NCBI GenBank assembly: GCA_038233095.1 | Contig: JBBSMR010000003.1 | Coordinates: 74,476-98,475 of the forward strand | Length of the DNA: 24,000 nucleotides | Direction: 5' to 3' | Source: Euzebyales bacterium | GTDB taxonomy: Bacteria > Actinomycetota > Nitriliruptoria > Euzebyales > Egibacteraceae | Shown here: positions 1 to 24,000 of the stretch, piece after piece | Layout: every line of letters starts with the position of its first letter | Position numbering within the stretch: position 1 is the stretch's first letter | Position numbers and translations under genes: made by a program | The notes under the pieces: generated by a model | Databases searched by the model: none | Told to the model about the DNA's origin: nothing | Seen by the model: only the letters and a program-made list of their open reading frames with translations

Positions 1-164
1 TGACGATCCCGGGCGCTGACCAGTACGGACTCCAGGCGACCGCGCTGTCGCAGGCCATCCGGACCGGGTCAGCGAGCCCCCGACCCCAGGGGGAGGCGAC
101 CGCCAACATGCGACTGATCGAACGCGTCGCGGCCGCCGCCGGCCTCCAGCCACCAGGTCAGTAG
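1..164 (+). CDS. 3' end of a Gfo/Idh/MocA-type oxidoreductase gene (5' part lies outside the window)
   Basis: The frame is open from the window edge (codons from nt 3) to TAG 162-164. Translation: TIPGADQYGLQATALSQAIRTGSASPRPQGEATANMRLIERVAAAAGLQPPGQ. This resembles the C-terminal tail of Gfo/Idh/MocA dehydrogenases (family recollection, not searched). Absent from the ORF track because there is no start codon in the window. Convergent with the aldolase gene and overlaps its stop. Confidence 0.4.
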   Translation, partial: TIPGADQYGLQATALSQAIRTGSASPRPQGEATANMRLIERVAAAAGLQPPGQ

Positions 165-1096
165 GTCAGATACCAGGTCTCGTCGGCGTCCGGCAACGTA
201 GAGCGTGCGGCCCAGTCGCGCCCCTCCTCGCGGGCGATCGTGGCGAGCTCGCGGAAGCGGGGGCGAAGTTCTGCCTCGGCGAGCTTGTCCCGCTCGTCCG
301 GGGGGAGGGTGACGGCCTCGCCCCACAGGGCGCGGCCGACCATGAAGCCGGATGCGCCGGCTCGGCAGGCCACTTGAAGCTGCTCGCGGAACAGCTCGTA
401 GGGGTCCCCGCCGGACAGCAGCGCCCACGGAGCGGGTGAGGCCGCGTCGAGCTCCGCGCAGGCGTCGCGCCACGCGCCGCGATCCTCCTCGTGGCGGGTA
501 TCGACTGGGAACTGCACCTTGAGGACTTCCGGTCCGAGCGCCCCGAGGCGGCGGACGGTCTCGACCACGATGCTGCGCCGTTTCGCCGCGTACTCGGAAG
601 AGTCGGGAGACAAACCGGGCTTCACGGTGTAGCCGAACGGTTCGAGGAAGAGCGGCACGTCGTAGCGCGCGCACTCGGCGATGACCGCGCTGATCATCTG
701 GTCCTGGAGCTCGGTCACGCGCCCCGCGTCAGGGCGGTAGAGCACGAGCAGCTTGATCCCCGACGCGCCGAGGCGTGCGGCCTTCTCCACGCTCCAGCCG
801 TCGAGGAGCGAGGTCTGCCAGGCCTCGGGATCCCCGAGATAGCCCTGGGCCTCGAGCGCGCACATGAAGCCGACACTCCCGGGGAGGGCGCGTGTCCCGA
901 TGGCTTGGGCGGCGTTGAACTCCGGCTCGAGCATGACACCGGACGCCTCGTGCGCCAGGGCCTCGAGCAACGCCAGCTTGGTGCGGGTCATCGTGCTCGG
1001 CGTGACGCTCTCGGGATCTTCCGGAGCGAGCACGGCACGCAGGGAGTCGCGGTGATCCGCGGCCAGGATCGTGAAGATCCCCTCGCGCGTCGACAT
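158..1096 (-). CDS. Class-I aldolase of the LacD/DUF2090 family, probable 2-deoxy-5-keto-gluconate-6-phosphate aldolase of the inositol pathway
   Basis: Track ORF 158..1270, trimmed to the internal ATG at 1094-1096 (MSTREGIFTILAADHRDSL...). The 58-aa upstream extension is Arg/Pro-rich and not protein-like. TIM-barrel aldolase-like sequence (FTILAADHR, KLLVLYRPD, LKVQFPVD, SGG..Y..F). Sits immediately downstream of iolC. Confidence 0.7.
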   Translation of the reverse strand: MSTREGIFTILAADHRDSLRAVLAPEDPESVTPSTMTRTKLALLEALAHEASGVMLEPEFNAAQAIGTRALPGSVGFMCALEAQGYLGDPEAWQTSLLDGWSVEKAARLGASGIKLLVLYRPDAGRVTELQDQMISAVIAECARYDVPLFLEPFGYTVKPGLSPDSSEYAAKRRSIVVETVRRLGALGPEVLKVQFPVDTRHEEDRGAWRDACAELDAASPAPWALLSGGDPYELFREQLQVACRAGASGFMVGRALWGEAVTLPPDERDKLAEAELRPRFRELATIAREEGRDWAARSTLPDADETWYLTY

Positions 1097-1143
1097 CTGC
1101 GCCAGGCGACGGGCCTTCCCGGGCGTGAGGACTCGTGGGCCTG

Positions 1144-2160
1144 TCACCGCTGCTCCTGCTCTTCGAGGAAGGTCCGCACGTCGTGCTCGGTCGGGAAGGC
1201 GACGGCGCAGCCGTGCCGGGTGACCTGGATGGCCCCGCACGCGTTCGCGAAACGGGCGGCGTCGGGCCAATCTCCTCCACGCGTCCGCGTCCGCACGAGT
1301 CCGGAGGCGAACGCGTCACCGGCACCGACGGTGTTGACCACCTCGACCCCGAAGCCGGGCACGTCGTAGCGCTCGCCCTCGTCGAACACCGTGACGCCTT
1401 CAGGACCGCGCTTGAGGACGACGGTGGCGACGGTGCCCGCGGAAACCAGGGACGACACGCGCTCGTCGAGGGCCTCGAGGGAGGCGTCGGGCAGCGGCTC
1501 ACCGCCCGTCACGATGTCGGGATCTTCGGCGAGCGCCGCGTGGAACTCCTCTTCGGTGCCGATCGCGACATCGACCAGCGGAAGGACGCTGCGCATCCTC
1601 AAGCCGAAGGCGCCCGGGTCGGACCAGTCGGTGGGCCGCAGATCGAGGTCGAGGTAGACCGTTCTGCCGAGCCGTTCCGCATGCTCCGCGCACGCGAGCG
1701 CCGCGTCCGCGCACGAGCCGCGGCTGAAGGCGTTGCCCGACAGCATCTGCGCAGCGATCCCCGCGCACGGCAGCTGCTGCGCGTCGGTCACCGTCAGGTG
1801 GATGTCCGCCGGGTCCTCACGGTAGAAGGAGAGGGGGAACTCATCCGGTGGTTGCACACCCAGGAGCGCGAGCGAGGTGAGTTTGCCGCTCTTCCTGGGA
1901 ATGTAGGACGTTTCCACTCCCTCGTCGCGCAGGTACCGCAGGACGAAGTCGCCGACCCGGTCCTCCCCGACCGCGGTGAAGGCGATTGTGCGCAGGCCGA
2001 GCCGTGCCGTGGCGATCGCGATGTTCGTCGGACTGCCGCCGACCGTCGCGTCGAAGCTCGACACGTCAGCGAACTCGGCGCCGATCTCGCGCGCGATCAG
2101 ATCCATGTTGACGCGGCCCACGGTGACGAGGTCCCAGGTGGCCCCCGGTGTCTTCGTCAC
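1144..2160 (-). CDS. iolC: 5-dehydro-2-deoxygluconokinase (PfkB carbohydrate kinase family)
   Basis: 338 aa. Ribokinase/PfkB signatures: N-terminal VGRVNMDL...GGSPTN and C-terminal NTVGAGDAF..G. GTG start 2158-2160 overlaps the iolE stop (GTGA). Lies in an iol gene context. Confidence 0.85.
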   Translation of the reverse strand: MTKTPGATWDLVTVGRVNMDLIAREIGAEFADVSSFDATVGGSPTNIAIATARLGLRTIAFTAVGEDRVGDFVLRYLRDEGVETSYIPRKSGKLTSLALLGVQPPDEFPLSFYREDPADIHLTVTDAQQLPCAGIAAQMLSGNAFSRGSCADAALACAEHAERLGRTVYLDLDLRPTDWSDPGAFGLRMRSVLPLVDVAIGTEEEFHAALAEDPDIVTGGEPLPDASLEALDERVSSLVSAGTVATVVLKRGPEGVTVFDEGERYDVPGFGVEVVNTVGAGDAFASGLVRTRTRGGDWPDAARFANACGAIQVTRHGCAVAFPTEHDVRTFLEEQEQR

Positions 2161-3047
2161 AGTGTGGCGGCGAGCTCACGGAGGTAGGCGAGACTCTTTT
2201 CAGCGTCCTCCTTGGGTCCGGCGCCCTTCTCGGGTACCTCGTGGACGACGGCGTCCTGCTCGAGGACGTACCAGCCGTCGTATCCGGTGGACTCGAGTTG
2301 CTGGATGACGTCGGCGATGTCGATGTCACCCTCACCGAGCGCTTGGAACATCCCGTCGATCACGGCCTGACGGAATCCCATGTCGCCCTCGCGCACCCGT
2401 TCTGCCAGATCCGCATCCGCATCCTTCAGGTGGACGTGGTGGGTACGACCGGTGGCGAGCTTGGCGATCTCGACCGGGTCGGCGCCACCGATGAAGAGGT
2501 GACCGGTGTCCAGGCAGAGCCCCACGTCGCAGGATTCGAGCAGCCGATGGACGTGCGACGGGCGCTCGATCGCCATCCCCCAGTGCTGGTGGAGGGCGGT
2601 CTGCAGATCGTGCTCGCTGGCGATCGTCCGCACCTTCTCGAGGTTCTCCAGAAAGGTCGACCACTCCTCCTCGTCCATCTCGATGGACGTGTCGTAGCCG
2701 TCCAGGTGCGAATCCGGGCCCAGCACCATGACCTTCGAACCCGTGCTCGCGAGTTGGGTCGATGCGTGCTCCACGTACTGGAGCTGCTCGTCGACGAGGT
2801 CGGGGCGGTAGAGCACCGCGGGCACGAAGCCCCCGACGATGCGCAGGCCGAAGGTGTCGAGATGGCGTGCGAGCTCGTCCGGATCGCGCGGGAGATAGCC
2901 GTCGGGGCCGAGCTCGGTCGCGGTCAGGCCGATCTCCACCATCTCGGAGAGGACCCGGTCGCGATCCATCGTGTAGCCCCAGCCGGGCGACCCGTCGACA
3001 CCCCAGGTGATCGGCGCACCGGCGATGCGGTCCATGATCGTTCCCAT
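2157..3047 (-). CDS. iolE: Inosose dehydratase (xylose-isomerase-like TIM barrel)
   Basis: Track ORF 2157..3077, trimmed to ATG 3045-3047 (MGTIMDRIAGAPITWGV...), which has a GGAGG Shine-Dalgarno 5 nt upstream (3054-3058). The IAGAPITWGV N-terminus and HLKD motif are typical of IolE. Confidence 0.85.
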   Translation of the reverse strand: MGTIMDRIAGAPITWGVDGSPGWGYTMDRDRVLSEMVEIGLTATELGPDGYLPRDPDELARHLDTFGLRIVGGFVPAVLYRPDLVDEQLQYVEHASTQLASTGSKVMVLGPDSHLDGYDTSIEMDEEEWSTFLENLEKVRTIASEHDLQTALHQHWGMAIERPSHVHRLLESCDVGLCLDTGHLFIGGADPVEIAKLATGRTHHVHLKDADADLAERVREGDMGFRQAVIDGMFQALGEGDIDIADVIQQLESTGYDGWYVLEQDAVVHEVPEKGAGPKEDAEKSLAYLRELAATL

Positions 3048-3064
3048 CGTGACCTCCGCGCTTG

Positions 3065-3076
3065 TGGAACGTTCCA
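3065..3076. promoter_or_regulatory. Perfect 12-bp palindrome TGGAACGTTCCA in the iolE/iolB divergent region (candidate repressor operator)
   Basis: Read directly from the sequence. Even palindrome with a central CG, the style of LacI-family operators. Sits 6 nt upstream of the iolE SD. Confidence 0.4.
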
Positions 3077-3080
3077 ACGC

Positions 3081-3092
3081 GAGGTATACCTC
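3081..3092. promoter_or_regulatory. Perfect 12-bp palindrome GAGGTATACCTC in the iolE/iolB divergent region
   Basis: Read directly from the sequence, 4 nt from the first palindrome. The AT-rich core TATAC is unusual in this GC-rich context. Confidence 0.35.
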
Positions 3093-3208
3093 CGAGGGTG
3101 TGTGCTGTCAATCGATGGAGCACCACGGGAGATCAACGTGACCACCGCGCTCGGTATCGGCCTCAGGGCGTCGGCTGGAAGGGTTGGGGCCGCCGAGAGG
3201 AGAGCGAG

Positions 3209-4063
3209 ATGAGCAGCCTCTTTCACCCAGCCGGAACGATCGGTGACGACGACCGTTCGGTGATCGTCACCCCCGGGATGGGAGGGTTGGACTACGGCGG
3301 CCTGGAGGTCGTGCCCTTGGCATCAGACTCCAGCTACACCTTCGCGACGGGGACGCGAGAGGTCGCCGTGCTGCCGCTGTCGGGAGGCGTCGTCGTCGAG
3401 GTCGAGGACCGTCGTTTCGAGCTCACCGGACGCGAGGGCGTCTTCAAGGCCGTGACGGACTTCGCCTACACGCCCATCGACACCGAGGTCCGTATCACCG
3501 CCACGAGGCCCGGAGAGATCGCGCTCTGCACTGCCGAGGCGACCCGCCACATCGATCCGTACCGCGTGGATGCTCAGGACATCCGCATAGAGGTCCGAGG
3601 TGGCGGGGTGTGCACGCGCCAGATCAACAACTTCCTCAGCGCCGACATGTTCGATGCGGACAAGCTGATCTGCGTCGAGGTGATCACCCCTGAGGGCGGC
3701 TGGTCCTCCTACCCGCCGCACAAGCACGATGAGTTCACCGAGGACGAGGTGAAGCTCGAAGAGATCTACTACTTCCGGATCGACGTGGCGCTCGGCACCG
3801 CGTTCTTCAGCTGCTACACCCCCGATGATTCGATCAACGAGACGGTGACCGTCCGCGACGGTGATATCTACCTCGTCCCGCGTGGGTACCACGGTCCCGC
3901 CGCCGCAACGCCCGGCCACCACATGTACTACCTCAACATCATGGCAGGGCCCGCCGAGGAACGGGTGTGGCGCTTCACCGAGGACCCTGATCACGCGTGG
4001 GCACGGCCCATGCTCGAGGCCCAACCTCCCGACCCGCGTCTCCCGCTCACCGGCCCGCGATGA
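3209..4063 (+). CDS. iolB: 5-deoxy-glucuronate isomerase (cupin)
   Basis: Track ORF 3062..4063, trimmed to ATG 3209 (MSSLFHPAG...), preceded by GAGAGGAGAG. Contains the IolB-like motifs SSYPPHKHD and IYYF; length about 284 aa. Confidence 0.85.
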   Translation: MSSLFHPAGTIGDDDRSVIVTPGMGGLDYGGLEVVPLASDSSYTFATGTREVAVLPLSGGVVVEVEDRRFELTGREGVFKAVTDFAYTPIDTEVRITATRPGEIALCTAEATRHIDPYRVDAQDIRIEVRGGGVCTRQINNFLSADMFDADKLICVEVITPEGGWSSYPPHKHDEFTEDEVKLEEIYYFRIDVALGTAFFSCYTPDDSINETVTVRDGDIYLVPRGYHGPAAATPGHHMYYLNIMAGPAEERVWRFTEDPDHAWARPMLEAQPPDPRLPLTGPR

Positions 4064-4112
4064 AAAGGCATGTGCCTGCGGTCGTCGTTCAGCTAGAACA
4101 GGAGGACTTCTC

Positions 4113-5312
4113 GTGACTCGTACGCTTGGCGTCGGCGTCCTCGGCATGGGCTGGATGGGGCAACTCCACTCCGCCTCGTACCAACGGCTGAAGTACCACT
4201 ACCCCGACGTCAACGTCGAACCGAGGCTGGTCATTGCGGCGGACCCGGACGAGGGACGCCAGCAGATGGCGGTCGACCGGCTCGGGTTCGCCGAGTCGAC
4301 GGCGAACTGGAAGGACGTCCTGTCCCACCCCGACGTGGACGTCGTGAGCATCACGACCCCGAACTTCCTGCACCGGGAGATGGCCGTCGCAACGGCCGAG
4401 GCCGGCAAGCCGTTTTGGGCCGAGAAGCCGCTCGGGCGCTATCCCTCCGATGTCGCCGACGTCGGTGAGGCGGTCGAGCAGGCGGGCGTCATCACGATGG
4501 TGGGGTTCAACTACCGCTACGCCCCGGCACTGCAGCGGGCCCGGGAGTTGATCGCCGAGGGGGCGCTCGGTGAGATCACCCACTATCGCTCGACGTTCAT
4601 CGCGGACTACTCCAGCCACCCCGACGGGGTGCTCACTTGGCGCTTCTCCTTCGAGCAGGCGGGTCTTGGCATCCTCGGGGACCTCATGTCCCATGCCGCC
4701 GACATGGCGCTGTACGTCCTGGGCCCGATCGAGCGCCTCACGGCGCAGCGGGCCGTCTTCATCCCGACGCGACCGAAGTCTTCGGGCGACGCGGAGAGCC
4801 ACTTCGCGCGAGCTGCCGAGGACGCCGAGCACGCGCCCGTGGAGAACGAGGATTACGTCTCGGCCCTCTTGCACTTCGCCGGAGGGGCGCGCGGGACGAT
4901 CGAGACCAGTCGCGTCGTCGTCGGTCCGCACGTGCGCTACGTCGTCGAAGCGCACGGCACCGAGGGGGCGGTCGCGTGGAACTTCGAACGTATGAACGAG
5001 CTGCGGTTGTACGAGCGACGCAATCAGGACGCGGGCTACCGGACGGTCTACGCCGAACCGGGGCACGGTGACTTCGCGCACTTCCAACCGGCGCAGGGCA
5101 TCGGCATGAGCTTCGACGACCTCAAGGTGATGGAGGCCCACCAGTTCGTCTCGTCGGTCGTCTCCGGTGAGCAACTCCCCGGAGGGGTGCCGGACGCCGT
5201 CGCGATGATGCAGGTCATCAGCGCGATGGAGCGCTCGTGTGAGAGCGGTGTCTGGGAGGACGTGGGAGAGATCACGCCTTCGATGCGGATGAGCGTCGAG
5301 GGCGTCGCGTGA
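4113..5312 (+). CDS. Gfo/Idh/MocA family NAD(P)-dependent oxidoreductase (inositol/inosose dehydrogenase paralog)
   Basis: Track ORF 3861..5312, trimmed to GTG 4113, preceded by AGGAGGA (4100-4106). N-terminal Rossmann motif GVGVLGMGWMG, and the EKP motif (FWAEKPL) typical of the family. Confidence 0.8.
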   Translation: MTRTLGVGVLGMGWMGQLHSASYQRLKYHYPDVNVEPRLVIAADPDEGRQQMAVDRLGFAESTANWKDVLSHPDVDVVSITTPNFLHREMAVATAEAGKPFWAEKPLGRYPSDVADVGEAVEQAGVITMVGFNYRYAPALQRARELIAEGALGEITHYRSTFIADYSSHPDGVLTWRFSFEQAGLGILGDLMSHAADMALYVLGPIERLTAQRAVFIPTRPKSSGDAESHFARAAEDAEHAPVENEDYVSALLHFAGGARGTIETSRVVVGPHVRYVVEAHGTEGAVAWNFERMNELRLYERRNQDAGYRTVYAEPGHGDFAHFQPAQGIGMSFDDLKVMEAHQFVSSVVSGEQLPGGVPDAVAMMQVISAMERSCESGVWEDVGEITPSMRMSVEGVA

Positions 5313-6313
5313 GCGCGGTGGAGATCGGTATGGCAGTCCTGGGGGCAGGACGTATCGGGCTGCTGCACGCACGCAACGCGCTCGGTCTCGCGGAGGGCGT
5401 CGCTCTGCGTGTCGTCGCCGATCCCTCCGAGGAGGCCCTGGAGCATGCGCGCTCGGCGGGTGCGGATACCGCGCGGGACTGGCAGGAGGCGGTGCGGCGA
5501 AGCGACGTCGACGCGGTCCTCGTCGCCTCACCCACCCGCTTTCACCGTGAGCAGGTGCTCGCCGCCGCCGAGGCTGGCAAGCACGTCTTTTGCGAGAAGC
5601 CGATCGACCGCGATCCCGACGTCATCGACGAGCTGATCGAGGCGTGCGAGCAGGCCGGCGTGTCGCTCCAGACCGGCTTCAACCGTCGATTCGACCGGAA
5701 CTTCGCGGCGCTGCGCGAGCGCGTGCGGGACGGCGAGGTGGGACGGGTGTGGAGTCTCCGCATCACCTCACGGGATCCCGAGCCGCCACCACTGGACTAC
5801 CTGAAAGGATCGGGAGGTCTCTTCGCCGACATGGCGATCCACGATTTCGACATGGCCCGCTTCATCACTGGGCAGGAGATCGTCGAGGTCGGCGTCTTCG
5901 CCGATGCGCTCATCTCGGAGCACACGTCGGAGGCCGACGACGTCGACGTGGCGTTCACGAGCCTGCGGTTCGAGGACGGGACGCTCGGCGTCATCGAGAA
6001 CGCCCGGGCCTGCACCTACGGCTACGACCAGCGCGTGGAGGTGCACGGTGAGAGAGGCACCGTGTTCGCCGGCAACGAGTCCCGCGACACGGTCTGGCTC
6101 GGAGACTCGAGCGGGTTCCATCGCGAGCCGCTGCTGGACTTCTTCCTCGACCGCTACAGCGCGGCCTACGTCCGCGAACTCGAGTCCTTCGCCTCCGCCT
6201 GCCGGGAGGGCGAGCCCGTGGAGGTGACCGGCTGGGACGGCCGTCAAGCCGTCGTGGCTGCCGCGGCGGCGGACCGTTCGCTGCGGGAGGGCCGCAGCGT
6301 CACCCTGGGGTAG
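5309..6313 (+). CDS. iolG: myo-inositol 2-dehydrogenase (Gfo/Idh/MocA family)
   Basis: 334 aa. GTG start overlaps the upstream stop (GTGA at 5309-5312). Motifs: MAVLGAGRIG, HVFCEKP, GFNRRFD and DMAIHDFDM, characteristic of IolG-type enzymes. Confidence 0.8.
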   Translation: MSAVEIGMAVLGAGRIGLLHARNALGLAEGVALRVVADPSEEALEHARSAGADTARDWQEAVRRSDVDAVLVASPTRFHREQVLAAAEAGKHVFCEKPIDRDPDVIDELIEACEQAGVSLQTGFNRRFDRNFAALRERVRDGEVGRVWSLRITSRDPEPPPLDYLKGSGGLFADMAIHDFDMARFITGQEIVEVGVFADALISEHTSEADDVDVAFTSLRFEDGTLGVIENARACTYGYDQRVEVHGERGTVFAGNESRDTVWLGDSSGFHREPLLDFFLDRYSAAYVRELESFASACREGEPVEVTGWDGRQAVVAAAAADRSLREGRSVTLG

Positions 6314-6403
6314 CCCTCGACGGCGGCGGGGACGGCGACTCATGGAAGCGCCGCGCCACCTCGACCGACAGCGCCGCATGGGCGCACCCTGCCATGGCAA
6401 GCT

Positions 6404-6880
6404 GTGCGGATGCAGATGCCTTCGGGGTTGCGGCCGCTCGCAGCGCTGCTGGGGACGTGGCGGGGTGAGGGTCATGGCGAGTACCCGACCATCGAGCCCT
6501 TCGACTACGGCGAGGAAGTGACTTTCTCCCACGTGGGCAAGCCCTTCCTGGCGTACGCACAGCGCACGTGGTCGCTGCAGACGGGGGCGCCGTTGCATGC
6601 CGAGACGGGCTTCTGGCGCCCTGGCGGGGACGGCCTCCTCGAGGTGGTCCTGTCCCACCCCTTCGGGGCGGTCGAGGTGCTCACCGGCAGTGTGCACGAC
6701 GGTGCGCTGCGGCTCGCCTCCTCGGCGGTGGTGACGACGCCGACGGCGCAACGCATCGACGGCACGGAGCGGGACGTCGATGTCGCGGGGGGCACGCTGC
6801 ACTACACGCTCCGCATGGCCGCCGCCGGCCATCCCATGACGCACCACCTGGCAGCGGTGTTGCGGCGGGTGCAACGATAG
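6404..6880 (+). CDS. Nitrobindin / THAP4-like heme-binding beta-barrel (FABP-like, DUF1794) protein
   Basis: The LLGTWRGEGHGEYPTIEPFDYGEEVTFSHVGKPFLAYAQRTW motif block and a C-terminal His-containing strand match my recollection of actinobacterial nitrobindins. Start is ambiguous (GTG 6404, ATG 6410 or ATG 6416). Confidence 0.7.
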   Translation: MRMQMPSGLRPLAALLGTWRGEGHGEYPTIEPFDYGEEVTFSHVGKPFLAYAQRTWSLQTGAPLHAETGFWRPGGDGLLEVVLSHPFGAVEVLTGSVHDGALRLASSAVVTTPTAQRIDGTERDVDVAGGTLHYTLRMAAAGHPMTHHLAAVLRRVQR

Positions 6881-6956
6881 GTGTCGGTCACGGGACCGTG
6901 ATGAGGCGACCGGCTGGTAGGTTGCCACTACGTCCTCTGGTCGAAGGGTTTGTGGC

Positions 6957-7526
6957 ATGCACATCACGTTGGCGCGCCATGGGGAGACCCAGTGGAGTCG
7001 GACCGGACAGCACACCGGCGGGACCGATCTGCCGTTGACGGAGGAGGGCGAGCGGCAGGTCGCGGCGCTCGGGAAGCGTCTCGCCGGCAGCAAGTTCGAC
7101 CTCGTGCTGTCGAGCCCCGCGCTGCGCGCCTCCCAGACGGCGAGCGCGCTTGGCCATGAGTTCGAGACCGACGAGCGGCTCGTCGAGCTCGACTACGGCG
7201 AGTACGAGGGGCTCACGACGGTGCAGATCCGCGGCCGGCGCCCCGCGTGGGACCTCTGGTTCGACGGCTGCCCCGACGGCGAGACCGTGGCAGAGGTGGG
7301 CGACCGCGTGGACGGTGTCCTGCAGCACCTGATCGAGTCAGGCGCCAAGTTGGTGATGCTCGTCGGGCACAGCCACACGTTCCGCGTACTCGCCGCCCGC
7401 TATCTGGGTCTCGAGCCCGAGATCGGGCGGCTGTTCAAGCTCGACACGGCGACGCTGTCGGAGCTCGGCGAGTACCACTCGCGCCCCGTCGTGGTCCGCT
7501 GGAACAGCTACGACCACCTGCGCTGA
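6957..7526 (+). CDS. Histidine phosphatase family protein (phosphoglycerate-mutase-like)
   Basis: N-terminal catalytic RHGET motif (LARHGETQWS), a later GHSH motif, 189 aa. Confidence 0.8.
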   Translation: MHITLARHGETQWSRTGQHTGGTDLPLTEEGERQVAALGKRLAGSKFDLVLSSPALRASQTASALGHEFETDERLVELDYGEYEGLTTVQIRGRRPAWDLWFDGCPDGETVAEVGDRVDGVLQHLIESGAKLVMLVGHSHTFRVLAARYLGLEPEIGRLFKLDTATLSELGEYHSRPVVVRWNSYDHLR

Positions 7527-7674
7527 CCGCCGGGACGCCGGTCGCGGCGAGGTTTGCCAGGTCTTTACCGAGCGTTGACCCGACTGCGGGCATGTGGGGC
7601 CTAGCGTGCCTGTTGGACCACACATCAGGCCCGAACGGCTCGATAGTGCGACGCCCTAGGAGGCGGTGAGCAGG

Positions 7675-8001
7675 ATGAGTGCAGGACAGATGACACCGAT
7701 CCGGCCGACGACCGGCCGCGGACGGATGCCGGCCGATGCCGCGGCGGTCACCGTCGGCGTGTTCGACACCCTCGAAGAGGCCGAGCGCGCGGCTGCCATC
7801 CTGCGTGTACACGGTTACGGGGCCGGCGACCTGTCGATCGTGGAGAACGCTCGTCTCAGCAGCACAGGCGTGCTCGGCAGGCTGCGCGCTCGCCTGGACT
7901 CCACTCGTCTGAGCCGCCTCGTGCTGGTGTGGCACGGCGACCCGGTCGAGGTGGAACGCATGCGCGAGGTCCTCGCCGAGGAGTACGCGCTCTCAGCCTG
8001 A
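7675..8001 (+). CDS. Hypothetical protein (108 aa)
   Basis: Track ORF 7666..8001. ATG 7675 is better spaced from AGGAGG (7658-7663). Strong G/C third-position bias. No family recognised with confidence; the VGVFDTLEEAERAAAILRVHGYGAGDLSIV segment loosely recalls small stress-protein domains. Confidence 0.5.
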   Translation: MSAGQMTPIRPTTGRGRMPADAAAVTVGVFDTLEEAERAAAILRVHGYGAGDLSIVENARLSSTGVLGRLRARLDSTRLSRLVLVWHGDPVEVERMREVLAEEYALSA

Positions 8002-8137
8002 GGCTCGGCGTGGGACCATCAGATGGGCTCGTGCTGCGGGCCAACAAGGGCTGACGGCTGCGCCTCGGGTATTCCGCCAGTCCATGCAGAACTGGTGGAA
8101 TATCTGAGCACATGGTGATGCGGCGGTTCAAGATGAT

Positions 8138-8164
8138 CCGCCCCTGCCGCCCCTGCCGCCCCTG
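8138..8164. repeat. Perfect tandem repeat (CCGCCCCTG)x3
   Basis: Read directly: three contiguous identical 9-mers in a stretch with no credible coding frame. Confidence 0.9.
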
Positions 8165-8279
8165 GAGTAGGACCCCATCTGAGAGATGGGCGCTCGCGAG
8201 AGCGATGCGGTGGACGACGACTACCGAGGACGCGTCTCGCAGCATGTCGACGAGGTTCTCTACGGCTCTCCAAGAGGGC

Positions 8280-8514
8280 TTGATCTTCGTCGATACATCC
8301 TTCTGGTACGCGCGCGTTGACCGCGGGGACGTCCATCGCGGCGGTGGAGGCGGACCTGTCGCGGGAGGCTTGGACGTGGCTGCGCCGCCACGATGAGCGC
8401 TCGTACTCCTACGTCGATGCCACAAGTTTCGTCCTGATGCGGAGAGCAAGCCTGCACGAGGTCTTCGCCTTCGACACCGACTTCGCCGCCGGGTTCGCCG
8501 AGCTTCGCCAGTAG
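8280..8514 (+). pseudogene. PIN-domain (VapC-like) toxin remnant with an internal deletion and frameshift
   Basis: One frame gives (L/M)IFVDTSFWYARVDRGDVH from TTG 8280, a PIN N-terminus with the first acidic residue. The +1 frame from about 8340 gives AAVEADLSREAWTWLRRHDERSYSYVDATSFVLMRRASLHEVFAFDTDFAAGFAELRQ, the C-terminal half of the same PIN subfamily. The join is out of frame and about 50 aa of the middle of a normal ~130-aa PIN domain is missing. Confidence 0.55.
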
Positions 8515-8880
8515 CGTCCTGTCGGGCCGGTTTCCCTGGGGTGCGGGGCACGGCGAACCTCGCTGGCGTTGTGGACGGCGCGACGCGCTGATGTCGGTCC
8601 CCCTGGCCGCAGCTTCTCCCGGATACCGGAGCAAGTTGCGACTGCAGTCTCCACTGAGAGGCTCGTGCGTCGGTCGTGCGTCCGGCGGGGAAGGCCAACG
8701 TCCAAGCGCACCACGCAGGGTGCTCCGACTGTGCAGCACACTCAAGGACCCCGTCTACCCGTCCGATGCCCTCGTCTACGTTCAGGATGGCGGGGTGGGC
8801 TGGCCGGCTCGCGGGACGGGGGTGCGCGTTGAGTCCGGTGATCGTCGCGGGGGGATCGCCGCGGCGCTGCTGCTCGTCCC

Positions 8881-9105
8881 GTGTGGGCTGCCGGACTGGT
8901 GCCGGGGAGCCTTGGATCCGGTTTGGCCGTCGTGTATGTAGTCAGTGAGCAGAAGATCGTGATGGGGATCATCTATGCGGCGCAGGGCGTGCTCTGGGTC
9001 TGCTACCCCTGGCTCATGCTGAGGGGCCTCCGCTCGGTCCGAGAAGACGATCGGCGCGCCAGAGCCGCACGGGGCGGCGGGCGCCAGCGCGGAGAGACCC
9101 AGTAG
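8881..9105 (+). CDS. Possible small membrane protein (74 aa from GTG 8881, or 47 aa from ATG 8962)
   Basis: Two hydrophobic segments (AAGLVPGSLGSGLAVVYVV and IVMGIIYAAQGVLWVCYPWLML) followed by a basic tail. G/C third-position bias about 78% by hand count. No convincing SD and no recognised family. Confidence 0.3.
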   Translation: MWAAGLVPGSLGSGLAVVYVVSEQKIVMGIIYAAQGVLWVCYPWLMLRGLRSVREDDRRARAARGGGRQRGETQ

Positions 9106-9138
9106 CCTAGGGACCGCGGTCGTTGCCGCCTGTCGGCG

Positions 9139-9222
9139 TGAGTGACGACCGGATGGTGGGCATGATTCGCCCCCGTCGTCACTCAGTCGCTTCTGACCTG
9201 CGGAAACGCGGCTGAGTGACGA
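9139..9222. repeat. Three copies of an 11-bp element (TGAGTGACGAC direct, inverted, direct) spaced about 36 bp apart
   Basis: Copy 1 is 9139-9149 TGAGTGACGAC. Copy 2 is 9175-9185 GTCGTCACTCA, the exact reverse complement. Copy 3 is 9212-9222 CTGAGTGACGA. Copy 2 can pair with copy 1 or copy 3 (11 bp each, 25-nt loops). A degenerate fourth copy, GTCGTCAATC, lies at 9251-9260. Confidence 0.8.
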
Positions 9223-9303
9223 GGAGGGAAGCCTCGAACCCTGACCTTCCGTCGTCAATCGCGCAACTGGCCGCAACGCAATCTGTGCAGCGGCGTTCCC
9301 GAG

Positions 9304-10167
9304 TCAGGCGCGGCGGGCGACGCCTTCGCGTCGCGCCGCGAGGAGCGCGGACGCGCCGAAGACGACGGCGCTGCCGAGCACCCACGCGAGGTGGACGACC
9401 GCAGAGGCCGTCGGGATGCCCGTGAACGCCGCGACGTCCGACGCCGGTGCCATCTGCCGCCAGGCGAGCTGTCCGAAGTGGTACGTGGGCAGCCACACAG
9501 CGAGCGTGCTGAGGAAGCCCGGCAGCTCCGAGAGCGGGAAGAAGAAGCCGGAGCAGAACGACAGCGGGAGGAAGATCAGGTTGGCGATCGCGGCGGCCGC
9601 TCGCGGGCGGACGAGGTAGGCGATCGCGAAGCCGAGGGTGCTGAACGCCAGCACGCCGGCGAGCATGACGGCGGCGAAGGCGAGCCAGTTCCAAGCGTCC
9701 AGTGAGAGACCGCCGGCAAGGACCGCAACGGCGCTCATGGTCACGACGATGAGGGTGGCGTAGATGACGGCCATGGCCATCTTGCCGGACAAGTGCACCC
9801 ACGAAGGCAGCGGCGTGGCGCGCAGCGTGCGAGTCCACCCGCGGCCACGCTCCGCGGCGAGCTCGTCGCCGAAGGTGAAGATTGCGAGTGAGACGATGCC
9901 GTAGGCGCTCAGCGAGACGAGCATCATGACGCCGTAGGGCGTGCCGGCTGGCAGCGTGATGGACGCCCCAGGCAGCCCGAACATCGCATAGAGCAACACC
10001 GGCACGGCAACAACACCGATGACGAACTCGATGCTGCGGAAGGCAGCGAGGACCTCCGTGCGCACCTGCAGCGCCAGCAAGCCGAGCGGACCTCCGTTGC
10101 GCCGGGTCAGCGGCGGGCTCGCGGGGGTGGGCGCGTACGTCGTGGCGGAGGAAGCGGAAGCGGTCAT
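9304..10167 (-). CDS. ABC-2 type transporter permease
   Basis: 287 aa with about six hydrophobic helices. ATGA overlap with the upstream ATPase stop (10164-10167). Confidence 0.85.
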   Translation of the reverse strand: MTASASSATTYAPTPASPPLTRRNGGPLGLLALQVRTEVLAAFRSIEFVIGVVAVPVLLYAMFGLPGASITLPAGTPYGVMMLVSLSAYGIVSLAIFTFGDELAAERGRGWTRTLRATPLPSWVHLSGKMAMAVIYATLIVVTMSAVAVLAGGLSLDAWNWLAFAAVMLAGVLAFSTLGFAIAYLVRPRAAAAIANLIFLPLSFCSGFFFPLSELPGFLSTLAVWLPTYHFGQLAWRQMAPASDVAAFTGIPTASAVVHLAWVLGSAVVFGASALLAARREGVARRA

Positions 10168-11108
10168 GAGGGGGCTCCATCCAGGGTCGGGACCGGCGGT
10201 GCCGCGCGCGTCAAATGCACGAAGGCGTCCTCCAAGTCAGCGTCGGCGACGGTGAGGTCAGAGATGGCGTGCCCGCCGAGCACCAACGGGACCAGCACAT
10301 CCTCAGCCTTGGCGGCGTGGACGAGCAGACGCTGCATTCCTGGTGGCGCCGGGCCGCCGCCGACGTCGTCGAGCTCGATGCGCTCGGCGCCTGGCAGCGC
10401 GGTGACCACGGCCACTGGGGCGTCCGTGGTGACCCGGATCGTCTTCGACGCGACGAGCCGCTTCAGCGCGGCGGGGGGCGCGTCGGCGATCAGCCGTCCG
10501 TCCCCCAGCACCACGACCCGGTCGGCGACCGCGTCGGCCTCGGCGAGGTCGTGCGTGGCGAACAGCATCGTGGCCCCGTCCCGAACGCTCGCGCGGGTCC
10601 GCTCCCAGAAGGCCCGACGGGACGCCACGTCCATCGCCGCGGTCGGCTCGTCGAGCAGCAGCAGCTCGGGGGCGGACACGATCGCCAGCGCCAGGAGCAG
10701 CCGCTGCCGCTCGCCACCCGAGAGATCGGTGACGGTGCGCCTGCGACGATCGGTCAGCCCGACGCGTGCCAGCACCTCGTCGACCGGCAGCGCCACCGGA
10801 TAGCTGCGCCCGATCAGGCGCACCAGCTCCGAGACCGTGACCTGCTCGGGCAACCCGGCGTCCTGCAGCATGACCCCGAGCCGGCGCTTGACCCGCCCGC
10901 CTGGGGCCTCTCCGAGGACGCGCGCCTCCCCGCTGGTCGGCCGAGCGAGCCCGAGGAGCAGCTCGAAGGCCGTCGTCTTCCCCGCCCCGTTCGGGCCGAG
11001 GAGAGCGACGACCTCGCCTCGAGCGACCCGCAGGTCGAGGCCGGCGAGTGCCTCCACCGACCCGTAACGCTTGTGCACCGAGCGCAGTTCCAGCACCGTC
11101 ACGTCCAT
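10164..11108 (-). CDS. ABC transporter ATP-binding protein (exporter-type)
   Basis: Walker A GPNGAGKTT, signature LSGGERQR, Walker B LLLLDEP. Start is ambiguous (GTG 11111, ATG 11108, or a GTG two codons downstream); AGGAGG lies immediately upstream. Confidence 0.9.
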   Translation of the reverse strand: MDVTVLELRSVHKRYGSVEALAGLDLRVARGEVVALLGPNGAGKTTAFELLLGLARPTSGEARVLGEAPGGRVKRRLGVMLQDAGLPEQVTVSELVRLIGRSYPVALPVDEVLARVGLTDRRRRTVTDLSGGERQRLLLALAIVSAPELLLLDEPTAAMDVASRRAFWERTRASVRDGATMLFATHDLAEADAVADRVVVLGDGRLIADAPPAALKRLVASKTIRVTTDAPVAVVTALPGAERIELDDVGGGPAPPGMQRLLVHAAKAEDVLVPLVLGGHAISDLTVADADLEDAFVHLTRAAPPVPTLDGAPS

Positions 11109-11152
11109 CACCTCCTGCCCGAGACGCTAGGGACATCACCGCCGCGCGTCTT

Positions 11153-11191
11153 GTGCCAGACGTCATGTTTCGCAGGCATGACTTCTGGCAC
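11153..11191. promoter_or_regulatory. 15-bp-arm inverted repeat (14/15 match, 9-bp spacer) between the ABC exporter and the two-component operon
   Basis: GTGCCAGACGTCATG (11153-11167), then TTTCGCAGG, then CATGACTTCTGGCAC (11177-11191). Lies in the 116-bp divergent intergenic region. Confidence 0.4.
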
Positions 11192-11227
11192 CTGCGAGCT
11201 GTCGGTCGGCAGGCGTAGGGTCACGGT

Positions 11228-12358
11228 GTGAGCGAGCGCAACCTCGAGCGGCTGGGGATGGCCGCGGGCGCGATCGCCTGGTTGGCGGTCGGCGTCCCCG
11301 TGCTGCTCGAGCAGCTGCTGGGCTCAGGCGACATCATCAACGGGCCCGCCTGGGTGTGGTGGCTCGCCTACCTTGGCTATCTCGTCGCGTTCATGCTGGC
11401 CGACGCGGATCGTCTTCCCGGCTGGCTGACTCCTCACTGGCTGCTGGGGGCGCAGACGGTGCTCGGGGGCATCGTGTACGCGATGACGCTGGGGTTCGGC
11501 TGGACGGCCGTGCTGCTCGTGGTCACCGCGGTGACCGCCGCCTACGTCCTCGACACGCGCGGGACCATGGCGCTCGTCGCCGCGCAGACCGCCTTCATCG
11601 CCGTCGCCTCGCTCTTCGCCGGCGCCGACGCGCTCAATATCTTCCTCTCCGTCGTCGTCTACGGGAGCTTCCAGGCCTTCAGCGTGCTCGTGGTCTGGAG
11701 CGAGCTGCGCGAGGCCGAGGCGCGCGCCAGCCTCGCGGAGGCGAACGCTCAGCTGCGCGCCGCGACGGTGCTGCTCGACGAGTCCAGCCGGGTGACCGAG
11801 CGGCTGCGCATCGCGCGCGACCTGCACGACCTCATCGGACATCAGCTCACGGCGCTGGCGCTCGAGCTCGAGGTGGCGTCACATCGCAGCAGCTCGCCCG
11901 CCAGTGAGCACGTGAGCCGGGCGCGCCGGATCGCGAAGGAGCTGCTGTCGGATGTCCGCTCTGCGGTGGGAGAGCTGCGGGAACCGACCCCGGGACTGCG
12001 CTCCGCGCTGGAGGCGGTGGTCGCCGACCTTCCACATCCCGAGATCCACCTGCACGTGCCGGCACACGTCGAGGCTGACGAGGAGCGCACGATGGCGCTC
12101 GTCCGCTGCGTCCAGGAGATCGTGACGAACGCGGTGCGCCACGCTGACGCCGACCACCTCTGGATCCGCCTCGCTGCGACCGAGGGCGGAGGGACGCGCC
12201 TCGAAGCGCGCGACGACGGACGGGGGGTCGCGGCCCTGCGGCCCGGCAACGGGCTGACCGGCATCCGGGAACGGATCGAGCAGCTCGGAGGCGAGGTGGC
12301 GTTCGAGGTGGGTCCCGGGCGCGGCTTTCTGGTCGTCGCGGAGGTGCCCGCCCCGTGA
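11228..12358 (+). CDS. Sensor histidine kinase, HisKA_3 (NarL-partner) type, membrane-embedded sensor
   Basis: About six N-terminal TM helices with short loops. H-box RLRIARDLHDLIGHQLTAL. HATPase_c motifs NAVRHA, DDGRG and GNGLTGIRER. GTG 11228 start (alternative ATG 11258). Confidence 0.85.
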   Translation: MSERNLERLGMAAGAIAWLAVGVPVLLEQLLGSGDIINGPAWVWWLAYLGYLVAFMLADADRLPGWLTPHWLLGAQTVLGGIVYAMTLGFGWTAVLLVVTAVTAAYVLDTRGTMALVAAQTAFIAVASLFAGADALNIFLSVVVYGSFQAFSVLVVWSELREAEARASLAEANAQLRAATVLLDESSRVTERLRIARDLHDLIGHQLTALALELEVASHRSSSPASEHVSRARRIAKELLSDVRSAVGELREPTPGLRSALEAVVADLPHPEIHLHVPAHVEADEERTMALVRCVQEIVTNAVRHADADHLWIRLAATEGGGTRLEARDDGRGVAALRPGNGLTGIRERIEQLGGEVAFEVGPGRGFLVVAEVPAP

Positions 12359-13026
12359 TCGAGGTGTGTGTCGTCGATGACCAGACGCTTGTCCGAGAGG
12401 GGGTCCGCAGCCTCTTGGAGCTCGCCGAAGACGTGGTCGTCACCGGCGAGGCGGTGGACGGCGACGCGGCGCTCGACCTCATCGCGCGTCAGCCCCCCGA
12501 CGTGGTGCTGCTGGACCTGCGCATGCCGCGACGCGACGGCATCGCGACGCTGGAGGCATTGCGCGCACGCGGGATCGACCTGCCCGTCCTGGTCCTGACG
12601 ACCTTCGACGATGATGAGCTCGTCCTGCGCGCGCTGCGGGCGGGTGCCCGCGGGTACCTTTTGAAGGACGTCACGCTCGATCAGCTGGTCGAGGCGATCC
12701 GCACCCTCGCCAGCGGCGGGACCCTCGTTCAACCTGCGGTGACCGAGCGGATGGCGCGCGCGCTCGCGGAGCAACCGGAGTCCGATGCGTTCACCGAGCT
12801 ACCCGCGCCGCAGCCGTTGACGGAGAGGGAGCTGGAGATCCTGCGCCTGCTCGCGGGCGGGTATGCCAACCGGGAGATCGCCGCGGCGCTCTATCTCGCG
12901 CCAGGCACGGTGAAGAACCACGTCTCCAGCCTGCTCATGAAGCTCGGCGTCCGGGACCGCACGCGCGCTGTGCTGCGCGCGCTGCACCTCGGACTTCTGA
13001 CCCACGATGCCGGTCAGAACCCATGA
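12355..13026 (+). CDS. LuxR/NarL-family response regulator
   Basis: Receiver domain (VVDDQ..., DVVLLDLRMP, LTTFDDD, GYLLKD) plus a C-terminal LuxR HTH (LTERELEILRLLAGGYANREIAAALYLAPGTVKNHVSSLLMKLGV). GTGA overlap with the kinase stop. Confidence 0.9.
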   Translation: MIEVCVVDDQTLVREGVRSLLELAEDVVVTGEAVDGDAALDLIARQPPDVVLLDLRMPRRDGIATLEALRARGIDLPVLVLTTFDDDELVLRALRAGARGYLLKDVTLDQLVEAIRTLASGGTLVQPAVTERMARALAEQPESDAFTELPAPQPLTERELEILRLLAGGYANREIAAALYLAPGTVKNHVSSLLMKLGVRDRTRAVLRALHLGLLTHDAGQNP

Positions 13027-13074
13027 TCGCCCGAGGGTCTTGAACGTCACCGGCTTCCCCGGGCCCCGAGGCTG

Positions 13075-13452
13075 TCAGTACGGCGGCTGAAGATCGGGGA
13101 TCATCGGGAAGTGCCGCACGTTGCGGGTCAACAGCGGGGCGTCCAAGAGGCTCGCTGTCGCGGCGATGAGATAGTCGCTGGCATCAATACCGGAATAGGC
13201 CGCCCGGAAGCTCCTCGCGAAACTCGTTGCAAGGCGGATGATGTCCTCCGTGACGGGAATCCATTCGATGGCCGCCATGAAGCGTTCGACCGCTTCCTCG
13301 TCGTCATCTCGGACGCCGGCCAGCAGCTCGAACCGAACGATCTCACTGCCGATCATGTCTGTCCCAGCCGACAGCAGCTCATCGACCAACGCCCCAGCCG
13401 GCTCGTAGCCACGAAGATAGTCGATGGCGACGCTCGCATCGACCGATCTCAC
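13075..13452 (-). CDS. vapC: PIN-domain ribonuclease toxin
   Basis: Track ORF 13075..13539, trimmed to GTG 13450-13452, which overlaps the antitoxin stop (GTGA). An alternative GTG lies at 13458. PIN acidic residues sit in SVDASVAIDYL, EIVRFELL, DASDYLIAATA and LLTRNVRHF. Confidence 0.8.
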   Translation of the reverse strand: MRSVDASVAIDYLRGYEPAGALVDELLSAGTDMIGSEIVRFELLAGVRDDDEEAVERFMAAIEWIPVTEDIIRLATSFARSFRAAYSGIDASDYLIAATASLLDAPLLTRNVRHFPMIPDLQPPY

Positions 13453-13709
13453 GACCACCCGAGCTGTTCGAGGCGCTCGTTCAGGTCGCCGCGGATCCTC
13501 TCGACAAACTCCTCTCCGGTGAGTGGAAAGTCTCGCCACGCCCCGAAGCTCGATCGGAGAAGAGCGATCCGCGCTTCACGATCCGTCTTCCCATACCGCT
13601 CTCGGACAGCGCGTCGAATGAGCTCAGAACGCGAGGCGCCGGTGCGCGCGGCCGCCCGATCGAGCAACTCAACGTCTTCTGCCGCGAGGTAGATCTGCGT
13701 GCGTTGCAT
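13449..13709 (-). CDS. vapB: Ribbon-helix-helix (CopG-like) antitoxin
   Basis: Track ORF 13449..13859, trimmed to ATG 13707-13709. MQRTQIYLAAEDVELLDRAAARTGASRSELIRRAVRERYG is a canonical RHH N-terminus. Lies directly upstream of the PIN gene and overlaps it. Confidence 0.75.
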   Translation of the reverse strand: MQRTQIYLAAEDVELLDRAAARTGASRSELIRRAVRERYGKTDREARIALLRSSFGAWRDFPLTGEEFVERIRGDLNERLEQLGWS

Positions 13710-13849
13710 GACGCCACTGTACATCACCCGGCGTCCCTCAGGCGCGGGCGGAACTGCCGCCCGGTCGTGACGGCACGAGAGTGATCGCGGCGGCCCCCTC
13801 GATCGACGTACTACGCTTTCCTCGACTTCCGACAAGAGGTAGGGATGAC

Positions 13850-14872
13850 TTGCGAACACTGACGGGACGGCTTGTTCAGATCCTGTTGGCCGTGGTGCTG
13901 GTCGCCTGCGGTGGGACGCCCGGTGAGGCGACCGACAGTTCGCCGACCACCGCCGTGGCCCAGCGTGGGGGCGCGGCCGGCACCATCCGCCTGTACACCT
14001 CCGTCACCCAGGACACGGTCGACGCCGTGCTGCAAGGCTTCCAGAGTTCGAACCCCGACGTCAAGGCCGAGGTCTTCCGCGCCCCGACGGGTGAGTTGAA
14101 CGCGCGTCTGGCGGCCGAGCAGCGCTCAGGCGGCGTCAAGGCGGATGTGCTGTGGCTGACCGACCCCCTGTCGATGTACGCCTACGACGAGCAGGACCTG
14201 CTGGCCGAGTGGACGCCAAACGGCGCGGAGGCGATCCCTGAGCAGTTCAGGACCGAACGGTTCTGGGGCACCCGCATCCTCAACCTCGTGATCGTCCACC
14301 GGCAAGGCCTGCAACCCGCCCCGACGGGCTGGCAGGACCTGGCCGACGACGCCTACAGCGAGCCGGTGGCCTTCCCCGACCCGGCCTTCGCCGGGTCGTC
14401 GTTCGCGGCGCTCGGCTACTTCGCGCTCGATGAGGAGTTCGGCTTCGACTACTACCGGGCGCTCAGGGCGAACGGTGCCGTTGAGGTGCAGGCGCCCGAT
14501 GAGGTCATCACCGGGGTCGCGGAGGGCCGGTTCTCCGCCGGCATGTCGCTGGACAAGAGCGTCCGGGACGCGGCCGAGGAGGGCGCGCCGATCGAGCTGG
14601 TCTGGCCCGAGCCCGGTGCGATCGCGCTCTACAGCCCGATCGCGGTGATCAGGAGCACGACGAACGAGGAGGCCGCCCAGGCGCTGGCCTCCTTCGTGCT
14701 CACCGAGCCCGCACAGGCCGCGATCGCCTCCACGGGTTGGCAGCCCGTGCTCCCCGGTGTCGAGGGGCCGCCGATGCCGACGGACGCCGAGCAGGTGTTC
14801 CCCGACTGGGAGGCCGCCTTCGGCCGTCAGGACGAGCTGCTCAGCGAGTACCGCTCGAGCCTCGGAGACTGA
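13850..14872 (+). CDS. ABC transporter substrate-binding lipoprotein, Fe(III)/thiamine-type (AfuA/FbpA-like, family 1 SBP)
   Basis: Track ORF 13781..14872. TTG 13850 gives MRTLTGRLVQILLAVVLVACGG, a lipoprotein signal with lipobox LVAC, and has GAGGT about 9 nt upstream. The mature part (IRLYTS...ELNARLAAEQ...ADVLWLTDP) resembles COG1840-type iron-binding proteins (recollection). Confidence 0.75.
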   Translation: MRTLTGRLVQILLAVVLVACGGTPGEATDSSPTTAVAQRGGAAGTIRLYTSVTQDTVDAVLQGFQSSNPDVKAEVFRAPTGELNARLAAEQRSGGVKADVLWLTDPLSMYAYDEQDLLAEWTPNGAEAIPEQFRTERFWGTRILNLVIVHRQGLQPAPTGWQDLADDAYSEPVAFPDPAFAGSSFAALGYFALDEEFGFDYYRALRANGAVEVQAPDEVITGVAEGRFSAGMSLDKSVRDAAEEGAPIELVWPEPGAIALYSPIAVIRSTTNEEAAQALASFVLTEPAQAAIASTGWQPVLPGVEGPPMPTDAEQVFPDWEAAFGRQDELLSEYRSSLGD

Positions 14873-16500
14873 TGCGACGCTCAAGAGGCTGGGAGCGGTC
14901 CGGTCGCCTCGTCGTCGGCCTCGCGCTGGCGCTGCTGGTGGGCTACCCGCTGGTGCGGCTGGTGCTCGCCGCCTTCGCCGACGGGCCCGAGCCGGTGCTG
15001 GCCACCTTCGAGCGCTCCGGAATCGCCCGCGCGGTCGGCAACACGGTGTGGACGTCAGCGGCGGTGACTGCGGCGGCGGTGGCGCTGGGTACCGCCGGGG
15101 CGCTGACCATCGAGCGTGGCGCGGTGCCCGCGCGGCGCTGGCTGCGCGCGGGGCTGCTGCTCCCGCTGCTCGTCCCGCCGTTCGTGGCCGCGCTCGGCTG
15201 GACAGCCGGATACGGGCCGGGCGGGGTGCTGGACGACGCTGTGGGAGTGGCGGTCCCACAACTGTACGGACCCGTCGGTGTGATCACGGTCATCACCGTC
15301 AACGCCGTGCCGTTGGCCTATCTGATCGTGGCCGGAGCCTTGCGCGGACGGGCCGAACCTGACCTTGAGCGGGCGGCGCGCGTCAGCGGGGCCAGTGTAC
15401 GAACGGCCCTGTGGACGATCACGTTGCCGCTCCTGCGCCCCGCGCTCGGAGCCTCTGCGGTCGTGGTCTTCGTCTTCTCCGTCAACAGCTTCGGGGTGCC
15501 CGCCGTGCTCGGCACGCCCGCCGGCTTCGAGACGATGACCACGGTGATCTACCAGAACCTGGCGTTCGCCGCGGATCCCGACGCCTTCACCCGCGTGCTC
15601 GTCCTGGCCGTCGCGCTCGTACTCGTCGCGGTGGGCGCGGTGGCCGTCAGCGACGCCGTCGCGGCGGGCGGGCGGGTGCGGCGCACCGGCGGGCCGGCGG
15701 GAACAACCTCCGCCCACGTCACGACGCAGGGTCGGTGGGCGGCCGCGGTGGCCTGGGGCTACGTCGGCGCCACCAGCCTGGTTCCGCTGGTCGCCTTGGT
15801 CCTGCTCGCGCTCACCCGGGCGGTGGGGCTGCCGCCCGCCCCGCGGTACTGGACGCTGCAGAACTTCGCGGACGCCGTCGATGGGCGGACCCTCAGCTCG
15901 CTCGGGCACAGCCTGCTGCTCGCGGCGGTCGCCGCGACCCTGCTGGTCTGCCTCGGCGGCCTGGTCGCCGCGCTGGAGAGATCGCCAGCGGCACGACGGC
16001 TCGGCACCCTCGCCACGATGACGTTCGCCCTGCCCGGATCGGCGCTGGCCGTCGCCGTGCTGCTCGCCTACGGCAGTGTGCTTGCCGACACCCTGGCGAT
16101 CATCCTCGTGGCCTATCTGGGCAAGCTGTGGGCGTTGGGCCACCGGCCGCTGGCCGCCGCCGTTGATCGGCTCCCCGGAGACGTCCACCGAGCCGCGCGC
16201 GCTTCGGGGGCAGGACCCGCCACGACCCTGATCACCGTCGTCGCGCCGCTGCTCAGCCCCGCGCTCGCCGCCGGGTGGGTGCTGGTCTTCCTCTTCGCGT
16301 TCCACGAGCTGACGATGTCCGCGCTGCTGTACGGACCGGGAACCGCGACGCTGGGGGTCGCCGTGCTCAACCTGCAGCAGCTCGGCGACACGCCGGCGAC
16401 CGCGGCGCTCGCCATCCTGCTCACGGCGGGCGTTCTCGTGGGCGCCGCGCCCCTGCTCGTCTTCCGCGGGACCTGGTCCCGGCTGAGGCGGGTGGACTAG
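14872..16500 (+). CDS. ABC transporter permease, duplicated (about 12-TM) Fe(III)-type (AfuB/FbpB-like)
   Basis: Track ORF 14737..16500, trimmed to ATG 14872, which overlaps the SBP stop by 1 nt (TGATG). Two repeated MetI-like halves, highly hydrophobic, 542 aa. Confidence 0.85.
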   Translation: MRRSRGWERSGRLVVGLALALLVGYPLVRLVLAAFADGPEPVLATFERSGIARAVGNTVWTSAAVTAAAVALGTAGALTIERGAVPARRWLRAGLLLPLLVPPFVAALGWTAGYGPGGVLDDAVGVAVPQLYGPVGVITVITVNAVPLAYLIVAGALRGRAEPDLERAARVSGASVRTALWTITLPLLRPALGASAVVVFVFSVNSFGVPAVLGTPAGFETMTTVIYQNLAFAADPDAFTRVLVLAVALVLVAVGAVAVSDAVAAGGRVRRTGGPAGTTSAHVTTQGRWAAAVAWGYVGATSLVPLVALVLLALTRAVGLPPAPRYWTLQNFADAVDGRTLSSLGHSLLLAAVAATLLVCLGGLVAALERSPAARRLGTLATMTFALPGSALAVAVLLAYGSVLADTLAIILVAYLGKLWALGHRPLAAAVDRLPGDVHRAARASGAGPATTLITVVAPLLSPALAAGWVLVFLFAFHELTMSALLYGPGTATLGVAVLNLQQLGDTPATAALAILLTAGVLVGAAPLLVFRGTWSRLRRVD

Positions 16501-17502
16501 GTGGGCACCGACAGCGTCCTGGCCTGCACCGGTCTCACCGTCGGGTACGCGCAGACGCCGATCCTGCACCACCTCGACGTGCACATCGAGCACGATGAGT
16601 CGGTGGCGGTGCTGGGCCCTTCTGGGTCGGGAAAGACCACCTTGTTGCAGACGGTCGCGGGGTTCTTGGTGCCTTGGGAGGGCGAGATCCGAATCGTCGG
16701 CACGCTCGTCGCGTCACCTACGAAGGTGGCGCCGCCCGAACGGCGCAGCCTCGGGGTGGTCTTCCAGCACTACGCGCTGTGGCCGCACCTGTCCGCGCTC
16801 GACAACGTTGCCTACCCCATCCGACGCCGCGGCGCCGCGACCGAGCGTGCGCGCGGAGAGGCAGGCGAGCTGCTCGACCTCATGGGCATCGGTGCCCTCG
16901 GCGACCGCCGCCCCGACGAGCTCTCCGGTGGGCAGCAACAGCGGGTCGGGCTGGCGCGCGCTCTCGCACGCCGCCCAGACGTGTACCTGTTCGACGAGCC
17001 GACCGCTCACCTGGACGCACCGCTGCGCGGCGCGCTGCAGGAGGAGCTCGCCGAGCGTCGCCGTCAGACCGGCGCGGGGGCGCTGTACGCGACGCACGAC
17101 GCGGTCGAGGCGCTCGCCGTGGCGGACCGTGTGGTGCTGCTGCGTGACGGTCGCGTCGTGCAGTCCGGCGCGCCCGTGGAGGTCTATGAACAACCGGTCG
17201 ACCTGTGGGCGGCCAGGCTCACCGGCGCCGCATCGGTCCTGCCGACCGAGGCGCTGGCGTCGATGGGGCAGGCACTGGAGACGGACCCCGACGGTCACGC
17301 GCAGGTCCTCATCCGCCCTGAGTGGGCGGCGCTGCCGGGCCCCCTGCCCGGGCTCGTCACTCAAGTCTGGTACCGGGGGGCCCACACGGACTATCGGCTT
17401 CAGACCCCTGCCGGGGATGTCGTCGTGCGCCGCGCCGGCGGGCCGTGCGCGCGCGTCGGCGAGCGGCCCGGTTGGGCGCTGCACCGCTGCTGGCCGGTCT
17501 GA
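16501..17502 (+). CDS. ABC transporter ATP-binding protein (FbpC/PotA-like importer ATPase)
   Basis: Walker A GPSGSGKTT, Q-loop, signature LSGGQQQRV, Walker B VYLFDEP, and a C-terminal TOBE-like regulatory domain. GTG start lies directly after the permease stop. Confidence 0.9.
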   Translation: MGTDSVLACTGLTVGYAQTPILHHLDVHIEHDESVAVLGPSGSGKTTLLQTVAGFLVPWEGEIRIVGTLVASPTKVAPPERRSLGVVFQHYALWPHLSALDNVAYPIRRRGAATERARGEAGELLDLMGIGALGDRRPDELSGGQQQRVGLARALARRPDVYLFDEPTAHLDAPLRGALQEELAERRRQTGAGALYATHDAVEALAVADRVVLLRDGRVVQSGAPVEVYEQPVDLWAARLTGAASVLPTEALASMGQALETDPDGHAQVLIRPEWAALPGPLPGLVTQVWYRGAHTDYRLQTPAGDVVVRRAGGPCARVGERPGWALHRCWPV

Positions 17503-17504
17503 GA

Positions 17505-17524
17505 GCCCGCGCCATCAGGCGGGC
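17505..17524. terminator. GC-rich hairpin between convergent genes (possible bidirectional terminator)
   Basis: GCCCGC (17505-17510) pairs with GCGGGC (17519-17524) around an 8-nt loop, in the 26-bp gap between the ABC ATPase stop and the DUF6390-like stop. No clear U-tract. Confidence 0.3.
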
Positions 17525-17528
17525 CGGC

Positions 17529-18347
17529 TCAGCCGAGGATGACGGCCGGGCCCGGATGCGCGAGACGGTGGTTGACCATCTCCAGCGTCCTCCGCGAATA
17601 GGCTCGCAGGGCATGCCGCCCGCGTGGGCTCAGACGGTCACAGACCCAGCCCCAGTGCATGGAGACCCAGTCACCGACCTGCACCTCCTGCACGAAGCCG
17701 AGACCGTCGATGGCCTTGACGACCGTCTCCACGCGCGGGGCGCCGAGCAGCAGCCGCCGTCCGTCCCACTCCAGAGGCCGGGACCGGACGGCGACCTCGT
17801 CGCCGGCCACCGCGACGGCCTGCCCCCAACGGATGCGGCAGCGGTCGAGGATCTCCAACGGCTGGCCACCACGGTCCTCGGGGCGCAACAGCCCCACCCA
17901 CGGGTAGACGCAGAAAACATGAAAGCTGTGGTGGGGCACTCCTCCAGCAGGGATCGACTCGGCCAGGCGGTCCCAGCCTGGCCCCGCGCGTCGACGAAAG
18001 CGTTCCTCCAGCGAGTTGCCCATCAGCGCCGTGGGCACCTCATCGAGCAGGCGGTTCCCGACCCAGTACGCCTCCACCACGCGTCGGTCGAGCGGATCCA
18101 AGCCGCTGGATTCCGCCAATAGCTGCAGATAGGGCCACGCACCATTGAAGGCCTGTGCGATCTGCACGATGCCGGCGTCCACGACCCGCGCCGCGCCGTA
18201 CTCGAGCAGCTCGCGATGATCCGTGGGGCCGCAGTATCCGCGTTCGTTCGGGGCGTAGGCGTAGCGCGCGAACAGCAGCGGTCCGAAGGAATCGGGGAGG
18301 GTCCGGGGGACGGTGTCCGACGTGGTGGGGGGCCGACCGGGATCCAT
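17529..18347 (-). CDS. Uncharacterised hydrogenase-cluster protein (DUF6390-like by recollection), last gene of the hyp operon
   Basis: 272 aa with strong codon bias. N-terminal LLFARYAYAPNERGYCGP motif. The C-terminal ~70 aa resemble a HypC fold (see findings). The family name comes from memory, not a search. Confidence 0.7.
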   Translation of the reverse strand: MDPGRPPTTSDTVPRTLPDSFGPLLFARYAYAPNERGYCGPTDHRELLEYGAARVVDAGIVQIAQAFNGAWPYLQLLAESSGLDPLDRRVVEAYWVGNRLLDEVPTALMGNSLEERFRRRAGPGWDRLAESIPAGGVPHHSFHVFCVYPWVGLLRPEDRGGQPLEILDRCRIRWGQAVAVAGDEVAVRSRPLEWDGRRLLLGAPRVETVVKAIDGLGFVQEVQVGDWVSMHWGWVCDRLSPRGRHALRAYSRRTLEMVNHRLAHPGPAVILG

Positions 18348-18434
18348 GGACGCTCCGAGCTCGTAGGACTCTTCGGCGACCAGTATGCAACCCGAGTTAC
18401 GGGGGAGGCCGAGAAACAGCCCGCAGTCGGTCGA

Positions 18435-19517
18435 TCAGCAGATGCGAGGAAGGGGGTCGCCGACGAGCATGTCGATCATGCGGTGGCCGCCGAAGGTCGT
18501 GCGGCCGAGCACGCGGCCCTCGGGCTCGTCGCGCACCTCGCCGATGATCGCGGCGTCCGCGCCGGCCGGATGCGAGCGCAGCGCGTCGAGCGCGGCGTCG
18601 GCGTGCTCGGGTGCGACGAAGGCGACGAGCTTGCCTTCGTTCGCGACGTAGAGCGGGTCGATGCCGAGGATCTCCCCGGCGCCGACGACTTCGGGTCGCA
18701 GCGGCAGTCGCTGCTCGTCGATCACCACGCCCAACCGGGTGGCCAGCGCGATCTCGTTCAGCACCGTGGCGACCCCGCCCCGGGTGGCGTCGCGCATGCA
18801 GTGCAGCGATTCGCCACAGGCCTCGAGCATCGCCTCGGCCAGCGGCCACAAGGGCTGGGTGTCGCTGGAGACGTCGGCGTCGATGTCGAGCTCACCCCTG
18901 GCCAGCATGATCGCCACACCGTGATCGCCGATCGTGCCCGAGACGAGCACCTTGTCGCCGGGACGGACCAGTTCGGGCGCGACCGCGACGCCGGAGGGCA
19001 CGGCGCCCACCCCGGTCGTGGTGATGTAGAGCATGTCGGCCTTGCCGCGCTGCACGACCTTCGTGTCCCCGGCGACGATCGCGACGCCGGCCCGCCGTGC
19101 GGCCGCTCCCATGGCCCCCACCTCGGCCGCGAGCACCTGCGCGTCGAGGCCCTCCTCGAGGATGAGCGCCGCCGACAACCACGCCGGACGAGCTCCGACC
19201 ATGGCGAGATCGTTCGCCGTGCCGTTCACGGCTAGCTCGCCGATCGACCCGCCTGGGAAGGTGATCGGCTGGACGACGAACGAGTCGGTGGTGAAAGCAA
19301 GCCTCGCGCCGTCGAGCGCGAGCACCGCCGCGTCGCCGAGCGCCGCCAGCGTCGGGTTCTCCAGCGCGGGCACGATCAATCCCTCGACGAGCTGGCGGGA
19401 CGCCTTGCCGCCTGCCCCGTGCGACATGGTGATGTGCTCGTCGATGAAACGGGGGCGTCGCCGGCGCATGTCCTCGATGCGCTCGATGACTTCGTGTTCG
19501 GTGAACTGCTTGGGCAT
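18435..19517 (-). CDS. hypE: Hydrogenase maturation carbamoyl dehydratase HypE
   Basis: 360 aa, PurM-like. N-terminal ITMSHGAGGKAS and the diagnostic C-terminal PRIC. GGAGG-containing SD upstream. Confidence 0.95.
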   Translation of the reverse strand: MPKQFTEHEVIERIEDMRRRRPRFIDEHITMSHGAGGKASRQLVEGLIVPALENPTLAALGDAAVLALDGARLAFTTDSFVVQPITFPGGSIGELAVNGTANDLAMVGARPAWLSAALILEEGLDAQVLAAEVGAMGAAARRAGVAIVAGDTKVVQRGKADMLYITTTGVGAVPSGVAVAPELVRPGDKVLVSGTIGDHGVAIMLARGELDIDADVSSDTQPLWPLAEAMLEACGESLHCMRDATRGGVATVLNEIALATRLGVVIDEQRLPLRPEVVGAGEILGIDPLYVANEGKLVAFVAPEHADAALDALRSHPAGADAAIIGEVRDEPEGRVLGRTTFGGHRMIDMLVGDPLPRIC

Positions 19518-19539
19518 CGTGCCTCCGGATCAGGACTTT

Positions 19540-20664
19540 TCAGACCTCGACGTGCATCCGCTTCTTCGCGTAGCGGCCGTAGTTGTAGTACGCGGCGCAG
19601 GCGCCCTCGGACGAGACCATGCACGTTCCGATCGGCGTCTCCGGGGTGCAGGCGGTGCCGAAGACCTTGCACTCCCACGGCTTCAGCACGCCCTTCAGGA
19701 CCTCGCCGCACTGGCAGGACTTCGGATCGGCGACGCGCACACCCGGAACGGGGTAGCGCAGCTCCGTGTCGTACTCCGCGTACCGGGACGACAGCTTCAG
19801 CGCCGAGTGGGAGATGAACCCGAGGCCACGCCATTCGAAGTGCGGCCGGAGCTCGAAGACGTCGGCCATCACCCGCAGCGCCTGCGGGTTGCCGTCCCAC
19901 GGCACGATGCGGGCGTACTGGTTCTCGACCTCGGTCCGGCCCTCGGCGAACTGGCGCATGATCCAGGCGATCGACTCGAGCACGTCGAGCGGCTCGAAGC
20001 CCGCGCACACGACCGGCTTGCCGTGCTGGGCGGGGACGAACTCGTAGGGACGGCAGCCGATCACGGTCGAGACGTGGCCCGGCCCGATGAACGCGTCGAG
20101 GCGCAGATCGGGGGAGTCGAGGATCGCCTTGATCGCCGGGATGATCGTCACGTGGTTGCAGAAGACCGAGAAGTTCGTGATGCCCTCGCCCTTCGCCCGT
20201 ACGAGCGTGAGCGCCGTCGAGGGCGCGGTCGTCTCGAAGCCGATCGCGTAGAAGATGACCTGCTTCTCCGGGTTCTCGCGGGCGATGCGCAGCGCGTCCA
20301 GCGGCGAATACACCATCCGGATGTCGGCGCCCCGGGCGTTGGCGTCGAGGAACGAGCCGGTGCTGCCGGGCACGCGCATCATGTCGCCGAAGCAGGTGAG
20401 GATGACGTCGTCGTGCTGCTCGGCGATCGCGACCGCGTCGTCGACCCGACCCATCGGGATCACGCAGACGGGACAGCCGGGGCCGTGCACCAGCTCGATG
20501 GTCTCCGGCAGGAAGTCATGGACACCGAACCGGTAGATCGCGTGGGTGTGCCCGCCGCACACCTCCATGATCTTGTAGTGCCGACCGGGCTCGGCAAGGC
20601 TGGCGATCTGGGCCGCGAGCGCGCGCGCGAGCTCCGGGTCGCGGTATTCGTCTACGAAACGCAT
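19540..20664 (-). CDS. hypD: Hydrogenase maturation Fe-S protein HypD
   Basis: 374 aa. Motifs MEVCGGHTH, GPGCPVCV and FETTAP, plus C-terminal Cys motifs. Confidence 0.95.
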   Translation of the reverse strand: MRFVDEYRDPELARALAAQIASLAEPGRHYKIMEVCGGHTHAIYRFGVHDFLPETIELVHGPGCPVCVIPMGRVDDAVAIAEQHDDVILTCFGDMMRVPGSTGSFLDANARGADIRMVYSPLDALRIARENPEKQVIFYAIGFETTAPSTALTLVRAKGEGITNFSVFCNHVTIIPAIKAILDSPDLRLDAFIGPGHVSTVIGCRPYEFVPAQHGKPVVCAGFEPLDVLESIAWIMRQFAEGRTEVENQYARIVPWDGNPQALRVMADVFELRPHFEWRGLGFISHSALKLSSRYAEYDTELRYPVPGVRVADPKSCQCGEVLKGVLKPWECKVFGTACTPETPIGTCMVSSEGACAAYYNYGRYAKKRMHVEV

Positions 20665-20678
20665 GGGTCTCGACCTCT

Positions 20679-20954
20679 CTAGGCTGTGAGCTTCTCCAGA
20701 GCGACTTTGGCGTGCACGAGCAGCAGGTCACCGGCTGCGACCGGGCCGACGAGGTCGGTCGCGACCACCTCTTCACGACCCGTTTCGTCGCGGCACCGCG
20801 CGTCATAGGCGTCGGCCTCGACGACTCTCAGCGCCACGGCCACGTCCCCGCAGGTGATGCAGCCGTCGTCGATCGAGCAGGCGTCGACCGGTGTGCCGAG
20901 CGACGGCGGTGGTGCTGGGCCGGCGAGCGGCAGCAACGGCGACGCGCCGCTCAT
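20679..20954 (-). CDS. HypC/HybG/HupF-family chaperone paralog (no N-terminal Cys; internal CITCGD motif)
   Basis: Track ORF 20679..21221, trimmed to ATG 20952-20954, an ATGA overlap with the hypC stop. MSGASPLL...CSIDDGCITCGDVAVALRVVE...AAGDLLLVHAKVALEKL matches the HupF-like branch as I recall it. Confidence 0.7.
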   Translation of the reverse strand: MSGASPLLPLAGPAPPPSLGTPVDACSIDDGCITCGDVAVALRVVEADAYDARCRDETGREEVVATDLVGPVAAGDLLLVHAKVALEKLTA

Positions 20955-21223
20955 TCGATCCTCGATCCGGCGATCTCGGCGACCTCGGTGTCGAACTGCT
21001 CGCCGAGCAGCTTCAAGCCGCTCATCGCCGTGGCCGCCTCCTCCTCGTCGATGATCGACATCGCGAAGCCGACGTGGATGAGCACCCAGTCGCCGATCTC
21101 GATGCCTTCGTCCTTTACCAGGCCGATGTTGATGTTGCGTCGGACACCGGTGACCTCGACCTTGGCGAGCTGGTCGGTCTCCTCGAGGAAGTCGACCACC
21201 TGGCCCGGGATGCCAAGACACAT
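20951..21223 (-). CDS. hypC: Hydrogenase maturation chaperone HypC
   Basis: Track ORF 20951..21373, trimmed to ATG 21221-21223, giving the canonical MCLGIPGQVV N-terminus. IGDWVLIHVGFA motif present. GGAAAGGAG SD upstream. Confidence 0.9.
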   Translation of the reverse strand: MCLGIPGQVVDFLEETDQLAKVEVTGVRRNINIGLVKDEGIEIGDWVLIHVGFAMSIIDEEEAATAMSGLKLLGEQFDTEVAEIAGSRIE

Positions 21224-21227
21224 GGCG

Positions 21228-21584
21228 TTAGCTCCTTTCCGCCGGTTCGGCGGCGTGATAGCGGATCGACTCGAGTACCAGGTCGTCGCCGCCCTCGCGG
21301 GTGACCCGGACGCTTCCACACGTCGGGCAGGCGGGCGTCGGATCGCGCGAGTCGAAGGTGGCGCCGCAGTCATCGCAGGTGCCCTGCACGGGCACGAAGA
21401 CCAGCTCGGGGTGGGCCCCGTCGGCGACGCTGCCGGCGGCGACCAGCTCGAATGACTGGGCGAAGGCTTCGGGCTGAACGCGCAACAGGGTGCCGACCCG
21501 TACCGTCAGGCCGGCGACCGGGCGGCCGTCCGCGCGCCGCTCGACCGCGGCCAGGACGCTCTCGCACATGCCGATCTCGTGCAT
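21228..21584 (-). CDS. hypA: Hydrogenase nickel-insertion protein HypA
   Basis: Track ORF 21228..21629, trimmed to ATG 21582-21584, giving the MHE nickel-binding N-terminus (MHEIGMCESVL). Zinc site CDDCG...CPTCG. Confidence 0.9.
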   Translation of the reverse strand: MHEIGMCESVLAAVERRADGRPVAGLTVRVGTLLRVQPEAFAQSFELVAAGSVADGAHPELVFVPVQGTCDDCGATFDSRDPTPACPTCGSVRVTREGGDDLVLESIRYHAAEPAERS

Positions 21585-21588
21585 GGCC

Positions 21589-22098
21589 TCAGCCTCTCTC
21601 GTCAATGGGCAGGGTGTGACCCAGCCCATTGTCGGGCTCGCTCAGCAGTGTCACAAGCTGCTCCACCGTGGGCTCGACCGCCGCCTCGACCACAGGGGAG
21701 AGGCCCATCCGCTCGCTGACCTCGGCGGGCTCGCACCCAACCACGACCGTGGGTGGCAGCGTCCCCCCGAGGCCGCGCAGGCTCGCGAAGACCGTGGCCG
21801 GGTCCATGGCGTGGCTGTCGACCGTACCCCGCTCGGTCTGCTCGTCCGGATCGACGTGCAGGAGCGAGACCGTGCCAGGCTCAGCGCCGCTCGGCAGGGC
21901 GTCGATCAGCACGAGCTGGTCGACCCCGTTCAGCAGGTCATAGGCCAGATGAATCCCGCCGATGCCGTAGTCCTTCACCCGCACACCTTCGGGCAGCGGG
22001 CGCGCGGCCAACCGACGGGCGACCTCAGATCCGAAGCCGTCGTCACCCAGAAAGATGTTGCCGACTCCGGCGACCAGGACGCTCCTGCACTCGGCCAA
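21589..22098 (-). CDS. hupD: [NiFe]-hydrogenase maturation endopeptidase (HupD/HyaD/HybD family)
   Basis: Core VLVAGVGNIFLGDDGFG...LIDA...DSHAM... is typical of the family. The track ORF extends to 22341, but that extension is Arg-rich and overlaps a better-biased frame. TTG 22096-22098 gives MAECRSVLVAGVGN (169 aa). The start is uncertain. Confidence 0.8.
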   Translation of the reverse strand: MAECRSVLVAGVGNIFLGDDGFGSEVARRLAARPLPEGVRVKDYGIGGIHLAYDLLNGVDQLVLIDALPSGAEPGTVSLLHVDPDEQTERGTVDSHAMDPATVFASLRGLGGTLPPTVVVGCEPAEVSERMGLSPVVEAAVEPTVEQLVTLLSEPDNGLGHTLPIDERG

Positions 22099-22102
22099 AC
22101 GC

Positions 22103-22375
22103 CTAACCGCCCTGGTCGCCGGGCTTGAGCAGCGGCATCGCGGGGTCGATCGGCGGCAGCGGGTCGACCCCGGACCACGACGAGGGACCTTTGCGGTCCA
22201 TCGAGTCCTTCTTCCCGCTGGCTCTTGCTTGCCTGGGTATCGCGGTGCCGCGGCCGCGGCTGCCAGGCCGTCCGCGTTGCTCCTGCGACTCCGCTTCCGA
22301 GAACCGTCCTGCCGGGAACGGGTTGGCCCGCTCCAGGTCACTTGGCTCCATCACCATGCCTCGTCGGTTTGGCAT
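22103..22375 (-). CDS. Hypothetical low-complexity protein (90 aa) upstream of hupD
   Basis: Hand-counted GC by codon position is about GC3 82%, GC1 70%, GC2 61%, the pattern expected for a coding frame. ATG 22375 has GGGAG 8 nt upstream. The TAG stop lies 4 nt before the proposed hupD start. The sequence is Pro/Gly/Arg/Ser-rich with no Cys and no recognised family. Confidence 0.45.
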   Translation of the reverse strand: MPNRRGMVMEPSDLERANPFPAGRFSEAESQEQRGRPGSRGRGTAIPRQARASGKKDSMDRKGPSSWSGVDPLPPIDPAMPLLKPGDQGG

Positions 22376-22392
22376 CGCTCATGCTCCCTTCG

Positions 22393-22506
22393 TCACATCG
22401 ACCTGATCTTGACGTAGCGCTTGATGTCGTCCAGCGAGGCGACCACCGCCGCGGTGAGCATGACGGCGACCGTTCCGAGCATCGTACGCAGGATCCACTT
22501 CTCCAT
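22393..22506 (-). CDS. 37-aa single-TM micro-protein (not in the ORF track)
   Basis: MEKWILRTMLGTVAVMLTAAVVASLDDIKRYVKIRSM. The ATG is preceded by GAAGGAGG (22513-22520) with a 6-nt spacer. 35 of 37 codons end in G/C. One hydrophobic helix is followed by a basic tail. Confidence 0.6.
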   Translation of the reverse strand: MEKWILRTMLGTVAVMLTAAVVASLDDIKRYVKIRSM

Positions 22507-22533
22507 GTCGCGCCTCCTTCGTGTGGCGTTCCA

Positions 22534-22551
22534 CCGACCCCCCAGGGTCGG
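22534..22551 (-). promoter_or_regulatory. Intra-operon GC hairpin (7-bp stem, 4-nt loop)
   Basis: CCGACCC (22534-22540) pairs with GGGTCGG (22545-22551). Sits between the 440-aa gene stop and the SD of the micro-ORF. No U-tract. Confidence 0.3.
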
Positions 22552-22557
22552 CGACTG

Positions 22558-23880
22558 CTAGGACTGCACCTCCTTGAGCGGCAGCGGATCAACCTCGTCG
22601 CTCGCGAAATACTGGAAACGGCCGTACCAACGGTGCAGCTCCGCCGCGGGGTCGTCGACCAAGGTCACGGCGAGGTAGACCTCACCCTCCTCGGTGCGCA
22701 CGATCCGCTCCACGAGCGCCTCCCGTCCGTCAGCAAAGAGATCGTGGGCGTCGGCGCGGCGCCGGGGACGCAGGATCACACGCTCTCCCACCGCCACCGT
22801 CTCGCCGCCCACCTGGATCGCGCGCACAGGCGCCTCCCCCACGCCGAGCAGGTCGCGCACCTCGTCGGTCACGGCGGCCGCCGGCTCGGGCCGCAGATCG
22901 GCGGGGCGCAGCTCGCGGACCGTGCCGTGCAGGCGCTCCTGCACCGCCGCGGGGAGCGTGTCCGTGCGGTCGATCAGCTCCGCGGCGCGCGGATCGGTCG
23001 CCCGTGCCCGGCGCCTCTCCTCGTCTGACAGCCCGAGCACACACAACGCGAGCAGCTCGTCGACCTCGGTCGCGTCGAACGACGGTCCGGGGCTCTCGGC
23101 GGCGATCTGAGGATGGTCGTAGAGGATGATCGGGGCGCCGAGCACGACGTCGTCGTCCTCGCCGACCAGCACCGGATGCAAGCCACGGTGGTGCAGGTCC
23201 GCGACGGCTTCCTCGGCCCACTCCGGAGGATCGATCGCCGAGGCGAACACGCCGTCGTCGACCGCGAACAGCACGTGCGCGCCGATGACCGCGCGTCGCA
23301 GCACGTCGTCGCGAGGCGCGCGCTGCGCGGACCATGGTGTGTCGTTCTGCACCGCCGCCCGCAGCTTGTACACGTCGGGTCCAAGCCGAGTCACCTCGAC
23401 GCGCAGCTCACCGCACACCGGCTCGGTGCTGCGCACCGCCTGGCCGGCCGCGCCGAGCGCTTCCCGCTCCTGCGAGCCGTCCAGGTCGAAGCGAGCACGC
23501 CACGGTCCGGCCTCGCCAAGGACCACCGCCGCCGTGACCTCGTGCTCGAGCCCCTCCTCCCAGGTCGGGACGGGGTCGCCGTCGACCTCCAGCTCGTCGA
23601 CGGGCTGGCCCTCGGCGTCGAGCATCTGGCGCAGCCGCAGGTGCAGGAAGCGCGCCGAGACGTCGACGACGGCTCCTGCGGGCGCGCGGACGAGCGCTTC
23701 ACAGTGGACGGCGCTCGGCTCGGTGGCGCCGAGCTCGACCTGGGCCTGCGGGATGACCACGCCCCACTGCCACCGGTACTTGTTCTTGAGCGCCGATGCC
23801 CGGTACGGGAAGAGCACGTAACCCTCGTAGAGCACGGCATCGGCGACCTGCCGCGCGAGCTGCAGCGTCTCGGCGCTCAT
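22558..23880 (-). CDS. Conserved-looking hypothetical protein (440 aa) in the hydrogenase maturation operon
   Basis: Track ORF 22558..23952, trimmed to ATG 23878-23880, an ATGA overlap with the upstream gene's stop. Strong codon bias throughout. Only 3 Cys and no metal-cluster or nucleotide-binding motif that I recognise. Confidence 0.7.
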   Translation of the reverse strand: MSAETLQLARQVADAVLYEGYVLFPYRASALKNKYRWQWGVVIPQAQVELGATEPSAVHCEALVRAPAGAVVDVSARFLHLRLRQMLDAEGQPVDELEVDGDPVPTWEEGLEHEVTAAVVLGEAGPWRARFDLDGSQEREALGAAGQAVRSTEPVCGELRVEVTRLGPDVYKLRAAVQNDTPWSAQRAPRDDVLRRAVIGAHVLFAVDDGVFASAIDPPEWAEEAVADLHHRGLHPVLVGEDDDVVLGAPIILYDHPQIAAESPGPSFDATEVDELLALCVLGLSDEERRRARATDPRAAELIDRTDTLPAAVQERLHGTVRELRPADLRPEPAAAVTDEVRDLLGVGEAPVRAIQVGGETVAVGERVILRPRRRADAHDLFADGREALVERIVRTEEGEVYLAVTLVDDPAAELHRWYGRFQYFASDEVDPLPLKEVQS

Positions 23881-24000
23881 GACAGGTGCTCCGGGGGACC
23901 GGGCATCACGACCGAGGCGTCCTGGAGCAGTCGGGTGACGGCGGCATCCCACGTGGGCAGCGCATGGCGAGCCTTGTAGTCCTGCAGCGCGTCGATCGTG
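23877..24000 (-). CDS. 3' end of an unidentified gene (5' part outside the window), first visible gene of the operon
   Basis: The minus-strand frame is open from the window edge to TGA 23877-23879. Translation: ...TIDALQDYKARHALPTWDAAVTRLLQDASVVMPGPPEHLS. Not in the track because there is no start in the window. The stop overlaps the next gene's ATG. Confidence 0.4.
   Translation of the reverse strand, partial: TIDALQDYKARHALPTWDAAVTRLLQDASVVMPGPPEHLS

Follow-up and report, generated by a model that had tools for sequence, protein, structure and literature searches.

Distal part of a group 1h [NiFe]-hydrogenase operon in an Egibacteraceae MAG, with a near-universal micropeptide and a heterogeneous set of unnamed genes

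The window analysed here, a stretch of 24,000 nucleotides from an Egibacteraceae MAG, ends in a block of eleven genes that makes up the last two-thirds of an operon for a group 1h (Hhy or "actinobacterial-type") [NiFe]-hydrogenase. The full gene order is hhyS-hhyL-hhyE(NifU)-DUF5947-DUF6084-X440-DUF6893-LC90-hupD-hypA-hypC-hupF-like-hypD-hypE-DUF6390. Group 1h enzymes are high-affinity, O2-insensitive hydrogenases, with which soil bacteria consume trace atmospheric hydrogen. Our best overall explanation combines this operon assignment and the gene identities given below with accessory roles proposed for the unnamed genes, and we give it a probability of roughly 0.7. ORFs without a function in group 1h clusters have already been published, and because the five unnamed genes of the block are mostly recognised "conserved hypotheticals" of this cluster type, the finding is largely ordinary. 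The genes of the block and the neighbouring importer are as follows.

23877..24000, minus strand: 3' end (last 40 codons and stop) of a DUF6084-family gene (Pfam PF19562, E 5e-6)
22558..23880, minus strand: X440, 440 aa, PHG069 family; ATGA overlap between its start and the DUF6084 stop
22393..22506, minus strand: DUF6893 micropeptide, 37 aa (PF21833, E 4e-10, 40 bits, cut-off 24.6)
22103..22375, minus strand: LC90, proline/glycine/arginine-rich, 90 aa (about 70% identity in four relatives)
21589..22098, minus strand: hupD, hydrogenase maturation endopeptidase, 169 aa, TTG start (TIGR00072, 127 bits; PF01750)
21228..21584, minus strand: hypA, nickel metallochaperone, 118 aa (PF01155, E 5e-23)
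20951..21223, minus strand: hypC, 90 aa, begins MCLGIPGQ (PF01455, 87 bits; TIGR00074, 82 bits, cut-off 48)
20679..20954, minus strand: second HupF/HypC-family protein, 91 aa (PF01455, 34.4 bits, cut-off 28.5)
19540..20664, minus strand: hypD, 374 aa (PF01924, 512 bits; TIGR00075, 484 bits)
18435..19517, minus strand: hypE, 360 aa (TIGR02124, 429 bits; AIRS and AIRS_C domains)
17529..18347, minus strand: DUF6390 protein, 272 aa (PF19927, E 4e-93)
13781..17502, plus strand: ABC importer, a neighbour outside the block (Pfam and NCBIfam matches), made up of
13781-14872, plus strand: substrate-binding protein
14737-16500, plus strand: fused double permease
16501-17502, plus strand: ATPase with a TOBE domain

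The hydrogenase class was assigned from a second contig, L001, which matches the window at 100% identity over 1588 nt and extends it upstream. There, a large-subunit C-terminus with the group 1h L2 motif FDPCLPCGVH, 21 residues ahead of its stop, lies directly 5' of NifU/HhyE, DUF5947, DUF6084 and X440; since this motif is followed by NifU/HhyE, DUF5947 and DUF6084, the block is read as the promoter-distal portion of such an operon. All 75 related loci with sufficient upstream flank carry L1 TSRICGICGDNH and L2 S[FY]DPCLPCGVH, the published group 1h/5 signatures (PMC5364354), and a relative at 74% identity displays the entire cluster, hhyS and hhyL included. At the level of these motifs, the enzyme belongs to group 1h. 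The initial annotation had proposed extending the sequence to reach the structural genes and had guessed at an oxygen-tolerant or high-affinity module, and the extension proved that guess correct.

As annotated, all eleven genes lie on the minus strand of the window, with spacing from a 4-nt overlap to 87 nt. Recomputed junctions reproduced the two ATGA overlaps of 4 nt (DUF6084 fragment/X440 and hypC/hupF-like) and the three 4-nt gaps (90-aa gene to hupD, hupD to hypA and hypA to hypC), the first of these given the TTG start at 22098, which the gene caller also chose on the identical contig L002; a "1-nt-style coupling" described earlier was not identified among them. The remaining gaps measure 51 nt (X440 to the 37-aa gene), 17 nt (37-aa to 90-aa gene), 14 nt (hupF-like to hypD), 22 nt (hypD to hypE) and 87 nt (hypE to DUF6390). 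Shine-Dalgarno-like GGAGG or GGAG sequences precede the 37-aa, 90-aa, hypC and hypE starts. A search for sigma-70-like promoters within the block found none, and its one intrinsic-terminator-like site did not exceed the level of shuffled sequence. Of 80 independent genome loci selected by X440, about 75 have the order NifU-DUF5947-DUF6084-440aa-hupD, and this repetition argues that the eleven-gene arrangement is not due to chance; the synteny spans Actinomycetota, Pseudomonadota and Thermoanaerobaculia. Gene spacing is the one observation from which a stoichiometric partnership of the unnamed genes with the Hyp machinery, as suggested in the initial annotation, may be inferred.

Profile searches verified the earlier calls of hupD, hypA, hypC, a hypC/hupF paralog, hypD and hypE, and by these matches the six genes are identified. 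The paralog lacks the N-terminal Cys2, has an internal C..DGCITCGD and scores under the NCBIfam cut-off. The five unnamed genes likewise have the sizes given initially (a partial gene and proteins of 440, 37, 90 and 272 aa). None of the five was assigned by profile searches to a characterised maturation factor, which agrees with the earlier statement that none has a motif tied to a known maturation step, except that the C-terminal domain of DUF6390 is HypC-like. Hydrogenase clusters of other genomes conserve four of the five. They had been treated as a single class, and this did not hold up. DUF6084 and X440 belong to the hhySL-proximal block, PHG066-069 (PMC4377017), and are not partners interleaved among the hyp genes, LC90 is confined to a narrow lineage, and DUF6390 is tied equally to an ABC importer; the five are thus a heterogeneous set.

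The two smallest ORFs might be chance reading frames in GC-rich intergenic DNA, leaving three unnamed genes among nine. Spurious ORFs are abundant in high-GC DNA, a long alternative frame of hupD overlaps with the 90-aa ORF, and the gene caller made this ORF just 82 aa on L002. We nevertheless consider this reading very improbable. The 37-aa product, named "DUF6893 family small protein" by NCBI, exceeds its Pfam cut-off, and a strong Shine-Dalgarno sequence lies 5' of its start, where the motif GAAGGAGG stands. Homologs were found in 63 to 71 of the 80 clusters, 72 of 74 matches lie on the operon strand, and reversed-sequence controls returned no matches. LC90, for which profile searches matched no family, has related clusters numbering 4 among 1.84 billion representatives. 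Four relatives keep its position, its length and invariant N- and C-terminal stretches. Third codon positions account for 38-40 of about 70 substitutions, and roughly half of the altered codons still encode the same residue. The homologs, the Pfam match and the codon-position pattern together effectively refute the chance-ORF reading. As judged from its relatives, LC90 is a real, lineage-restricted (Nitriliruptoria-like) gene, and its product may be a disordered lineage-specific add-on.

DUF6893 consists of a single hydrophobic (transmembrane-type) helix, with a peak 17-residue hydropathy of 2.15, in the transmembrane range, followed by a conserved C-terminal tail, SLDDIKRYVKIRSM. It also occurs in C. 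necator pHG1 and an M. intracellulare plasmid and was absent at the six non-1h loci examined. Its distribution marks it as a near-universal micropeptide of group 1h clusters. This tiny membrane peptide, almost always present, is the exception to an otherwise ordinary finding. Wherever hupD belongs to a divergent operon, which is the case at 9 loci, DUF6893 comes after X440, and so the helix appears to keep with X440 and not with hupD when the two are separated.

X440 is the final large gene of the hhySL-proximal block. Pfam and NCBIfam profile searches matched it to no family, none of its more than 5,500 homologs carries a name, and a PDB sequence search found no relative; the best PDB fold match, DrmA at TM 0.26 (AF2 model, pLDDT 78), is uninformative. 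It shares 35% identity across 96% of its length with pHG1 WP_011153991.1. DUF6084, whose full-length form on L001 has 219 aa (PF19562, 286 bits), corresponds to PHG068, which RefSeq names "DUF6084 family protein". Sequence comparison thereby identifies DUF6084 and X440 as orthologs of C. necator PHG068 and PHG069, and within the sample examined both were found only alongside group 1h structural genes.

We propose that DUF6084, X440, HhyE and DUF5947 are factors dedicated to the group 1h enzyme and would not belong to the general Hyp machinery. The target of X440 would probably be the precursor of the large subunit, at the point of HupD cleavage or close to it. X440 and hupD alignments are separated by less than 100 nt in 57 of 68 loci, and one X440::HycI fusion protein (P0047) was found; this adjacency and the single fusion cluster are the grounds for proposing that X440 would act with HupD, and adjacent genes fuse readily. 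DUF6893 would probably bring either the X440/HupD step or the completed enzyme to the membrane.

A less probable possibility is that these proteins, DUF6893 included, are partners of the mature enzyme, forming an electron-transfer or docking module through which the cytosolic Hhy, an enzyme lacking cytochrome b, would be connected with menaquinone and the membrane. Their genes do sit with the structural genes, 5' of hupD and the hyp genes, and X440 and DUF6893 remain with hhySL where the hyp genes form a divergent operon. DUF5947 has the invariant pattern CxxC...HxH...CxCxxC. X440 and DUF6084 are without conserved redox-cofactor ligands; in X440 just two His, and not a single Cys, are invariant. 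X440 moreover adjoins, and once is fused to, the maturation protease. C. necator AH has reportedly been purified and crystallised with the large and small subunits only, which argues against stable extra subunits. Such a two-subunit crystal does not tell assembly factors from loosely bound partners. Islam et al. argue for HhyE as a partner of the mature enzyme and single out MSMEG_2717/PHG067, orthologous to DUF5947, as a possible acceptor of electrons; in their work, however, an artificial acceptor failed to rescue the hhyE mutant, and they kept a maturation role open (PMC6883350). Hhy is membrane-associated without a known anchor (PMC13332983), and DUF6893 has a hydrophobic helix. On balance we prefer the reading as dedicated maturation factors.

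DUF6390 combines an N-terminal helical domain bearing invariant Cys and His with a C-terminal half (residues about 170-261) predicted to form a HypC-like beta-barrel and helix; the invariant residues are C39, H139, H140, H143, C170, H231 and C236. In a PDB fold search with its AF2 model (moderate confidence, pLDDT 68), the top two matches were HypC structures, 3vyr_A and 2z1c_B (probability 1.0, TM 0.6 relative to HypC). Profile-profile comparison with HypC gave E 1.3e-5 over the GDWV.xH core and aligned C170 to HypC Cys2, and the protein stays under the Pfam HupF_HypC cut-off (14.4 vs 28.5 bits). Model and profile together support a HypC-like domain. DUF6390 may thus be a HypC-derived carrier or chaperone whose additional Cys/His domain would handle metal supplied or sensed jointly with the neighbouring ABC importer. 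The putative Fe-binding Cys is internal, whereas that of HypC is N-terminal, which speaks against a HypC-type carrier.

By linkage, DUF6390 is tied as tightly to the importer as to hyp genes. It could instead stand outside the Hyp machinery, as a sensor or regulatory partner of the importer (a metal-responsive effector domain, for example) that merely lies at the cluster border; we regard this as rather unlikely. An importer of this type stands next to DUF6390, in either orientation, in 24 of 43 sufficiently flanked metagenome loci, and also in L083, L087 and L089. At L083 DUF6390 overlaps the substrate-binding-protein gene, and GntR-HTH::DUF6390 fusions fill the same slot directly 5' of the importer. 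Some loci hold DUF6390 and the importer with hydrogenase genes absent within 4-10 kb, DUF6390 lies away from hydrogenase genes in L085, L168 and L173, and only 8 of the 80 X440-selected loci have it within 10 kb. The invariant Cys/His set would suit such a sensor too. Against this, 44 of 67 loci have HypC, HypA or HypE directly 5' of DUF6390 and co-directional with it, frequently with a 4-nt overlap, and X440 is upstream in 14 of 22 long-flank loci. Many loci with DUF6390 after hypC are importer-free within 10 kb (L128, L136, L137 and L156), the C-terminal domain is HypC-like, and in the window DUF6390 and the importer are convergent and hence not co-transcribed.

Among known systems, DUF6893 may be compared by functional analogy with HucM, which Grinter et al. 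(2023) reportedly described in the group 2a hydrogenase Huc as a stalk subunit associated with the membrane. HucM is said to be hydrogenase-specific and non-catalytic, encoded in the structural operon, and to provide the membrane link of an enzyme that oxidises atmospheric H2 and lacks cytochrome b. DUF6893, by contrast, has only 33-40 residues, and none turned up in the Huc-like loci examined. DUF6390 resembles HypC/HupF/HoxL in its predicted beta-barrel and C-terminal helix and in that its gene usually comes directly after hypC. It differs from HypC in its helical N-terminal domain of about 170 residues with invariant Cys/His, which makes the HypC-equivalent Cys internal, and in its link to the ABC importer, sometimes with GntR fused.

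The AH cluster of C. necator H16 pHG1 runs hofK/hofG (PHG064/065), PHG066-069, PHG070 (hupD) and hypF3C2D2E2A3B3, PHG066-069 being four ORFs of unknown function (PMC4377017). It shares with the window operon the order small subunit, large subunit, NifU, DUF5947, DUF6084, X440 ortholog, protease. On pHG1 the DUF6893 peptide, omitted from the incomplete PLSDB gene table, follows the protease, whereas in the window it lies between X440 and hupD. The window adds the lineage-specific 90-aa gene and DUF6390, which is absent from the pHG1 cluster; only pHG1 has a SIS-domain gene, hypF, hypB and a HoxN-type nickel permease, in place of which the window has the ABC importer next door. The M. smegmatis Hhy cluster is of the window's hydrogenase class, with a structural operon (MSMEG_2722-2718) ending in the NifU-type HhyE (MSMEG_2718), followed by conserved hypotheticals including the PHG067 homolog MSMEG_2717; HhyE is the sole gene of these deleted and proven required (PMC6883350). 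A mycobacterial plasmid cluster is identical in order, and its DUF6893 peptide lies, like that of the window, between X440 and the protease.

The coding signal between 17529 and 24000 lies on the minus strand throughout, and the following genes were placed there, listed 5' to 3' on that strand.

23877-24000, minus: DUF6084 gene leaving the window, partial, last 40 codons
22558-23880, minus: gene for a 440-aa protein (X440), its start sharing an ATGA with the preceding stop
22393-22506, minus: gene for a 37-aa peptide (DUF6893)
22103-22375, minus: gene for a 90-aa protein (LC90)
21589-22098, minus: hupD, TTG start
21228-21584, minus: hypA
20951-21223, minus: hypC
20679-20954, minus: second HupF/HypC-family gene, ATGA overlap
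19540-20664, minus: hypD
18435-19517, minus: hypE
17529-18347, minus: gene for a 272-aa protein (DUF6390)

The recomputed spacings along the block (−4, 51, 17, 4, 4, 4, −4, 14, 22, and 87 nt) agree with the initial annotation of 11 same-strand genes with gaps of −4 to 87 nt, and its hup and hyp names were correct, with hupD, hypA, hypC, the HupF/HypC-like gene, hypD, and hypE supported by Pfam and NCBIfam. Shine-Dalgarno-like motifs precede several starts, and no promoter-like site was found inside the block. Neither hypB nor hypF occurs anywhere in the window; since hypB is missing, the nickel GTPase for this cluster must be encoded elsewhere or have been replaced. In one relative (L093), hypF lies upstream of hhyS in divergent orientation.

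To place the hydrogenase in a class, we followed the operon beyond position 24000, as had been proposed. Two short public contigs encode a 440-aa protein identical to X440. The window stems from an Egibacteraceae metagenome-assembled genome. Contig L001 overlaps it by 1588 nt at 100% identity and continues upstream, where it encodes a NifU-type protein (281 aa), DUF5947 (265 aa), and DUF6084 (219 aa), the C terminus of which is the window's partial gene. Directly upstream of the NifU gene, L001 carries the end of a hydrogenase large subunit, FDPCLPCGVHQYLGNGKVLKELHSPAGVPDAQ up to the stop codon, which contains the motif SFDPCLPCGVH. This motif and TSRICGICGDNH are the L2 and L1 signatures, respectively, of group 1h/5 hydrogenases (PMC5364354). 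Both were present in all 75 X440-selected loci with enough upstream flank, L1 being read in relatives only, as the sequence from the source genome ends short of the 5' part of hhyL. The NifU-type HhyE and the equivalents of the PHG066-069 open reading frames lie between hhyL and hupD when L001 and the window are joined. In the relative L089, the 440-aa counterpart of X440 is 74% identical to it and both structural genes are present, in the order hhyS-hhyL-NifU-DUF5947-DUF6084-440aa-DUF6893-90aa-hupD-hypA-hypC-DUF6390-ABC importer. The group 1h signature on L001, together with the complete cluster of this relative, thus bears out the earlier suggestion that the enzyme has high affinity or tolerates oxygen. 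Judged from the hydrogenase class, the window's cluster would serve high-affinity, O2-insensitive H2 oxidation. Much of the atmospheric H2 taken up by soils is consumed by group 1h hydrogenases, which also help many aerobic bacteria to persist.

In RefSeq, small-subunit genes of group 1h are named “hydrogenase expression protein HypE” on both Cupriavidus necator pHG1 (L174:4208-5263, WP_011153986.1) and a Mycobacterium intracellulare plasmid (L175:1912-2967). This name is a propagated misannotation, and a Rhodococcus equi paper met the same misnaming (PMC13332983).

We then examined X440. Its homologs number more than 5,500, every one of them unnamed, and no consistent Pfam or NCBIfam family was found for it, including when 17 diverse members of its alignment were scanned at E values up to 5. 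Similarity to X440 alone was used to fetch 80 genome loci from Actinomycetota, Pseudomonadota metagenome-assembled genomes, and Thermoanaerobaculia. The order NifU-DUF5947-DUF6084-X440 is conserved in about 75 of these 80 loci, with hupD next in most; 57 of 68 loci have under 100 nt between the X440 and hupD alignments. Over its full length, X440 resembles C. necator WP_011153991.1 (tblastn: 35% identity, 96% coverage, E = 3e-47), and this similarity and the position between DUF6084 and hupD place it in the PHG069 family. The neighboring DUF6084 (PF19562) was recognized at 26.6 bits in the 40-aa window fragment (gathering threshold, 25) and at 286.5 bits at full length on L001.

Sequence-profile searches of the PDB returned no solved-structure relative of X440, DUF6084, DUF5947, or DUF6390. 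The AlphaFold2 (AF2) model of X440 (pLDDT 78, pTM 0.65) comprises N-terminal helices, a large beta-sandwich at about residues 57 to 250, a helical part at 273 to 317, and a C-terminal SH3-like barrel at 354 to 432, and for this last domain Foldseek matched only SH3-like barrels in the PDB (nitrile hydratase beta, BAH, and PetP). DrmA (7s9w_A) was matched at a Foldseek E value of 9e-6 but with a TM score of 0.26 and an rmsd of 22 Å, and we judged the match functionally uninformative. No Cys and just two His residues are invariant in the X440 alignment, whose near-invariant stretches are YEGYvLfPYRaSaxKNxxRWQwGV and PIILYDHP..A.ES.G...D.TEIDELL. In one sequence cluster, a 624-aa JGI metagenome protein (P0047), X440 is fused in frame with a HycI/HupD endopeptidase domain, a Rosetta-stone sign hinting that X440 and HupD may act together. 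We propose that X440 acts on the precursor of the large subunit, close to its cleavage by the endopeptidase; the main rival is that X440 docks, or passes electrons, with the mature enzyme. The adjacent DUF5947, the PHG067 family (L001:938-1732), has an invariant C-x2-C ... H-x-H ... C-x-C-x2-C pattern with a later Cys, which fits a metal or Fe-S site, in line with a published suggestion of an electron acceptor.

LC90 matched no family in Pfam or NCBIfam scans. An open reading frame of 87 to 90 aa occupies its position in four relatives at approximately 70% identity, with invariant ends MPN.RG..EP..LE.A.PFP.GRF and GV.PLPPIDP.MPLL.PGDQGG. Of approximately 70 substitutions, 38 to 40 fall at third codon positions, and synonymous changes make up about half of the altered codons. 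Conservation and codon-position evidence led us to reject a spurious origin for the 37-aa and 90-aa reading frames. HMMER, run exhaustively against 1.84 billion representatives, recovered only four related clusters. LC90 is therefore a real gene, confined to its lineage rather than shared by such systems in general; its Pro/Gly/Arg-rich product is probably disordered.

The 37-aa peptide matched DUF6893 (PF21833; NCBI name “DUF6893 family small protein”) at 40 bits (gathering threshold, 24.6) and consists of a hydrophobic helix (hydropathy 2.15) followed by a ..PD..RY..IR.M tail. A word-based homolog search with the 37-aa query returned six proteins only, the query being too short for the tool. 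We built a hidden Markov model (HMM) from the first few DUF6893-like peptides seen between X440 and hupD and searched six-frame translations of all loci. The peptide was detected in 63 of 80 loci by the first HMM and in 71 of 80 by the iterated one; reversed sequence gave no matches, and 72 of 74 matches lay on the operon strand. Its usual position is directly 3' of hupD (46 loci); seven loci, like the window, have it between X440 and hupD, and in nine loci with hupD in a divergent hyp operon it remains directly after X440. In the consensus, a hydrophobic helix (maximum hydropathy over 17 residues, median 2.25) precedes ..SLPDI[KR]RYLxIRxM; Arg-Tyr never varies, and 99% of 89 unique peptides end in Met. 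DUF6893-type reading frames were also found on C. necator H16 pHG1, between the protease gene and hypF (MKGFLKYLVLPALVVALLANIKDIRRYIRIRSM, 33 aa, L174:10999-11100, record approximately 66753-66854), and on M. intracellulare plasmid NZ_CP012886.2, adjoining the hydrogenase protease gene (MQIVGWVFIAIVGLIALVGLVMGLVSLPDAKRYLKIRRM, L175, ending at 8433); both are missing from the PLSDB gene tables. The peptide was not found in six loci representing other hydrogenase contexts, and we found no mention of DUF6893 in searchable papers. Five clusters (L161, L146, L122, L079, and L006) carry two such peptides each.

The group 1h enzyme has been reported as membrane associated, with no known anchor (PMC13332983), which makes it attractive to read DUF6893 as a membrane tether. 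Its single hydrophobic helix would be the missing anchor, and the invariant tail (..PD..RY..IR.M-COOH), lying in the cytosol, would dock X440 and/or the HhySL-HhyE complex. If true, this would explain both the membrane association and the respiratory-chain coupling of an enzyme that has neither a cytochrome b nor a Tat signal.

The last gene of the block belongs to a large, well-conserved family, DUF6390 (PF19927; 311.6 bits against a gathering threshold of 25), with invariant residues C39, H139, H140, H143, C170, H231, and C236. Three weak but independent lines, namely a subthreshold Pfam match, the AF2 fold, and profile-profile alignment, point to a HypC-like C-terminal domain. The score against PF01455 (HupF_HypC) was 14.4 bits (cutoff, 28.5; E = 0.043), and a PDB profile search listed HypC 3d3r_A at E = 0.58 only. 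The AF2 model shows barrel strands at residues 173 to 238 and a helix at 241 to 261 (pLDDT 79 to 95 there), an OB-type barrel with a C-terminal helix for which the best two Foldseek matches in the PDB are HypC. Single-sequence hhalign comparison with HypC and the HupF-like protein of the window gave too weak a signal, and family profiles were required: against an alignment of HypC sequences taken from the loci, DUF6390 gave E = 1.3e-5 with a probability of 80%, and global profile alignment set its invariant Cys170 opposite the essential Cys2 of HypC. Cys2 of HypC is a free N terminus after Met removal, whereas the aligned Cys of DUF6390 is internal. Given this internal Cys and the score below the cutoff, DUF6390 is HypC-like but not a member of the HypC family.

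Eighty metagenome loci were then picked by DUF6390 alone. The immediate upstream same-strand gene was HypC, HypA, or HypE in 44 of 67 loci, and X440 lay upstream in 14 of the 22 loci with long flanks, so group 1h operons frequently end with DUF6390. It is found equally often beside an ABC importer. In the window, the importer is convergent with DUF6390; the 26 nt between the two stops (17503-17528) hold a short GC-rich inverted repeat, GCCCGC...GCGGGC, that may form a shared terminator hairpin, though without a T-run. The genes outside the block are as follows.

158-6313: inositol-like set, comprising a DeoC/LacD aldolase, a PfkB kinase, a xylose-isomerase-like TIM barrel, KduI/IolB, and two GFO/IDH/MocA oxidoreductases
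6404-6880, plus: THAP4/nitrobindin-like heme-binding beta-barrel protein
9304-11111, minus: ABC-2 exporter pair
11228-13026, plus: HisKA_3 kinase and LuxR-type response regulator
13781-17502, plus: ABC importer (substrate-binding protein, fused double permease, and TOBE ATPase)

The first of these resembles a myo-inositol catabolism set and is unrelated to the hydrogenase block; the nitrobindin-like, ABC-2, and HisKA_3/LuxR genes occupy the stretch between it and the importer.

NCBIfam gave no substrate for the importer, as its PhnS2/U2/T2-like and Fbp/ferric or polyamine ATPase matches were all far below the cutoffs. It may supply metal for hydrogenase assembly, and DUF6390 would be a HypC-derived metal-handling protein placed where import meets cofactor assembly, perhaps a metal-binding carrier linking a dedicated importer to that process. 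A serious rival is that DUF6390 is purely regulatory for the importer. In its favor, 24 of 43 loci have an importer of this one type next to DUF6390, in one orientation or the other; the arrangement is seen in the window, L083, L087, L089, and many of L094 to L173, and some loci hold DUF6390 and the importer, even with the DUF6893 peptide, but no nearby hydrogenase genes. Fusions of a GntR-type helix-turn-helix to full-length DUF6390 (P0197, P0205, P0208, P0221, and P0222; L087:7210-8241) take the same slot, between hypC and the importer, and suggest that DUF6390 could serve as a sensing or effector domain. In L168:4568-5595 and L173:4024-5022, DUF6893 immediately precedes DUF6390 and the importer, hydrogenase genes are absent within approximately 4 kb, and the upstream genes encode an MFS transporter and an aldo-keto reductase.

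Joining the two proposals, DUF6893 would be an overlooked, near-universal group 1h anchor that docks X440 and/or HhySL-HhyE, and DUF6390 a second overlooked factor, a HypC-derived metal carrier; we give this combined reading a probability of roughly one in five. A membrane peptide of 33 to 40 aa in approximately 90% of clusters, easily overlooked in annotation, is a concrete target in C. necator H16 and Mycobacterium smegmatis, where the HypC-like domain tied to the importer and the pairing of the PHG069 family with the endopeptidase are testable as well.

The initial annotation had counted five genes without assigned function: the DUF6084 fragment, X440, the 37-aa peptide, LC90, and DUF6390. 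Scans with Pfam and NCBIfam at E values up to 0.1 to 5 gave no matches of these five to the group 1d accessory families (HoxL/O/Q/R/T/V, HyaE/F, and HupG-K), and the literature on the DUF names, hhaABC, and recent structures of Hhy accessory proteins yielded no functional assignment, so that count held. As a single set they proved mixed, the core ones being already documented in group 1h clusters, and the stoichiometric partnership with the Hyp machinery proposed for them is a conjecture from gene spacing. Papers from 2013 to 2026 repeatedly report conserved reading frames without an assigned function and no known anchor (PMC6883350, PMC13332983, PMC5900883, PMC4377017). PHG066-069 were described as four reading frames of unknown function (PMC4377017), and reading frames of this type as conserved hypotheticals particular to this hydrogenase class, likewise of unknown function (PMC5900883; bioRxiv 457697; PMC13332983); HhyE, the NifU protein, is the sole one that has been deleted and is needed for activity (PMC6883350). 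On C. necator H16 pHG1, hofK/hofG are followed by NifU, DUF5947, DUF6084, a 476-aa hypothetical protein, and the protease, corresponding to PHG066 to PHG070, and the 476-aa protein is the ortholog of X440. Given this orthology and literature, DUF6084 and X440 are already published known unknowns, and nothing in the window amounts to a new kind of system.

Follow-up and report, generated by a model that had tools for sequence, protein, structure and literature searches.

A DUF6893 small-protein gene among the maturation genes of a group 1h [NiFe]-hydrogenase and its possible role as a membrane tether

The locus

The window, that is the whole stretch of 24,000 nucleotides of Euzebyales DNA analysed here, carries on its minus strand part of a [NiFe]-hydrogenase operon, which we read together with the 9 kb that lie past the window end. 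The operon starts with the genes for the small subunit (hhyS), the large subunit (hhyL), a NifU/Rieske protein (HhyE-like), a DUF6084 protein and a protein of about 440 aa. It continues with a DUF6893 gene of 37 codons, a HycI-type protease gene, hypA, hypC with a paralogue, hypD, hypE and a DUF6390 gene, while hypF lies on the opposite strand, upstream of the operon. The features that concern us are the following, in the direction of transcription.

22558..23880, minus strand: upstream neighbour of about 440 aa, the 'hhaC'/PHG069-like gene of group 1h clusters
22531..22554, minus strand: G+C-rich hairpin in the 51-nt gap after the stop of the 440-aa gene and before the Shine-Dalgarno sequence of the micro-gene
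22513..22520, minus strand: Shine-Dalgarno sequence GAAGGAGG, followed by the spacer CGCGAC (6 nt) and then ATG
22393..22506, minus strand: DUF6893 small-protein gene, 37 codons and TGA, product MEKWILRTMLGTVAVMLTAAVVASLDDIKRYVKIRSM
22432..22485, minus strand: putative membrane segment, codons 8-25, uncharged hydrophobic helix TMLGTVAVMLTAAVVASL
22396..22431, minus strand: conserved C-terminal tail, codons 26-37, DDIKRYVKIRSM
21589..22341, minus strand: downstream neighbour, HycI/HupD-type [NiFe]-hydrogenase maturation endopeptidase (PF01750, TIGR00072; start uncertain)
17529-18347, minus strand: DUF6390 protein of an uncharacterised family (E 4.5e-93), last gene of the operon

The large subunit shares 75% identity with C. 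necator HofG and has PDB 5AA5 as its top match, which places the enzyme in group 1h (formerly group 5, 'actinobacterial-type', Hhy). Its C-terminal end reads DPCLPCGVH followed by 22 more residues, and the 5AA5 chain of the C. necator orthologue stops at that very histidine, so that the neighbouring protease has its usual substrate. The 440-aa neighbour matched no Pfam or NCBIfam family; homologues occupy the same slot in the clusters of C. necator pHG1, M. intracellulare, Streptomyces and Methylocystis.

The protease reading frame counts 250 aa from a GTG at 22341, with the protease domain from about residue 88 onward. A relative from the same family and class (locus L031) aligns with the N-terminal extension from residue 10. 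The minus-strand stretch 22103-22392, before the protease domain, is ambiguous and also holds a Pro/Gly/Arg-rich frame of 90 aa from 22375. At 12 nt past the stop of the micro-gene one reads GAAGGGAG, then an ATG (22381) that opens a frame of just 14 codons.

Translation signals and coding character

The window DNA has 70% G+C, and 77 open reading frames of at least 30 aa overlap its last 7 kb; a 37-aa open frame is therefore no evidence of a gene when taken alone. Two observations set this one apart from chance: its Pfam score exceeds the curated family cut-off, and the frame is kept at the same operon position in all 29 related loci taken from a phylum sample. A preliminary description of this DNA had pointed to the 37-aa frame, a near-perfect Shine-Dalgarno sequence, a 6-nt spacer and 35 of 37 codons ending in G or C, and all of these were reproduced. 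By codon position, G or C stands third in 35, first in 19 and second in 14 of the 37 codons. Within the 24-kb window the octamer GAAGGAGG occurs twice on the minus strand and nowhere on the plus strand, and 104 of 118 members of the family show a comparable purine run ahead of the start codon assigned to them. The gene is a single copy in the source genome (38.5 bits in a whole-genome profile scan), where a genome-wide motif search found no second copy of the tail motif either.

Scans for consensus promoters and terminators returned nothing around the micro-gene. The hairpin at 22531-22554, predicted with RNAfold on the minus strand of 22480-22575, has a 10-bp stem closed by the loop TGGG (GCCGACCC-TGGG-GGGTCGGT region). 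As no T-run is present it does not resemble a terminator, and it could serve as an element of mRNA processing or stability.

Identity of the family

The micro-protein matches Pfam PF21833 (DUF6893) with 40 bits against a cut-off of 24.6 (E 3.9e-10), over profile positions 3-32 of 32. This is its sole Pfam match, no toxin or PADLOC-type family being among the hits, and NCBIfam holds no model that matches it. The tentative remark in the preliminary description that short peptides ending in ...RY.RIRSM had been grouped as a DUF was right, the family in question being PF21833. The same description had called the gene unannotated; this holds for the list of reading frames then at hand, from which the gene is absent, and has to be given up for the protein, since an exact look-up finds the identical sequence in a public protein collection that counts NCBI among its sources. 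Relatives in Mycolicibacterium, Mycobacterium, Streptomyces and Arthrobacter carry the NCBI name 'DUF6893 family small protein'.

A profile search of 1.84 billion representative proteins gave 2,400 clusters at E<=0.001; among the best 150 of these 2,400, nearly all are 33-39 residues long, with a match that reaches the last residue. A literature search for DUF6893 retrieved no paper naming the family, and a PDB sequence search with the peptide produced a chance match only (E 1.6), no solved chain resembling it. We conclude that the micro-ORF is almost certainly a translated gene of the DUF6893 family of 30-45-residue proteins, accessory to a group 1h [NiFe]-hydrogenase cluster. Within this catalogued family it is an ordinary member, and it represents no new kind of gene. 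It shares with the rest of PF21833 the length class, the hydrophobic N-terminal part and the PDxxRYxKxRxM C-terminus, and it differs from them in the Asp at position -11, where Pro is usual, and in its place upstream of the protease gene, which is a minority layout.

Anatomy of the small protein

Sequence conservation in the family is restricted to the last 12 residues, the N-terminal part being kept only in its hydrophobic character. The consensus tail reads S-L-P-D-[ILV]-x-R-Y-[LIM]-[KR]-[IM]-[RS]-x-M-stop, and the more general family motif is [PD]-[DE]-hydrophobic-x-R-Y-hydrophobic-[KR]-[IM]-[RS]-x-M-stop. In the numbering of the window copy, no alignment member departs from R30, Y31 or the terminal M37, and R35 is nearly invariant (alignments A1/A2). 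We judged this on 25 sequences found by HMM or by genomic context, none of them chosen by motif; in the 80 loci recovered by a motif scan, the constancy of D, R, Y and M-stop is given by construction, the motif having been the selection criterion. All three stop codons occur after the terminal Met across the family. The window protein, with 37 aa, is close to the family median of 35.

The hydrophobic part is less uniform. Across 118 members, the longest stretch free of charged residues measures 16 residues at the median, with a range of 7-27, and both its flanks are basic on average, with a mean charge of +2.4 on the N side and +1.9 on the C side. The window copy has an uncharged run of 18 residues (T8-L25) with flank charges of +2 and +1. 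Its best 19-residue window scores +1.6 kcal/mol in a simple Hessa sum, a position-independent measure over the best 19 residues; the sum is positive in 77% of members, the window copy included, and negative in 23%. The single transmembrane helix attributed to this protein in the preliminary description is plausible and not secure. Many members possess a hydrophobic run of only 12-16 residues between basic flanks, and those of the kind MSMLRR-LVVGAALVGLVAVL-RKS… would be only marginally membrane-spanning; the window copy, too, belongs with the marginal cases. The mycobacterial-type members (ME/DVLGW…), in which 21-26 uncharged residues stand between an N-terminus that is neutral or acidic and a tail with a charge of +3, are clearly predicted as membrane helices of N-out/C-in orientation. 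An AlphaFold2 model built with 45 aligned sequences gives one unbroken helix over residues 3-36 (pLDDT 94) and says little beyond helicity.

In four loci of Blastocatellia/Pyrinomonadaceae, a tandem paralogue directly follows a normal DUF6893 gene and keeps the tail with no hydrophobic segment (L064 2793-3122, L074 3914-4039, L103 3311-3583 and L115 409-729). These proteins end in …VVPDFQRYMKIRNM / VPDFQRYMKIRNM and carry a polar N-terminal part, …HPxxRQxLKxNLDRVLPG…, in place of the helix. With conservation limited to the tail and with paralogues that do without the helix, the tail has the look of a functional module and the helix that of an address.

Distribution and gene order

In a sample of 401 genomes of the phylum, PF21833 is matched in 37, and in each of the 29 loci fetched from this sample the frame is intact beside a homologue of the window's protease. 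The DUF6084 protein provides an independent marker of 1h clusters: it is found in 45 of the 401 genomes, 33 of which contain a Pfam-detectable DUF6893 and one more a divergent copy. The 12 marker-positive genomes with no Pfam match comprise the divergent copy, two clusters cut by a contig edge before the protease, one rearranged cluster and about eight members of a divergent subclade (L039, L041-L047), whose 1h clusters have no DUF6893 ORF within 6 kb. In this subclade the large subunit is about 60% identical to that of the window, and the hha genes, protease gene and hypA are tightly packed. Two of its loci, L046 and L047, contain frameshifted or fragmented genes. The existence of such a subclade makes the gene a common component of the system, neither universal nor essential to it.

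Across 185,579 species genomes, a scan with a degenerate DNA motif returned at least 80 loci, and among the matches listed an HMM-confirmed ORF is present in 79 of 80. The hosts among the matches listed include Actinomycetota, many Acidobacteriota, Gemmataceae/Planctomycetales, Verrucomicrobiae, Dormibacteraeota, Thermoanaerobaculia and one deltaproteobacterial MAG. Gaps in plasmid annotations also hold the ORF, as on pHG1 of C. necator H16, on a plasmid of M. intracellulare and on one of Streptomyces fungicidicus, and the Methylocystis parvus cluster has a divergent copy ending in …RDIVRYIKITMM. The 117 confirmed ORFs come from at least five phyla. When orthologous loci were checked for loss of the frame, the frame itself, the RY pair and the terminal Met proved to be kept in Actinomycetota, Acidobacteriota, Planctomycetota, Verrucomicrobiota, Dormibacterota and Pseudomonadota.

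Gene order was tallied for these 117 HMM-confirmed ORFs in 110 loci, motif-scan loci included, with neighbours identified by tblastn. Ninety ORFs directly adjoin the protease gene, and this backs the link to hydrogenase maturation that had been proposed from the window operon. Most of them (74/117) come directly after the protease gene, with hypA next in 40 cases; 16 come directly before it, and this layout, the one seen in the window, is common to its own class, Mycobacteriales, Arthrobacter and Actinoplanes. Three copies follow hypA, one stands at a contig end after the 440-aa gene, and two precede the small-subunit gene; a position just upstream of that gene is seen in four Acidobacteriaceae loci. 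Of the copies that do not adjoin the protease gene, most are found among hyp genes and a few elsewhere. Two loci from the window's own family and class (L025, L031) have two copies, one on either side of the protease gene, and tandem copies occur in other loci too.

For the remaining 21 of the 117 ORFs, tblastn detected no Hhy neighbour. Pfam scans of such loci reveal several hyp contexts (hypF-x-hypB-[6893], [6893]-hypA-hypB and hypE-[6893]), and in several acidobacterial loci they place DUF6893 copies beside unrelated genes. In two actinomycete loci, a DUF6893-like ORF lies directly upstream of an ABC1/UbiB-type atypical kinase gene (L104 4107-4238, L127 1127-1255); these copies have the tail …KDD[LI][DE]RY[LI]RMR[NQ]M and no hydrogenase genes nearby.

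The distance from the DUF6893 stop to hypA varies from -14 to 192 nt across loci. It measures 132-192 nt in Streptomyces-type loci (L004, L050, L084, L117, L129) and 2-60 nt elsewhere. The long Streptomyces gap suggests that the micro-gene ends a transcription unit there; a scan of the gap of about 140 nt before hypA in L084 for consensus promoters and terminators found nothing.

Copies that persist without the hydrogenase, and apparent fusions

Two genomes keep the gene beside the protease gene although their Hhy structural genes are gone. In M. lacus (G243; locus L049, C1:2942000-2955000), two hhyS fragments are followed by an intact DUF6893 gene and then by the protease gene; the locus is devoid of the large subunit and the 440-aa gene, and DUF6084 is found nowhere in the genome. 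A second genome (G384; loci L048, G384:C1:2554000-2567000, and L171) has an operon of protease, DUF6893, hypF, hypC, hypD and hypE with no DUF6084, and its sole [NiFe] large subunit, closest to the sulfhydrogenase/group 3b type, is encoded 1.6 Mb away. This assembly consists of two contigs and is 97% complete. Its DUF6893 copy has a Gly at the near-invariant Asp. Both cases agree with a gene that goes along with the maturation set and not with the structural genes, and both could equally be recent losses of the Hhy genes.

A search of the loci and of the best library matches for a natural fusion of DUF6893 to any partner found none: the long open frames that end in the motif never share the reading frame of the gene next to them. 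Three proteins of about 200 aa (P0145, P0149 and P0190) were considered as fusions and set aside. They consist of the first two-thirds of the protease with all three metal-ligand motifs kept, an out-of-frame stretch and a perfect DUF6893, and they are most simply explained as frameshift errors or gene-caller read-through in high-G+C DNA.

A possible tether for maturation and its competitors

We propose, tentatively and with a probability of roughly 0.45, that the protein is a small tether in the membrane and that the protease or the maturation complex is docked by its tail in the cytoplasm. The variable N-terminal hydrophobic helix would insert in the cytoplasmic membrane and leave the basic tail of 12 residues, DDIKRYVKIRSM-COOH in the window, on the cytoplasmic face. 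There the tail may dock a maturation partner, most likely the large-subunit endopeptidase encoded next to it, or else the pre-enzyme complex. The membrane, to which the enzyme once complete must deliver its electrons, would thereby become the site of the last steps of assembly. What the analysis shows is conservation, a motif, a gene order and a helical propensity, while insertion in the membrane, topology, partner and any influence on hydrogenase activity are inferred. In favour of the tether we count the adjacency to the protease gene, which outlasts the Hhy structural genes in two genomes, the modular tail and the clear membrane segment of the mycobacterial type; the short basic-flanked runs with a positive Hessa sum, the 1h subclade devoid of the gene, the copies away from hydrogenase genes and the negative search for fusions count against it. 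Since some copies lie outside any hydrogenase context, the partner of the tail may be something general. As background to this proposal, Hhy associates with the membrane although it lacks a cytochrome b and any other anchor known so far (PMC6883350). A bolder form of the idea, which we find possible and on balance doubtful, takes DUF6893 for the long-sought link between group 1h hydrogenase and membrane, with the 12-residue tail as a portable docking tag that recruits soluble partners, either the Hhy maturation complex or the enzyme, near the quinone pool; the tail is indeed kept both in the helix-less paralogues and in the copies beside ABC1/UbiB-type kinases.

In the main rival to the tether, the same small protein might instead be a structural subunit, namely the missing membrane anchor of mature Hhy, which would hold HhySL (with HhyE) at the membrane for quinone reduction. 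DUF6893 is the sole predicted membrane element of the cluster, and the clusters of the two model enzymes, on pHG1 of C. necator and in mycobacteria, both contain its gene. In its role such an anchor would be analogous to the cytochrome b of group 1d enzymes or to HucM of Huc. The appeal of this rival is that Hhy is found at the membrane with no anchor known for it (PMC6883350), and that Huc overcame this difficulty by means of an additional protein, HucM (PMC10017518); the Acidobacteriaceae copies just upstream of the small-subunit gene also speak for it. We nevertheless consider an anchor rather unlikely. That the copies almost never lie among hhyS, hhyL and hhyE and are found beside the protease or hyp genes is a mild argument against it; the C. 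necator enzyme crystallised as HofK/HofG alone (5AA5), the gene persists in the two genomes that lost the 1h structural genes, a whole 1h subclade does without it, and some copies are unlinked to hydrogenases. Both the anchor and the tether take the helix to be in the membrane. It could also be buried in a soluble partner such as the hhaC-like protein or the protease, the product then acting as a small chaperone-like or stabilising subunit. The many hydrophobic runs of 12-16 residues between Arg/Lys flanks, too short for an ordinary bilayer span, point in this direction, as does the paralogue that has no hydrophobic part. A hydrophobic stretch conserved in composition only is, however, what helices that face lipid typically show and what a buried interface usually does not, and the 21-26-residue runs of the mycobacterial type are strongly hydrophobic, which makes a soluble location improbable.

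Two further explanations dispense with a partner protein. TnaC and SpeFL are arrest peptides that stall the ribosome at termination, and the micro-gene might likewise encode a cis-acting leader whose residues by the stop codon tune the next maturation gene from within the ribosome tunnel. Conservation in the last 12 codons alone, a stop that always comes right after the Met, a strong Shine-Dalgarno sequence and the frequent position at the border of the structural and hyp blocks would all agree with such a device. A leader should act on a fixed downstream gene, but that gene may be the protease gene, hypA, hypF, hypC or none, the distance to hypA is as variable as described above, all three stop codons are used, and in the window the next SD-ATG follows the stop after just 12 nt; moreover, selection has maintained a hydrophobic N-terminus which, when translation terminates, would not yet have left the tunnel. 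We regard this reading as very unlikely. Exported pro-peptides and type-I-toxin-like membrane peptides have a similar size, a hydrophobic N-terminal part and a charged C-terminal end, and the DUF6893 copies that stand alone could suggest a peptide of that kind with no role in hydrogenase biology. Hardly any weight can be given to this suggestion in view of an operon synteny that is stable across phyla, a strong Shine-Dalgarno sequence, a highly basic tail straight after the hydrophobic part, which disfavours export, and the fact that PF21833 is the only family matched, with no toxin family among the matches.

Known counterparts and interest

Single-helix accessory subunits of respiratory complexes such as CydX and KdpF offer one comparison for DUF6893, which is like them in size, in its single hydrophobic helix and in its place in the operon of a membrane-linked energy enzyme. 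They are conserved within the helix and have membrane-integral partners, whereas DUF6893 is conserved in a tail outside the helix and its partners are predicted to be soluble. HucM, the membrane-associated stalk protein of the group 2a hydrogenase Huc, offers another. It counts about 189 residues and forms a tetrameric scaffold and a lipid-lined tube (PMC10017518). The possible analogy is one of role, both being non-catalytic proteins that would link a hydrogenase oxidising atmospheric H2, and lacking cytochrome b, to the membrane. HucM is encoded with the structural genes, whereas DUF6893 is a single helix encoded among maturation genes, and the two have no sequence relation.

Group 1h hydrogenases account for much of the soil uptake of atmospheric H2, and it is still unresolved how their maturation proceeds, what keeps them at the membrane and how they couple to quinone (PMC6883350). 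A one-helix protein that is encoded in most 1h clusters, those of both model organisms included, and whose family is named in none of the papers searched is for these reasons a cheap target for a knockout, which would either reveal a missing part or strike one candidate off the list. DUF6893 is a testable candidate for linking Hhy or its assembly to the membrane, and as such of moderate interest for experiments in M. smegmatis or C. necator. Beyond the identification itself, the present analysis contributes a count of gene positions, the finding that many members are only marginally hydrophobic, paralogues reduced to the tail, copies next to ABC1 kinases, a 1h subclade devoid of the gene, and two genomes in which it stays beside the protease gene in the absence of Hhy.

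C. necator has a counterpart of the window gene, and M. smegmatis a likely one. On pHG1 of C. necator H16, the cluster for the crystallised group 1h enzyme contains a 33-codon ORF, MKGFLKYLVLPALVVALLANIKDIRRYIRIRSM, that matches the family HMM with E 6e-13. It stands after the protease gene and before hypF, while the window copy precedes the protease gene. In M. smegmatis, MSMEG_2714 ('hypothetical protein') has MSMEG_2715 on one side and the M52 peptidase MSMEG_2713 on the other. This is the slot of the window micro-gene, and judged by position MSMEG_2714 is likely its orthologue. A microarray table lists MSMEG_2714 as co-induced with the Hhy genes (PMC5445863).

Follow-up and report, generated by a model that had tools for sequence, protein, structure and literature searches.

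The 440-residue protein studied here belongs to a gene family that is, as the observed loci and genomes support well, an obligate companion of the group 1h [NiFe] hydrogenase and exclusively linked to it. We give about even odds to the most likely role, that of a non-catalytic factor in assembly or maturation which binds the immature enzyme around the HupD step. The family has been recorded before, as a conserved hypothetical in group 1h/5 clusters, and does not constitute a new system. New here are the homology to the N-terminal part of DrmA, the PetP-like barrel, the conservation of the start/stop overlap in 55 of 74 loci, and three in-frame fusions to HupD.

The gene lies in the window, the whole stretch of 24,000 nucleotides that was analysed, within a complete group 1h (Hhy-type) [NiFe]-hydrogenase cluster. 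The gene order is HhyS, HhyL, the NifU/Rieske protein HhyE, DUF5947, DUF6084, the 440-aa gene, DUF6893, HupD, HypA, two copies of HypC, HypD, HypE, and DUF6390. From DUF6084 onwards the following features are found:

23877..24000, minus strand: 3' end of the DUF6084 gene (Pfam PF19562), whose stop overlaps the start of the 440-aa gene
22558..23880, minus strand: the 440-aa gene under study, an Hhy accessory protein of the PHG069-position type (ORF and translation, stop included)
22393..22506, minus strand: 37-aa single-helix membrane peptide, DUF6893 (Pfam PF21833, E 3.9e-10; sequence and hydropathy)
21589..22341, minus strand: maturation endopeptidase of the HupD/HycI type (Pfam PF01750; longest ORF given)
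21228..21584, minus strand: HypA nickel metallochaperone (Pfam PF01155)
20951..21223, minus strand: HypC/HupF family chaperone, copy 1 (Pfam PF01455, E 2.8e-24)
20679..20849, minus strand: HypC/HupF-like gene, copy 2, short (Pfam PF01455, E 1.2e-7)
19540..20664, minus strand: HypD (Pfam PF01924)
18435..19517, minus strand: HypE (Pfam AIRS and AIRS_C)
17529..18347, minus strand: DUF6390 gene (Pfam PF19927, E 4.5e-93), which closes the minus-strand operon

This context bears out the initial annotation, which had placed the gene inside a hydrogenase operon. The true start of HupD is probably later than that of the longest ORF because the domain begins at residue 106. The second HypC/HupF-like gene is defined by a PF01455 match on the C-terminal 53 residues of the ORF 20679-21221. 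The DUF6893 peptide gene is situated between the 440-aa gene and the protease gene and is preceded by GAAGGAGG. HhyL carries both group 1h signatures exactly, the L1 motif TSRICGICGDNH and the L2 motif SFDPCLPCGVH, as quoted in PMC5364354. It has a C-terminal extension of 22 residues, and HhyS is devoid of RRxFxK, i.e. of a Tat signal. The closest solved structure for HhyL, and the only solved group 1h hydrogenase found, is 5AA5, the AH of R. eutropha.

The open reading frame represents a real, highly conserved gene. Its ATG is at 23880-23878 and its TAG at 22560-22558; the coordinates and the length of 440 residues are as first annotated, and the strand, then not named, is the minus strand. 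An identical protein with the same start is present in the database (P0002). The overlap of start and upstream stop as ATGA had also been described correctly, and the upstream partner is the DUF6084 gene, whose TGA occupies 23879-23877. A GGAG is located 8 nt 5' of the ATG, and a promoter and terminator scan of 21000-24000 gave no candidate site. The encoded protein is soluble and acidic (pI 4.66). A transmembrane segment was sought in it and not found, an amphipathic anchor was not identifiable, and a redox-cofactor motif was not found. It contains three cysteines, as counted before, none of which is conserved (no invariant Cys column in 31 or 76 homologues), and the homologue alignments do not contain a conserved Cys or His cluster.

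All 80 homologue loci inspected (80/80) are Hhy clusters. In 76 of them a DUF6084 gene was detected, which in 74 is found on the same strand and upstream, with the 4-nt overlap between the DUF6084 stop and the start of the 440-aa gene kept in 55 of these 74. The HupD gene follows within 100 nt in 58 of the 80 loci and within 400 nt in 67. The order HhyS-HhyL-HhyE-DUF5947-DUF6084-target-protease is found in the window and L001, as on pHG1. In three cases the target and HupD are fused in frame, in a Thermoanaerobaculia MAG (L019), in an Acidimicrobiaceae MAG (L044), and in a metagenomic sequence (P0048). These fusions might be due to sequencing error because two are found in MAGs and one on a single metagenome contig. 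Two other loci, L013 and L031, have the gene apart from the structural genes, among Hyp genes on the opposite strand and in both cases upstream of HypD-HypE-HypA; in L031 it follows a HypC match and precedes a weak HupD match. In eight loci the gene still closes the structural block, and HupD and HypD (HypC in one) are on the other strand. This last arrangement would fit a structural role equally well.

The same linkage appears at the level of genomes. Within the phylum of the bacterium, 201 genomes were compared: 26 contain the gene, 27 contain HhyL (at least 59% identity), and 26 contain both. In the one discordant genome, with HhyL and without the gene, HhyL is 1.5 kb from a contig end. In the phylum of the Thermoanaerobaculia MAG (121 genomes) all five genomes with a group 1h HhyL have the gene. 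Across the two phyla, the gene and HhyL disagree once in each direction, both times at a contig end, and in this sample the gene is absent from all genomes whose [NiFe] large subunits are exclusively of more distant kinds. A paralogous cluster (HhyL at 46% identity) encodes HycI, NifU, and a TPR protein and is without the 440-aa gene. The gene may not be universal among group 1h enzymes because the Methylacidiphilum SolV cluster has been described with hhyS, hhyL, and hupD only (PMC5364354). The initial annotation had supposed specificity for this hydrogenase class, had suggested phylogenetic profiling, and had named absence from other hydrogenase loci as evidence against it. The specificity is well supported, the gene following group 1h HhyL in the 201 and 121 genomes, and the opposite of such an absence is seen in the 80 Hhy loci.

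More than 5,512 homologues exist, all of them labelled hypothetical and none with a Pfam domain. Scans of the protein against Pfam and NCBIfam gave no match at E<=1, no family emerged consistently from a Pfam scan (E<=10) of the 31 homologues in the alignment, and a search of PDB sequences with the family profile gave no chain at E<=10. The earlier label of unknown function stands, with no match in any of these three and no assigned function. The family is the only large group 1h-specific one that does not even have a Pfam entry, despite its thousands of members.

Based on conservation and the AlphaFold models the protein can be divided into five parts:

23731..23880, minus strand: residues 1-50, N-terminal helix (residues 3-21), then the conserved segment YEGY.L.PYR.S..KN..RWQ.G
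23131..23727, minus strand: residues ~52-250, beta-rich core, homologue of the DrmA N-terminal module (AF2 strands 57-249)
22930..23133, minus strand: residues 250-317, acidic block of highest conservation (invariant columns), low-confidence loop, then four short helices
22846..22929, minus strand: residues 318-345, linker of varying length (alignment gaps; pLDDT 33-54)
22561..22845, minus strand: residues 346-440, predicted C-terminal SH3-like beta-barrel, PetP-like (AF2 strands 354-432; Foldseek)

The N-terminal part has the invariant residues L23, P25, Y26, K32, N33, R36, W37, Q38, and G40, and its residues 21-40 are conserved yet modelled with low confidence (pLDDT 53-56). The beta-rich core mostly reaches a pLDDT of 87-97 in the AF2 model. 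The most conserved part of the family is the central block PIILYDHP..A.ESPG..FDATE.DELL, in which 13 residues are invariant (P250, I251, L253, D255, P257, A260, E262, S263, G265, D269, E272, E275, and L277); a conserved motif had been suspected at this place in the initial annotation. The whole block of residues 250-317 reads PIILYDHP..A.ESPG..FDATE.DELL...TD..K..AR.TD.RAA..IDR. Its helices span 273-317 and its conserved loop 261-271 is predicted to be disordered (AF2 pLDDT <50). Two independent AlphaFold models fold the last ~90 residues into a small beta-barrel, as had been surmised from the translation, and Foldseek matches this barrel to the SH3-like PetP (7r0w_V, 2n5u) and to BAH domains with probabilities of 0.97-1.00. 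Its superposition on PetP reaches a TM of 0.76-0.77 (normalised to PetP) at an rmsd of 2.3-2.5 A and a probability of 1.00. Stand-alone copies of this C-terminal domain were considered as a separate family and rejected: the "proteins" of 79-162 residues retrieved with residues 344-440 are frameshift fragments, because many hydrogenase-cluster genes are broken on the two long contigs inspected, which are error-prone assemblies.

The N-terminal ~300 residues are remotely and reproducibly homologous to the pre-RecA1 (pre-helicase) module of DrmA. The PADLOC DrmA model PDLC02573 matches 16 of 31 family members collinearly (best E 2.7e-11), with residues ~52-319 of the protein aligned to positions 76-341 of the 1018 in the model. 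The top PDB match in Foldseek is 7s9v_A for both AlphaFold models (E 4.5e-5 and 1.3e-5, probability 1.00), at a global TM of just 0.22-0.23. The sub-domains of DrmA have been described as EVE-like, trigger loop, jelly roll, and helical (bioRxiv 2025.09.15.676423). Unlike the DrmA of DISARM, the 440-aa protein has neither a helicase core nor a DrmB/DUF1998 partner nor a defence context. Membership in DISARM DrmA was rejected, given that there is no helicase Pfam domain and that all neighbours are hydrogenase genes; only the module is held in common. The boundaries of the shared module come from hmmscan coordinates only, because a full-length DrmA to align was not found: none matching PDLC02573 was present in 201 actinobacterial genomes, which gave generic helicase-core matches only, or in 251 proteobacterial genomes.

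PetP is an SH3-like peripheral adaptor subunit of the cyanobacterial cytochrome b6f complex, and SH3-like barrels are widespread. The C-terminal ~75 residues superimpose on PetP (7r0w chain V, 2n5u) with a TM of 0.65-0.77 normalised to PetP, an rmsd of 2.3-3.7 A, and a probability of 1.00. However, sequence identity is 14-22%, there is no match at the sequence level, the context is different, and PetP is a stand-alone subunit of ~65 residues on cytochrome b6f while the barrel here is a domain of a larger protein. The barrel is also matched by BAH domains and by the beta subunit of nitrile hydratase. Assignment to the PetP/SH3-like adaptors was not adopted, the likeness being one of fold alone. 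A HypC-like barrel was also rejected. HypC/HupF (PF01455) is an OB-fold domain with an N-terminal Met-Cys; Foldseek finds SH3-like folds and not the OB-fold, and neither the protein nor any of the 31 homologues matches PF01455 at E<=10. The 31 are likewise without a match to any other Pfam family of hydrogenase accessory proteins. Two HypC genes are already present in the same cluster.

The assembly or maturation reading assumes the following course. DUF6084 and the 440-aa protein would be made at a fixed ratio through translational coupling. The latter would attach to the hydrogenase while this is still immature, as HhyL precursor or as HhyS/HhyL pre-complex, and would do its work during or immediately ahead of the reaction in which the HupD endopeptidase cuts off the C-terminal extension of HhyL. 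Afterwards it would leave the finished enzyme. This mechanism is drawn from the gene neighbourhood and the fusions. The initial annotation had proposed a scaffold or chaperone, and this idea fits the evidence: cofactor motifs are missing, HupD is adjacent or fused, and no PDB chain of 5AA5, the only solved group 1h enzyme found, matches the protein. The proposed role would be analogous to that of the large-subunit chaperones HypC/HupF/HoxL and of HoxO/Q/R/T/V, the accessory proteins of O2-tolerant membrane-bound hydrogenases, namely a class-specific holding of subunits that have yet to complete cofactor insertion and proteolysis. The 440-aa protein has no kinship to any of these in sequence or fold.

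It is also possible, with the chances rather against it, that the physiological Hhy complex includes the protein as a structural or adaptor subunit without catalytic function, which together with HhyE, DUF5947, and DUF6084 docks the HhyS/HhyL core to the membrane or to the electron acceptor and which would come off during purification of the core enzyme. The gene usually closes the structural block, is translationally coupled to DUF6084, and stays with the structural genes in the eight loci with divergent Hyp genes. In a distance-matrix (mirror-tree) comparison, which is crude, weak, and confounded by phylogeny and rate, and which covered 20 loci with all eight proteins at sufficient coverage, the protein co-varies best with HhyE, DUF5947, and DUF6084 (r 0.72-0.77), compared to HypE (0.68), HhyL (0.65), and HypD (0.52). 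This stronger co-variation counts against the maturation reading. Hhy is reported to be associated with the membrane without having transmembrane segments (bioRxiv 10.1101/769216). The likeness of the barrel to a peripheral adaptor such as PetP and, in the window, the membrane peptide gene directly after the 440-aa gene would suit a docking subunit too. However, such adjacency of DUF6893 is possible in a minority of loci at most because the protease gene begins within 100 nt in 58 of 80. An adaptor would also have to work without a transmembrane segment, an identifiable amphipathic anchor, or a redox-cofactor motif; the fusion partner is the protease and never HhyS, HhyL, or HhyE; and the protein evolves ~3.7x faster than HhyL (mean distance 0.74 vs 0.20).

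A more specific form of the assembly reading, which we regard as unlikely, assigns separate tasks to the domains. The DrmA-N-like module and the acidic loop would mask immature HhyL/HhyS, similar to the way in which the trigger-loop region of DrmA occludes the substrate site of the helicase, and the barrel would serve to hold on to the C-terminal extension or to bring in HupD. In this way the O2-insensitive high-affinity enzyme would be cleared for proteolysis and final assembly only once its metals are correctly loaded. If true, this would be a checkpoint that has no counterpart in other [NiFe] hydrogenase classes.

It seems improbable that the protein is itself an enzyme or a regulator, which modifies a hydrogenase component or senses a signal via invariant Asp, Glu, His, and Arg residues. 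Charged residues are invariant in unusually high number, including E109, H202, D255, E262, D269, E272, E275, D296, H318, D377, and D380, and the homologous DrmA module is part of the regulatory N-terminal region of the helicase. However, a match to an unrelated enzyme family, which had been named beforehand as an argument against a hydrogenase-specific role, was not found in Pfam, NCBIfam, PDB sequences, or Foldseek; the predicted disorder of the conserved loop is more in keeping with a binding motif than with an active site; and the net acidic charge counts against binding of nucleic acids. Finally, long shadow ORFs are frequent in high-GC DNA and the window has 122 ORFs of at least 80 residues, but the conservation data already refute the idea that the gene is an accidental frame of GC-rich DNA, which retains practically no probability: there are thousands of homologues at 35-79% identity, spread over four or more phyla and sharing dozens of invariant residues, the AlphaFold models are confident, and the frame 22558-24000 that contains the gene has a GC3 of 0.86 with a GC2 of 0.48. 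The overall GC is 0.70; a strong codon bias had been noticed at first.

A close relative is the hypothetical protein WP_011153991.1 from the megaplasmid pHG1 of C. necator H16, with 35% identity over 96% of the query (tblastn, E 3e-47). By its position we take it to be PHG069. The tblastn search returned 13 plasmid records, in each of which the match spans 96% of the query or more. On pHG1 the cluster of the "actinobacterial-type" hydrogenase (AH) has small subunit, large subunit, NifU, DUF5947, DUF6084, the homologue, and the protease in the same order as here, and both junctions of the homologue overlap by 4 nt. It differs in that the homologue is slightly longer (476 residues) and is not followed by a DUF6893 peptide gene. 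By position, the 440-aa gene is thus the orthologue of the pHG1 gene between DUF6084 and the maturation protease. Equivalents are found in plasmid and chromosomal Hhy clusters of Mycobacterium, Streptomyces, and Methylocystis. Among the papers searched there was no mention of PHG069 or of a function for the M. smegmatis counterpart. MSMEG_2717 has been described as homologous to PHG067 (PMC6883350). In Thermomicrobium roseum the genes hhaABC (trd_1876-1874), which follow hhySL, have been described as conserved hypotheticals of group 1h clusters and rise in expression along with the hydrogenase when carbon is limiting (bioRxiv 10.1101/457697). The 440-aa protein might be the counterpart of hhaA, hhaB, or hhaC, or instead that of the gene that opens the neighbouring "maturation" operon.

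The group 1h hydrogenases are the chief biological sink of atmospheric H2 and aid the persistence of soil bacteria. The genes that are specific to this group and do not have an assigned function comprise the present family, HhyE, DUF5947, DUF6084, DUF6893, and DUF6390. The 440-aa gene is thus a further copy of a recognised known unknown, whose role, once known, would give insight into how an O2-insensitive [NiFe] enzyme is matured aerobically and may aid the heterologous production of such enzymes.

The 440-aa protein gene at 22558-23880 is real: on the minus strand it reads from an ATG at 23880 to a TAG ending at 22558, and an identical database protein (P0002) has the same 440 aa and also the same start. 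As described in the initial annotation, this start overlaps the stop of the preceding gene, ATG and TGA together forming ATGA, and GGAG lies 8 nt 5' of the ATG. The codon bias reported there is also evident, the whole open frame around the gene (22558-24000) having a GC3 of 0.86 and a GC2 of 0.48, compared with 70% GC for the window overall. Reading the window together with the contig stretch beyond it (L001, G000:C3:96000-107695) places the gene, in agreement with the proposed hydrogenase operon, inside a minus-strand cluster for a group 1h (Hhy-type, high-affinity) [NiFe] hydrogenase with small (HhyS) and large (HhyL) subunits.

Genes of the minus-strand hydrogenase operon, in order
Gene 1: HhyS
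Gene 2: HhyL
Gene 3: NifU plus Rieske-like protein (HhyE type)
Gene 4: DUF5947
Gene 5: DUF6084
Gene 6: 22558-23880, minus strand, the 440-aa protein
Gene 7: 22393-22506, minus strand, DUF6893 membrane peptide, 37 aa
Gene 8: HupD/HycI endopeptidase
Gene 9: HypA
Gene 10: 20679-21223, minus strand, two HypC-family genes
Gene 11: HypD
Gene 12: HypE
Gene 13: 17529-18347, minus strand, DUF6390

HhyL carries exactly both group 1h/5 large-subunit motifs quoted in PMC5364354, TSRICGICGDNH and SFDPCLPCGVH, after which comes a C-terminal extension of 22 aa; a Tat motif is absent from HhyS. This is the only hydrogenase of the genome, the single other match being weak and below the Pfam cut-off, and window 21000-24000 holds neither promoter-like nor terminator-like sites. 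Between HypA and HypD the HypC/HupF family is represented by a tandem pair, of which the first copy is normal (about 90 aa, E 2.8e-24) and the second shorter and weaker (about 56 aa, E 1.2e-7). Calling the longest ORF, of 180 aa, fuses this second copy with non-coding or overlapping sequence. Near the operon are HypF and a SIS-domain gene, a 437-aa ORF adjoining HypF (L001 10021-11334, minus strand) whose SIS domains are confined to the C-terminal half (aa 249-393) and whose first ~240 aa match no Pfam family. The flanking DNA at 9304-17502 encodes, besides a HisKA_3/LuxR two-component system, an ABC-2 exporter pair and an ABC importer (solute-binding protein, fused permease, ATPase with TOBE domain); no obvious connection of these to the hydrogenase was seen.

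The 440-aa protein is this genome's copy of an already recognised, uncharacterised companion of group 1h hydrogenases. It has no match in Pfam and NCBIfam at E≤1, 31 homologues have no consistent Pfam match at E≤10, and the family profile does not match any PDB sequence. Its database matches number more than 5,512, and wherever a source supplies a name, this is 'hypothetical protein'. Euzebyales, Egibacteraceae and Thermomicrobiales are among the named sources, the genome loci belong to many Actinomycetota, Thermoanaerobaculia and proteobacterial MAGs, and matches on plasmids come from Cupriavidus necator H16 (pHG1), Methylocystis parvus, Mycobacterium intracellulare and Streptomyces, among others. 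On pHG1 the gene order is identical (small subunit, large subunit, NifU, DUF5947, DUF6084, homologue, protease), with a 4-nt overlap at both junctions of the homologue, WP_011153991.1 ('hypothetical protein'). Judged by its position, we take the latter to be PHG069 of the AH ('actinobacterial-type hydrogenase') cluster, which contains a SIS-domain gene as well. MSMEG_2717 has been equated with PHG067, and the genes downstream were termed hypothetical (PMC6883350). The literature search found no paper assigning a function to the family.

All 80 fetched genome loci with the gene are Hhy clusters, about 72 of them in the canonical order HhyS-HhyL-HhyE-DUF5947-DUF6084-homologue. DUF6084 was detected in 76/80 loci, and in 74 it is located on the same strand and upstream of the homologue. 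In 55 of these 74 its stop and the predicted homologue start share 4 nt, and in 69 the two are no more than 20 nt apart. Downstream, the start of a HupD-type protease follows within 100 nt in 58/80 loci and within 400 nt in 67/80. An adjoining DUF6893 gene is therefore possible in a minority of loci only; in the window this single-helix peptide is encoded between the gene and the protease gene, behind a strong ribosome-binding site, GAAGGAGG, and in L088 a DUF6893 gene was called at the corresponding position too. In-frame fusions to HupD occur in L019 (1818-5075, Thermoanaerobaculia MAG), L044 (9758-11863, Acidimicrobiaceae MAG) and the metagenomic P0048, the two MAGs belonging to different phyla and P0048 to a single metagenome contig; all are continuous frames with a linker of about 10 residues.

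Variant loci are instructive, but what they suggest differs from one to another. In L013 and L031 the gene lies among Hyp genes, upstream of HypD-HypE-HypA and on the strand opposite to the structural genes, in L031 after a HypC match and before a weak HupD match. In eight related loci it is the last gene of the structural block, and HupD and HypD (in one also HypC) are divergent. In L039, L062 (Streptomyces) and L074 (Georgenia), around 10001-16000, it precedes HhyS, DUF6084 is not detectable, and DUF5947 and a short HhyE-like gene are kept; thus, its linkage is tighter to HhyS/HhyL than to DUF6084. At the start of an Actinophytocola MAG contig (L020 270-2731) HhyS is followed after a 9-nt gap by the gene and then HypD and HypE, with no HhyL, HhyE, DUF5947 or DUF6084 between HhyS and the gene, which reflects either rearrangement of the cluster or an assembly error.

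The phylogenetic profiling that had been suggested was done in two phyla, and the gene tracks 1h HhyL. In the window's phylum (201 genomes) it is present in 26 and HhyL (at least 59% identity) in 27, both together in 26; in the lone discordant genome the contig ends 1.5 kb from HhyL. In the phylum to which a Thermoanaerobaculia MAG belongs (121 genomes) it occurs in 5/5 with 1h HhyL, and in a sixth genome 0.8 kb from a contig end. In the profiled genomes it was never found with more distant large subunits only (at most 46% identity). The large subunit of one such paralogous [NiFe] hydrogenase cluster (L101, G017:C19 4858-11191, minus strand) shares 46% identity with HhyL. Its accessory genes differ, coding for a NifU protein, two HycI-like proteases, a TPR protein of 457 aa and an unknown protein of 176 aa; DUF5947, DUF6084 and the family are all absent. 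DUF6390, the end of the window's Hyp operon, was detected in 9/80 loci and may not be specific to 1h, as it also lies near this paralogous hydrogenase.

The protein is acidic (pI 4.66, 79 Asp+Glu versus 45 Lys+Arg) and has no hydrophobic segment of membrane-spanning length. Alignments of 31 and 76 members contain dozens of invariant residues but no invariant Cys, and none of the 3 Cys counted earlier is conserved. The invariant residues fall into four groups: the motif PY.....KN..RWQ.G near the N-terminus; R77, F78, L79, W107, E109, N179, R190 and H202 in the beta domain; an acidic block from P250 to E275 and on to T295 and D296, which is the central block rightly suspected to be a conserved motif; and D377, A378, D380, F382, D410, R421, Y424 and E429 in the C-terminal domain. 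AlphaFold models of the protein and of a 44% identical homologue, P0099 (mean pLDDT 77.9 and 81.9, pTM 0.70 each), share one layout, including the small beta-barrel anticipated for the last ~90 aa.

Predicted architecture in both AlphaFold models
N-terminal helix
aa ~57-250: large beta-rich domain, pLDDT mostly 87-97
aa 261-271: conserved loop, low model confidence
aa 273-317: four short helices
Between helices and barrel: variable linker
aa 354-432: small C-terminal beta-barrel

A structure search had also been proposed, and with Foldseek against the PDB the sole significant match of both models is 7s9v chain A, the DISARM helicase DrmA (E 4.5e-5 and 1.3e-5, probability 1.00, 324 and 341 columns, TM 0.22-0.23). 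Independently, the PADLOC DrmA model PDLC02573 matches 16/31 family members (best E 2.7e-11), always collinearly (protein ~52-319 to model 76-341 of 1018); the window protein itself is below the threshold, but relatives are above it. Based on these profile and structure matches, the family core is homologous to the pre-helicase N-terminal module of DrmA, a region described as EVE-like domain, trigger loop, jelly roll and helical domain (bioRxiv 2025.09.15.676423). The protein is not a DrmA, having neither helicase core, nor DrmB partner, nor defence context. The C-terminal barrel, as modelled, is an SH3-like fold. It superposes on PetP, a peripheral subunit of cytochrome b6f (TM normalised to PetP at most 0.77), and less closely on BAH domains and the beta subunit of nitrile hydratase. 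Stand-alone C-terminal domains in databases are only apparent and, judged by two long contigs whose hydrogenase clusters contain many broken genes, are assembly artefacts.

With about even confidence we regard the protein as a non-catalytic assembly or maturation factor, which would act near the proteolytic step. This is favoured because cofactor motifs are absent, there are conserved segments predicted to be disordered, as is typical of binding motifs, no PDB chain matches the family (the sole solved 1h hydrogenase being 5AA5), the gene almost always adjoins and is occasionally fused to HupD, and it is able to travel with Hyp genes. The main rival, in which the protein would be a structural subunit or adaptor that binds loosely and works with HhyE, DUF5947 and DUF6084, is tentatively suggested by the conserved translational coupling to DUF6084, by genomes in which the gene stays in the structural block, by the PetP-like domain, and by a weak co-variation signal over only 20 loci, where r is 0.72-0.77 with these three proteins, against 0.52 with HypD, 0.68 with HypE and 0.65 with HhyL, and 0.90 for the positive-control pair HypD-HypE. 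An intrinsic enzymatic or regulatory activity has no positive support and seems improbable. New for this protein are the two-phylum phyletic profile with the counts of conserved coupling and HupD adjacency, the DrmA-module homology replicated by a sequence profile and two structure models, and the assignment of its C-terminal barrel as PetP-like, with the stand-alone copies recognised as artefactual.
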